Shown here piece by piece: positions 1 through 64,000 of a stretch of DNA of 64,000 bases. The notes under the pieces are model-generated. The model did no database searches and was not told the DNA's origin. It was given only the letters and a program-made list of their open reading frames with translations. Numbering within the stretch: position 1 is the stretch's first letter; the number at the start of each line of letters is the position of its first letter. The stretch spans positions 1-64,000 of the forward strand of contig MU006018.1 of assembly GCA_010093745.1 (NCBI GenBank), given 5' to 3'. Origin of the DNA: Piedraia hortae CBS 480.64. Taxonomy: Eukaryota. Both the position numbers and the translations under genes were made by a program.

Positions 1-884
1 AAGTCGAGAGCCGAGCGACGGTTACTAATAATGCGCGTAATATACCGCATATTCACAACACTTCCTCGTAGAGCTCTAAAGTTCCTACGGAGAAGCCGCG
101 TGGCGAGTAAACCATCTAATTTCATTATATCTACTCCTATCAGCTCTACTCTTATCCTCTCCACGCCTGTTCCAACACATCTTCCAAGAGCTTCAACCAA
201 CATGACATTTTCAACTTGAAGAAGGTCTTACAACAACACCCTTTGGTATATCGATTCGTGAGTGTCGATGGTGCCGACGCCGACGATCTGGAAGACTTTT
301 CCTCAATCCAACCTTTGGTATTCAAGACTCTCAGGAGTATCTATACCAAATCATGTTATTCGCACACTACAACCAAAAGTAATCGCGATTCCATGGTCTG
401 GGCTTCTGGGCACCTTACAGTTTGCACCCACACGCTAGGCAGCCAAAGCCATTGTGCCCATCTCAAAATCGGAGTCCAAGAAGGAACTTATGTCGGCACT
501 GTTGGATGATCTTGCTGTATGCGCAAACGTGGGAATGATTAGTTGGCCATCGTTCAGTCGAATTCAACACTGTTTCAGGCTTGCTGGCGAAAGAGTCTGC
601 GCTTCGCTGTGATACTAGAATAAGCTTCCAGTAAACCACAGAAGAAACTGAAGCATCAAAATGGACATCTCCATTTTGCCATTGTCAGTTGTCTAATTTT
701 CGATGTGTGCACTTGCTATTCTAGCGAGACAGAGCAATGTATTCCTCCTTTCCCTCTCATTTCAATAGCCTCAGAAGTAGACGTAACTCTATGAAAAGTC
801 TAACCCCACCCGCACCGAACATATCTCAATCCCCACTTCCACCTCCCATATACACATCCACTGAACCCAACCGTAAGGGTATGT

Positions 885-1631
885 CTACCTGCCCACTTTC
901 ATCTCCCGCTCCACCATCCTCGCCGCCTCCACCACCTTATCCGGCACATCCACATGCGGAATGAACCCCTTCCCCCTAGGCCCATACCCACCCTCATCAT
1001 CCCTCAACCTCTTCGCTTCCCCAACCAGCAACTCCGCAAACCTCCTCATCTCCCACAGTCCCTGAGGCGAACCCCCCTCCCACTCCAAACTAGCATCCAC
1101 CCTCGGCACAAAAACCGGCCAACAAGTGACCCGCGTCCGCGGAAACGCGCTCTCAAACCCCAGCTGCGTCCGTCTCATCATCGTCGGATCCTGAATCAAC
1201 ACCATCTCACTTGGTAACGCGTCCCCCACAACCTTTCGGGTTTCGGTCGCGTTCGCGCCGCAGTTTGTTGAGCGGTCTTCGATTAGGACTTTGAAGGATG
1301 GGTTGGGGATGTGGAGGTTGAGCATTTCTTTGAGGACGCGGGCTTCGGGAAGACCTTTGATGTGGGGGTAGAGGGAAGAGTAGACTGGGTGGTGGAGGAC
1401 GGAGGTGTACATGTGCTCGGTGCTGTGGCCGATTCCGCCGATGAGGACGAGGGTTTTGCAGAGGGTGGGGTTGTGGGTTAGTTGGGTGAAGAGGGTAGAG
1501 ACTTGGTGGAGGATGGCGGAGGCGCAGAGGGAGATACATTCGACGGGGTGGGTGAGGGTGGGGGTTGGGATGCTACCGTCAGGGAGGGAGAGGTAGGTTG
1601 AGAGGGCATTGATTGAGTCGGAGAGGGACAT
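885..1631 (-). CDS. DUF218 / YdcF-like domain protein
   Basis: Intronless 248-aa ORF with GGIGHST, PEARVL, IEDRSTNCGANA and QDPTMMRR motifs typical of YdcF/DUF218. Confidence 0.8.
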   Translation of the reverse strand: MSLSDSINALSTYLSLPDGSIPTPTLTHPVECISLCASAILHQVSTLFTQLTHNPTLCKTLVLIGGIGHSTEHMYTSVLHHPVYSSLYPHIKGLPEARVLKEMLNLHIPNPSFKVLIEDRSTNCGANATETRKVVGDALPSEMVLIQDPTMMRRTQLGFESAFPRTRVTCWPVFVPRVDASLEWEGGSPQGLWEMRRFAELLVGEAKRLRDDEGGYGPRGKGFIPHVDVPDKVVEAARMVEREMKVGR

Positions 1632-1752
1632 TTTGGGTCTATAGCTCTGCAGAATTTGGAAGAGGGGAAAGTTCCCGTGATGTCGGTGACGTCAGGGTTG
1701 GGTGTCACTCCAACAAAACCACCCACAAACTGCCAGTTGGCTGATTACAGCA

Positions 1753-2508
1753 ATGGACGCGGCAGCCTACCTAACCCGCCACGGCTGGCGCGGCAAAGGC
1801 CACTCCTTGGACCACTCTAACCGTGGCCTAACCAAACCACTGATGATCTCCAGAAAGGTCGACGTCCTCGGCGTGGGAATCAACAAGCACGCCGCCGTCA
1901 GCGACCAGTGGTGGATGCGCGCATTCGACGAAAGCCTCAAAAGCTTCGGAACCGGCAAGGAGAGTATGCTCTCTCAGGTGAGCAAGTACGGCCACAACCG
2001 GGGCGGATTATACGGCCGATTCGTCAAGGGCGAGGGCCTAAAAGGAACGATTACCGAAAACAAAAAGAGAAAGCTTGACAACACCGACGACGAAGTCACG
2101 AACAAGAAGACAAAACCCACCGATAACGAAGCGAAAACCCATCCCCCAAACGAAACCAAGCGCCAACTCCGCAACCTTATCAACGGCGCCATCGCGCTGG
2201 GCCTATTAGACCCCAAACCCGGTCGCAAAACCCCCCCTCCCCCGCCCAACGAGCCAGAAATTCGCCTGATCTGGTCTCGAATCCCTTCCACCGAACCCAC
2301 GCAAGCGCGAAAACTCTTCAAACGCGCAGCGCGCCAACACATCGAAGAAGCCAACTCCCCCGCAACACTAACCAGAGCAAAGCGGCGAGGTATGACAGTA
2401 GAGCAGTACCTCCTCCGATCACAAACCCAACCCGACGACGCCCTGAAGCGGAAACAGCTCAGAGCGGAGCGGCGGCGACAACAATGCTCAAATCCCAACC
2501 CTAAATAA
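1753..2508 (+). CDS. TMA23: G-patch-like ribosome biogenesis protein Tma23
   Basis: From ATG 1753: MDAAAYLTRHGWRGKG...LGVG...DQWWMRAFD...LYGRFVKGEGLKGT, followed by a basic C-terminus. Confidence 0.75.
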   Translation: MDAAAYLTRHGWRGKGHSLDHSNRGLTKPLMISRKVDVLGVGINKHAAVSDQWWMRAFDESLKSFGTGKESMLSQVSKYGHNRGGLYGRFVKGEGLKGTITENKKRKLDNTDDEVTNKKTKPTDNEAKTHPPNETKRQLRNLINGAIALGLLDPKPGRKTPPPPPNEPEIRLIWSRIPSTEPTQARKLFKRAARQHIEEANSPATLTRAKRRGMTVEQYLLRSQTQPDDALKRKQLRAERRRQQCSNPNPK

Positions 2509-2584
2509 TCGCACTAATCTCAATCTGGAACCCCCACTTCACTCTCTGAAATTCTGAAATTTTGCAACGTAGTGTCAACCATCC

Positions 2585-3517
2585 ATGTCTGCAGAGGAGA
2601 TTCTAACGCAGATTGCGACAAGCACGGACGCGGCAGCGTCAAACCTCACCTCGCGCATCGCGATCTTCCCGGGGGGGATCTCTCTCCTCGACCTGAAGAA
2701 CGAGCTCTTCCTGGCGTACCTCCAATTCCTTGCACTGCGTAATCTGGTTATTATTCGCGGGGTGAAAGATAACCGACAGGTTAAAGACATGGAGGAAGAG
2801 AGTATCACGCAAAATCTAGCGGAACTGAGAACGTGGTTGGAGCGGGGGATCAAACCCCTCGAAGAGAGGATCAGGACGCAGGTGGAGAAGGTGCTTCGCT
2901 GCGCAGAGGATGCGGATTCTGCGCCCAAGAGGGTTAACCCTGTAGAGGAGGAGAGTGAGGGCGAGGATGAAGAAGATGAGGAAGCTGTGGCTCGTCCTTT
3001 GACGACTAGTTTCCCGACGAAAGAGGCTCCAAAGGTCGAGGAGGGGAAGGGGAAGGGGAAGGTTTACCGTCCCCCCCGCTTTCAGCCTATGGCTATGCCG
3101 GAGAAGAAATCGAAGCATGCTCTGCGGACGTCGAGGGCGGTTGAGGAGTTTATCCAGGCTGACCTTGCGGATGCGCCTACCGCTCAGCCGAGCATCGGGA
3201 GTGGGTTGCATGATGCGGGGGAGAGGAGGCGCGCAAAGGAAAGGGAGCGGAAGGAGTATGAGGAGATTAACCTTGTGCGTTTGCCGCAGGAGAAGAAGAA
3301 GAAGGGGAGACATGGTAGGGATAGGATGGGTGATGGGTTGAATGTATTGGAGGGATTGTCGGGGGATTATAGCATGACTTCGAGTAAGGGTAGAGAGGGC
3401 GCGCTGGAGAAGAGTAAGAAACGGAGTAGAGATGTGGATGCACAGGAGGGGGCCGTTGGAGAGAGATTCGAGAGGAAGCGGAAGAGGTTGGAGAAGAGGA
3501 GTAATCGTAGACGGTGA
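2585..3517 (+). CDS. LCP5: Sas10/Utp3/C1D-family U3 snoRNP protein (Lcp5/neuroguidin)
   Basis: GISLLDLKNELFLAYL, IKPLEERIRTQVEK, VYRPPR and EYEEINLVRL motifs. Confidence 0.8.
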   Translation: MSAEEILTQIATSTDAAASNLTSRIAIFPGGISLLDLKNELFLAYLQFLALRNLVIIRGVKDNRQVKDMEEESITQNLAELRTWLERGIKPLEERIRTQVEKVLRCAEDADSAPKRVNPVEEESEGEDEEDEEAVARPLTTSFPTKEAPKVEEGKGKGKVYRPPRFQPMAMPEKKSKHALRTSRAVEEFIQADLADAPTAQPSIGSGLHDAGERRRAKERERKEYEEINLVRLPQEKKKKGRHGRDRMGDGLNVLEGLSGDYSMTSSKGREGALEKSKKRSRDVDAQEGAVGERFERKRKRLEKRSNRRR

Positions 3518-3680
3518 TTTCAGGATAATCCTAAAGACTCAGGACTCCTCCGCCCACGCAGATCGGGGTGTAGGCTGTCTGCTGCTGGATCTCTGTTCGA
3601 TTGTGAGATGGACCCCAGTATCGCTGTAAACACTCACTTCAAACCCCTCTGATTCGCCTCCAGAGCGTTGCGGTATTCCC

Positions 3681-5366
3681 CTACAGCCTCGTAAGTCTCG
3701 CTTCCCACAGGATGTCAAAATACAAACCGCAAACCCTCCACCTCTGTCCTACAAACGAGAGACAATCCTTCAACTCCTCTACATGTTCCACGCACGTAGG
3801 ATTCGACTTGACAAACATGGCAAGCACCTTGGCCGCATTGTACAGACACGGAATGACAAAAGGAGTAATCAGCTGAATATTAGCCATGCGAATACGCCGT
3901 GAGAGCGTTAGCACCGCTATACTGATATTTGACAAACCTTCTGTCGATTCGTTTTGCAACGGAACCTGTTTGTTAGAAGGGCTTTTTTCCCGACGAGAAT
4001 ACGTCTCGTAGAGACTGAGCAGTGCGTTGTAGCATATTGCGAGTGAATCAACCTCATCTTCGATGACGCTGGCAAGTGTCTGTAGGTTTTCACTCAGCTG
4101 TATCGCCTCGCCGTCATCGGTTTCTTCATGGGTTATGACTCTGCCTAGAAGAGTAAAGGCCTGACAAGTTCGCGCGAAGGGGGAGACGCGGACTGAGTAC
4201 GGGGCGGAGAGGGATAGTCTCTCAGTAGGATGATTGATGCTTTCAAACTGTGCCTCGTCAGCGGGCAGGGCGCTGTCCGCTGTAGGATGTGGAGTTGCCA
4301 AGGGCCGCTTTCCGCATGATCCGATATTGACAAGCCAGTCCAGTATGAGAACCGCCCACCATGTGCGACGGCCTTCTTCCTGTTCCGGCCAACACTGGAA
4401 GCCGGAGATTATTTGGGGAGCTTTACTCCCGTGCAATCCAAGGGTATGGCCTAATCGAGCAGCGTGGCCCGTGGAGAGATATGCTGCGGGATAGATGCCG
4501 TGTCCGATCTCATAAAGACTGATCAACACCAATGCCTGGAGTAATGGTAGTTCAGGCCCGTTCTGGGCCTCTTGAGATGAGTAAAAGTTCTTTACATCCT
4601 GGTACAACTGGCCTTGCGCAGACTCGACGGGCACGTCGCAGACCAGCTTCATGGCGAGCAGTAAGAGGACCATGCCCGCGCCCGGCTCACTGGTCAGTTG
4701 CTGGTACATTCTCGTCCTGCAAAGTATAGGGAAGTACGTGTGCACCGTCGCAAAGTAATGATCAACCATGACGCGCGCCTCGGCTGCGCTCCCCATGGCA
4801 TTCAAGACCGCAGTCGGGGCGCGAACGTTGCCATTGTGCATTTGCAACGGACTATCGAAAGCAGATCCATCCAGAAAAATAAGAGACGGAAAAGAGGGAG
4901 TCGGCCAATTGGACGATGGTCCACCGCCCCTCAGCGCAGAAGACACCAGGTTCTTCAGATCCACAACTTCCTGGCGCAGTGCGGATAATTCCTCGGCCGC
5001 AGTGTTTGTCGGCCGCGTATCATCAATGTAGTCACAGTGTCGTCCGATGCGCCGACACAGACTGCAGGTTGGGAGCAGCTTGTCGCAGCGCCGCTTCTGT
5101 TTTTTACACGATGCACACGCAAGAGGGGCGAGCGGTTCTCCGGGTCTCGTGTATACAGTATTAATATCGGTGCGGGTAGGGATTTCCACCGTGCGGTCCA
5201 TGTGCGGTGGCGGACTTTTCGGCCGCTCGTTCGGTTGGATTGACATCAAGGCTTGGCGTGTCACACTGTAAATATCTTGAAACGATTCTTTATGCATGCT
5301 TGGGAATGAAGATGCGCTAGTTGACATGGTAGCGTTCAATCGCCTACTTCTTTCATTTGCAGTCAT
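3681..5366 (-). CDS. Zn(II)2Cys6 transcription factor with fungal-specific middle homology domain
   Basis: ACASCKKQKRRCDKLLPTCSLCRRIGRHCDY cluster, plus YFATVHTYFPIL and EEGRRTWWAVLILD. The start ATG is uncertain. Confidence 0.9.
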   Translation of the reverse strand: MTANERSRRLNATMSTSASSFPSMHKESFQDIYSVTRQALMSIQPNERPKSPPPHMDRTVEIPTRTDINTVYTRPGEPLAPLACASCKKQKRRCDKLLPTCSLCRRIGRHCDYIDDTRPTNTAAEELSALRQEVVDLKNLVSSALRGGGPSSNWPTPSFPSLIFLDGSAFDSPLQMHNGNVRAPTAVLNAMGSAAEARVMVDHYFATVHTYFPILCRTRMYQQLTSEPGAGMVLLLLAMKLVCDVPVESAQGQLYQDVKNFYSSQEAQNGPELPLLQALVLISLYEIGHGIYPAAYLSTGHAARLGHTLGLHGSKAPQIISGFQCWPEQEEGRRTWWAVLILDWLVNIGSCGKRPLATPHPTADSALPADEAQFESINHPTERLSLSAPYSVRVSPFARTCQAFTLLGRVITHEETDDGEAIQLSENLQTLASVIEDEVDSLAICYNALLSLYETYSRREKSPSNKQVPLQNESTEGLSNISIAVLTLSRRIRMANIQLITPFVIPCLYNAAKVLAMFVKSNPTCVEHVEELKDCLSFVGQRWRVCGLYFDILWEARLTRL

Positions 5367-6890
5367 GTCCGCCCAGAATTCTTGCAAGTTGAAGATACGA
5401 ACGCACTTTTACTCTACCCCACTTTAATTACGCCAAGATTGGTGTGGAGAGGGTCTATCCGTCTGCCAGGCAACAAGTGATCCTATTACTCGGCAGAACA
5501 ACATTATTCTACAGCCCTGCTGCTAGTAATTTTACCTATGCATGATTGTGTCCTTGAACTTGGACACCCGTATGTTTGGATGTCGTGTCCCAACATTAAC
5601 ATCTCCACTCTGCCAGCATTGTACCGGCTGCTGATGAGAATTGTGAGTGCTGGTCGGATCGGGCTTTGGTGATGAGATGTGCAGATAGGTATATATACCA
5701 CTCTTTCGGAACAAAATCTCGAGTATCGTTCGTGGAGCTCAATTAGAATCTAAGCCGACACGGGATATGTGATACTCAAATATCAGTTTGACCGACAACA
5801 TGGCCCGATTTGATCATTGGGTGAAAATATATATGGGCGAAAATTTGCATTGTCAAACATCTTTGCGTGTGAGCAAAGTTGTCGTAATTCACAATGGCTA
5901 AGAATAACTTGAGAGATGCAAGATGAATAACGGGATCTTCCGTGTTAACCGCGAACCCACGGTGCTGTGGTAGAATGGCTCCCAGTTGACTATGGGTTTG
6001 AGAGTCCCACTTGTTGGTTTCGTGATATTTCTCGCCAATTGAGTACAGCTACATTACCGAGGTAGTAGACATGCCGAGATAAAGTTTATCCACTATACTT
6101 CCTCTGAACGTAATCAGTCGTGACCACAACAAAGGGAGAAGTTTGGGATGGAAAATGCTATTCTGAAAAGTCAGCATTGAGCACGACTCTTTCAAGGATA
6201 CCGTAGAGCATCTACCTACGATATCAGAACGTTGATGATCAGAGGAACCTCGAAAGGGGATCTACGAATGCAGAGGTTTGCAGGTTACGATTGGAGGGCT
6301 GTATGCAAGGCAGAGCCATATCCCTATGGAGGATATGATCGTAGTTTTGCCTTCAACCCTCGAAGTTTCAAAACTCACAGCCGTATAGATAAGCCACTCG
6401 AAGTTTGGTCATCAATGATCTACCTCTTGCTCTCGGATCATCCATGACCGACGTGTACCAAGTGTAGGCGCTAGCAGACCTGCCGTGACTGCATACGTCA
6501 TGCGGCAGTTGAAACTGTAAACCGTTCGAAAGAAGTCACAAGAGTGAGACAGCTCTAGGTTAGGGTTAAAGCCAAAGTCTTCGGCCACTAGCTCCGTCAG
6601 GGGAGTAACGACAGCCACCAAGTATGCGCTTAGCACCGAAAACTTCCGGCGACCAATGGCAACGGCTCAGAGATGATTCATCAGGAAGAGCGGGATTGAC
6701 TAAGCGAGATTGGCCCGACATAGGGTCGTGACAGACCGCTTGGTGCATGATCTCGCGAGTGCCTGGACAACCACCCTACCAAAAATATCCTGCCATTCCA
6801 GAATGAGGCATTGATGATCGTGGACTACTGATACGAGATGGCATAAAGAGAGTACAAGAGTTAAACGACAACACGACCAAGAGAGACCCG

Positions 6891-9800
6891 ATGGTTCTGG
6901 ACGACGTCATGCGGGCTGCGGCACCTGCGGCACCGACGTCACAGCAGGCGGGGCGGGCGGGGCCGATGGACGGATCATCCCGTCCCCGCGTCACACCGCC
7001 CACCACGCCCAAAGGCGAAATTTTGGCCGTTTCCAAGACGAGGAGTGGCAATGACGCCGGCCACGAGATCAACGAATGCATTGGCGCGCAGCCAATGAAC
7101 TTTGCGACTTCACCGTCGTCTCTGTTCACATCACCCAGCCAACTGCCACGTCGTCCAAGGCCGTCACAGTCACCGCCATCCAGTCCCCGGACGAAACAAC
7201 GATTGCTGCCGCTAAGAAGACAGACGCTACCGCTATTTGACAACGCGTCCGGAGTTAGGAGCGGGCGGAGCCATCACGTATCGACCGAGTCCGAGAGCAA
7301 TCCATGTGCGCCGACGAGGCTGTCGCGGAAGAGCGTAGCGGAAAGAAGTTCCAGCCAAGACGCTGCGACTGCTGCGGCCAATAGAAAGCGGGATACGGAC
7401 GACGGCAACTTGGAATCGGGCAAGAGACGGCGCGTGATCGAGAAATCGTCGCCAGCTCGAATTCGGGGCCCGTTGCCGGCCCTTTTCTTCAGCAACAACC
7501 CGTTCCTGAGGCCCGTCTTGCCGCCGCGATTCAGCAGCGCCGAGGCGGCGGCCAGGATGCTGAGCAAAGCGCAGTTGGAGGATGGTCTGGTCAAGACGGT
7601 CAGCCTCCCGCGCGGCACCGTTAGCACGACGCTCGAGGGGAAACAGTCGTCGCGGAGCCCGACGCCGGCTATGACGGTAGCGCGCAGATGGAGTGAGCGG
7701 AGCAGTGCGAGTCGGTCCAGCACCATCAACAGCATGGCATCGTCGCGCGATCCCATGGCCAGCATCGGTGCGGTGGAGCTTCTGGACCAGGACGAGCGGC
7801 CGGTCTTCGCTGTTGATCTCGCCGATCATGCCAATTACGGACCGGGCCCGCTGCGGCTGGCATATGTGAATCCTGCCCTAAACGCTGTGACGGGCCTTGC
7901 GCAGGATATATCAGGCGAGTCGCAGGGCTCGCCGGACATGTTTTTGCAGTTCAAATGCTGGCTGTTGGGCGTTAATCTGACTGGCGAGGCCATTAGCGCA
8001 CCCTTACCCAAGATGGACTTCATGGGGATGACGTGGAATTTTGTAACTCTGAAGAAGCGGATGCGCATCGTTTCTGGCTCTCCGTCTGTCACCACCATGG
8101 TGGCCTCGGAGACTTGCAGTCCTACGCCCGCAAACCCGATAAAGACGCGGGCGATGGTGCAATCATCCGACTACTTTGGCAGAACCAGCAGCCCGCCGCT
8201 AAATCGGAGCGAAGATTCTCCTGTCTTCTCCTACACGGCACGCATATCGTCTTTGCCGGCGACTCCCAGTGTCCTTCTCTCGCCGCGCCTCGAGTCCGAC
8301 TCGGAAGACGCAATTTACACAGGAAGTGCGTTACCATCACCGACATTATCACCATTCTTTGACTGGACGCGCCTGCCGGTGGACGACAAAATGCCAGCCC
8401 ACGTCCGCTTTGCGCGCAGCGTCGACTGGGCCAACACGAGTCTGGGGCCGATAGAGACTTGGGACTCCGACCTGCGCGAGATGTGCAACCTCATCATGGC
8501 CAGTCCGTACCCGGCGGCGCTGTACTGGGGAGACGACAACGTGGTGCTGTACAACGAGGCATATGTGCCGCTGGCGGGCAAAAAACACCCGTGGCTGATG
8601 GGCCAGACCTACAGCAACGCATGGTCCGAGATCTGGGACGACATTGAAGAGGTTTTTGCGCTGGCCAAGGCGACAGGCAAGGCTACGATGAAGGATGACG
8701 ACTGTCTGTTCATGAAGCGAAGCAATTTCTTGGAAGAAACGTACTTTTCATGGTCAATCATCCCGGTTGTGGGCCACGATGGTAGCGTTAAGGGCCTCTT
8801 CAACCCGGCCTTTGAGAAAACCAGACGGGCTGTGGCCGAGCGGCGAATGCTGACGTTGAGGGAAGTGGGCGAGCGAACGGCACCGGTGCAGGATGTCAAA
8901 TCGTTCTGGCGGCAGGTGCTGGTCTCTTTTAACTACAACGAATACGACAGCCCGTTTGTGCTGCTGTACAGCGTAACCGATGAGGCTGACAGCGACTCGG
9001 GCAGCATGTATAGTGGCTCCTTGGTTGGCGCGCGGCAGTGTCTGCTGGAGGGCTCGCTGGGCGTTCCCGAGGGACATCAGGCCGCACCGCTGCAGATTGA
9101 CCTCATGAACGGCACCGAAGGCTTTGGTCTCGTCTTCCGCGAAGCGCTGAAGAGCGACAGGGCCATTGTGTTAGAGGCGGGTAGCCCTGAGGTCCCGGCA
9201 TCATTGCTGGACGGCATCAAGTGTCGAGGCTTTGGGGACCCGGTGCGGTATGTCGTTGCCTGTCCCATTCATCCAACGACGGGCGAGGCCATCCTCGGCT
9301 TCCTCGTGCTCGGTGTGAATCCGCGTAGGCCGTACGACGACGACTATGCCCTGTTTGTGCAACTGCTGCGACGCCAGCTGGCTACGTCGCTGGCTTCAGT
9401 CGTGCTGTTCGAGGAGGAGATTAGGAGAGGGCAGCGGGCGGCACAGTTGGCGGCATTGGAACGCATCGAGCTGAGCAAACAGCTGGATCAGCGCACCAAG
9501 GAGGCCATGGAGAGCGAAGACAAGTTTACGCGAATGGCAGAGCTGGCGCCGGTCGGAATGTGTATTGTCAATAGTTCTGGCTCCATCACATTTGCCAACG
9601 ATATGTGGTACGACATCTCTGGTGTGGCTCGGTCAAAGGTCTACACGGCCGATATGTGGATAGAGTCGGTCAAGGACGACGATAGGGAGCTCGTGCGGCG
9701 GCTATGGAAAGAGCTGGTTGAGAATCGTGCGCCGGTGAGCAAAGAGTTTCGCTTCAGTGCTCAATGGACCGATGCTTCGGGCGTCAGCGGCGACACCTGG

Positions 9801-11347
9801 GCCCTATTCAGTGCCTTCCCCGAGACCTACGAAGATGGGACATTGAAAAGTGCGTTTGGCTCGCTCACAAACATCACATTACAGAAGCGTGCAGAGGAAT
9901 ACCAGGCGTCGCAGCGACAAAAGGCCGTGGAGATGAAGCGGCAGCAGGAGAACTTCATCGACATCACTTCGCACGAGATGCGGAATCCGCTCTCTGCCAT
10001 TTTACAATGTGCAGACGAAATCATAAACATCCTGACCCGCTGCCGCAATGAAGGTAAAGGCGTTGGGGAAGAAGTCATCACAAGCTGTCTTGATGCGGCA
10101 CAGATCATCAATCTTTGTGCACAGCATCAGAAGAGAATAGTGGACGACATATTGACCCTTTCTAAGCTGGACTCTCGCCTATTGCTGGTGACCCCGGTCG
10201 ACACACAGCCTTTGATGGTGGTGCAGCGGGCACTGAAGATGCACGAGAGCGAGATTCAGGCGGCAGACATCCAAATGAAGCTCGTCGTCGACAAAAGCTA
10301 CCAAGATCTGGGCCTCGATTGGGTGCGCTTAGACCCCAGCCGAATGCTTCAGGTCCTTATCAATCTGACAACAAATGCCATCAAATTCACGGGTTCGGAG
10401 AAGAGGCGGACGATTACCGTTACACTAGGCGCAAGCCTGACCACGCCAGAGTCCCAAGCCGTCGGGGCGGTCAAAGTGCATTATATTGCCCGACGCGAGG
10501 GGAGGCAGGAGCCTGAACCTTCCGACGACTGGGGCACGGGAGAAAGGGTGTTTATCCACATAACCGTCCAAGACAGTGGGCGAGGGCTTGACGACCACGA
10601 GAAGAAAATTCTGTTTCAACGCTTCTCTCAAGCCTCGCCTCGCACCCACGTTCAGTATGGCGGCTCTGGACTGGGCCTCTTCATAAGCAGGGAACTCACT
10701 GAGCTGCAAGGCGGTCAGATCGGCGTCGAAAGCGAAGCCGGGAAAGGCAGCACCTTTGCTTTTTACGTACAGGCGCGCCGCAGCACTGCGCCTGCCGACG
10801 TGGTAGATAAGACAACGCTCGAGGTAGTTGCGAGGAGCCCAAAGGCGCGGAAGAAGCGCGAGACACAGGGGCCGCACAAGGTGCTTGTTGTGGAAGACAA
10901 TCTCGTCAACCAGCGCGTGCTGCAGAAACAACTAAAAAATCTGGGCACAGAGGTGCACCTCGCCAACCACGGCGGAGAAGCGCTCGAAAAGCTCAAGCAA
11001 TCGACGTACTGGACGGGGGATGCAGATCAAAAGCCTAAACTCGAAGTGGAGATTATCCTAATGGACCAGGAAATGCCCGTAATGGACGGATTGACGTGCA
11101 CCAAGAAAATACGAGAACTGGAGCGGCAGGGTCTGCTCAGGGGCCACGTCCCGATCATCGCTGTCACTGCCAATGCCCGCGCAGAGCAGATTCAGACGGC
11201 GCTGGACGCAGGCATGGTAAGTCGGAAAGTGATAAACAACGTATTATGGCTAACGCTTCTCAGGATGATGTCGTTTCAAAGCCTTTCCGCATTCCAGAAC
11301 TGGCAGAAAAGATTGAAGAGCTCATGGCAAAGTACCCTGCGCCATGA
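6891..11347 (+). CDS. Hybrid sensor histidine kinase (GAF/PAS - HisKA - HATPase - receiver)
   Basis: H-box SHEMRNPL, N-box NLTTNAIKF, G1 DSGRGL, G2 GGSGLGL and receiver VLVVEDN/ILMDQEMPVMDG. Intron 11217-11263 (GTAAGT...CTAAC...CAG) restores GMDDVVSKPF and a stop at 11347. Confidence 0.93.
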
Positions 11348-12465
11348 AGATGCTACAAACTCGAGGCACTTATTGGGCTGTCTGTATTGTACCGTATCAT
11401 CCTTGTACATGAAAGTTTATAGATTTCAATTGCCGGATTTGATGTATATGGCTGGCAAATATGAGCTGTCAGTGGGGCTGAGGTATCATTGGGGCTGTCA
11501 GATATAGGCAAAGGATGTCAGATTTACTTTGGCTATCAACTTTGGAGGGTTGTTATCAACCTTCAAAGGATTCCAGATTTCTTTTTGGCTATCAATTTTC
11601 AAAGCTAAAGACGGACAGAGTTCAGTCTTAATCGGCTTCTAGAAGGGCTGCAGATGTCAATTTCAAACGCGGGATAATTTGGACAAGAGGCTTTTTTTGT
11701 TTCACAGCAGAGCCGGGGGGAGGGGGAGGGGTGGGGGGGGTGGAAGCTAGTGCAACAGAGGGATGGTGGAAGCGAGACAAGTTTCCTGGATGCCCGGTAG
11801 TACGGTTTCGGCATTAGCCGCACTAAATTGGCCCAATGCTCGAGCGTGAGGGTGTCAAATTAACGGAAATGGGGGGCAGATCCCTGTCAACACCCCACAT
11901 CATATTCGGCCGATTCTGTCAAGGGTTACATGCAGGAAGCCGCATCGGGCCTGAAAAAGTGTCATCTCCAGTCATTTCCAAACAATTCTGGAGCAATAAC
12001 GGCTTGAGTTATAAAGAAGGACCCAACTCAATTGGAAGGAAAATGCGTAATAAACGACGCATTTGACCCCGCGTTTGGTTTTGGGGCTCCCGGATCCGCG
12101 GACCCGGGAAAATTCTAAAATGGACCCGCAGAGCCGGGCGCCCGCGCGCTTGGGGCTTTCTCCGCCTTTTTTATTCCACTCTGTCCCCCTCCCTCGCTCA
12201 AACACCCCCCTCCCCCCCCTCCCCCCCCAACCCACAAGAACAGCGCGCGCATTCCGGTCGTTGTCCTTTTTTCGGGGGAAAAAAGTTTCCAAAAAATAAA
12301 AACCAGTCGTTTATTTTTTTTTTTTTTTCATGTTTTCTGTTATTTTAGTGGGGGCATTTTTCCCATGCGGCTAGCAGATCATCGGATCTTTTGCGAATTA
12401 CATCTCCTGTTCCCGTCGAGGAGGTGGTTGTCGTTGCGCAAACGATTGTGACATGGAACAGCAAA

Positions 12466-13699
12466 ATGGCTTCTGTGTTGGTGAAATGCTCTTCACTGGG
12501 AATCAATCGTAGCTGATTTGTCGGTATAAAAAGACGCAACAGTATCCAAAATCTATTGAACAGCACCGATGAAGTGCCCTACCACCAGCGCCGCATCACC
12601 ATCAACGGCAGAGAGTACATGCGCGCTTTTTACCACCGCCTCTACCCGTTTCCGTGTGATAAGGTAATGCTTTCCCTTTTGCTGACGTTCCATCTGACCC
12701 CTCCAGGAAGAGCTCGAGCGGCTGGACATGTTTGGTACTATACTGTACTATATTGTGCTGAGCGACGATCCAGAGCGGGTGGCCAAGGCGAGCTTTGCGC
12801 CGCTAGGTTCGCGCGAGCGGGCGCGAGTCTTGGACGTGGGCTGCGGCACCGGCTGGTGGATTTTGCTACTGGCAGAGAACCGACCGCGCTACGAATACGT
12901 CGGTATCGATCTCGCACAGATTCAGCCGGGTCAACCGGCCAACAAGGCCGATGATCTCCATCCGAACGTCAGAATCGATTTTGACGCTCCAGTAGATATG
13001 AATAGCGGCTCATGGGGGAGGTTCTGTCCCCCAAACTCATTCGATCTCGTCCATGCCGCGCAGCTGCTTGGGTCCGTCCACGACTGGTCCCGCTTCTACC
13101 GCACTGTTTACGAGCAAGTACTCTAAACCTTGTGAATGCCAAACGCTAACCTTTTAAATAGATATGTCAAGCCAGGCGGCTGGGCCGAGTTTGTGGAGAT
13201 TGACTGGACACCGCGATACGATGGCTTATGCAACGAGGACGACCGCCGCGCACTGGAAAAGTGGTGGAATGATCTAGTCCTCGCCTCCCAGACTATGGGA
13301 AGATCGATCCAGCTTCCTCTCCGCGTCGAGCAGCTCATCACACGCGCCGGTTTTGTCAATATCCGCCACGAGATGAGAGCAATGAATTGCGGCCGCAAAG
13401 CTGCTCGCTTCTATGCCGATGAACGCGAACGTTGGCGCGCTGACGCCTGTTACAGGGGTGTTACGGGCTCTATGGGGTGTAAGGACCTCCGACCCTGGAG
13501 TGGACTCTCTATGGAACTACTCACCCGATTTGGTGGGTACACCAGAGCTGAGGTCGAGGCGCTGGATGCTCGCCTCTGTGATGCTATCCTTCGCCCGGAG
13601 AATCCGTTTTATTTCAACATGTAAGTCATCACATCTGTTGAGGGTTGAGGTTGCTAACTGAAAAGACATGTATGGACGGCCGGGAAGCCAATGTATTAA
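12466..13699 (+). CDS. laeA: LaeA-like SAM-dependent methyltransferase
   Basis: YPFPCD-EELERLD, VLDVGCGTGWW, GIDLAQIQP, KPGGWAEFVEIDWTPR and C-terminal IHVWTAGKP. Introns: 12477-12533 (tentative), 12664-12706, 13114-13161 (GC-AG), 13621-13665. Orthologue versus paralogue is not resolved. Confidence 0.7.
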
Positions 13700-13958
13700 T
13701 GGTAATATTTGTGTGAGGATATCTTTTTTTTTTATCGGTTGCAAAGCGTGGCGTTTGTTTTAAGATGGGATAAGCGTCTACTGCGAGCATGGTTAGGCAG
13801 GCATTTGTAACATATTATTTCATTCCACTGAGATACTGAGATACGCTGAAAGTGAAATGCTGTGAAGGTGAGCCATACTGAGATAGTGGGATGAGGTGCT
13901 GAGCCATGGTGAGGATGCTAAGGATGAACGATGCCGAAGAGCTATAAATGAACAAATA

Positions 13959-14743
13959 CTATGATCGAAAAACACCCTCCGGATCAAGACACCCCCTAAT
14001 CTACAACCAGTCAGCACCCACCTTCCCTTGCCTGTCCAAAGACTCACCCTCTGCACAGTCCTCTCAACCGATGGATCTCTCTCCTTCTCACCTTTCCCAG
14101 TCACAACTTCAGTAACAACCCCAAACCCCCCTTTCCTCAACAAGTCAAAAACCCCATCCCCCTTACTCGCCCTCACAACAGTCCCATCCCCAAGCACAGC
14201 CGTAAGTCCAACAACAGGCATATCCTCCCGTTCAAACACTTCCCCAACCGTCCCCCCACGAATAACGCACCCGATCTGGTACCCCCCATCAGTCAATGCA
14301 TTCATCCTCCCCCAACTAAACCTCACATCCCTATTGACCCTCATCCCTCGTTGTGCACAAACCCTCACAACCCCCGCCACCTCCTCGGTATCGCGCGGAG
14401 TAACCCTCAACCCCCTCCCACCCTCCTCAGTAGAAACATTCTCCCTCCCCACAACCTCACCGAAATCAACCCACGCTGCTTGCACATCCTCGCGCGAAGC
14501 ATCCCTCCTCTCTTCCCGTAAGGTAGTAGGACTGATATTCCGCGCGAGGAGATACCCCCCACCTATACCCACGACAAGAGCGAGTGGAACACTCCACGGC
14601 GGCGTCCCTCTTGATGTCCGCGCAGACGCAAAGCGTAGGGTCGAGGCACGTTCGCGCGCGAGGCGAGATTGGATTGAGGATTGGAGTTGGGACTCGAATT
14701 TTGAATAGAGTCTTTGTTGGGGGAGGCGGGTTAGGGGGCGCAT
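13959..14743 (-). CDS. Short, degenerate FAD-linked oxidase / D-lactate dehydrogenase (DLD1)-like protein
   Basis: Mitochondrial-type leader, one TM segment, AWVDFGEVVGRENVST, PRDTEEVAGVVRVC and VVGLTAVLGDGTVVR. Intron 14001-14047 gives the C-terminus IRGCLDPEGVF. Confidence 0.6.
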
Positions 14744-14997
14744 TCTTGGGTAGTTATTTGGGATGCTGTCGCTGCTCGTCTTGATAATGATGATGATTGG
14801 AGATTCGATTCGGGACGGGCCGGCGGGAGCGGGCCGGAGGGGTTTTCGGGAGGAGTTTTTGTTGGGTTTTGCACAAACACACACGCACGCACATTCGGGC
14901 TTCACGCTGCGGGGAGCGGGCGGTGGTGGTGCTGATTCGGTCGCAGACTTGCAGGAAGACTTTGAGATTGTCCGCCGCAGAGCACTGCTACCAACAG

Positions 14998-15149
14998 GTA
15001 CGTTCTTCCAGTCGTTGCCTGAGCAATGATGACTACTATTCACACTGTCTGAATGTCACAATGAAGATGTAACCAATTGTTCCTGCTGAGCTTTCTACAT
15101 TGACACTCTGTTCTTATCGTTATCATAACTGTGCTAACGTTACCGACAG
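14998..15149 (+). other. Spliceosomal intron of a putative non-coding snoRNA host transcript
   Basis: CAG|GTACGT donor at 14998, GCTAAC branch point near 15133, ACAG acceptor ending 15149. It encloses the snoRNA, and the flanking exons have no convincing ORF. Confidence 0.7.
15022..15093 (+). ncRNA. Box C/D snoRNA with two rRNA guides (snR51/snR41-like)
   Basis: Box C ATGATGA 15026-15032, D' CTGA 15049-15052, C' ATGAAGA 15061-15067, D CTGA 15086-15089. The D' guide TATTCACACTG pairs with LSU rRNA CAGUGUGAAUA. The D guide CCAATTGTTCCT pairs with SSU rRNA AGGAACAAUUGG. Confidence 0.85.
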
Positions 15150-15206
15150 ATACATCTAATAGCTACTACATACAACTTTTCCACAATCTATGGATTGTTA
15201 TGCATT

Positions 15207-16157
15207 TCAAGACTCCTCACCTTTCTTTTTTTCTCTCTTCGCCCACCGCAGCCCACAGGCGTTGCAGAGGGTTTTTGGCCCCTTGGGACCCTTGCGCCAC
15301 TCAGGCGAGTCGAGAGTGCCGCAGTCGGAGCAGACGTATTCGTCGGCCATGCGTGCCCTTCGTTTCTCTTTTCCTTTTGGTTCCTGTGCTGTTGGTGCCG
15401 TTCCCGCAGGGTGTATCAACTTCGCGTCGGCGTCGCCTGTGCTGATTCCCACACTGCGCTCGCCATCTCGGTACTGCAACCCGGTGAGGAGCTCAATACG
15501 CTCATAATGGTTCGACGTCTCGAAGCGGGACATTTTATCGGCGATGCTATCTGGTTTCTGTACCGACAGCGCCGAGTCGAGGTTCTCCCGTGTGAGCGGC
15601 GGCTTAGGCGGGCCCATGGGTTGGAGATCCAAAACATTGGTGCTTGCGCCCGGCCGTTCTTGCTGCTCAAGAAACGATTGCAGCTCTTCGTCGCGATCGT
15701 CGGCCTCTTGCTGCTTGAGTTCGGCGATCCGCTTCATCAGCCGCTCGTTCTCCATCTTGTGCTCCAGCAGCGAATCCAGCAGCATGTTGTTCGGTGTCAC
15801 GTATGGTCTAGAGGATATAAAAAAGCCGCGGTAGTCCATGGTGGAGCTGGGCACGTCGGTAGGCGCCACGTGTGCGTGGCCGGTGCATTCGAGCAGCACA
15901 TACGAGCCATCGACATGGCGGAAACGGTAGAAGAACCGCATGGGGACACCAGTCGTGATGCTTTCGTTGAACTCTCGCGTGAAAGGGTCGACGTCCTCAG
16001 AATGGAGAAAGTCGCCGATGGATTGACCAGACACGTCTGCGACCTCATGGCCAGTCACCGCAGTTACGGATGGCGACACGTACAGAATCCGGCCGACTGG
16101 GTCCAACACCTTCAGCACATCCGCTACTGCCTCAACCACGTGCTGCTCGTCGTCCAT
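15207..16157 (-). CDS. wc-2: White collar-2 / LreB PAS-GATA zinc-finger transcription factor
   Basis: PAS domain (GRILYVSPS...FFYRFR), [15 protein letters not shown] coiled coil, [18 protein letters not shown] and GATA finger [30 protein letters not shown]. Confidence 0.88.
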
Positions 16158-16332
16158 GTCATCATCCCGCCATGATGGGCAGAACACCAAACAGCCGTTA
16201 GTAACAGATCCACTAAGGTGCGGCCCGATAAGCGTCCGATTGCACTAGGCCCGGGCCGTCTTCACCCGCCCCGTTTGGACGAACTGCTCAGCTTCAGTCC
16301 ATGTAAACAGCTAATAGGTAGACGGGTAGACC

Positions 16333-19300
16333 ATGTCCAGCATAGACAAACTCTCCATCCTGGGCATCCGCTCGTTTGACAACTCCCGCTCAGAAACGAT
16401 CCAGTTCCACCGGCCACTGACCCTTATCGTGGGCACCAACGGCTCCGGCAAGACAACGATTATCGAATGTCTGAAATATGTAACAACGGGGGAACTACCA
16501 CCCAACAGTCGGTCTGGCGCCTTCATCCACGATCCCAAGATATGCGGCGAGAGCGAAGTCCTGGCGCAGGTGAAGCTATCCTTCAAGAGCATCCAAGGCG
16601 CACGCATGGTATGCACTCGCAACCTACAATTAACCGCCAAAAAAGCCTCGCGCACCTTCAAAACACTAGAAGGCAGCATCCTAATCGTCAAAAACGGTGA
16701 AAAATCCACCATGAGTTCACGCGTGGCAGAGCTCAACTCTCTCATGCCGCAATATCTCGGCGTGTCAAAAGCAATCCTAGAAAACGTCATCTTCTGTCAC
16801 CAAGACGAATCCCTCTGGCCGCTTTCCGCCCCAGCAGATCTCAAAAAACGCTTCGATGAGATTTTCGAGGCGATGAAATATACAAAAGCAATTGACAATA
16901 TCAAGTCGATGCAGAAACATCACAAGATGAACTTGATCGGGATGAAGAAGGATGAGGAGTTTGCGCAGGTTAATAAAGCCAAGGCGAAGAAGGTGGAGAA
17001 ACAGATGGAGAAGTTGAGTGCGGAATGTGATGAATTGCGCGCTCAGAGTGAGCAGTTTGATGCTCGTATCAAGGAAGCTGCAAAGCTGGCTGAAGCGGCG
17101 TGGGCAAAGGCCGAACAAGCCGGGATGATTGCCGGAGAGTTGGTGGGGAAGAGAATTGAAATGCGGTCCAAGGAGGAGAGTGTGCAGAGTTTGCGGGAGC
17201 ATTTGGAGGAGATGTCAGATCCTGATCAGGAACTGCAGAATATGCTGGAGCAGTATGAGGATCGTGTTCAGCGGATTACAGACGATCTGGATGCGTCAAA
17301 GGAGCGGTACAGGTCCCTAGACGGGGAAATTCAAGCTGCCCGCCAGAAAGTCAGTGCTAAAGAGCGTGAGTGCGGTGTCCACGAGGCAGAAGCCCAACAC
17401 TACGAAAATCAAATGCAAACGCGTCAGCAACTCGTAAAGGACACAGCGCGGAGGTACAATATCCGTGGCTATGAAGGGAATGTTGACGGCAAAAAGGCAG
17501 TAGCCTTCATGAATAAGATCTCCACCACAGCGCGCGAACAAACCGCCGCTTTTGAACGTGCGAGGAGGGAGACGCAGGAGGCATTGCAGAACGCCCAATC
17601 AGCACTGGCAGAAATCAACCAGAAGAAATCAACCCTCAACTCGCAAAAAGAATCAGCCAGACAGACTATTTCCACAAATGACACCAAAATCGGGAAACTC
17701 CTCGACCATATCAGCCGCATCACCATCGATGAGAGCGCAAAATTTGCCATGGTGTCTTCACAGACTGACATCGAGACACGGCTGGGTGAGTTCAAAACGA
17801 AAATGCAGACCGCAGATTGGGATACACGTCTGCAGACGGAAGAATCTGCCCAGCGAAGCCTGGACGATCGCAAAGATGCGCTCGATGCTGAACTTGTCGA
17901 GAACACGAAGCAAGCGCGGGAGTCTGCCCGGCTAGATTTCGTACAGCAGGAACTGAGAACTCGCGAGGAGAGGCTTGATACGCTCACGCGTACGCACTCG
18001 GACGAGCTGAGTTACGCCTTGGGATGTCCATTCAGTCCAAAGACGGTGGAGAAGGAATTCCAAGCCCTCCTTGATCGTCGGGGAAATGAACTCGTCGAGG
18101 CTGAACGTCAGAGGGATGGCGTCGCACGGGAAGCGGAGCAGGTTGAATGGAAGCATGCTGCTGCTTTGAAAGATGTTGCGGCAAAGCATATGGAGTTGAA
18201 AGATTGCGCTGCAAAAATTTGGACGGCTTTGGGCTGTGAACCTACTAGATACCCCAAAGAAGTTGAGATGTTAGAGGAGGAGAGGGAGAACTACCGCGCA
18301 AGATCGGAGTATAATGATGTCCTCTTCGATTACTTTGATGAGTGTCTTTTCTGGGCTAGAAAGGAGAAGAATCAAGAACGTGTCTGCAGGACCTGCACGA
18401 GGGTGCTAAAGGATGGTGCAGAGGTTAGGAATTTGGAGCAGAGTATTGAAATGACCAAGAGTAAGGTCCAGGGAGATGCTGATAAGACGGTTGAGGATCT
18501 TGCTGCCGTGGAGAGGAAACTCGCAGAGGCCAAGGCGGTTAATGTGCACTATGAATCTTGGGAGAGACTACACGGGAGGGCTATCTCCAAGGCTCAGCAG
18601 TTGGAGAGTGAACTTGAGAGTCAGAGGGCGGAGTTGAGCAGACAACGGGATGAGCATGATCAGGAGGTGGTCAAACGACAAGACTCCAAGCGTCAGGTTC
18701 AGGGTTTGTCTCATACCGTGCAGACTATAACGAAGCTTTATGGGGAGGTTACCAACTTCAAGGATCAACTGAGTGAGCTTTCGCAGAGGTTGTCTGGCGG
18801 CGAGACCCTTCGCGACCTGGAGCAGATCCAGGAGGATCAAAAGGCTGTTGCCGACGAATCGCGCGCTGTGAAGGCTCGACTACAGGATATAACCAAAGAG
18901 CGCGACCGCGTGCGTAATCAGGTTAACCGTCTGGAGCTTGAGCTGCGTGATGTGCGAAGTAGACTCAGCACAGCTGAATACGAGCTAAAGGAGAAGCGCA
19001 CGTTGGAGGATCAGGTGGAAGAGCTACGTAGCCGTAGCAACGAAGAGCGTCAGTCTGTGGAGAGGTTCAACGCAGAGCTGGCTACCCTTGGTCCGCAACT
19101 ATCCCAGGCGCAGGAGAGATACAATGATATCTCCCGCCGAGGAGCAGAAAGAGACCGCCAGCTCCAGCATGAGATAGACCAGCTAAACAGCCACGTCAAC
19201 CAACTCAAGCTTGCCAATGAGGAGATTGAAAGCTATCTCTCCCGCGGCGGCTTGGACCAAGTCAGTCGCGGACGGGATGAAGTTGAAAGCTTAAAGAACG

Positions 19301-20271
19301 CCGTATCAAGTCTCCTGTCAGAGCAAACCGAAGCAGTTGACCTCGTGCGAGAGCTTGAGAACCAACTCCGCAATCACGCCGAAACCAAGCGCAGCATCGC
19401 CGATAACCAGCGGTACCGTCGAGACCTCAAGCAACTAGCCCAAGTGCGCGCCGAAATCGCCGAGCTCGAGACACACAACGCCGAAGCTGACAAAGCGCAC
19501 TACGAAGCTGAAGGCGGCAAATACCAACACCAACGCAACCAACTCGCTGCCGAACAAGCCACAGTAATCGGCTCTCTAAAATCCAAAGACGAAACCCTCG
19601 TCCAACTTCTCTCCAACTACGACACCGAGTACAAAAACTCGGCCCGAGAATACAAACAAGCACACATCAAAGTCGAAACAACCAAAGCATGTATCGAAGA
19701 CCTATCCCGTTACGGCGGCGCCCTTGACCAAGCAGTCATGAAATTTCACTCCCTCAAAATGTCCGAAATTAACCGCATAATCGAAGAACTCTGGCGAAAA
19801 ACCTACCAGGGTACGGATGTCGATACAATCCTCATCCGCAGCGAAAGCGATCCTGATTCTAAAAAAGCCTCGTCGGGAGGGAAGTCGTATAATTACAGAG
19901 TCTGTATGGTTAAGCAGGATGCGGAGATGGATATGCGGGGACGGTGCTCCGCGGGGCAGAAGGTCCTTGCTTCAATCATTATTCGACTGGCGTTAGCAGA
20001 GTGCTTTGGTGCGAATTGTGGGTTAATTGCGCTTGATGAGCCGACAACAAATCTCGATAGGGAAAATATCCGCGCGCTGGCGGAGTCGTTGAGTGAGATT
20101 ATTAGGGTGAGGAAGCAACAGAGGAATTTTCAGCTGATTGTTATTACACATGACGAGGAGTTTTTGAGGGAAATGAGATGTGCGGATTTTGCGGATGTGT
20201 ATTATCGCGTTGATCGCTCAGCGGAGATGAAGAGTATTATTGAGCGGCAGAGTATCGCGGAGGTAGTATAG
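16333..20271 (+). CDS. RAD50: DNA repair protein Rad50
   Basis: Walker A GTNGSGKT, long coiled coils with a CRTC zinc hook, signature CSAGQ and Walker B/D-loop LIALDEPTTNLD. Intronless, 1312 aa. Confidence 0.97.
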   Translation: MSSIDKLSILGIRSFDNSRSETIQFHRPLTLIVGTNGSGKTTIIECLKYVTTGELPPNSRSGAFIHDPKICGESEVLAQVKLSFKSIQGARMVCTRNLQLTAKKASRTFKTLEGSILIVKNGEKSTMSSRVAELNSLMPQYLGVSKAILENVIFCHQDESLWPLSAPADLKKRFDEIFEAMKYTKAIDNIKSMQKHHKMNLIGMKKDEEFAQVNKAKAKKVEKQMEKLSAECDELRAQSEQFDARIKEAAKLAEAAWAKAEQAGMIAGELVGKRIEMRSKEESVQSLREHLEEMSDPDQELQNMLEQYEDRVQRITDDLDASKERYRSLDGEIQAARQKVSAKERECGVHEAEAQHYENQMQTRQQLVKDTARRYNIRGYEGNVDGKKAVAFMNKISTTAREQTAAFERARRETQEALQNAQSALAEINQKKSTLNSQKESARQTISTNDTKIGKLLDHISRITIDESAKFAMVSSQTDIETRLGEFKTKMQTADWDTRLQTEESAQRSLDDRKDALDAELVENTKQARESARLDFVQQELRTREERLDTLTRTHSDELSYALGCPFSPKTVEKEFQALLDRRGNELVEAERQRDGVAREAEQVEWKHAAALKDVAAKHMELKDCAAKIWTALGCEPTRYPKEVEMLEEERENYRARSEYNDVLFDYFDECLFWARKEKNQERVCRTCTRVLKDGAEVRNLEQSIEMTKSKVQGDADKTVEDLAAVERKLAEAKAVNVHYESWERLHGRAISKAQQLESELESQRAELSRQRDEHDQEVVKRQDSKRQVQGLSHTVQTITKLYGEVTNFKDQLSELSQRLSGGETLRDLEQIQEDQKAVADESRAVKARLQDITKERDRVRNQVNRLELELRDVRSRLSTAEYELKEKRTLEDQVEELRSRSNEERQSVERFNAELATLGPQLSQAQERYNDISRRGAERDRQLQHEIDQLNSHVNQLKLANEEIESYLSRGGLDQVSRGRDEVESLKNAVSSLLSEQTEAVDLVRELENQLRNHAETKRSIADNQRYRRDLKQLAQVRAEIAELETHNAEADKAHYEAEGGKYQHQRNQLAAEQATVIGSLKSKDETLVQLLSNYDTEYKNSAREYKQAHIKVETTKACIEDLSRYGGALDQAVMKFHSLKMSEINRIIEELWRKTYQGTDVDTILIRSESDPDSKKASSGGKSYNYRVCMVKQDAEMDMRGRCSAGQKVLASIIIRLALAECFGANCGLIALDEPTTNLDRENIRALAESLSEIIRVRKQQRNFQLIVITHDEEFLREMRCADFADVYYRVDRSAEMKSIIERQSIAEVV

Positions 20272-21176
20272 GGAGTTTGGGTGGTGGGATTCATATGTAT
20301 TTTAGCGTGCTAGCTTCAGATGTGAGAGTAAGTTTTTGACAGTGCACTTCCATTTGGAAAAGTGTTGACGCGAGACATGGTCAAGGAGTCGACATTGAGA
20401 GGGATTGAGGCCTGCGAATTCGACGACTCAGTGTGCGTGAGGCTTGGCAGGGCTATTCTAGATGATGAGGGGAGATTTGATAGTCAAGAATCAAGCGTTT
20501 AATTGCGCCGGTGGTTCTTGGTTGACGTCGTCTCACCAATCATGGATTCTCGGGCTTGTGCCACAGATGTGCGAGATCCCCACCAAGGGCCCAGGCCCCA
20601 GCCATCGTGATCGACAGGGCAAGCACATGTGACTGACGTGCGTCAACATGAGATCAGCTGGCCTTCCCTGCACGAGGTGTAACGGGAAGGCTGCAGTACG
20701 CTTGAACACGATGCATACACAACTGTTCAGTGAACCATTCGCTTTAAATGTAGACAAGCTGTGTGTTCCTGGTGAACAGGAGCCGGGCAGGTACCGAAAG
20801 CGGAAAGGCGGAAGGATTTGGCGTGCGCGGAACAGCGGGAGAAGGGTTTAGTGAAACGGCAACGCATGCGGCTTAAGCATATCCTTACGTAGGTGTCCGA
20901 ATGTTGGGCGGATTTGTCACCCCTGACGGCGGTCACAAGATTAAAAGGCGCACGCTAAAAGGAAGGAAAGACGCGCTATGCCAGCGCTACGCAGACGCTA
21001 CGGACACTAAAAGAAGACTAACGCCCAGAATACCGCCGCACACCTTGCATTCCGCCCCGGGCACCCCGTCAACCGCGTTATCCTTGTTTTAACCGTATTC
21101 CGCAGTACTCCCTTTTCCGTTCGCTGCGCGGTTTCTTTACCTTCACACATTCTCACACTCGCTGTAGACTGTCATC

Positions 21177-22494
21177 ATGTTGCGTACTGCAGTTGCTGCT
21201 CTTGCGCTACTTGCGACCGCCAATGCGGCTCCGTATGTGGAATCCACGCCCCCGCCCCCGCTGTAACTCGTACTGACAGGATGGCAGTTCCAAACGCAGC
21301 GGCGCCACGGGCGGAATCAACTGGGGCAAGGATACGGTGCGCGGTGTCAACCTCGGCGGCTGGTTGGTGCTAGAGCCGTACATTACGCCCTCCATATTCA
21401 AACCTTACGACCCGTCGTCCGGCGTCGTCGATGAATACACGCTGTGCCAGAAGCTGGGCAAATCTGAATGCTACAACACGCTGAAGCCGCACTGGGACAA
21501 TTGGGTGACGCTGGCCGATTTCCAGAAGATTGCAAAGTCGGGCTTCAACATTGTGCGGCTGCCTGTCGGTTATTGGGCTTACGATGACTCTGGTTCGCCA
21601 TACTCCAAGGGCGCCGCGCCGTACGTAGACAAGGCGATTAATTGGGCCCGCCAGGTTGGTGTCAAAGTCATTGTCGACCTTCACGGCGTGCCGGGCTCGC
21701 AAAATGGTTTCGACAACTCAGGCCAGCGGCTGTCCACGCCTGGCTGGACGCAGGGCGACAATGTGCAGCGCACGCTGGACATCCTCAAGATTATTGAGAA
21801 GAAATACGGCGATTCGCAGTACGACGACGTGGTGGCTGCCATCAACCTGATCAACGAGCCACTGACTCCCAACATCCCAAATGGAGTGGCTATCACGAAG
21901 CAGTACATGCGTGATGCCTATGGCAACCTGCGCGATGTTTCTCAGAGCCGCGTGGTGACCATTAGCGACGGCTTCCAGCCCGTTTCATCCTACAACGGTT
22001 GGATGACGCCGTCGGACAATAATGTGCAGAACGTAGTCATGGACCACCACGAGTACCAATGCTTCACCAACGAACTCGTCGCCATGAAACCGTGGCAGCA
22101 CCGCCAATACGTCTGTAACGCAGGCGCATCGTATGCTGGAGGCGACAAATGGACTATTATCGGCGAGTGGTCAGCTGCCATGACCGACTGCGCTGCCGCC
22201 CTCAACGGCTACGGAATCGGTGCTCGCTACGATGGGACCTACCCCGGCTCGACCTACCACGGCTCCTGCGACGGCAAAAACTCCATTGACCAGTGGTCCG
22301 AGTCCTGGAAGAACGACGTGCGCGGTTTCATTGAAGCCCAGATGGAGGTATACGAGAAGCGAACCAACGGCTGGATCTTCTGGAACTTCAAGACCGAAGG
22401 AGCCCCCGATTGGGATGCCTTCCGTCTTATCGATGCCGGAATCTTCCCCCAGCCGCTCAGCGATCGCAAATTCGGCGCCATTTGCACCAACTAG
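21177..22494 (+). CDS. EXG1: Secreted GH5 exo-beta-1,3-glucanase (Exg1/ExgA-like)
   Basis: Signal peptide MLRTAVAALALLATANAA; intron 21233-21287; RGVNLGGWLVLEP, SQNGFDNSG and the catalytic NEP and GEWS motifs. Confidence 0.9.
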
Positions 22495-22709
22495 ACTAAT
22501 TACACTCCTTATTGCGTTGTGATAGATGGAGTTGGCGGTTTTTGTTAATATGATTAATCCGACATACCCTATGAAAAATTATTGTGCGCCCAAGAATCTG
22601 TCATTCTCAGTAGTTAACCATGCTATGAACAATTTTCTCGTAAGAAACATGGTTCTCGTATCCAATCTGAACCAAAACTCCAATAACCAGAGGGTGACGA
22701 GTGCTGTGA

Positions 22710-24224
22710 TTAATGAACAGAAACATAAAGCATGGTAGAAGTGTTGTTATACCCCGGCGGAGCATCCTCCAAAACATTCGGGCCAAGGAGGCTAGCCCAT
22801 GCTTCTTCCGTGGAAAAGTATTCCCCTACATAATTCCCATCTACAGCCTGCGGTGTGTCAACCTGCGGTGGCTGCTCGGTATAATCTGGCGTTGGTGTAG
22901 CCGCACGAACAGGGAGACGTTCGGGTTCACCTCCCGGTGAAGACGGGGCTAACACGGAGGTTACTTGAAGGGGGATTTTGATTGTCAGATTCACTCCCAA
23001 CATGTTCTGCACTCCGAGTTCGAGCTTGAGCTTATACACCCTGCTGATGAGGCAGGAGTGGAACGTTGGGATAAAGGTTTTGTCCACGGGTAGTGTTACG
23101 GGCACGGTAATTCGGGCGTGGTAGGAACGCCCTTCGGATCGGGTCCATTCTACGGCTGCGAGCCACCGGTGAGAGAGGCTGATGCTTTCGGCGTGGAAGC
23201 CGCGGGTTAGGTCTTGGGTTTCTTTGATGCGTTTGGTTGGGAAATCGCCTCGTGCTGTGGAGGAAAAAAATGTGATGGTTTTGAGCCGGGTGTGGAGACT
23301 TCCTAGACGGGGAGGACTGACTAGTTCGTCGTGGGGGTCGAATTGAAGATCTACCGTGGCAACGGTTGAGTGTCGTTTGTCAATTGATGGACGGAGACAG
23401 ATGGCTGGTGGTTGGGACCCGCGCATGGTGAGAGTTCCCCATTTCCCTTTCAAGACACCCCGACGGAGAGTCTTGACATGGGACATTGTATAGTCCTTCC
23501 CCCCACCGTCTGTATCAAGAGGGGGTAGCTCTTCTACCCGTGGCATCACGCGCAGGATCCGCGCTTTGCTGACCTGAACCTCGCGCTTCCCGTCTTCGCT
23601 CACCCTTGCTATGGTGCAGCAAGTAAGCTTGACGTAGACGCCGTATTTGATACTCGCCATCTCGGGTGCCAGGTCCTCGCCCGTACCGCCCAGGCTGGGA
23701 GGAAGGAGGAGGTGAGCATCGCGGACACTGGGGTGACATACACGATGACGACATGCTCGGGGAAGAAGATGTTCGGGAATGGCAAACAGGAACGGCACAC
23801 TATGCGTTGTTCCCGCTCTCAAGATGCCATCCGACGGGATATGTCCACTAATGTCAGGTTGTGATAGCTTAAGGAACTGATGGAAAGCTTCGGTGCGGCC
23901 CGAGACGGCAACCGCAGTCGTCCCGCGCTCGACGTGGGTTCGTGTCGCGCCAATGAAGTCGATTCGCAGGTCCTCGACGTGAAGGGCAACCGGTGTGTAG
24001 ATAACAACGTTACCTTGAATCTGATCCGATGTTGTGTAGATGGTCTTGGTGCTGCTGAGCTCGATTGAGACGGTGGGCTTATCATGTGTTAGTGCCAAGA
24101 AACGTGGCATTATTCTAACCAGGTTCTTGGTGGTATCAGGTGCTTGGATACGCGTCCATTGCCTGGCGGACAAGAGGTTTATGAAGGTAGAGATGTTGGG
24201 GTAGACCCTGATGGATGGCTGCAT
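22710..24224 (-). CDS. Alpha-arrestin-like adaptor protein
   Basis: Arrestin N/C folds (IYTTSDQIQGNV, VPFLFAIP, LPPSLG, PTFHSCLISRVY) and a C-terminal PPGY (PY motif). An alternative start lies at 24110. Confidence 0.8.
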   Translation of the reverse strand: MQPSIRVYPNISTFINLLSARQWTRIQAPDTTKNLVRIMPRFLALTHDKPTVSIELSSTKTIYTTSDQIQGNVVIYTPVALHVEDLRIDFIGATRTHVERGTTAVAVSGRTEAFHQFLKLSQPDISGHIPSDGILRAGTTHSVPFLFAIPEHLLPRACRHRVCHPSVRDAHLLLPPSLGGTGEDLAPEMASIKYGVYVKLTCCTIARVSEDGKREVQVSKARILRVMPRVEELPPLDTDGGGKDYTMSHVKTLRRGVLKGKWGTLTMRGSQPPAICLRPSIDKRHSTVATVDLQFDPHDELVSPPRLGSLHTRLKTITFFSSTARGDFPTKRIKETQDLTRGFHAESISLSHRWLAAVEWTRSEGRSYHARITVPVTLPVDKTFIPTFHSCLISRVYKLKLELGVQNMLGVNLTIKIPLQVTSVLAPSSPGGEPERLPVRAATPTPDYTEQPPQVDTPQAVDGNYVGEYFSTEEAWASLLGPNVLEDAPPGYNNTSTMLYVSVH

Positions 24225-26324
24225 CGTATCGTGATTCTACGTTTTCGGTCAGCCAATCACCGCTCAACTTCTGCGACAATTGACGCGGGGAACGCAGGAT
24301 TGCACGTGGCTAAACGGGTACACGCGGGACGGGGCGCGCGGGACATGGTGGAACTGGGCATCGTTATCACATCTCAGGAACCATGTGGCGGCGCAAAGCG
24401 CTTTCCTCGTTTGTCTAAACCTTTCCGTTGATCCCAGTTCCATCTTCATCCATTGCTACCCATCATCTCTTGGTGGTTTCTATTTTCATACGTCAGTCAC
24501 GCGATTTACGCGATGCCGAAATCGGGGAATCCGAAGCTGACGTAGCTACATTCCTTGCATCCTGTGACACGCCACGAAATTCCCCGATAGCACAAACACC
24601 TTAGTTTAACGACGACAGTATAGGTGCAGCTTTTTCTAAAGTCTTCAGTCCCGGTGGAACACAATCTTTTGCATCCACCGGCTGTTCGGCTCCATGTAGA
24701 TTGCTTTGCGCCGGAGGCGGATGGCTTTCATTGCCCCAATCTTGGCAGCAAAAGCATTCACAACTTTTATCATATCCTTACCATGCTTCGCTTTAGTAGC
24801 TGACCAGCTGTGTCCAATCTAATTAGGCCGTTCTTGAACGCCCCGTCGGTATTCTATCGACATGCCGTGAAGTTGTGCAACACTCTGCTTCCACATTGAG
24901 TGGAACCCTTCTTTTGCTGTTGGGCGGTGACGAAATCGGGAAAGCCGGCAACATCGTTGTGTCATCAGAGCAAAAGATCAGGTAATGTTGCATCCTCAGG
25001 TACAGCAGATATCAGAAAGGAAAGAGTTATATCCTTGCGACCATGGTGATTCAACAAGCACGTCTGATAAGCAGTATTAACCGTTATGTCGGCCCGGTCA
25101 CCACCTCTGGAATGATACCACTGGTGATGCAAATGCAACAAGGTAATCGGGCCAGAGCCATTCATCACGGCTGTGTTCGCCACTCACCAGGCTGATGACT
25201 CTTCCCACCATAGCATGCTGCCTCAACGGGTGTGTTTGAGCACCGCCATTTGGCGAATCTCGGTGCTGTTAGACACTGTTCAAAAATAGTACCCAGCCGG
25301 TCCCGCCAGTCGCCTTTACACGTGGCGTCATGACTGGACGTCATGAAAAGACGTAGATAACATTGACTTGCAGTACGAAAATGCAATCATTAGCAAGAGA
25401 GCAACTCAGCATCTTGCATGGTCGCTTCCTTCTTGATCATAGAACGTATATCATAAAATTTACTGCAGGAGATTTCAATACGGGGTGTTTTCTCAGCTCA
25501 TAAATTGTGACTTTGTACTCGGACAACCTCAATCCGACATCGGGAAAAAATTGTGTTTTGGTTGCACGTTCGAGGACGAGGTTGTGTTGTGTATCTCATT
25601 ATGTCTGAAAAACTGGCGATTGTACATTCCGGAAAATGTTCGATTCCATGGTCTGTCTGACCTCCCCGAACCTCGGGCCTTGCTGGACTGATGTATTTCC
25701 CAACTCACGCTAGGGACGGCCCGTGCCGTGATATAGGTAGATGGGCACGATTCTCAGCAATCTTTTGTTTGAATTGGGCCCTTCTTCTTGGGTCCGATTC
25801 ATCTCATCTGCGTCTCCATGCTTGCGTCATCACGCCACTGTGCGTTATCGTAGAAAACCGTGGACAACGGTAGGCCAAGCCGTAAGCGGGTCGGGCCGAG
25901 CTGGTTGTGAACTGCAATGGTCATCGATGGTGATGTCGACTTGTGTTCCTCGTGACAGAGAATATTGTTCTCTGCGTTTGTCATCCCCATGATACCTCTA
26001 CTTTCTTTATTTCTTCGGTCGTTAACATGGTAGCGAGATACTTCGTATGACAATTGTTCTTCCTCATGGCACGGCCCGTTTGTGTTCTCGGCACGTTCCG
26101 CCTCGGAGCGTCCTGTTCACAAACTCGCACCGCAGGATAATATTCACAACCACACTTACTGCCTCCTTAGCTTTTCAACATTGACGTGTCCAAGGCCCCA
26201 CATCAAACACCGAGGGTCTTTTGAAATGCTACAAATTTACTAATCTCAACATCCTTCTCTCAACGAAGGTCATAACCAAATCTCCCCCACCACTGACTCA
26301 ACAACCGAAAATTACCGACCAGCC

Positions 26325-28060
26325 ATGCTCGATATCAAAACCGCCCCCTTAAAGGCGTGGTTCAGACGCAATGGGGGCTATTTGCACGACCAGGTTGAAA
26401 TCATCCCGGGCCGAGAAACTCGCACAAACTGGAGAGGTTTCAGTACGAAAGACAGCACACTCTGCAAAGTGCCCTATACTCTATCCTTGAGTTTCCTCAA
26501 CGCCCTCGTCGATGAGGAGTATCCCGCTTTTTACGCCGTGCGGCATAGACTCTCTCCTCGGCTTATGGGGATTTTCTATTTGATGCTGCAGAGGCAGTTG
26601 GGGAATAGATCGTTTTGGAGTCCGTATATCGATGCTTTGCCGCAGGAGGATCTAGTGCATGAGGTGTGGTTTGAGCAGCCCGAGGATATGAAACTTCTGG
26701 AGGGTACGGATGCGTATCCCCGTGTGACGATGAGTATGAAGAGGTATGGATGTGAGTTTGATGCTGCCATGGCATGTCTTGAGAAGGCGGGGATGGATGT
26801 GGGGATTTTTACTTGGTAGGAATGCTTCGCCTCGTCTTTGTGCGGTTGGGCTGATTGTATAGGGATCTGTATAGGTGGGCTGTGACGATGTTCTCAAATA
26901 GAGGGTGGGGTCCTGAGACTATGAACCTTTTAGGTGGTGTTTTTTACGAGACTGGACGAAACGGATCAAATGGACGTGAGACGGTGCTTGTTGAGGTTGA
27001 TGTTGGTTGCATGCAGGGTGTGAAAATTTTGCACCCCATGCAAGACGCCACTGGGCCTCACAGACACGGACACGTCATTTGCAAGCCCGATATGGAAAAC
27101 ACGAGCGTATCCTTGTCGCGCGGCGTCAGGAAAACCGCCTTACTTTTCCGAGATTTCGGACTCATCACTAATGAGGACCTGCTCCTGACTTATGGGTACT
27201 GTCTCCCCAGCTACGAATACGGCTCTTTTCTCATCAAGATAAGCTGGCCGGATATGCCGACAAAGGCGTACCGTATGTGGGCTCTCCCTCGCATGCGAAG
27301 GGAGCCGCTCAGATGGCTTCACCCGGAATTTTTAAACGACAAGCTCACCTCAATCCGCAGCGCGAGGCTCCTACTCCCTTCTTGTGAAGACAACCCGTGC
27401 GAGTACCTCTCAAACGATACCTATGGAAAGAGGTACATCCCCTTTGTGGTCAACCACCTCTTAGAAGCGGTCGCAGCGAAAGCCGCCCTCGTCCGCGATC
27501 TCGGCGACCTCCCGGACACGGCAAGCATAAGACAGCGTTACGCAAACGAATACAGACGAAGTTACCAAGCCGCGCTACAGGACTGGCGGGTCGAGCTAAC
27601 ACTGATCATCCGCAAATATGTTCGCGCACCCAACTGCCTCCCCTCACTCTTAACAGCCGGCGATCTGGAGAAATTCTTCGAAAAACGCAATTTTCGATCG
27701 GCAACTTACTTCCGCAACGGGTTAAGCAAAATTTTCGGCTCGTCGGATTTCAAATGGCTTATTATCACAGAGAGGGGAAAGGACCTTATGGCGGTTCTGC
27801 TCGCGTACATGGCGCTGGAAACGGGCGTTAATCGTGTGATTCCCAGCTTGCCTGGGTATCTGAGACATTATTTTAAGATGAATCGTCCTCATCCGATTAT
27901 GGAGTGTATTCGAGCGGCGAATTTTGATTCGTCGTTTGGACAATGGTGTTCACCCTGTTGGACATCGGGGCTGCTTATTGCGTTTCAGAAGATGGTCGAA
28001 CTCGAAACGATTGAGTTCGAACATCAGACTTATCTGTATCTGCACACGTGGCCGCAGTGA
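26325..28060 (+). CDS. Divergent SET-domain (Rubisco LSMT-like) protein
   Basis: WFRRNGGYLH, SFWSPYIDALP, FTWDLYRWAVTMFSNR (after removing intron 26816-26862) and TNEDLLLTYGY. Confidence 0.7.
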
Positions 28061-28184
28061 CTGCGTGGGTGGAGGCTATTTAGATTAGATACCCGGCGAT
28101 GTACCTTTTTACCTCATGTCATGCATCGCAAAGGACTGTGCAGTAAGACATATTTCAAATAAGCATACAGCTGTTAATCATAAC

Positions 28185-29618
28185 CTATCTTTTCCCCTGC
28201 TTTCCTTGCAAAGCTGCCGGCTTACTGAACAACCAGAGATTAACAAACGCCAGCCACCCGAAAATGGTAACCCAAATCCCCGAAATCCACGGATAAGCCC
28301 CCGAGATAGCAAATGACCTTGGCCACTCATCGTGCGCGAAATGTCTGACGGTGACTGTGCGCTTTTCTTCCACATTTGTGTAGAAAGGACGACGGTACTC
28401 GACATAAAAATTAAAGATACCGTGTTGGTCGGGCAAACGAAAGGAGGTTATGAAGATTGTTGAGTTTTCAGTCTGTGATGATTGCTTGAGGTTCAGACGA
28501 TGGAAAGGTGAGAGCATGCTGACTTCTAGCTGGACGCTGTCATTGAATGGTGGGACAAAGGGCGTCCATTTGTCTCCTGTCCACTCCGAGAGCTCGATGC
28601 TGTATGTGACGTCGTTTTTGATGCGGTAGATGTCGGAATAGGCGTGTCCTATGGCGGCCGTGTCTCGTTCGCCGGCTTTGACGGGCTCGTTGAGCATGTG
28701 CCGAACGGGCCCGGCTTTCAGTACGCCAGTCTCCTTGAAAGCCCATTGACTGAGTTTCTTGATAAATTCTTGGTTGCTTGTTCTGGTGGCGGCTTTGCCT
28801 CCAGGAAGCTGCACGCTGGCTGAGAACCATTTGTCCTCCAATGCCTCTGCACTTCCGAGAACAGTCACGCGGGCGCTGTTACGTGCCTGAAACGCGGTGA
28901 CAAGACTGAGCTGGCTGCCGACCGCGAACATTTCCTCCAACTCTTCGTTGGAGTTGCTGGGATATGCAGTCGAATCTGCATGCAATACGGAGGCAAGCAG
29001 AGGACTTGCATTACCGAGCGCCTGTCCCACCACACGTGGCATAGCTACAAGGTTATCAACTGCGAAAAAGTTCTTATCATGCTTGAAGTTTGGCGAAGGG
29101 AGAAGTAAGACATCATGTTTTGCACCTGCACTCTTGACATCGTAGTTGAAATGGTCGATGACAACACTGTTACGATCGGGCGAGATCGAAATGTCCAGCT
29201 CTGCAAGCAAATTGCCAATTGCAGAAGGAACTTGGGCGTCTCCCGACAAAGTCAGCATGATGTTGGAGCCTCGATTAATAAAATCAACCAGAAGATTAGG
29301 CGTCAGCGCAGGCCCAAGGCCTTTAGACTTGGCCATGAGCAAGAGATGTGAATACGCCGGCTCTCCATGGGCGAAGAGTGACAAGGAGCTTTCTTTGGGC
29401 GATTTATAGTCTAAGTTGAAACCTCTTTCTGGAAAAGTGGTCAGCAGTTATTTGAAACAGCTCGGCTTTAACCCACGCTCCAAGTCCGTCCAAAATTGTC
29501 TGTACTTGTTTTTGTCCGCTTCTTCTTCAATCACAACCAACACATTACTACCAGTGGCTGAGAGAGATGCAGCGAAGCTTAAGAGGCTAAGCAGTAGGCC
29601 TAGAACAGGCAATCGCAT
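28185..29618 (-). CDS. WBP1: Oligosaccharyltransferase subunit Wbp1/OST48
   Basis: Signal peptide from ATG 29618; intron 29429-29476; FQARNSARV, FRLPDQHGIF, VRHFAHDEWPRS; C-terminal TM and dilysine-like tail. Confidence 0.93.
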
Positions 29619-29752
29619 TTTGACCGCAAAGACGTTGTAGGCTACGTAGCGTGAAGTGGTTCAAGGATCGGGTCGGACCGAAGCGCGCCGCAGCGGATCA
29701 TTCCGCACAACGTCGCCTTCAGCAAACAACATTGAACACTTCCATTGCAAGC

Positions 29753-30076
29753 ATGGCGCCTGTGTCAATCTTCGAAAATCCTGGAAAATACTGCGTCTGG
29801 GCTGCTCGTCATAAGCCAGCAATTTTCTGGAGCTGTGTCCTTGGATGCATGGGGCCTATCATGCTGGTACAGTCATATTTGCCCTTTTGGACGGAGCAAA
29901 GCTCACCTTGTGTCAGGTCACAGTCCCGCCTCTAAGACAACGATTTGGCGATGGTCCCCGACCGCAAATTCCGCTCACATATCCGAGTGAGTTTCCTTCT
30001 ATAATAAATGCTACATTAGCTAAATTGTACAGTCCCCAAAGGCCCGCGTCATATTCCTTCGGGCTACGATGATTGA
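29753..30076 (+). CDS. NADH:ubiquinone oxidoreductase 9.5 kDa subunit (NI9M)
   Basis: MAPVSIFENPGKYCVWAARHKPAIFWS...IPLTYPIPKGPRHIPSGYDD. Introns 29867-29916 and 29987-30032. Confidence 0.88.
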
Positions 30077-30254
30077 GCGTCACGAGTGTACAGTTGTGGA
30101 AGCGTATTCTGTTCCTTTGAGCTTCGTGTTTATCATGCTATGAATTTATCTACCATTCATGATGTCATTAGGTATAGCATTGTGCTATCTTGCCCGTGCC
30201 TGAGGACTTTAGACTCGAGTGGGCTGTATCGTAAAGCCCTCCAACGGCTTGCTT

Positions 30255-31283
30255 CTATTGCATGTTCCTCTCGTGCTCCAACACTCTCGGCATATCCATG
30301 TGCCCGAGCTCAACTTTTGACCAATTGCTCTCGTACGACTTTTCGATATCAGGCCAAGGCCCAACCGGCGTGATGCCTTTGGGGTTGACGTCTGGCTGAC
30401 TTTTGGTGTAATTCTCTTTAATGTGTCTAAAGTCAGTGCTAGCTTTGAAAGCATTGTGATCCCAATACATGTGCTTCAGCCAATTGTGTAGCACTGGATA
30501 GGTGTCGCGAACCATGCCAAGATTGCACTTGAAATGTTGGACATAGGCGACATCGAAACGTATTAGTGTAGCATAAACCCTGACATCGATTTCGGTCATG
30601 TGTGTGCCGAGAATGTATGGCCCCCCATGAGACTTGGCCAGTTTCTCCAGCCGATTCAAGGCAGCAAAGATTGGAAATAGATTTTCCTCATAAGTAGCCT
30701 GGTCTGATGCAAAACCAGCCTTATAAACCCCAAAATTGAGGTTACTTTGTACCCACTGAGCTGTTGAATCAATTCCTTTAGACAGCTCAGCTGGATACAA
30801 AGTCAGGTCAGCAACTGAAGGGGGTAACAATGAATTAAAAGCAGACTGAAGATCTCGCAAGAGTTCCTCGCTTTCATTGTTTACAATTGTCCCTCGCTTG
30901 CGATCCCACAGGACAGGAACACTGTAACGACCCTTGTATTCAGGATCAGCTTTGAAATATATTTCATGCATGAACCTGCTTCCAAACAACTTGTCTTCCG
31001 TTGCACCCTCGTAGTACGATTCCTCCGGGTGATTGAAACGCCATCCGGGCCATCCCTTGTCGTCGCCTCTAGGATAAGCTTTAACAATGCTCACATCAAT
31101 CTCCGCATACTTGTCCAACTGCTTCCACAGCCGCACAAAGTTGGCGCGCTGGGCAAAGGGACAAAACAAGCCAATATAGAGATGATATCGCCCTTTTTCT
31201 GGATGAAACGGACCATTGGCAGTGATTTTGCCATGGAAGCCGTCATTTGGACCTTTGTGCCAAGATTCTAGAAGGTCTGTCAT
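30255..31283 (-). CDS. Omega/Xi-class glutathione transferase (glutathionyl-hydroquinone reductase, Ecm4/Gto-like)
   Basis: RYHLYIGLFCPFA, YSVPVLWD, IVNNES, GVYKAGFA, LIRFDVAY and INPKGITP-like motifs. Confidence 0.9.
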   Translation of the reverse strand: MTDLLESWHKGPNDGFHGKITANGPFHPEKGRYHLYIGLFCPFAQRANFVRLWKQLDKYAEIDVSIVKAYPRGDDKGWPGWRFNHPEESYYEGATEDKLFGSRFMHEIYFKADPEYKGRYSVPVLWDRKRGTIVNNESEELLRDLQSAFNSLLPPSVADLTLYPAELSKGIDSTAQWVQSNLNFGVYKAGFASDQATYEENLFPIFAALNRLEKLAKSHGGPYILGTHMTEIDVRVYATLIRFDVAYVQHFKCNLGMVRDTYPVLHNWLKHMYWDHNAFKASTDFRHIKENYTKSQPDVNPKGITPVGPWPDIEKSYESNWSKVELGHMDMPRVLEHERNMQ

Positions 31284-31737
31284 CTTGTTCTGCTGAGAAA
31301 TGACCGTTAATTTTAGGCGGAGAAAGGTGGCTGACTAAGCTGCATGACGTAATCTTATCTGATTCCCGGGCGAAGTGAGGCGACGTCCTCGGTACACGAT
31401 CGCGGTAAGTTTTTTTCTGCATGGTCCAAATACTTCCTACTGTCTGCGCAATCCTACAAAAGCGCATGGTACCAATCATTTATTGTCTTGCTAGCGGCCT
31501 CCTGAGTGCAGCGCGCCCCGAACTGTAACGTCCGACAATCAGATCCTGTTATCAGATCCGTAAGCGCACCGCATCACATATACACTGTCGGGCACTGCGA
31601 TACACTAACAATGGAAAGAACCACGAAAACTAATATATCCTTCACCTGCCTACTGTCTGCCGTGGGTACCTCTGTCCCACGCGCAATCAGCAGCTCCAAC
31701 CGTCACTATTCGCCCACTTAGCAGAACAGTCCCCAAG

Positions 31738-33888
31738 ATGCCTTTGGGACCATCCTCATCTGGCATAAGCCACCATATATCGGCGCCAACAACGCCAAGA
31801 TTTGGCGTGAGGCACCACAAGCATAAGCACATTCCCACTTGCCTCACAAGTCATCCTGATAACCCCATCCCGGCTGAGCCGCAGAACATACCAATGTTGA
31901 GAGTGACGCCGCAGCTGAGAGCCCAATTCAGCACTATGCCCAGTAATGTCTTTCCCAGTGCGACTTCAGTACCGGAAAGCCTTGAAACGGATGGAACGAC
32001 TGACTCTTCGAATCCATCGTCGACTCCAGTCACGCCGGGGTCGGAGCCAGGTGATGTCACAGATATATCCAAGCAGATGGCAGACATGTCCGTGACTGAA
32101 ATGCCCCGGCGAACCAGGCGCGCAAGCAAGACTTTTGTCTCAAATACTGACGATATGCGTCGCCTATTGGGTAACGGGCCAGATAAACATGCCGCCCTTA
32201 GGTATTGCTGTGGTGATGGCTGTTGCATGGTTGAGGCACTGCCCGCACTTCCTGGCTCTCCCGAGAACGTCTTTGTGCGCCAACCGGACAATGCCGCATA
32301 CAAATTCCTGGGCATCAACGTGGGCTCGTTGTGTCTGGATTCTCCCATTACAAATGTGGTTCCTCTCCCAAAGCCCACTGCTTCCTTTGGTCCTATTCGG
32401 CGGGAATCCATTGCGGCCAAGTTCGAGGCGGAGGAGACACACTCGCATGATAGAGAGACGGTTAATAAAATACCTCCCCTATACATGAAGCCCCACCCTC
32501 CGTATGATGTATTCAATGCCCCGGTGTATTCGGTGCGCGAGCTCACAAAGCCGGGAGCAGTCAAGCGAACGTTCCACTTCGACATTGATGTCACAGACTA
32601 TCCGGTGGAAGGCGGCGTTGACTTCAAGGTCGGCGGTGCTATCGGCGTGTGTCCACCCAATGACCCGGCTGTGGTCGACGACATATTAAATCAGCTCTGT
32701 ATTCCCAACTTCCAACGAGACAAGCTTGTCCGACTCAATACGACGAGCGGTCGATGGCCCACCATCTGGGGAGATGAGCAGGCTCGAGAGCTCGTGACTA
32801 CAAGACGTGAGGTTCTGACCTGGACCCTTGACATATCGTCAACCCCACCGACCAAGCCTTTGCTCAGGGTTCTGGCTGAATACGCAGATGAGCCTAACGA
32901 GAAGAAAATCCTAATGTTCCTAGCCAGCGCTCAAGGCCAGGCAGCGTTTTGCGATCTTAGAACGGGCCCTCACATCACTTTACAGCAACTGCTGCATGCT
33001 TTTCCATCGTCTAAGCCGCCTCTAGAGGCGCTCTGTGGTGTGCTGAAGCAGCTGATGCCGCGCTTCTATTCCTTATCCAACGACCCTCGCATATCCTCTG
33101 ATCGCGCAGAGTCAATGGGACGGAGGTTGATTGAAGTGGCAGTCACTATTCATGACACGCCAGCGTACACGGGCACCAATAGGGCGGGCGTCGGTTCTGG
33201 TTTCCTCGAACGAATCGCCAAGGAATTCATTGCGGCGGAGGAGCAAGCGGGAGAAGCGGATGGAGGACCGGGCGAGGCAGGGAGACGGCTCAAATTGAGC
33301 ATTCCAATGTTCCGTGGCTTAATGTCTAACCCCCTCTCACGAGAATTCGCCAGCGATGGTCCCATGATTCTTGTGGGTGCCGGTGTAGGCATGGCTCCCT
33401 TCCGCGGATTCATCCTCAACCGTTTGAAGAATGCAAACTGTGCCAACAAGATTTGGCTCATCCAAGGCATTCGCGACAGTATGCTTGATGAAATCTACCG
33501 TGGAGAGCTCGGTGCGCACGAGAAAGAAATCAAGAAGGTGGTCCAATCACGAGCATCTCGTCCGCCTCCAGTTTCGGTGGAAGATGACGAGGTTTCTGAT
33601 AACGCGGATGACGATCAGCCGGCGAAGCTGCATGGGCGCGCCAAGAAAGACAAGGTGGCAAAGTATGTGCAAGACGAGGTCAGGCTACAAGCAGACGCAG
33701 TGTGGTACGTCATCAATGCCGTTGATGGTAGGGTGTTTGTGTGCGGAAGTTCAAAGGGTATGGGAGAAGGCGTTGAATCTGCACTTATTGACGTCGCAAT
33801 GGACAAGGGAGGACTGGACTATGAGACGGCCAAGCAATTCTGGCAAGGGAAGAAGGAGTCGGGACAGTACATTGCGGAGACATGGTAA
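31738..33888 (+). CDS. FAD/NADPH flavoprotein reductase (CPR / methionine synthase reductase / NOS-reductase-like) lacking a recognisable flavodoxin domain
   Basis: PRFYSLSN FAD motif, GVGSGFL, GAGVGMAPFRGF, KYVQD, VFVCGS and terminal YIAETW. Cys cluster CCGDGCC in the N-terminal part. Confidence 0.8.
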   Translation: MPLGPSSSGISHHISAPTTPRFGVRHHKHKHIPTCLTSHPDNPIPAEPQNIPMLRVTPQLRAQFSTMPSNVFPSATSVPESLETDGTTDSSNPSSTPVTPGSEPGDVTDISKQMADMSVTEMPRRTRRASKTFVSNTDDMRRLLGNGPDKHAALRYCCGDGCCMVEALPALPGSPENVFVRQPDNAAYKFLGINVGSLCLDSPITNVVPLPKPTASFGPIRRESIAAKFEAEETHSHDRETVNKIPPLYMKPHPPYDVFNAPVYSVRELTKPGAVKRTFHFDIDVTDYPVEGGVDFKVGGAIGVCPPNDPAVVDDILNQLCIPNFQRDKLVRLNTTSGRWPTIWGDEQARELVTTRREVLTWTLDISSTPPTKPLLRVLAEYADEPNEKKILMFLASAQGQAAFCDLRTGPHITLQQLLHAFPSSKPPLEALCGVLKQLMPRFYSLSNDPRISSDRAESMGRRLIEVAVTIHDTPAYTGTNRAGVGSGFLERIAKEFIAAEEQAGEADGGPGEAGRRLKLSIPMFRGLMSNPLSREFASDGPMILVGAGVGMAPFRGFILNRLKNANCANKIWLIQGIRDSMLDEIYRGELGAHEKEIKKVVQSRASRPPPVSVEDDEVSDNADDDQPAKLHGRAKKDKVAKYVQDEVRLQADAVWYVINAVDGRVFVCGSSKGMGEGVESALIDVAMDKGGLDYETAKQFWQGKKESGQYIAETW

Positions 33889-34186
33889 GTCTTTTGCAGT
33901 GCTGCTCGTGTAATGGACTGCATGTAGGACAGATGTAGAATATACCAGAATGTGTCAATAGGCCATCTTGAACGATGGTGTGGATGCAGCTAGCAAACAT
34001 AGATGTCGTTTTTATGACTACTGGCAGGCACAACCGGAGCAGCTGACTTATTCGCACAAATCTAGTTGTATGGTCTTGCATGAGGGCGCTCACATGACTC
34101 GTATTATTAGGCGCCCATTACGCCTTGTGGTCGAACCCAGGGTCCCCGCGACGCGCTCGACCTCAAGTCCAGTCAACGTTGCAAAA

Positions 34187-36137
34187 ATGTCTGTAAAAAG
34201 CCCCGTAATGTCTTCAGTCGCATCTTCGGATCCAGCGCTACGTCCCAGTTTTTGTCAAATGCCAATACAACCCTCCCCTGTCGGCTCCAGCGGAACCGAA
34301 GGCACCGAAATCGAAGAGGAGGCGCAGGATACCCAGAACGATGCCAATGTTGCCAGTCCGCGAAGCCAGAGCAGTGTAGGGAGTCTATGTGAAGTTGATG
34401 CGAGTATTCTGACTTGACAAGGACCGCCCAAAGAAACTTAAGACTGCAATCATAGATCGCATCAAGGCCGACGACGAGCCGCAGTCTGTGATTCTCGCGC
34501 CCACCGGTTTCAAATCATTTCAAACTGGAAAACGAGCCGCGCAATCGCCGGCCACCGAGAGCTCGAGCGCAACTGTTGTTTCGCTCAATTTCCCCGAGAG
34601 TGTGTCTGGCGATACAGTGGGTACAGCCGACGATGCGTTGGAAGTTGCTGACCTTCACAGGATGCAAACAGAGATATAGATCGGTCAACTTCACGCACAC
34701 CTCAAGCAAAGCCTGTCATGGAGCGCAGACAAAGGAGAGCGTCTTCTTTGCAAAGTGCGTGCCTTCCCCATTTGGCAAGTCTTGCTGACTCGTGTAGACG
34801 TGCCCGAAGAAGCAGACAAAGCCAAAGAAGACAGCGAGGGCCTGACCAAGCCTTCGTTGGAAACTGCCCTTGGCGAGTGCTGGCAGATGTGCAACACGTT
34901 TGCGAGTTTGCCTTCCCCCCACCACTCGCGCTCATCCAACGGTCAGGCCTGGCAAAGCTGCTGGCGGCTTTGTCGGCAGCTCTACGACAAGCGCGATGAG
35001 GACCTTTCGTCACAGCTGATCCCAACACTGGAGCATTGCCGTGACTTCTGTAAGGACCTCTTTGCTGCGCGAGTTCGCGGCGATGAGGCGACAGATGCCG
35101 TGTTGCGAGTGAGTTTTGAACTCAACAACCATTTACTTAACACGGACGATTCCAGCTTGCCAGAAGCTTTTCACGAGCGCACACTTGATTTTTATATTTC
35201 GCTTTGCCATCGATTAATGAAGCAGCGATTGGATTCTACGCAGGATAATGACGCCCTGCTGCGTTCGTGCTGGGCTCTGACCGAGACCCTGTTCAGCCTC
35301 CGGCAGCACAAGAAAGAAGGCGGGTTGCCAGATGTGGAACTGTTGAACTCTGCACTGCAAGCATGCTTGAACTTATCAATCCTTTTCCACAATCAAAGAT
35401 ATCAAGTTCGACCTGAAAAAAGCATCCCAAAGGCATCATTCGAAGCAAGTTTCGGCTCGCAATATACATCCAGCAGCAATGCATCTTCTCGGGGCCGGAT
35501 TACGCGCGTCTTAGGTGCACCCGAGACCCCAACCACGATATTCACTGACACCACGCCTTCCACCGCCTCCTCTCCCGATTCCGCTTATGCAGCGCCCAAC
35601 ATCCTCGTCTTAGGACCCAGCACTCACTGGTCCACGAGCAGCAGTGCATTATCAACCTACTCATACGAATCAGCCTCTTCGCAGCGAAGCTCCTCTACCG
35701 CCCGCGGCGCGGCGGGCACAGGCGGAGAAAAGGCACATCTGCAACGACTACGCTACCTTCTGCTCAAAGCGGCCATCATAACAGGCTATTGTCCATCACA
35801 AAACTTTCCCCTACCCGCGTATGTTCAAAAATCACTATCTCCCAACGCCTTTGGCATGTTACCCTGGCAGATCAAAGCCCTGGAACAGTACAAGAGGCTC
35901 GTCCTCAGCGATCGCAGCCTGATGAACCTGCACTTGCTTCCACACAGAAGACTCTCGGCGAGGGAGGTTGCGGCAGCGGTGAGTTGGCTCATTGCAGGGG
36001 AGAGTGGTGGGGAGAAGAAGTGGGCGTGGATGAGGGATTTGTTTAGATCAGTCTTTGGAATGGGGGTTGATGAGGTGGATGAAGCGGAGAGTGGGAACGG
36101 GAACGGGAAAGGCGTGGATTGGATTGAAGTTGGTTGA
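34187..36137 (+). CDS. Conserved fungal hypothetical protein
   Basis: A four-exon model with introns 34376-34421, 34617-34660 and 34755-34797 gives one continuous frame, with helical segments ECWQMCNTFASL, AWQSCWRLC and VLRVSFELNNHL. Confidence 0.7.
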
Positions 36138-36309
36138 TGATTTATGATTTGATGATGGTGTTGTATACCCCAATTTATGATTCTCGTACAAATTATCTGA
36201 GTGAGAGCTTGGCAGGCGGCGGGGTGGCTGGTGAGGAGGAGGGTGGCGAGCTGACGTCAAGCATTAACGATCCAAACACCATACCGCACACACCGATACA
36301 GGATTCAAA

Positions 36310-36746
36310 ATGTCCAAGTCCCTAAACGGCAAATCTCTCCCCTTTGTACCCCAACACCCCAGCTAACGAAAAGCTATATCCCAGTCTTCGGCAAGCCCCT
36401 AGCCCTATTCTCTCGCGAGCCCATGACAGGCTTCATGCGCAACGGCTACTGCGAGACACCAGCCGCTGACTTTGGCAATCACTCCATCGCCGCCGAGGTA
36501 ACTGAAGAATTTCTTGACTTCACCGCCCGCCAGGGAAACGACCTCCGCGTTATCCCCGGCATGAAAGGCGGATGTAAATGGTGCCTTTGTGCGAGCAGGT
36601 GGCTTGAGGCTTTTAACGCGAGAACCACGGAGGCTCAAGGTGATAAGATTGTTCCCAAGGTCTTTCTGAACGCTACTGGTGAGAATGCGTTGAAGAGTGT
36701 CAAGTTGGAGGAGCTTACAAAGTTCGCTGCTGATGAAGGTTCGTAG
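36310..36746 (+). CDS. DUF2237 family protein
   Basis: MSKSLNVFGKPL...PMTGFMRNGYC...GNDL...KWCLCASRW. Needs a GC-AG intron at 36329-36384; otherwise the start is at 36423. Confidence 0.8.
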
Positions 36747-36818
36747 AAGGGAATTGTGCAACAAAAAACTCAAGTAAGACGTTCTATGAACACAACCTAA
36801 CCCACAGACTTTCAATTT

Positions 36819-39800
36819 TCACAAAACAGACTTCTTCATAAACGAAACCAACTTCTCCATGTGTTTTCCATTCTGAAGCATGGTGAAGTGGTTGACGTTC
36901 TCGATCGTGTCAACCTTCAACTTGTCCTTACCCAGCAGATCAAGCCAACCGGCACCAGAGAAATCGGTCCTGTTGTTGAGCAACCAAAGCATCTCCCTGG
37001 GATCATCAGGCCTAATCTCCGGCTTCGGATCATCGGGACCTTTGCAGATCCCATCCTTCGCATATAGCATATACGCATCCGGCACCTGATGGGAGGAGAA
37101 CTTGGAGACTTTATACGCATCGAGCATTTTGATGAACGCGTCAAAATGCGGACGCAGCCACGATGGGGGCGCCTTACCGTTCATGCCGAAAAAGTCGAGC
37201 TGTTCGAAGAAGTCGTACATTCGCTGAGGCGGGTTCTCCAGCCCGATAGGGTTTGGAGAATCGAGCAGAATCAGCTTTGTGACCTTTTCGCCGGCTTTTG
37301 TGAGTTGCTGCGCGGCTTCATATGCCACGATCCCACCGGCTGACCAGCCGCCGAAGATGTAGGGTCCCTTCGCCTGGCGGCGTTGGATCTCACTAATGAA
37401 TTTCGCGGCGTACTCGCTCATGGTGCATTTCAGCTCAGTTGGATTGCGCATCCATGGGCAGTTCAGCCCGTATACTGCCACATCGTCGGAGATTGTGGGG
37501 ATGAGTGCGTATGAGGTTGCAGAGCCGGATCCGTCGGGGAAGAGAAAGATTGTGTGCTTGCTGTTCTTGGCGGAGCCTTGAAGCAGGACGGACGTCGCAT
37601 GCGGGCCTTGTTCGACTTGTTGCTTGGGCTTTTCGGGGACGGTGGTGCTCCTCTGGATCACGTTGTTCGCGACGAGAGTCGTCTCGACATCGTTGATTGT
37701 GTCGTTGTCGGCGAACAAAGTCGATGGGAGCTGCACGTCCAGCTTTTCGTTCAGCGTGCTGATGACGTTCAGCGACATGAGGGAGTCCATTCCGATCTCG
37801 GACAATGAAGTTGATGGGGCCAGGTCGGTGGGTTCGACGCCCGTTTCTTCGGCAATGGTTGACTTGATCACCTCCATGGTGAAATCCCCTGAGGTGGACT
37901 CGGGAGTCGTCACTCCCGTGTTGACTGACGTGTCAGAGTCGGAGAGAGTGGTCATTGGAGTCGCTGATTCCGTCAATGATTCCGTCGAAGCAGGAGCTTC
38001 GCCCATCCGACCTTCAAGGTGCTTGGTAAGGTCTTGCATGGTTGGATGCTCAGAGAAGACGGCTGAGCCGAGATCCAGGCCAATCTCCTCTTTGATCCGG
38101 CTTGAGATGCTGAGGGAAAGCAGGGAGTCGATACCACAATCGGCGAATTCTGCAGTCGGGCCAAGATCTGCATCGTCGACTCCCGCTTCCTCGATGATGA
38201 TCTTTCGGACCTGAGTAACTGGTGAAGCCTCGGACTTAGCCACCTTTAGCTTCTGCTCTAGAGCTGCAGGCGGTGCGGTAGCTGCCTTGGTTGGAACAGT
38301 TGCCGCTGGCTCTGCCGGCGAATGAGTGGGCTGCTTCTTTGGAGCGAGCTTAGCAGCGGGCTGAGTGGGTGCAGACTTGGGATTGGAAGGTAGGAGGTTG
38401 TCCAAGACTTTACGTGGCACTCCTTGGAACTTTTTTCTTGATCAGCCAACCAAACATGGATTGAGCTTCCCGTTTCACTTACCCTGACACCCTCAAACAT
38501 GCCAACCACGTTGTTGCCATCCAGAATATAGGTATCACCCGCGTACATGGCTTTGTTGACCAGCTGCATCCTGTTGTACGTCGTGTACTCCTTGCCTGCT
38601 TCCAGCGGCTCGGCAAAGCGAACATGGTCCCAGCCATGGTTGATAAACACCTGATCCTTGGAATGGATGTTGTCGTTGCCGTTCATGATGAATCCAGCAA
38701 TGTGTCCTAAGCTATCGATCCAGCAAGGGTTGTAGACATAACCCTCATTAGGAACCTGGAAGACAACCCTGGACGTGGCCTCCAGCTTGTCGCTATCCAG
38801 GATAACTTCTTGCATGCCCTTGTATCGCTGCTCGTAGTCGACGAGTTTAGAGAAGAGCAAGTACGCCAGTCCGCTCTTGAGCTTATGAGCATTTCCACGG
38901 TCCACGGCCTCATGAAGCGACTCAATACGACTTTCGATGAGGTAGGCATGTCGCTTCCACTCCTGGACCCAGCGCTGGTTTGACGTCACAATCACCGTGG
39001 CAGTTGCGTGATCAACCTTGCGTTGTGTCTTGTTATTGTGACCGAAGAACTTGAGACGAACCTCGCCTCTGGCCCAGTCTGCGTTTGCAGACACACGTAG
39101 CAGTTGAGAAGTCTCGGCGTCGGAAAACACAAGAGGGTTTTCGGCCTTCATATCGCTGCAGTCAAGCCCAATGCTGTCGGTCCACATACCGCATTGTTTA
39201 ATCATGTACTGTGCCATCGTCAAGGCAATATCGGCGTACAAGGATGATGGGCAGAGACCTGCGGAGTTGACCTTGTGTCCGGCGACGATGGGCTTCAGCC
39301 TTGGATCATGGATATCGGACTCGATGAGCAGAGATGAAGATTTCGATCCGACATCTTCGTCGATGACCCTCTGCACTGAAGGTGAGATGAACTTGTAGGA
39401 TGGAGTTGGGACAGTTTTCGGAACTGCCTCTATGCGTCCCTTGTTTGGATCATCGCCCTTGGTAATACACCAATTGTGGACGTACTGCAACCAGTAGTTC
39501 TTCAAATCCCAGGCATAAGCGGGCAGTTGGAGAACCTGTTGCGCACCGTCGAGGCCTCGGTGGTATTCGTTCCAGGAGATCTCAATGCCGCCAGTGTACA
39601 AGGTCTCTAATGCGTTCGCCATGGTCTTCCACGTATCCTCTCCTTTCTTGAGCGTGGGAATAGCAGTCGCCTCTCCAATGGTGCCTTTGATCATTGCGCA
39701 GTTGGCTGGGTGGGCGCCAATCTCCAACCAGATGGCATTGTTCGCTACCGTTCCGGAGGCAATAGCGGCTTCGACAGCACCTTGGTAGTTGACTGGGGAC

Positions 39801-42800
39801 CGACATGCTTTGCTGACGTATGCCGGATCGATCATACCCGCCTCGGTGATGACTTTTCCCTTGAGGGAGGACAGGTATGGTATCGAAGGCTTTTTGAAAC
39901 GCACACCCTGTGCAGCTTCCTCAAACTTCTCCAATATTGGATCAACTTGAGACGAATGGAAGGCATAGGGGATGTCGAGGAGGACTGCCCGATGGCCTTG
40001 CGACTCATAAATGTCCTTCAAACGCAATATCTCCGACCTTGGACCGCTGATGACGTTGTTGGTGGGCTGGTTGAGACAAGCAACTTCGCAGCTGGTGTCC
40101 TTGAGTGATGGTGTGATGGCATCAACAGCTGCACGGACAGCCAGCATGGCATGTGTCGACTCTGTGCAGTTTTCAGAGAGGAGTTTGGCGCGGAATCCAA
40201 CGAGATAGATAGCAGCGTTCGAAGAGATAACGCCTGAGGCGAAGAGGGCCGCATATTCGCCCAGACTGTGTCCAATTGTTGCTGAAGGAGTGATGCCCCA
40301 AGATCGCCACAAGCATGAAAGTGCCATTTGGACGCACAGAGCTGCAAGATGTGAAGTAACAGTGCTGTTGGCCTCGCCCTCTGTTGTGTCGGTGACATAA
40401 GGAAGAACGCTTCCGAAGCCTTGTTGTTGGCAGAGGCGGTCATATTGCAGCAGGGTTTCCTTGAAGAACAGAGACTCTTCAAACAGCTGTTTACCCAGGC
40501 CAGGATACAAGGCGCCCTGCCCAGTGAAGGTGAAGACAACTTTAGGAACTTTGGGAGGTGGAGGGATGGTCTTGAGATCCTCCTTGGCCTTTTGATTCAG
40601 TTTGCCTTCCAGAGCTGCTGTGTCAGCAGCAGAGACCAGGATGCGGAACCTATGGTGCATTCGGCGGGCAGTGGTTGTGTAGGAAAGCATAGACAGCGAG
40701 GTGCTTGGATTCGCTTTCAGGTAAAGCTCCAGTGCTTTAATATTTCCCACAAGAGATTTTGCACTCTTAGCTGACAGCGTAATGACATGGGTTTTACGCG
40801 GGTCAGTGACTTCTGGAGCCTCAATGGCCGGACCGTCTTGAAGCAACAAAGCTGTGTTCCCACCAGCTGCGCTGAAGTTGTTCAGGAAACAAGTGCGCTT
40901 TCCAGATGGCCAATCTGAAGCCTTCCAAGGTGTTGGCTCCATGGCGATGTGGACGTTGCGCTCCTTGAGGTCCAATGGGTAGTTGTGATTGATCCGGGTT
41001 TTGATGCCACAATGAGGTGGGATCTCATTGTTTTTCATCATGAGAAGGACCTTGATCAAGGACAACACACCGGATGCAGATTCGGCATGCCCAACATTTG
41101 CCTTAACCGCTCCAAGGTACAAAGGCCGGCCAGGGTTCCGTTGCTTGCCGGGCACCAGAGCTGCTAAGACGGATCTCATCTCCGTAGCATCACCGTGCTG
41201 GGTACCTGTGCCATGCATCTCGACCAAGCCAACGTCCAATGGATCAACATTGGCCTGTCGCATAATGCTTCTGAACAGAGCGTACTGATCGCCATCATTG
41301 GGCCGGGTGATAGACTCAGTATGGCCAGAATGGTTGGTTGCAGCTCCAGCAATGATTCCAAAGATGGGGTCTTTGTCGGCTAGGGCATCTTCCAGACGCT
41401 TAAAGATGACAGAACCAACGCCATCTGACCTGCAGTATCCATTGGCTTCATCATCAAACGAGTTGCAATTGCCTGAATTACACGTCAGTATTGAAAATTG
41501 CTGTGTGTGGCATATGCTTACCAGTCGTTGAAAGGAAATGGCCTCTGTCAAGCCCAGCAAAGTTGTCCTTTTGACTGTAAGTAAAAGTCAAGAAATATGA
41601 TTCATTCATCTTACCGGATTGGTAAGAATGTTGACTCCACCGCCGATTGCGGTGTCGCATTCCCCTCTCCAAAGAGCGGCACATGCTGTGTGGATGGCGG
41701 CAAAGCTTGAGGAGCATGCCGTATCGACGCTGATGCTAGGCCCAGTAAAGCGGAAAAAGTAACTATTGCGTGTGTCAGTAGAGGAAGGGCAGTTTGCGTA
41801 GTCAGTTTCTTACCTGATTCTCCCGGGCACAAAGGCTCTGTTGCCTCCTGGGATGAAATACGTTCCAATATTCTGGGCACTGTTTATTTCACGCCAATCG
41901 TCGCTGGTCACTCCCATGTATACACCAACACGGTCATGCTGCGTTGAGGGTGTCCGATTTGGCACAAAGCCAGCCATTTCCATAGCTTCGTATGTCGCAA
42001 GCAACAGCAGTCTTTGAGCAGGATCAACTCTCTCAGCTTCAGCTGGAGAAATGTTGAAAAATCGTGCATCGAACAAGCCTTCAAAATCCATTAGTGAATC
42101 ATGAAACACATTAGCAAAAATCAAACTTACCAGGCTCCTCGATAAAGCACCCATGCTTGATTCGACTGGTGTTCTTGATCTTGCCTTCGGGGTCATAGTG
42201 CGCTTCCCAGTCAAATCGATTTTTGGGTATGGGACGGTGAACGTCACGTCCAGCACGCAAAAGTTCCCAAAACTGCTCGTTTGAAGCAGCATCCGGGAAA
42301 CGACCTGAGAATCCCACAATCGCGATCGGTGAGTTGGAAAAACCCGCACTTTTCTCAGTGGGTGCCTCGAGTCGATCATTCATGCCGCTCTCTACGTTGA
42401 TTGATGCTCCATCTAGCTTTCCCTTGATAAAGGAGGCAGAGCTAGAAGCCACGGGCATAATCGTAAAGGACTTCTGCTGCGTGGAGTCCGACTCGTCCTG
42501 GGGTCGGGAAACCGCTTTATGGAGAGTCTGCAGTACCTTGTCCCACCTGACGGGTTCGCACAGTGCATCCCAAGTTGCCCGGAGCAGAAGATCTCGAAAG
42601 CTTCCAGGCTTGATCCACTGGCCTGTTGCTGGAGAAATCGAGTACATGAAAGAGGGCAAGTCGCTGCCGTGATCACCAACGATGGCTTGTACATCTTCCA
42701 AAGTGTGTAAATGCGGTGCGTGATAAGGCGCTTCAATTTTGAGGTAGGAAGCTTTCAAAGACTCAGACTCGATAAATTCCTTGATTGTTACAGGTTGACC

Positions 42801-43650
42801 ACTTAGAGTGACAGTGTTGGGGCTGACGCAGGAGATATAGAGTCTGCTGGTGATGGGCAAGTTCTTTAGAAAGTCAGCGTGGTTCAAACTTTGCACAAGT
42901 TTGCATACCCTCGATGCGTTGTACTTGTCAAGTAGCTCAGATGCTTGGATCTCTGGCATGTGGACGATAGCCGCCCAAGATCGGGATTCTTCAGCTGCAG
43001 GTTGTTCAAAGTTTCGTTGAACTCTGACTGCGTGAATTCCAGTTCGAAACGCAACGAGGACAGTCTCAACAGCAACAGGTATCAGCTCCGTAATCGTACG
43101 AGCCGCCGATATTGCTGCACCTGCAAATGCACCGGCGCATATGCCAAAAACGCAAGTATCCTTAGCATTCGGGTACACATGACTGCCTTCACCAAAGTAT
43201 CTAACACAGTGATTAACAAACCATAAGAGTCGAAGATATTGTGAATACCCACTTTATCACTCTTCCAATCTGGTAGACGACCAATAACACAAGCCTCAAT
43301 GCCGGAGCACCAGTTAGGGAGTCAAACTTCTCCAACAGTTCTGGTATCGTGGTGAAGCTTGGAAACCATCCTTGTTCCACAGCCGAAAGTGTAGCAAATT
43401 CTTGTCTTAGTGCTAGTCCGACGCGATCCAGGAAGTTTTGAAAATTTGGATTTGCCTTGTGTTGGAGTAGACGACTCAAGTCAAACTCAAAAGCGGTATT
43501 GAGATCGCCAAACACGACAACATTGTTGATGTGTTGATTCAACGAATCCGAAGCGTGCAACTCAGACTGGCCAAGGTCGTGCATACTTTGGAGTGCCAAT
43601 GTGCGATTGTCTGGTGTCGGGTCTCCAGGGCTGATATAAGACATGACCAT
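36819..43650 (-). CDS. Non-reducing iterative type I polyketide synthase SAT-KS-MAT-PT-ACP-ACP-TE/CLC (Bik1-like)
   Basis: SAT GICAG, KS DTACSSSL and HGTGT, AT GHSLG, PT GHKVN, ACPs GIDSL and GMDSL, TE GWSAG...NHFTM. Seven introns: 43201-43252, 42864-42908, 42079-42130, 41763-41813, 41568-41614, 41473-41521, 38430-38482. Confidence 0.95.
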
Positions 43651-43903
43651 CTTTCAGCACATCCTTGTGAGACGGTACGGCTGAGATCCTTAGGCGAAGC
43701 TGAAGTTGAAATCCTTCTGATATAGTGGAGCTTTCATCCTTATGGGAGATAGTGGAGCTGTAGCCGAGTGGCTTGTGATCTCCCATAATTAGTTATGAAC
43801 CGGGAGCCTACAAGTGTGGCTACAACGTGTTACGCCCGGAGTTCAGCAGAAGGCAAATGCCCGCCTGTTAGTGGCACTCCGCCATGACGTTCGGGCAAAA
43901 CAG

Positions 43904-44340
43904 CATGAAACCTCCAAAGTCACAGATCCAATAGGCTGACGGCTGCCTCGACGCGCTTCGTCTAGCTTGATAGAACCGCATGGAACTCCAGGGGTTCCAA
44001 ATCCAACATCCTGATGGCTGCCTCAACTCGCTTCTTCCACTCGAATAAAACCGCATGGATTTCCCAACGTTCCAGATCCAACAGCCTTATGGCTGACAAC
44101 GGGCTTCTTCCACACAGATAAATCCTCATGGATCCCCAAAAGTTCCAGATCCATCAGGATGTTGGCTGACTTATCGCGCGTCTTGTAATCTGATAAATCT
44201 GCATGGATCACCAAAAGTTCCAGAGCCGTTAGGCTGATGGCTGATTACACGCGCTAGTTTTTGTCAGCTCAAAATGCATAGACCCCAAGAATTTCAGCTT
44301 CAACAGCCTGACGCCTAATTCAACGCGCTTTATTTCATGT
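43904..44340. repeat. Degenerate tandem array of about six 75-bp units
   Basis: Units begin CAT(G/A) at 43904, 43979, 44054, 44127, 44202 and 44277, and share approximately TTCCAGATCCA...TGGCTG...CGCGCT...ATAAA. Confidence 0.85.
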
Positions 44341-44471
44341 AGTCATCTCAAGAGCACCAGGGACATATAAAAACTCGCTATCAGGTTTCAATGAAGTACT
44401 ACAGCTCTGCCTCATCTTTGATGTTACGAAATTTGACCTTATTGTTTCATCCTAGTGCAGTCCATCTGTGA

Positions 44472-45955
44472 TTAAATCTGTGCAGCAATGCTCGCTGGTG
44501 CTTCTGAGACTTGAATTGTACCATTTTGCAGCTCGTTCGCTTCAGTCATTGTCTGATAAGTGTCATGGCCTTTCATCGGTCGGAAGCCGTCTTTAAAGAC
44601 GGGGCTTTCGCGCACTTTATCCCAATCATGCAGCATTTTTCCGTTTTCAACCGAACACTTAACCTCTTCGCTACCACGTGGCACAAGGTCCGCCTCGTAT
44701 TTGCTGATCGCTTGTTCGAGACTACTTTTGTAATTGCAAACCTCATCGAAAGCTGCAAGCAACTCAGAAGTATCGCAAACACAGTGGTTTAAGCCTTGGC
44801 CCCTATATGGAGGCATCGGATGAGCAGCATCGCCCAGCAATGTGAGCCGGCCACCATGGTTTTCCCATGGCTGCGTGATCCAATAGCTGATGTCCGCCCT
44901 GTGTACAAGAGTGTCCTCAGGGATCCAGAGAAAGGCTGAGCGTGCCGGTTCAGCCAGCGATTGTGATTTCTCCTTGATTAGTGCAAGCCTCTCGGCATAG
45001 CTTAGACTATGGTCTGGGTTGCCGTTCCAAGCCATCGCAAGATGGAAGATCCAGCTTTCAGGATGCTCTGGGCCTTCAGGCATACTAGATACTAATAACA
45101 TGTTAGTAATGATGAACCGAACTGGGCTGGGACACTCACTCGACTGAAATGCGTGGAAAGACCGATTGCTCAGTGCAAGGTAGCTCGTGGGGAACTCCCG
45201 GCGCAGATACCGAGCCTTTTCCGCATCTCGATAACATACCGTGAGGTTGTGATGCCATATTGGGAATCGGCTCACAGCCGCTTTCTCGGCCGAACCCATG
45301 GCAAATTCACGAACCTTGGAGCGCGGCCCATCAGCACCAACAATGAGACTGCCCTTAACAAGTGTTCCGTCCTTGAAAGTGGCAATAACCCCCTCTCCAC
45401 TTTGATTGAAAGCGACATCAACAAGTTCTTTGCCATATTGCACTTTAATGCCTTCAGCGCACAGCAATCGCATCTTGCTCCTTGGCACGCGGAGGCCCTT
45501 CTGGTATGGAACACCAGCAAGTAAGTTGCCGGTTTCTCCGTCTATAAGATTTAGTGCTCATTCGTCTGATAATTTGCCAATACTTACGAATGATGGGGTA
45601 ATTCCCTACTACAAGTTAGCAAATTCTCCTCTATAGTGAATAGGACACTCACCACCGGCCTCAATCGAGATAGATGGGTTACATGACGCTTTTGTCATGT
45701 CCTGGTACACTTCGGGGGGTAGGATCTTTTCCAGTCTATCAAGTGACCAGTGAAGAGCCATTGTCCACTCATTGCTCCTTACGTTCAAGTCGGTGTCCCT
45801 CTCAAAGATAGTGTACTTGATACCAGCCTGATGATAGCATAAGCACCTCTTATTGGGGCTCAAAATAAGGAGAATGATACCTTTTTGAGACCTTGCGCAA
45901 GGACTAGACCAGAGATGCCTGCACCGACAATGAGGACATGGAATTGGACATCCAT
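44472..45955 (-). CDS. FAD-dependent monooxygenase (Bik2-like)
   Basis: VLIVGAGISGL, IVGADGPRS and LLGDAAHPMPPYRGQGLN. Introns 45828-45880, 45606-45652, 45542-45587 and 45092-45139, with an 18-nt micro-exon at 45588-45605. Confidence 0.92.
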
Positions 45956-47189
45956 CTTGGGCGTCAAGTCTGCCATTGCTTTCTGCAAAGAAGCTTCGAA
46001 TTTGGTTTAAGCCGAGATTTTGAGGCGAGCTTATCAAGATATGCACGCCAGCGCCTCTCCTTTGATGACCGTTCAAAGGATGCCCGAAAGGTGCTCCCAA
46101 AAAAAGGCACGGATCCGTCGTCCTCTGACGATATTCAATGGACCCATTTGTTATATAGTTAGCGTCCGCCACTCCTTACTCGGTTAATGACACTCAATAT
46201 CAAGTAGTCCGGTCACACTCCAATACGGGATGGTTCTTAGACTTTGTATCATTAGATAACCAGATGGGCGATAGGTCGGAAGTCCAATCCTATCCGACTC
46301 TGTACACAGAGAAGTAAGCCAATGTGGCAGCCGTGAGGTGTACGGCCGGTGGCTAAGGCTAGATAGGTGTGAATCCTCACTTCGGTTCCTTTTGGTGGTG
46401 CTTTTGTTCGCGTTGACTGAATGGAGGAATTCATTCAACGAGTAACGTGGAACCGAAAACTCCCTGATTTAACCTTGTATGAGATTGGTGATTGGAAGAG
46501 GCGATATTGATTGCGTGATATGCAGCAGCGTAGCATGGCTTGAGCTTTTGTGGGCAGCGTTCTAGGCGGTTGTAAACTTGCCACAGGACACCTTTTATCT
46601 CGCGACTGTTGAGAAGAGAGTAGTGTTCACCGGCCACACGACGAGATGATTGAGCATGCGATAGCTATGCATAGGTAGTCGGCTACAGGCACTTACCCTT
46701 GCTTCGTCTCAACCAACACCATACCTCGAGAGTGGCCGAGCGAAGATCAAGGTAGCCTGCTCGTGACGTTCAAAAAGAGCCGATGTGTCATTCGAGTCTA
46801 ATAGAGTGCGGCGCATTAACGTGGCGCCTCTATGCAGCCAGCCGATAATGGAGCGTATGCAAGTAGATCTCGCTTCTACCCATTCACACTCCCTAGTTGT
46901 TATCGTTACTGCGTCCGAAAGTTCGTATCTTCCATGATAGGGACTAAATGTTGACATCCTACGTGGGAGTAGCTTCGGATCCTTGCGGATGACACTGTTG
47001 CAGATCCTCCGCCACTAAAAACAACCTCTTGGTGGAATGCGCCACGCTCGTGTTGCTCCGTGAAGCACGATATACCATGCTTTTAGTTATGTTTGCTCAG
47101 TTTGGTGTCCAAACGCAGTGTAACAGGTCCAGACCTCACACCATTGACCCAACTGGCTCTTCTACCGACATCTGTTCACGTCAAAGACA

Positions 47190-48626
47190 ATGCCAGACAG
47201 TTGTCTTCTTTCAGTAGCAGTGGATATCCTGGGTCAAAGTTATGCCATTGTACAGCAAATGCAACTGCAGTCAATGCGAGCCCCTTCGTTGGAACAGGGT
47301 TCGAGCAGCGAACTCTGGACATCATCATCTGGTGAGATTGGAAAACTGCGAACAAGCCTTCTTGGTCTCGTAGAGGACATGTCATTGCTGCTGATGGGCC
47401 CACATGATTATCAGCATGAGTATGTTTCAGTAAATTGGGATCATGGCGCTTTGTATGCTGCCTTGCGCTCAAAAATTATTGATTCAGTTGCTCAGAGTCC
47501 TGGCGGCAAGACCGTTGCGACGATATGCGGTGAAACAAACGTTCCTCAGGACAAGCTTTTGAGAATTCTACGATTGCTTTGCTGCAAGCATATTGTCAAG
47601 GAGGTCGAAGATGAAACTTTTGCTCCAACGGCGGTTTGTGAAGATCTTGTTAAAGATGACAACTTCAGATCATGGGTTGAATTCCAGTCTGTCATCTTAC
47701 ATCACGATTTGAAAGGTATTGCTGACTTATCTGTAGATTGTTCGAGACTAGAGTGGCGAGCGCCCATCTTGCTGACGCACTTTTGACTTTGCCGAATGAT
47801 TACAGTGATGGAAAGCCTGGATTTGACGTTGCGTACGGGTCCAGCATATATGAGTGGCATGAGAAACACCCAGAACACGGAATAAGGTTTTCGAAAGCTA
47901 TGCGTGGGGTATCGGCGTGTAAGATACAACTCAAAGAAGACCGTGGGACGCTTTCTGACAAGCACTTTACTAGCTCTCGATCCCGCAAATGACCTTTTCG
48001 ACAAGTGGTTTGCTTCTCATTCCAATAGCAAGCCCTTAAATGTCGAGATTGGGGGTCGATACGGATACGCTTCGAGCTATCTTGCGAGCAAGCATCCCGA
48101 GCTACGATTCGAAGTTCGCGCAACCTCTCGTCAACTGCTTGACAGAGCGCGAGACGGCCTAGAAGCCGATTGCAAGCAACGGGTGACCTTTAAGCATTCC
48201 GATGACGATCTGAGCCCTCAACCGGGTGAGGATGTCCAAAATGTAGCAACATACCTCGTGAGAAATGTTTTGTGGAATTGGTCAGACGACCATGCCGTGA
48301 AGCTCTTGCAAACATTCTTACCGATACTGGAAAACTCGCCCGAAACAGTCATACTCATATCTGACGGCATTTCACCTGCCATGAATGAGTTTCCCCGGCA
48401 GCAGGAGTTGGCGTACAGGCGTCGAGACATAACGACAATGACGATGCACAATGTAAAGCAAAGGACACAAAATGAGTGGCTTCAGCTGTTCAGAAGAGCG
48501 AGTCCACACCTGAAGGTAAAAATCGATACTTCAAATGCGTTTACTGATCTTTTGAAGGTTACCACCAAAACAGCTTCTTCATCACACGTTTTCAAGGGCC
48601 TATGGGAGCTTACATGGGAAGGTTGA
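47190..48626 (+). CDS. O-methyltransferase (Bik3-like)
   Basis: Dimerisation region LRILRLL, WVEFQLFETRVASAHLADAL, VEIGGRYG, RNVLWNWSDD and DITTMTMHNVKQRT. Introns 47687-47736, 47919-47973 and 48516-48557. Confidence 0.88.
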
Positions 48627-49206
48627 TCATGTAACTATTATGTTACTTGGCAACAGCTTCGTGATTTATGTGCATTTTTGCGTTTAAGTCTCGTCACGAT
48701 GCTCAAGAAGAGAAGGAAGAAGTAGAGAGTCCTCTTCGGTGAACCTTTGAACGCCGTCACCGTGAGATCGGGATGCAGAAAGTGCCCAGAGCTCTCTCGC
48801 CTCTCCCTCCTTCTAGGTCACCGCATCGGCCCAGAATCATTACACATACTCCAGCCAACGATGAGATATACCCATATCTCTGCGAATTGAACTTGGCAGA
48901 GTGAGACTAACGCGTTACAGTGGTGGAAGAACCACAAGTGCCCAAGTTGTCAAACGAAGTCCTGGCTATTCAGGCATCGTCGGCGCTGTGCGGGAGGCAG
49001 CCTGATGACAACACAACGTGCAGAGTGATCGGGGAGTCTGGGAAAGCTTCCATGCGTCTATAGGGCAGGACTGCTACGTACCTAGAATCGATTTGTGGCG
49101 GTCCCTGAAACTCGGCCGAATGCCTGAAAACCCGGATTCGGAGTGGGGCAGTGACGTTAGCATTTACCTTCGCTCTCCTGTTCGTTTGAACTGTCAATCT
49201 CGAACC

Positions 49207-50242
49207 ATGTCGTCGTCGAACCAAATTAAGAATGTAGCCGTCATTGGGGTAAGCAAATAATCAGCTTAGGTTACAAGCTCGTTCGGGTATTGACAGCACG
49301 TGGGCCGGCGGCAATAGCGGAACATATATGACAAAGGAGTTGCTCAAAACCGGCAAACATACCGTCACAGCTATTACCCGTGCGGGCTCCGACTCAAAAC
49401 TACCAGAAGGCATCCATCGAGTGGCCAAAGTCGATTATGCCAACCCGTCATCTCTGCTCGAGGCGCTGACGGGCCAAGATGCTCTGGTTATTACTCTGGG
49501 CACGTTTGTCCCTCCTGAAACCGACAAAAACATCATTGAGGCCGCTGTCAAGGCCAAGGTTCGCTTCATCCTGCCTAACGAGTGGGCCCCCGATACAGCC
49601 AATGAAGGCTTGAGAAAAGATGTGGGAGCTTTTGCCGGCAAGGAACCCATCCGCAAGAAGATCGAGGCTGAGGGCAAAGGCGTAACAAGCTACATTGCTG
49701 TAAGCACTGGCTTCTGGTTTGAATGGTCTCTGGCAATTCCAGCAGCTTTCGGGTTCGATTTTGATAAGAAAGCTGTTACCATGTTCGATGATGGCGAAAC
49801 TAAAATCAACACGTCGACCTGGCCGCAAGTTGGACGTGCGGTAGCCAAGCTATTGAGTTTGCCCATCCAGGCAGATGGTGATCCAAAAGCCTGCTTGGAC
49901 CATTACAAGAATAAGCAAGTCTATGTGTCTTCGTTCAACATTAGCCAGAAAGACATGCTCGCAGCCGCCATGCGCGTTACAAACACCAAAAAGGAAGACT
50001 GGAAAGTGTCGTATGAAAGCTCAAAGGAGCGATATGAGAATGGCGTAAATGCAATGAAGGAGGGCGACAATATGGGTTTCGTGCGGATGATGTACACCCG
50101 TGTCTTCTACAAGGACGACAGTGGCAACTTTGAAAAGACCAAAGGCACAATCAACAGTGTGCTTGGTTTGCCACAAGAGAACCTCGACGAAGCCACTGCA
50201 GAAGCAATCAAACGCTCGCAGGAGACCCAGTGGACTGGTTAG
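49207..50242 (+). CDS. NmrA / isoflavone-reductase-like (CipA-type) oxidoreductase
   Basis: IKNVAVIG|AGGNSG Rossmann motif split by intron 49249-49303 (acceptor reads GG), plus ILPNEW, FDDGETKINTSTWPQVGRAVA and MMYTRVFY. Confidence 0.8.
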
Positions 50243-50704
50243 AATGTGAAATTGTCTTTTGCCCTGCAAGTAACAATCTCATTGATAGACGCTTGCAGTA
50301 CGAAGCATACGAATTTTACCGTGATGCCCTCATGCAGAATGTTAATTTACTTGATTGAAGTTGTGTTTGACGTGTGAAGTTGAGTGTGGTTGAGTCACAG
50401 GTGTCAGGGATGCGGATGCATTCCGCGCAGTGGGGTACAAAAGGTGCCGGTCCCTTGTGCCCTCCACCTTAACACAACCTGGTGCAAGACTGCGCCAACC
50501 CAAAGAACTACAAAACCCTGTCGCACGGAGCTTCAAGACAATTGCAAGTCTTGGCCGTGTGTTTAGCCAACGATCCCGCAACTTCCGAGCCCGCGCCTTG
50601 TCTTCCGAGTCGATCCCGTCGGCGCAAGACAAGACACGGCCGCGGGGCTTCTGGCCTGTCCGCGCCATTACGCGCTCTGGCCTGACACCAGCCATATCGG
50701 CAAT

Positions 50705-52032
50705 ATGAGCAGAATGCTGGTGGTATGCCTGGCGACACTTGGCTGAGGCTGGTTCCGGCTAACGATGGTGATGGTGTAGGGAGATGTGTACGCCAAGATC
50801 ATCGAAGCTGTCGTTGAGGGATCCAAAAGCGATTTTGAGGAGCATGGCATTCGCTCGTCGACGCTGGAGGATCTGCAAAAGGTACATATGCAGTCGCCGA
50901 ACAGTCGGGCGGCTACTCCCGTTCCAAGTACACTGCTAACCGTTCATAGGGCTGGCAAATCCGGCTGACGCAGCGCGGAGTGGCCCACATGCCCTGGGAC
51001 CCAAAGCCTGCACCGGTTCCCGTACAGCAGACGCCGCTACCTCTGTCCACTACCCATGGCATGCCCAGCTATGGCTACCCGCCGCAGCAGGGAGGTGTGC
51101 GTGTAAAGGGCGAGCCGGGCTCTGAGCATGGCTACCTGTCCAATGGCTATGCTGCCGACTCGTCCGTGCTTCAGGGCAACGAATACCGTGCCCGTCAGCT
51201 GATGCAGGACTACGGTCAAACTGCCGTCAACGCTCAGCGTGCTGGCCTTGCTCTGCCTGGACAACGGCCGCAAGCTGTGCATCAAGCGGGTCAACAGACG
51301 CAACATGCTCACCATCCCCATTCACAGACTGCGCATCAGCTCCATGTGACTCAGCAGACATTGTATGCCCAGCAGCGGCGCCAGATGATGATGCAGCAGC
51401 AGCAAGCTGCTGCACAGACGCATCAGGCCCCGAGCCAGGCCCAGGCCCAATCTCAGTCTCGTGTTAAGGTGGAGCACCAAGTGCAGCCGCGCATCAAGCT
51501 GGAGAATGGCAGCTCGGCCTACGGGCAGACGGACGGCGCGCACGAGGGCCTTGACGAGTGGCGTAATTTAGTGGCCCAGCGTCGTGCCGCCCACGCAGCT
51601 AATGGTGAGCAGGCTGATGGCGCGATTCGCGACATGATCATGCAGTCTCGCTCAGACATGGAAAGTGGTCTGATGCTGCCGTTGGCTGGGGCTTCGCGCT
51701 GTCGCCTTTCACTGCGTGGCGCAGTACCCCAGATCAACGGTACCACCTTCATATCGCAGCTCGATGGCGTCCCGGAAGATGAACAAAAGGCTACTGCCGG
51801 AGTCAAAGTCTCGGATGATGAGGACTCCAGTGCCATCAATTCGGACCTTGACGATGAAGCTCTGGACCGTGTAAACGAGGATGAAGATGACATGTGCGAC
51901 ACGATTCTCTGCACTTATGACAAGGTGCAGCGTGTCAAAAACAAGTGGAAGTGCACGTTGAAGGACGGCGTTATGAACGTCGACAACCGCGAGTACGTAT
52001 TCCACAAGGCCACTGGCGAATTCGAATGGTAA
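50705..52032 (+). CDS. TOA1: Transcription factor IIA alpha/beta subunit
   Basis: VYAKIIEAV...DFEE N-terminus, a Q-rich linker, QLDG, INSDLDD and CTYDKVQRVKNKWKC...GEFEW. Introns 50723-50779 and 50882-50949. Confidence 0.95.
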
Positions 52033-52471
52033 GCAGTTTCACACGGAGTTTTGCCCTAAGCAAAAGGGATTTCCTCGGCGTAGCTCGTAGTGCTTCGCTG
52101 CAGTCAGTATGATGAATTTTGCCATGATAATTGACAAATAGGTACGTCTTTGATTCGCGGTAGCCCTTCTTATGATTGATACGCGTTGGCTCACTGTTCA
52201 CCGCATCTCCAAACACCTATAATGCTGTTGCGAGATGTATAAAGTGCTACATTACTTGATCGCAATGTGCCAATGCAGTTAACATGACTTGATGACATGG
52301 AATTCCTCATGGTGGCAACAAACACATCAACAGGCCAACAATGATGATGCGAGCAGGGCAAGGGAGAGGCAGAAGAACGCTAAGTAAGTGCTTACCATGA
52401 GATCAAACACAGTTTAAACATTTTCATCATTGTGTTCTTTCCCCCGCCTGAGCGGCAGTGACTACGGCCAT

Positions 52472-52890
52472 TTAATGCCCGACCTTCCCTCCATCAACGA
52501 TATTCTTCTCGCCCTGGCGTTCGGCACCCTCAGTTTCGATGATAGTGCCCTTTTCGAGCATCTGCTCAATAACCTTGTCTTGATTCTTGGTACCAAACTC
52601 ATTCTCCAGCAGCGAATCCGATGCCGCGTCCAGAACGCCCTGATTGCCTTGCCTATCATGGGAAATCAGTAAGAGTTCTGAATGGGTTGAAAAGGAACCA
52701 CACAAATGGTACAGGGTCAGACATACTTGTGTGTGCAGAAGATCTTGAACCCGCGTACAACCTGAGCCATGGGCGTGCTGCGGTCCTTCCTCCAGGCCTT
52801 CACGGCTTCGCCGCTCTCGACGAGAATGACAAAGTCATCGGCTTCGCCCTTCCAGTGAACCTTGGTGATGTTGCTCTTTCCACGCGTCAT
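52472..52890 (-). CDS. SBDS/SDO1 N-terminal-domain protein (Rtc3/YHR087W-like)
   Basis: MTRG...KVHWKGEADDFVILVES...FKIFCTHKQGNQGVLDAASDSLLENEFGT. Intron 52653-52726. Confidence 0.85.
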
Positions 52891-53050
52891 GTTTTCTTGA
52901 TGTAGGACTTTGTGCGGTGACGAGGGTGAAGTAACAAAGCGCTCGCTGTCGTCATTGTTTGCGGGGTGACCCCGCCGACCAGGGTGTCAGATCAGATGAT
53001 TAACAATACTTTATCAACAGGCCCACTGAGGCCTTGGCCACTCATGAGGG

Positions 53051-54513
53051 TTAACCATTAGCGTCTGCAATTATTATATCACCATCCTTGTCCTTTTCAA
53101 TTGTGCTCTCTTCCTTGACATGCTCCTCATTTGCCGTACTTTCCCTGCCGTGGGCATTTGATTTTGTTCGGCTTTCCTTTTCATCGGCGTCCAACTCTGG
53201 TGATTTAAGTCTGCCAACAGCAGCTTCGAGATCGATGGGACCTACAGATTTCTGAGGGCCTAGATCTGCTACACCAATGACTTCGGGGCCCCTTGCATGT
53301 GGTATGTCTTCTGCATCATGAGGCACTTCAGAGTCTACCATGACACTGTCTCCTCCCGCAATACCCCCGACGTCAGCGCCAGCCAGTGGTCTCCGAGACA
53401 GAGTCTGTGAAAGAGGAACTACACCCACCTCTTGCTCTTGCCTCAGCAGCTCACCCTGGCTAACGCCACCTTCGCGACGGAGTCTTTCGTCTATGGACTC
53501 TGAGCTTGACGAGCTTGCGTCAGATTGCTCAGACAACGTTGGTGAGACTGGAGTGGAGTTTGACTGCAGTTGCTGCGACTGAGAGGCGTTGGAAGGGGAT
53601 TGGATCCCGTTGACAGTCACAGTTACCGTCTCGATACTTCCAGTCCCTCGTGGGCCCTCAATCGTATCCTTCCTTTCGCTGTGAAGCTCGCCCTCGGATG
53701 GTGCCGGCTCCAACCCTGAGCGGCGGAGCCAAGGGATTGGAGTGAGGAGAGCCCCGCCGAGGTTCTCATCATAATTGGACGTCTCGCTTACTCCATTAGT
53801 GCCGTGTGTGGCAGAATCTGAAGACTGGGATGGGAAGTCGTGCGCGCCTGAGGTCACTGTAACCACTCGGTCCAAGGCGCGAAGATAGGCTGGTAAAAAG
53901 CGATGATGCTGTTTGGGGTGCAAGACAAGCTCAGCCAATCGTTGAATTGTATGCGGGGGATATTGGGCAAAATCACGCTCCAGTGTTTGACGGCATGTCT
54001 TGTAAAGCTCTAGGAGATCTTGAGGGAACTCGAGCCCATTCGTGAAAGGCGACGCACCTGCAGTCACGTTTGGGGCCTGGTTTTCCCGTTCACTGCTTGG
54101 AGGTGACTCGTTTTCCTGTTGGCTATTGGTGGGAGGATCGTCCTCTTTGCAGTTGCTTTCCGGGATAGTATTACTTGATGAGAAACCGTTCTCCCCGTTT
54201 TTGCTTGGCGAGGTGCGGCGTGTCTGGTCACTGTTGGGTGATACATCGTTCTTGTCGCCATCAGCAGCTCGCGGTGGCGTCGATGCCGGTACCTCTACTC
54301 GTGAAGGTAAAGGTGGAGGTGCCATTGATCTTGGCATCGCCTTCGGCAACGGAAAAGCATGGCGGAAGATGTCATCTAAACGGTCCAGAATGAATGCCAA
54401 TGTGCGAGGCCATTCAGATCTGAGGATATCAGCGGACATACATGGCACAAAGAAGGAGTCTACATTTCAAAAGAGCCATCGGTAGCGGCACGAGTGAGAA
54501 TTTCATCGGCCAT
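53051..54513 (-). CDS. Protein phosphatase 4 regulatory subunit 2 (PPP4R2/Psy4)-like
   Basis: FAQYPPHTIQRLAELVLHP...YLRALDRVV and LGGALLTPIPWL. Intron 54420-54463. Confidence 0.85.
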
Positions 54514-54813
54514 GTCGCGTGGATATAATTGGGACATGATCGTGACAGCGGATGCGGTGATGGACGGTGATGTCATTTCGCGGCCCGCTCCGCGTGGAAC
54601 TCTTGCATGAATCATGCGGGAGCTCCACACATCTCGCGGCATGACGCGGGGTACTCTAACCTCATAGTTACACAGAAACAAGTTTGCGTTTGTGGCTAAG
54701 ATTGGTGGTAGATAACCTTTGAATTTCGTATCGAGAGCATCTTGCGTCTGTCAGATTCAGACGGATTCATCGCGTCTAAAGCTGAGCAGGTAACCGCCTG
54801 CGCCACGCTAGTT

Positions 54814-56581
54814 CTACTGCAGGAAATCCTTGTGAATGTTAATCAGCGCAGCTGATCCGTTGCCTTTTTGTGCCAATTTAGTCAACAAAACATCGGTCTC
54901 TGCGCACAGTCGTTCTAAATTTGATAGGGGTTGATCACGCTGGGAGACTTATCCCATTAGCATTGCCGGCAAAACGAGAAAGGGAAACTTACCAAGTATG
55001 GCCATGTTGACCTTATCAGCAATCTGCTCCCGTAGCTTTGGATCCAGAAGATGCGCTCCCGGGCTAGTGGTGGGATCCGGATATGCTACAAATGCGTAGA
55101 GGTCATTCAGCTCCTTCTTGCGTTCCGGTCGAGGATCGCCGCCAAATTCTGCTTGCAACTCTTGTCCATATTTGACAGCAGCGCTAAGCACGTCTTCACC
55201 GCTCGTGGGAACAACTGTTTTGGTATTTCTTCCTTTTAAAGCCCGACCGCTGGTCATATCAACATCCATTGCGTCAGCCACATCAAACTTTGACTGTGAG
55301 TGTTGCCGGATCATCTCTATGAATTTGCGACATTTGAGACTGAATACTGTGTCGCGATGACGTGGATCCATCAAGACATTGGAGTACAGCGCTTTCAAAC
55401 TCCTGAGAGCTTGGTCAATGTCGCCATTCAAGATTGCCTCGCGGATGCGTCGCCGATTAATGGCGTGGACATTATCGGTGGCTTGATTCAGGTCCTGCTT
55501 CGGGTAACGGTTGAGGGCCTGGGTAACAAATACTTTTGCCGTTTCAGCACATCCTTCCCGCACGAGGTGGTGCAAGATGAGCTGATTTGCTTGCTCAACG
55601 ATATCAGTTGGGAGATCGGTCTGACAGATCTCCTTCGAAACTTCCTCCCGCTCCTGCGTCATTAAACGGTCAATGTCGAAAGCGAACGGACGCTGGCCGA
55701 AATTGGCTCGTATGCGTTCGCCGTTCTTTTTCATGCCCAACGAAGGGTACAGTAGGTGAGAACCAGCGAATCTGTTGATCCCGGTAAATGCAGTTCCTAC
55801 AACTGTCAGGCCGCAACGTGATTGTAATGAGGAAAGGATATTCACCTAGATCACAGCCATTTCGGGTGAAGAAGCAGGTGTCATTGCGAAAGTTGATGCC
55901 GCACCCAATCACGTCAGCGCCCGTAAAACGCGGTCCATATGGTTTGCCAAGTGCTTCACCGCTGTCGCCGTGATAGGTCCACGATTCACCTTCCCACACC
56001 GACATTCGAGTCATTTTCCTAGCTGCAAAGCCAATCTCTATTGGGGCATCTTTGTGCCGTGAGAGTACCATAATCTCGTAATAGTACAGACCGCACTCCC
56101 TGGGTATGGGATGGTCTGTACGGATGGTAGCTGTCTCCCTCGTCGTGGAGTTTTGCGGTCCGTTGTAGCGAACTTCGCAGTAATCACCATCACCAATCAC
56201 AATGATTCCAGGTTGCTTATCACTTGGGTTCCATGCTGACGGTAGGAGACAGAAACCATCTTCGAACTCTGATTTTGGTTGAAATTGCCTGATTGAAGAT
56301 GAGACCGACGTTCGACCTTCCCGGTGTGCGACTAATCGCTCTTCATGGCCCTTACGCATTCGTTCCACGATTCTAGATTGTTCCAGGTAAGTCGGTACGA
56401 AGAAGACTGGGGGATCCTGAGGAACGTGTTGGGTCCTAAGAGCATCCCATGACACTGGTCTTAACGGCCCACTGCTGCCACTTTTACTCAGTCGGCGGAG
56501 CCCAAAGGTCTGTTGTGGACTTGTCTGTTGCTGCCGTATTCTTGAGGCATTTGGGGGTTCGAATGGCACATTTCCCGCCAT
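54814..56581 (-). CDS. RanBP9/10-like SPRY-LisH-CTLH-CRA protein (GID/CTLH E3 ligase subunit)
   Basis: SPRY (YYYEI, WTYHGDSG, YGPRF, DVIGCGIN, ANFGQRPFAFDI), LisH (LILHHLVREGCAETA) and CTLH (IREAILNGDID, LKCRKFIEMI). Introns 55797-55845 and 54948-54992. Confidence 0.88.
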
Positions 56582-57139
56582 TTGTAGATTGCAAGGTTGA
56601 TGGGTTCAAGAGAGTTTGGAATTCGCGCACAACGGCATGTTTGGAAACAATCAGTCACGCACACTTTTTCCCCAATCGTTGGCTATCGATGAGGAAGGAG
56701 TGGTCGAAGTAGCAGCCGAGGGGATAATCCTAACCCTATGATATCACTTAGATACAACTTGGGAGGATGGATGATGGACGACCAGTACTATAGCCGATAT
56801 TGTTACCAGTCCAGTTGGCGTGCTGGCCAGCTTGTCTCCTAAATCTTCCTGTACTCTTGCTGATCTTGGCTGCTGCCCAAAATCAGCAATTCGTGGAACC
56901 TGACACTTGAGTGCAGTTAACACATCCATGGCCCAGTTGTTGTCGACTACGTATTACGCGGACATGTAGTAGAAAGAATGTAGAACTTATACTTGTATCT
57001 ATTTGATATCAATCACAAATAATAGGGTCTAACATGGCTGGATGTAACTCGGTGCGTAGGTGGATGATTATGCTATATCCAAATGCAAAACGCCGATAAG
57101 CCTTTCTATTATACACGATTATGTCGCAGGAACAAACGC

Positions 57140-57802
57140 TCAAGTCACCTGGATGCTGGGCGGAGGAGCCGGGGAGCTCTCAATGACATTGGTCGGACCC
57201 GGCTCAACGTGGTCAACATGGCTGATGCTGGGCTCGCTGGCCATTGCGCTGCTCGCTTGGGGTTTGATATCGCTTGAGCTGGGGCTGCCGCTCTTCCCGT
57301 CCACAATTTCCCGTGGAGTTCCTTTCCACGAAGGCAGTCCCCATATGTTGCCGGTAAAAGACCTAATCTGCAGCGGCTTGCGTTGCCAGCGTCGACACGG
57401 CTTCCCAGAGCGATCCAACGCGCGTAGGTTTGCGTTGATGTTGCCCGTGTTTGCCTTGGGACCCAGGCGGTGGGAAGAGGTGCCATTGGGCTTGGAGCCG
57501 GAGCCGTCGTCCAGTCGCGCCTTTTTCTTTGGGCCCGGTCGCGCTCGCTCCTTCATTGGCTTATTGGGGTCGATCGACGGTGGCGCGCGCTTCTTCGCGC
57601 TGGACTGGCCCGTCTTCCTGACCTTGGGCGGCGCGAGCGAAGACTTGGACGGCGTGCTGCCCGCGTTTTGCTCCAGCGACTTGTCAGCAGAAGCGTCCAA
57701 AGACGGGCAAGGCGGGCTGTTGGCAACGCCGTGTAGGGTTGCCGGGGCGAGCCGTAGGATGACCATTCGGGACGCTTTGGCGGTCTTTGGGGGCGAGGCC
57801 AT
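57140..57802 (-). CDS. IES4: INO80 complex subunit Ies4-like
   Basis: PGPKKKARL and HRLGPKANTGNINANLRALDRSGKPCRRWQRKPLQIRSFTG. Confidence 0.8.
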   Translation of the reverse strand: MASPPKTAKASRMVILRLAPATLHGVANSPPCPSLDASADKSLEQNAGSTPSKSSLAPPKVRKTGQSSAKKRAPPSIDPNKPMKERARPGPKKKARLDDGSGSKPNGTSSHRLGPKANTGNINANLRALDRSGKPCRRWQRKPLQIRSFTGNIWGLPSWKGTPREIVDGKSGSPSSSDIKPQASSAMASEPSISHVDHVEPGPTNVIESSPAPPPSIQVT

Positions 57803-58818
57803 ACTGGATAGTAGTGATGGAGACAGAGGCAGGGGCAGAGGCAGCAGTAGCGGTGGCTGGTGTTGTGGAGGGCGATGGTGGTAATGGTATTAGGAGCGAT
57901 GGAGTGTGGTGTAGGGGGCGGACAGGGAAGCGCAAAGTGTGAGGGGAATTAGAGGCGGCATGGCGCAGAGTGGGATCGCGCCCAAAGGACTCGTCACACG
58001 CGTTTGGGACGTTGGACGCTTTTTGCTTTGTCACCCGCCGTCTCCGGGGGGCTTGGCGGCTCCACCCTCTGCTGAATGCCTGTACTTCGCTATGAACGTC
58101 TACTATAGTTGATTATCGTCTCCGTATAGCTACGTACCTTCTCTTGTAAGCCCATGGTCCGCGTAGCCGACAGCCTTGCAACCCAGTTTGGACGGTTGTT
58201 CAATCAAGCAAGGTTCGGGGATCAAGATATTTCTGTCACACCTTCTCCTAGCGACATGTGGTTGGAAACTGAACTGACTCTTCGGACAAGACAGCCTCTC
58301 CAGGGTGGCAATGCATTATGTATCACATTTTGGCAATTAGCACAGCCCAATCGAAGCTTTACTGCGTTTGAAAGGGCTTGCTGGTGTATTCGCTCCTCGG
58401 CATCGATAACCCAAAAGCCCAATCTCGGCTTACAACGCACAGAAGGGCTTACCAACAGAAAATGGCTCTATGTACCTAGTCATATCACTGTACAAGTAGA
58501 ATATGGCTCTGGAGTCATTGAAGGGGATCTCATCCCTCCGCAGTCACACCGAACATGGCTGGGGCAACTCCTACCTAGGATAAAGGTACATCTCACCCCT
58601 ACACCTATTCCCACAGTCTATCATACGCGACCCGAGACTATTTGACGCGTCCTCTGAGGATTTTGATGCGTAGTGGCTGGTGCTGTCAAAGGTCCGACCT
58701 CCAAACCCACTCAACTAAGTAAGGTCGGAGGAATGTAAGTCATTTTTGTCACTGCCTGTCCGTAGACCTTTGGATCATATTATCATGGTCTGCCGACGGC
58801 TTCGATATTCCCATCGGG

Positions 58819-60167
58819 ATGAGGATGCACACTTTCGCGTTTTCTGCAGCATATCTCTTGCTCATACCCTCGTCGCTTGCTCTGCCCCATGTTTACAGAC
58901 ACCTCGAAAAGCACAGAAACATCCAAAGGCAGGCAACTCCGGCCATCTCAGGAACCCCATCAGCTTCCGCAGTTTCAACCTTTGACTACGAATATGTCAA
59001 TGGCCTGGAGCATGAATTCTATCGATTGTCGCCGAAAATTTCCGCTCTTTCTACGTCCCTAGCCGGTTCTTTGCAGCATACGTCTACCACAAGCTTGCCA
59101 CAAACCACATTAATAGTTACTCCTACAACTTCCAGCTTGATCAATGCCTTCCCCTCGACTATGGGCCCCATTGCTCCGGGAGCAGCCACTAGTACCCCCA
59201 CAAGTACCTCCGCCAATGGAGAGCAGCCGACAGGAAGCTACACCTTCAATGCCAGTTCCAATCAGAACCTTGATGTCTATTACGATGCATCTTCAGCTAC
59301 TAAATCAGATGGCTTGCTGACCTTGTGTGAGAATCCAAACGTTGGCATTGTCGTGCTTGCCTTTCTCAATCAGTTCGTTGCTGAGATGGGGTACCCAAGG
59401 CTCGAACTTGGCAATGCTTGCAACGCGCCAAACGCTGCTCAGAGAGTACAAGCACCGGGGCTCAGGGGCTGTATGTAGTTCCGTTGCCGCACAGATACAA
59501 AATTGCCAGGCCATGGGGAAGAATGCACTGCTCAGCCTTGGAGGTTACAATGTTCATACATCGTGGATTCTCAGGCATAGAAATTCGCCGACACGCTCTG
59601 GCGCCCCTTCGGCCCTTCTGGCAATGACGAACTGACAGCAATTCGACCATTCGAATCAATCTCACTGGATGGCTTCGACTTGAACAATGAAAGCAAAGAC
59701 ACGACAGGATACGTGACTCTTGCTACCAGGCTTCGCTCGCTTTTCGACCGAGACTCGAACAAGACGTACTGCCTCTCATGTGCACCACAATTCCCCATTC
59801 CCGACTTATCAATTCCGCTGCAGGTGTTGAAATTGTCAGACTTTGTTTGGGTGCAATTTTACGATAACCCCATGTGCAATCTCGGCACATCAAGCTTTGT
59901 TAGCCAGGCCAGTGCACGGTCGAATCTTTCGAGAAATAATTCCGATCTTGGTCGACCTAAACTGTAGATTTAGGCTGAAGTGGTCAACGCTGGCAGTGGC
60001 TACATCTCTGATTCTGAGTTGCTGAGCAATTTGACAGAAGCACAGTCGCGTCTTCCTAACTATGCGCTTGGGGGGGTGTCATGTTATGGGATGGCGGCGA
60101 GGCGCTGGCTAACGTTGATGAGAAGGGAATGAATTACTTGCAGTTTGCTAGGCAAGCGGTTTCATAA
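58819..60167 (+). pseudogene. GH18 class III chitinase pseudogene
   Basis: Signal peptide and S/T-rich region, then VVLAFL, LLSLGG, IRPF..LDGFDLNNE, LSCAPQ, VWVQFYDN and MLWDG, interrupted by frameshifts (near 59470, 59570 and 60080) and in-frame TAG stops (59578, about 59965-59973). Confidence 0.85.
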
Positions 60168-60541
60168 GTAGGCTACACCCTTTGAATGGAAAGCCACCAA
60201 CCACTCAGACTTTGCTACAAATTCTCATTCCCAATGGCACGGTTGATTGTTGCGAAAAGGCCACATTGATTACCCCACGTCGTCCTAGCTGTCATGCCAT
60301 AACGGATCTAGAAAAGTGTCATACCCAAAACCTCGATTGCGTGATCCGAGCGGCCCGATCCTCAACCGTCTTCCACACTTTAATTTTGACGGCAGTTGTG
60401 CACAAGCAGATTGCGTTACACAACATCCTCGATCTTTTTAGGTATACCGCACAAAGGTGCAGGAGTGACGTCACTGAAGTTTTTTTTCTTCGTAGTACAA
60501 ATACACCCACATACACATTCACGAAAGTCAATATACTCACA

Positions 60542-61975
60542 ATGTTCACATGGCTGGTCGGGTTTGGATCTCGGCCACCGGCATTTTTATCCTTCCGGAG
60601 CAGCAAATTGTTCATCATAACAACGGTCTCCGTGGCCATATTCACCGATATCTTTGTTTACGGCATTGTTGTGCCAGTCTTGCCGTTTGCACTCACAACT
60701 CGCTCTGGAATTGATGAAAAATCCGTCCAGACATGGATCTCAATCTTTTTGGCCGTCTATGGAGCTGGATTGCTGTTTGCTTCACCGATAATTGGCTGGC
60801 TTGCAGATCGAATCTCGTCTCGACGACCGCCCTTGTTGATTGGCCTTGTAACCCTCGCTGGTTCTACAGCCATGCTCTGTGCCGGAAGCGGTATGACACT
60901 GTTGGTAGTCGGACGTCTTCTGCAGGGTGCCAGTGCGGCGGTTGTTTGGGTAGTTGGGCTCGCGCTGCTGGTCGATACTGTTGGTGCCGCAGGAGCCGGT
61001 GAGGTAATGGGATATGTTGGCTCAAGCATGAGCCTGGGCCTTCTGGTCGCACCTTTACTGGGCGGTGTGGTCTTTGACATGGCAGGATACTATGCTGTCT
61101 TTGGCATGGCCTTTGGCCTCATTGGTGTCGATGCCGTTTTACGACTTGTCTTGATCGAGAAAAAGGTCGCCGCGCGCTGGCTCCCTGACCAACAAGTCCA
61201 GGAGCAACAGGTTCACGGACAAATTCAAGAAGAGCCAGCTCACGATTCTGCAAAGGTCGAACCAGCCAATGCGAATGAGACAACTGAGGTCTCCGGGCCA
61301 TCCAAGATGAGCCACCGCATACCCTCTATCATTTACCTCTTATCCTCTCGCCGACTTTTGAGCGCGCTCTGGGGCTGTCTTATTCAGGCATCACTCATGA
61401 CAGCCTTCGACTCCATCCTACCAATATTTGTTCGTGATACTTTTCATTGGAACTCTTTGGGCGCAGGATTGATTTTTCTACCACTAGTCGCAACATCTTT
61501 CTTGGGGCCGATCATAGGACACTGGATCGATAAAAAGGGACCTCGATTGTTCGCAACAGCCGGGTTCCTTGCTACCTGTCCCTTCATTATATTGCTGCGA
61601 TTGGTACACCATAACACACTACACCAGAAGGTCCTTCTCTGTGCTCTTTTAGCACTCATTGGACTGGCTCTGACATTGATTATAACCCCCATGATGGCCG
61701 AGATAACCTACGCAGTGGACGCCAAGGCCAAGAGTCGTCCGGCTGGTTTCTTTGGCAAGAATGGTGCTTATGCCCAGGGATACAGCTTGTTCAACATGGC
61801 ATTCGCTGGAGGCTGTGTTTTTGGACCGCTTCTTGCTGGCCTTGTCAAGTCCAAAGCTGGATGGTCGGTGACGACTCTTATGCTAGGGCTTGTCAGCGCA
61901 GCGACTGTTCCTTCAACAGTGTTCTGGACAGGGGGACAACTGGGGAAAAAGGAGAAGGAGAAAAGTCCCGTGTAA
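60542..61975 (+). CDS. MFS transporter (12-TM, vesicular amine/DHA-like)
   Basis: FTDIFVYGIVVPVLP, GWLADRISSRR (motif A), GRLLQGASAAVVW, PLLGG and many hydrophobic helices. Confidence 0.9.
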   Translation: MFTWLVGFGSRPPAFLSFRSSKLFIITTVSVAIFTDIFVYGIVVPVLPFALTTRSGIDEKSVQTWISIFLAVYGAGLLFASPIIGWLADRISSRRPPLLIGLVTLAGSTAMLCAGSGMTLLVVGRLLQGASAAVVWVVGLALLVDTVGAAGAGEVMGYVGSSMSLGLLVAPLLGGVVFDMAGYYAVFGMAFGLIGVDAVLRLVLIEKKVAARWLPDQQVQEQQVHGQIQEEPAHDSAKVEPANANETTEVSGPSKMSHRIPSIIYLLSSRRLLSALWGCLIQASLMTAFDSILPIFVRDTFHWNSLGAGLIFLPLVATSFLGPIIGHWIDKKGPRLFATAGFLATCPFIILLRLVHHNTLHQKVLLCALLALIGLALTLIITPMMAEITYAVDAKAKSRPAGFFGKNGAYAQGYSLFNMAFAGGCVFGPLLAGLVKSKAGWSVTTLMLGLVSAATVPSTVFWTGGQLGKKEKEKSPV

Positions 61976-62141
61976 ACGGCTGAGTGGAGCACGTTACGTT
62001 TTTCATGAGGTCTTGGAGCGGAGGCGTTTGGTGTCGGTATGAGCGTTGATATATGGATAGAATCTTAGTAAGGACAGGGTATGACGATAAATATAAAACA
62101 GAAGGCGAAAAGTCGACCAGCTAACAATGAATGCATCAGGG

Positions 62142-63176
62142 CTAACCATGGGCAATGTCTCCATGTTCCGTTTTCCTTCGCTCTATGACTTTTTGGACGG
62201 CATTTTTTACCTCTGGGCTGTTCCTGACAGTATTTTCCACAAGCCAATCTTTCATCCCGTTTCTCAAGTCTAATAGGTCACCGTCGGCACTCGCCAGAGA
62301 CGTGAGCTCCAGGCCGAGCAATCGTGATGTCTCTTCTTGAGCCGCACGCACCAGGGCATCCACGCTGTCCAGTAGTTGGGGAGAGACGGTTTCATCGTGC
62401 GTCTGCGAGGGATCCCGAAACATGGACCCCAGCTGTGATATCGCAGCAGAGACGGTGAATGCAACCTTTCGAAAGAGAACCAACACCTGGAATGGTAAAT
62501 GTGCCCCGGTGAAAGCCATGGCTGACATAAGAGCCGGATTTGCCGGGCGCGTAACTGTGTAAAGCTCTACCACAAACAAAGCCGCCATGATGAAGAAATG
62601 CCAGAAACGACCTTGGGTGAGGTAACCCAACATGCCGAGTAAAGCCAGCACAACTCCACTGGACACATATTGAATGACGGTGCGTTGCAGGCCTTGCATT
62701 ACAAAATCACGTATAGTCTTGCAATGGGTCCACTCCACAACTTCTGGACCGAATCGATCGTACGCAAATCTCTTAGCTGGGTCTACTAGGACTTCTTTTG
62801 CGGCCTGAAGCGCAATGTAGGTTGCTTTTGAACTTTCTCGTTTGCTAGGAGGGACTTTATCGGGGTGGAATTGGATTGTCAGCCTCCGGAACCGGTTTTG
62901 GATCCACTTTTCTGTGGACGAGGGTAAGACGCCAAGGGATTTGTAGAAATCTCCGGTCCTTTGGAGTTGGTAGCTTGCTTCATAGAGGGTATATGCCAGA
63001 TATGCCACGATGACAGCTGCATGGATGTTCTTGCGGTCCTCATTATAGCGTTTCGAGCCAGGTCGAGGTTTGGGGTCTCCAGCCCGAATGAAAATAGTGT
63101 AAAGCGCCGATTGGACATATCCGGTGACCAGCCCTGGCAAAAAGTACCAGCCCACAAAGGACAAGAGGTCTGCCAT
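62142..63176 (-). CDS. Membrane-associated DnaJ-domain chaperone
   Basis: DFYKSLGV...QFHPDK...KRFAYDRFG J-domain flanked by TM segments. Start at MADLLSFVGW. Confidence 0.87.
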   Translation of the reverse strand: MADLLSFVGWYFLPGLVTGYVQSALYTIFIRAGDPKPRPGSKRYNEDRKNIHAAVIVAYLAYTLYEASYQLQRTGDFYKSLGVLPSSTEKWIQNRFRRLTIQFHPDKVPPSKRESSKATYIALQAAKEVLVDPAKRFAYDRFGPEVVEWTHCKTIRDFVMQGLQRTVIQYVSSGVVLALLGMLGYLTQGRFWHFFIMAALFVVELYTVTRPANPALMSAMAFTGAHLPFQVLVLFRKVAFTVSAAISQLGSMFRDPSQTHDETVSPQLLDSVDALVRAAQEETSRLLGLELTSLASADGDLLDLRNGMKDWLVENTVRNSPEVKNAVQKVIERRKTEHGDIAHG

Positions 63177-63352
63177 GGCAGGACTCGTTGTCTTGGGGCC
63201 AGCACAGGAAAAGGTGAGGTCTAAACATGTCACGTGTCAGATCTGTCAGGCCATCCAGATGCAGATTAGCGCCGTCGTGTCATATTGGCGGCCCGACCCG
63301 ACAACGTCCGCCTTTTCCTTCCCGTGCATTGAGGTCTTCTGCGGAGACAAAC

Positions 63353-64000
63353 ATGCGCCTCCGTCTGAGAATCCATCGGCATGGGCTCCCAACAGTGTCT
63401 ACACTTTGGCCTGTTGAAGATGTTCAGCTAATGCACACAACCTCCCAGTTACTGGAGAATGTCAATCAAACGTTTCCACTAGAGGGTGACGACTGGGGTT
63501 ACGAGCACTACACGGTCACTATTGGTGGGTTCGAATGCTTGCACTACCAAATCATAGACAAAGTATTTCGTGATGAGGATGAAGTTGTCATTCGCCCACT
63601 AGAGTATGTTGAGCGTAGGGAACGGCAATTGGCCGGCAGAGATCAGATCAGCCAGGATGGAAGGCACCTGGTTGATGGGATTCCATGGGGAAAACCCAAC
63701 ATCAGGGGCGTCCAAAGGCCCGAAGTACGCATCTCGCCGCTGAAGAAAAGGAAGCTGGAGGATGACGGAGCCGAATATAATGGTGCACCCCTAATGTCTG
63801 ACGGTTCGGATGAGAGTTCAGATGAAGACTGGAAGGATGATGGATCAAGTGCATCTAGTGAAGTGGCATTGTTGAATGAACGCACTGAAGAGTACGGCGA
63901 GGATTCTGCCAGCGATTCGAGCTCATTCGATGGCCTTAGTGATGTAGCTCCCTCGGATCCACCCAAATTAATCAAGCCCTCCAAGAGTGCTGTTGATGAC
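63353..64000 (+). CDS. Conserved fungal protein with ubiquitin-like N-terminus and acidic tract (coilin-like), runs off window end
   Basis: Open frame from ATG 63353: MRLRLRIHRHGLP...QLLENVNQTFPLE..WGYEHY...FECLHYQ...DEDEVVIRPL...DGRHLVDGIPWG. Absent from the ORF track because no stop falls inside the window. Confidence 0.7.
   Translation, partial: MRLRLRIHRHGLPTVSTLWPVEDVQLMHTTSQLLENVNQTFPLEGDDWGYEHYTVTIGGFECLHYQIIDKVFRDEDEVVIRPLEYVERRERQLAGRDQISQDGRHLVDGIPWGKPNIRGVQRPEVRISPLKKRKLEDDGAEYNGAPLMSDGSDESSDEDWKDDGSSASSEVALLNERTEEYGEDSASDSSSFDGLSDVAPSDPPKLIKPSKSAVDD

What the first reader, a model, noticed from the sequence alone, without database searches (positions are those of the whole stretch)
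36819..50242. Bikaverin-like (bik1-bik2-bik3) polyketide cluster among housekeeping genes, without its own regulator or pump
Seen in sequence: an intact NR-PKS, an FAD monooxygenase, an O-methyltransferase and an NmrA/CipA-like reductase, bounded by DUF2237 (72-bp gap) and TOA1. Established: the Fusarium bikaverin cluster is PKS (bik1), FMO (bik2), OMT (bik3), NmrA-like (bik4), Zn2Cys6 TF (bik5) and MFS (bik6), and has moved horizontally into Botrytis. From memory, motifs here (TE '[13 protein letters not shown]', FMO 'GGNYPIIHGETGNLLAGVPY', OMT 'WVEFQLFETRVASAHLAD') look like Bik1-3. Inference: a reduced, possibly horizontally acquired pigment cluster in a compact genome that does not look like Fusarium, with no bik5/bik6 equivalents adjacent.
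Basis: partly seen in the sequence, partly recalled or inferred. Interest (0 to 1): 0.8.

Follow-up and report, generated by a model that had tools for sequence, protein, structure and literature searches.

The report
Phenalenone-type pigment cluster, not bikaverin
The four clustered genes are real, intact and transcribed in the hair fungus Piedraia hortae, but they match the known phenalenone pigment pathway (PhnA/PhnB/PhnC type) rather than bikaverin, so this is an ordinary new member of a known kind of cluster.

Summary
The window is Piedraia hortae CBS 480.64: the exons are identical to its annotated proteins. An intact NR-PKS (SAT-KS-AT-PT-ACP-ACP-TE), an FAD monooxygenase, an O-methyltransferase and an NmrA/CipA-like reductase lie between DUF2237 (72-bp gap) and TFIIA/TOA1. 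No regulator or pump is adjacent.

The bikaverin reading does not hold. The monooxygenase is 67% identical to PhnB and 68% to DuxE. The methyltransferase is 43% identical to PhnC and shares its unusual motifs. The PKS sits in a strongly supported clade with PhnA, DuxI, PKSN/PKS35 and Preu4. No bikaverin-named protein appears among the listed hits, but I could not obtain Bik1-3 for a direct alignment.

The best reading is a minimal phenalenone-type cluster: heptaketide prephenalenone, then a phenalenone core, then methylation and reduction.

Recent transfer from Fusarium is not supported. The FMO, OMT and reductase have their nearest or near-nearest relatives in Teratosphaeriaceae, where PKS, FMO and OMT are also clustered. 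The PKS, however, is a long basal branch, and sisterhood with those relatives is rejected (AU p=0.013).

Transcript contigs show all four genes spliced.

Verdict: new member of a known kind, low to moderate interest.

The parts
36819..43644 (-). Non-reducing polyketide synthase gene (2158 aa; SAT-KS-AT-PT-ACP-ACP-TE/CLC). It has 8 exons: 43644-43252, 43199-42909, 42863-42129, 42076-41816, 41764-41615, 41567-41520, 41470-38483 and 38429-36822. The stop codon is at 36819-36821.
   Evidence: Pfam domains. 100% identity to P0002, 'putative polyketide synthase [Piedraia hortae CBS 480.64]'. Exact exon map. All 7 introns are skipped in transcript contigs with CT..AC ends. Catalytic motifs are present. 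The PKS falls in the clade with PhnA, DuxI, PKSN and Preu4.
44472..45976 (-). PhnB-type FAD-dependent monooxygenase gene (436 aa as annotated). Its introns include a 17-nt micro-exon between 45541 and 45652.
   Evidence: FAD_binding_3. Matches P0122, 'putative monooxygenase [Piedraia hortae]'. 67.2% identical to PhnB and 68.5% to the T. stipitatus FMO taken as DuxE. GxGxxG, GADGPRS and GDAAHPMPPYRGQG motifs are shared with PhnB.
45977..47189 (.). Divergent intergenic region between the FMO and OMT genes. It is the likely shared promoter (inference).
   Evidence: Gene ends. A transcript contig starts at 46933, upstream of the OMT ATG. No promoter test was run.
47190..48626 (+). PhnC-type O-methyltransferase gene with 3 introns: 47687/8-47736/7, 47918/9-47973/5 and about 48511-48552 (edges ±1-2 nt; differ slightly). 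The annotated start is 47274, but the ATG at 47190 aligns with residue 1 of PhnC.
   Evidence: Pfam Dimerisation and Methyltransf_2. Matches P0242, 'putative O-methyltransferase [Piedraia hortae]'. 42.6% identical to PhnC. Shares PhnC's unusual VEIxGxxG and VLWNxSD motifs. N-terminal alignment. GT..AG joints.
49207..50242 (+). NmrA/CipA-like NAD(P)-dependent reductase gene. Exon 1 is 49207-49248, the intron runs to about 49301, and exon 2 runs to the stop at 50240-50242. A poly(A) end is seen near 50324.
   Evidence: NmrA and NAD_binding_10. Exon 1 was read. The intron joint and poly(A) loose end are. The best relatives are Friedmanniomyces endolithicus (58%) and T. stipitatus TSTA_083290 (54%). 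The T. stipitatus gene lies between the dux FMO and PKS genes by accession order.
36255..36746 (+). DUF2237 gene: the left boundary, convergent with the PKS (72-bp gap). Not part of the pathway.
   Evidence: Pfam DUF2237, E 7e-40. Its intron 36328-36383 is skipped in the transcript contig.
50950..52032 (+). TFIIA large subunit (TOA1) main exon: the right boundary. Not part of the pathway.
   Evidence: Pfam TFIIA, E 1e-70. Upstream introns are skipped at 50722-50778 and 50880-50947.

Best explanation
This is a minimal phenalenone-type polyketide cluster of Piedraia hortae. It belongs to the same kind as the phn (herqueinone), dux (duclauxin) and PKS35/PKSN (red perithecial pigment) clusters.

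Inferred mechanism, by homology:
1. The NR-PKS builds a heptaketide from acetyl-CoA and six malonyl-CoA. It cyclises the chain (PT C4-C9 aldol, TE/CLC C1-C10 Claisen) to the naphtho-gamma-pyrone prephenalenone.
2. The PhnB-type flavin monooxygenase hydroxylates prephenalenone and triggers closure to the tricyclic phenalenone core.
3. The PhnC-type O-methyltransferase methylates a phenol.
4. The CipA/NmrA-like reductase reduces a carbonyl, as the reductases of the dux cluster do.

Shown here: the genes, their intactness, their catalytic motifs, their homology and clustering, and that they are transcribed and spliced.
Taken from the literature: the PhnA/PhnB chemistry.
Inferred: that the P. hortae enzymes do the same, which steps the OMT and reductase perform, and that regulation and export depend on genes elsewhere.
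For: FMO. It is 67.2% identical to Swiss-Prot PhnB and 68.5% to the T. stipitatus FMO EED21094/AWS21677, which I take to be DuxE. It lies inside the PhnB/DuxE family, well apart from the 38-47% outgroup.

OMT. Only 5 hits were found. One is the cluster holding Swiss-Prot PhnC, and two are genes next to PhnA-type PKSs (Polytolypa AJ80_09606, Caloplaca sp. 3). It is 42.6% identical to PhnC over the full length and shares PhnC's non-canonical motifs.

PKS architecture. SAT-KS-AT-PT-ACP-ACP-TE is as reported for PhnA (passages of PMC8727740).

PKS tree. In trees of 117 and 48 rows the PKS lies in a 100%-supported clade with PhnA, DuxI, PKSN and Preu4, apart from the Alb1/wA-labelled PKSs.

PKS-FMO pairing. 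By my reading, at least 27 of the 100 PKS rows in that clade share a contig with a listed PhnB-type FMO. None of the 17 rows outside the clade does.

Preu4. It lies in the same 26-row subclade and gave yellow C14H12O6 and C14H10O5 products in yeast (passages of PMC9116485).

Reductase. Its homologue TSTA_083290 lies between the dux FMO and PKS genes by accession order.

Expression. Transcript contigs skip every intron of the four genes that the call listed, and one ends in poly(A).
Against: No chemistry exists for P. hortae.

The PKS is only 46.5% identical to PhnA. That is about the same as its identity to the Alb1-labelled PKSs (45.5-47.6%), so the PKS assignment rests on the tree and on its partner genes.

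The PKS is a long branch (0.64-0.81) at the base of its subclade, so its product could differ.

The reductase is not on the PKS contig in Friedmanniomyces endolithicus LTS02, and P. hortae has a 50%-identical paralogue elsewhere. Its role in the pathway is therefore uncertain.

Not all members of the large PKS clade are known to make phenalenones.

The primary paper on PhnA/PhnB was not held. Its chemistry is taken from passages of a review and of PMC6568001.
Confidence: 0.8

Rival explanations
1. A reduced bikaverin (bik1-bik2-bik3-bik4) cluster, possibly acquired horizontally from a Fusarium-like donor.
For: The gene content has the same classes as bik1-bik4: PKS, FAD monooxygenase, OMT and an NmrA-like protein (cluster definition in passages of PMC3538735). 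From recall, Bik1 and wA-type PKSs belong to the same broad PT group.
Against: None of the 120 listed PKS hits, 120 listed FMO hits or 5 OMT hits carries a bikaverin name. The named ones are PhnA/B/C, with DuxI, PKSN and Preu4 on the PKS side. The PKS has two ACPs. There is no bik5 or bik6 equivalent nearby. The Fusarium relatives that do appear are PKS35-cluster genes, and they sit in a different subclade. The nearest PKS anywhere is only 58-59% identical, so there is no recent donor. Introns are short in cluster and flanking genes alike (42-68 nt), and GC is 0.48-0.53 against 0.50-0.56 in the flanks.
Confidence: 0.03
2. A YWA1/naphthopyrone or melanin-type (wA/Alb1) PKS whose neighbours merely tailor a naphthopyrone. 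This would fit the black colour of the fungus.
For: The domain architecture is the same. The PKS is 45.5-47.6% identical to the Alb1-labelled PKSs, similar to its identity to PhnA. The Preu4 products have the same formula as YWA1 (formula match from recall; masses).
Against: The PKS is separated from all Alb1/wA-labelled outgroup rows by branches with 100% support. The adjacent FMO is a 67% relative of PhnB, whose reported role is to form the phenalenone ring. No scytalone dehydratase, THN reductase or Ayg1-type gene was found among the window's ORFs of 140 aa or more. The list of melanin partner genes is from recall.
Confidence: 0.07
3. A cluster of phenalenone-type ancestry that reached the Piedraia lineage by ancient horizontal transfer from outside the Dothideomycetes.
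For: The highest PKS identities are to Eurotiomycetes and lichen fungi: Thermoascus 58.7%, and Rasamsonia, Peltula and Lecanora 57-58%. Teratosphaeriaceae reach only 48.5-51.8%. Holding the PKS together with the Teratosphaeriaceae PKSs is rejected (AU p=0.0127). The site-mixture model gives the same basal position.
Against: The trees nevertheless place the PKS with 100% support at the base of a clade made mostly of Dothideomycetes, not with Thermoascus or Rasamsonia. The FMO groups with the Recurvomyces FMO (SH-aLRT 82) inside a 99%-supported, mostly Dothideomycete clade. The best reductase relative and one of the best OMT relatives are from Friedmanniomyces. PKS and FMO are 2 accessions apart in Recurvomyces, and PKS and OMT are 6 locus tags apart in F. 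endolithicus. The AU group was named only after the tree had been seen, and the P. hortae branch is long.
Confidence: 0.12

Closest known systems
phn (herqueinone/phenalenone) cluster of Penicillium herquei: PhnA, PhnB, PhnC
   Same: [quoted passage not shown] The FMO is 67.2% identical to PhnB. The OMT is 42.6% identical to PhnC and shares its unusual motifs. The three genes are clustered.
   Different: The PKS is only 46.5% identical and lies in another subclade. The window shows no prenyltransferase, second FMO or other phn genes (the phn cluster is described as seven genes, phnA-phnG, in a figure legend of PMC6568001). A CipA/NmrA-like reductase is present here instead.
dux (duclauxin) cluster of Talaromyces stipitatus: DuxI, DuxE and NAD(P)H-dependent reductases
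   Same: The PKS is 51.0% identical to the T. stipitatus PKS and the FMO 68.5% identical to its FMO. The reductase is 53.8% identical to TSTA_083290, which lies between those two genes.
   Different: None of the P450s, the cupin oxygenase, the hydrolase or the transcription factor listed for dux (passages of PMC8727740) is present here. Which Dux letter TSTA_083290 carries was not established.
PKS35/PKSN red perithecial pigment cluster of the Fusarium solani species complex
   Same: The PKS is 50.1% identical to a member of the cluster holding AAS48892. The FMO is 72.3% identical to the F. floridanum homologue. That cluster was itself reported as phn-like, and its PKS is needed for fruiting-body pigment.
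   Different: It belongs to a different subclade in both trees. The Fusarium cluster has about ten co-regulated genes, including a transcription factor (passages of PMC6568001).
Preu4 of Preussia isomera
   Same: It lies in the same 26-row PKS subclade and is 51.0% identical. In yeast it gave C14 yellow products.
   Different: The product structures were not solved. I did not examine the neighbouring genes of Preu4 here.
Bikaverin cluster bik1-bik6 of Fusarium and Botrytis
   Same: The classes of the first four genes are the same: NR-PKS, FAD monooxygenase, OMT and an NmrA-like protein.
   Different: No bikaverin-named protein appears among the listed hits. There is no Zn2Cys6 factor or MFS pump in the cluster. 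The nearest relatives belong to the phenalenone family. No direct sequence comparison could be made.

Membership tests
Phenalenone-type cluster (phn / dux / PKS35) | [quoted passage not shown] | tested here: met
   Pfam finds all the domains, with two PP-binding stretches. The motifs are shared with PhnA, DuxI and PKSN. The architecture of PhnA is taken from passages of PMC8727740.
Phenalenone-type cluster (phn / dux / PKS35) | The PKS belongs to the clade of PhnA, DuxI and PKSN rather than to the wA/Alb1 clades | tested here: met
   100-row clade with 100% support in the 117-row FastTree. 43-row clade with 100% SH-aLRT in the 48-row IQ-TREE. P. hortae is a long basal branch of a 26-row subclade.
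Phenalenone-type cluster (phn / dux / PKS35) | A PhnB-type FAD monooxygenase encoded beside the PKS | tested here: met
   It lies 831 bp from the PKS start codon. It is 67.2% identical to PhnB and falls inside the PhnB/DuxE family in the 70-row tree.
Phenalenone-type cluster (phn / dux / PKS35) | A PhnC-type O-methyltransferase (accessory, not universal) | tested here: met
   42.6% identity, end-to-end alignment and shared unusual motifs. The cluster of P0246 holds PHNC_PENHR.
Phenalenone-type cluster (phn / dux / PKS35) | The PKS makes heptaketide prephenalenone (C4-C9 and C1-C10 cyclisation) and the FMO converts it to phenalenone | not testable with these tools
   This needs expression and LC-MS/NMR. 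The only indirect support is that Preu4, in the same subclade, gives C14 products.
Bikaverin cluster (bik1-bik6) | The PKS, FMO and OMT are orthologues of Bik1, Bik2 and Bik3 | tested here: not met
   The named forward hits are PhnA/B/C and DuxI. None of the 245 listed hits carries a bikaverin name. No Bik sequence could be obtained, so there is no reciprocal or direct test.
Bikaverin cluster (bik1-bik6) | A Zn2Cys6 factor (bik5) and an MFS transporter (bik6) in the cluster | tested here: not met
   Neither lies between DUF2237 and TFIIA. The nearest MFS is at 60152-61972 and the nearest Zn2Cys6 at 3684-5408. The cluster definition is from PMC3538735.
Bikaverin cluster (bik1-bik6) | An NmrA-like regulator (bik4) | tested here: inconclusive
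   An NmrA-family protein is present, and exon 1 joined to exon 2 gives a GxGxxG-type motif. Its nearest relatives are CipA-labelled oxidoreductases and a gene inside the dux cluster. Bik4 was not available for comparison.
wA/Alb1 (YWA1, DHN-melanin) PKS | The PKS groups with wA/Alb1-type PKSs, and melanin partner genes are nearby | tested here: not met
   The Alb1/wA-labelled rows used as outgroup are separated by fully supported branches. No melanin partner domains were found in the window. The labels are automatic names, and the list of partner genes is from recall.

The most novel reading that the evidence does not exclude
The P. hortae cluster could be a separate, old lineage of the phenalenone family: the PKS is basal to the whole Dothideomycete-rich subclade. 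It would then have been stripped to four genes with no regulator and no pump, yet kept and transcribed in the smallest known Dothideomycete genome. Its product would be a methylated, reduced phenalenone that serves the hair niche. It might colour or protect the ascostromatal nodules, as PKS35 colours Fusarium perithecia, or it might suppress competing microbes.
Probability: 0.2. Interest if true: 0.45.

Novelty: new member of a known kind. Interest (0 to 1): 0.27.

Why it matters
It corrects a family assignment from bikaverin to phenalenone. It also gives a compact, four-gene, transcribed version of a phenalenone pathway in a fungus with only 7,572 predicted genes (PMC7082219). Such a small cluster would be a convenient minimal set for reconstituting phenalenone biosynthesis, and it is a candidate for a pigment or antimicrobial of black piedra nodules. 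It opens no new kind of biology. The pathway type, its spread across Pezizomycotina and its PKS-FMO pairing are already described.

Tried and rejected
- Whole genome: not held. Other PKSs, a melanin PKS or a trans-acting regulator in P. hortae could therefore not be sought.
- Primary PhnA/PhnB paper (PMC4988900): not held. I used passages of PMC8727740 and PMC6568001 instead.
- Earlier findings of this scan: none.
- OMT search: because of the length limits I searched with exon 1 and 'longer' proteins. It returned only 5 hits, so no OMT tree was built.
- Protein atlas on the OMT: it gave only generic methyltransferase names.
- Teloschistales idea: I considered that the lichen relatives were the Teloschistales anthraquinone PKSs. 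I rejected this because those are TE-less group V enzymes with an MBL-type thioesterase (passages of PMC9907504).
- AU test on 48 rows: it did not finish in two runs. I repeated it with 24 of those rows.
- Tree script: one did not start and was resent.
- Representative search: one collecting call came too early.
- Sequencing runs: no RNA holder is listed on record. The one holder is labelled 'RNA?' by guess. I treat it as RNA only because its contigs skip introns and carry a poly(A) end. Contig depths were not used to rank expression.
- Bik1-3 sequences: no tool could supply them, so no direct comparison was made.
- Literature on P. hortae: two searches, 'Piedraia hortae' + 'polyketide' (7 papers) and 'Piedraia' + 'biosynthetic gene cluster' (4 papers), listed no paper whose title or abstract concerns this cluster. 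I read only passages of PMC7082219 and PMC11445062.
Full report
**Source and observation.** The main PKS exon (38468-41470, minus strand) is 100% identical to 'putative polyketide synthase [Piedraia hortae CBS 480.64]' (P0002, 2158 aa). The FMO and OMT exons match the P. hortae proteins P0122 and P0242. Pfam confirms SAT, KS, AT, PT, two ACPs and TE on the minus strand between 36819 and 43653. It also confirms an FAD monooxygenase (44472-45976, minus), an O-methyltransferase (47148-48626, plus) and an NmrA-family protein (49253-50242, plus). These are flanked by DUF2237 (36255-36746) and TFIIA/TOA1 (50950-52032).

The 72-bp gap between the DUF2237 stop and the PKS stop is real. P0002 maps exactly onto eight exons, and all the catalytic motifs I checked are present. 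The rest of the window holds housekeeping genes: OST48/WBP1, GST, an FAD/NAD-binding reductase, DUF7624, PPP4R2, CTLH/SPRY, Ies4, DnaJ and RAD50. The nearest MFS gene is at 60152-61972 and the nearest Zn2Cys6 factor at 3684-5408.

**What the genes are.**

*FMO.* It has 60-72% relatives in many Pezizomycotina. One of them, P0147, is the representative of the 90% cluster that holds Swiss-Prot PHNB_PENHR. Full-length identity is 67.2% to PhnB and 68.5% to the Talaromyces stipitatus FMO EED21094/AWS21677. The literature names the FMO partner of DuxI as DuxE, so I take this protein to be DuxE.

*OMT.* The search was limited to exon 1 and gave 5 hits:
- the P. hortae protein itself;
- Polytolypa AJ80_09606, which lies between FMO AJ80_09605 and PKS AJ80_09608;
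- a Friedmanniomyces simplex OMT;
- Caloplaca sp. 3 Q9219_007057, two tags from PKS Q9219_007055;
- the P. herquei OMT, whose cluster holds PHNC_PENHR.

The P. hortae OMT is 42.6% identical to PhnC. It shares PhnC's departures from the canonical motifs (VEIxGxxG and VLWNxSD).

*PKS.* The best 120 hits include PhnA (P0093), the T. stipitatus PKS with accession AWS21681 (taken as DuxI), Preu4, and the cluster holding AAS48892. PMC6568001 lists AAS48892 as the F. solani f. sp. pisi match of PKS35/PKSN. No hit in any list carries a bikaverin name.

**Trees.**

*PKS, 117 rows.* I used 117 of the 120 listed proteins and dropped three unnamed Logan proteins. FastTree gave a clade of 100 rows with 100% support. 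It contains PhnA, DuxI, PKSN, Preu4 and P. hortae, and it is apart from the 17 rows that include the Alb1/PksP/wA-labelled proteins.

*PKS, 48 rows.* IQ-TREE (LG+G4) gave the same picture.

*PKS-FMO pairing.* By my reading of the contig lengths and locus tags, at least 27 of the 100 ingroup PKSs share a contig with a listed PhnB-type FMO. None of the 17 outgroup PKSs does.

*FMO, 70 rows.* I used 70 of the 120 listed hits. I dropped the unnamed hits and all fragments except one from Recurvomyces. Of the nine 38-47% hits intended as outgroup, eight formed the outgroup; the ninth (a second Paraphoma protein) fell inside the ingroup beside Paraphoma. The tree places P. hortae with the Recurvomyces fragment (SH-aLRT 82). 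That pair sits inside a 14-row clade (99) made mostly of Dothideomycetes, plus Teloschistaceae and one Leotiomycete. PhnB and DuxE lie in sister subclades.

**Reductase.** HMMER against 1.84 billion representatives gave 1995 hits. Three of the ten I looked up are informative:
- Friedmanniomyces endolithicus, 58% identical.
- T. stipitatus EED21097/TSTA_083290, 54% identical. By accession order it lies between the dux FMO (EED21094) and the PKS (EED21099).
- A P. hortae paralogue on another contig, 50% identical.

The review lists NAD(P)H-dependent reductases among the dux genes. I could not establish which letter this gene carries. In F. endolithicus strain LTS02 the reductase homologue is on a different contig from the PKS. 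Its membership of the pathway is therefore plausible but not secure.

**Mechanism.** According to passages of PMC8727740 and PMC6568001, both citing Gao et al. 2016, which I could not read:
- PhnA makes prephenalenone from acetyl-CoA and six malonyl-CoA. The PT domain performs the C4-C9 aldol and the TE/CLC domain the C1-C10 Claisen cyclisation.
- PhnB then forms the phenalenone ring.

Preu4 lies in the same 26-row subclade as the P. hortae PKS. In yeast it gave unstable yellow C14H12O6 and C14H10O5 compounds, and its cluster resembled the duclauxin cluster. I infer the same two steps here, followed by O-methylation and a reduction. The product structure, the order of tailoring steps, and the regulation and export are all inference.

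**Expression.** The one public run that holds the stretch is labelled RNA only by guess. Its contigs, however, skip introns at canonical boundaries:
- all seven PKS introns (CT..AC on the plus strand);
- FMO introns, including a 17-nt micro-exon between 45541 and 45652;
- three OMT introns (GT..AG);
- the reductase intron;
- introns of DUF2237 and TFIIA.

One contig also ends in poly(A) at 50324, about 80 nt after the reductase stop. These are spliced transcripts, so the cluster was transcribed in that sample. Contig depths cannot rank expression, and I did not use them.

**Origin.**

*Against recent transfer.*
- The nearest PKS is only 58-59% identical.
- The Fusarium relatives belong to the PKS35 subclade, which lies elsewhere in both trees.
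- Introns are short in cluster and flanking genes alike (42-68 nt).
- GC falls only from about 0.52-0.56 in the flanks to 0.48-0.53 in the cluster.

*For long residence in the lineage.*
- The FMO groups with Recurvomyces.
- The best reductase relative is from Friedmanniomyces. One of the best OMT relatives is too: the top identity on exon 1, and level with PhnC and Polytolypa over the full length.
- In Recurvomyces mirabilis the PKS and FMO are two accessions apart (KAK5155233 and KAK5155235).
- In F. endolithicus LTS02 the PKS and OMT are six locus tags apart on one contig.
- NCBI places Piedraia in Capnodiales and these genera in Mycosphaerellales, both in Dothideomycetidae.

*Against simple vertical descent.*
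- The PKS is the first branch of its subclade rather than sister to the Teratosphaeriaceae PKSs.
- Forcing that sisterhood costs 52 log-likelihood units (AU p=0.0127, 24 rows). I named the group only after seeing the tree.
- The C20 mixture model gives the same topology.

The origin is therefore unresolved, but nothing points to Fusarium or to bikaverin.

**Comparison and verdict.** Passages of PMC3538735 define the bikaverin cluster as bik1-bik6: PKS, FMO, OMT, NmrA-like regulator, Zn2Cys6 factor and MFS pump. The present cluster shares only the gene classes of the first four. It meets the sequence-level criteria I could test for the phenalenone family, while its chemistry remains untested.

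Neither of two searches of the held literature listed a paper whose title or abstract concerns this P. hortae cluster. The genes are annotated only generically.

This is a new member of a known kind. It is of modest interest as a minimal, transcribed four-gene version in the smallest Dothideomycete genome (16.95 Mb, 7,572 genes).

Noticed in passing
window 47190-47273: The annotated OMT (P0242) starts at 47274. The in-frame ATG at 47190 gives 28 more residues, and these align from residue 1 of PhnC. A transcript contig also begins upstream, at 46933. The annotated start is probably too far downstream.
   Followed up: partly
window 45541-45652: The FMO transcript contig carries 17 letters between two joints, which indicates a 17-nt micro-exon. 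Residues 92-97 of the annotated protein could not be placed on the long exons.
   Followed up: partly
window 35500-46689: One 11.7-kb transcript contig runs across DUF7624, DUF2237, the PKS and the FMO, which lie on both strands. Convergent and neighbouring transcripts therefore overlap in this compact genome. The two stop codons at the DUF2237/PKS junction are only 72 bp apart.
   Followed up: no
window 15210-16244 (-) and 6807-11504 (+): There is a PAS plus GATA zinc-finger gene (white-collar-2-like) and a large hybrid histidine kinase with PAS, HisKA, HATPase and receiver domains. Both are possible light or signal sensors, about 20-30 kb from the cluster. I have no evidence that they regulate it.
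   Followed up: no
window 60152-61972 (+) and 3684-5408 (-): These are the nearest MFS transporter and the nearest Zn2Cys6 transcription factor. Housekeeping genes separate both from the cluster, so I do not count them as cluster members.
   Followed up: no
P0312 (another contig of P. hortae): P. hortae encodes a second CipA/NmrA-like reductase, 50% identical to the clustered one. The clustered copy may therefore be a recruited paralogue.
   Followed up: no
(related proteins): The PhnA-type PKS and PhnB-type FMO pair is widespread in lichen-forming fungi: Teloschistaceae, Trypetheliales, Lecanora, Peltula and Pyrenula. It is distinct from the TE-less anthraquinone PKS described for Teloschistales. 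Its products in lichens appear to be uncharacterised.
   Followed up: partly
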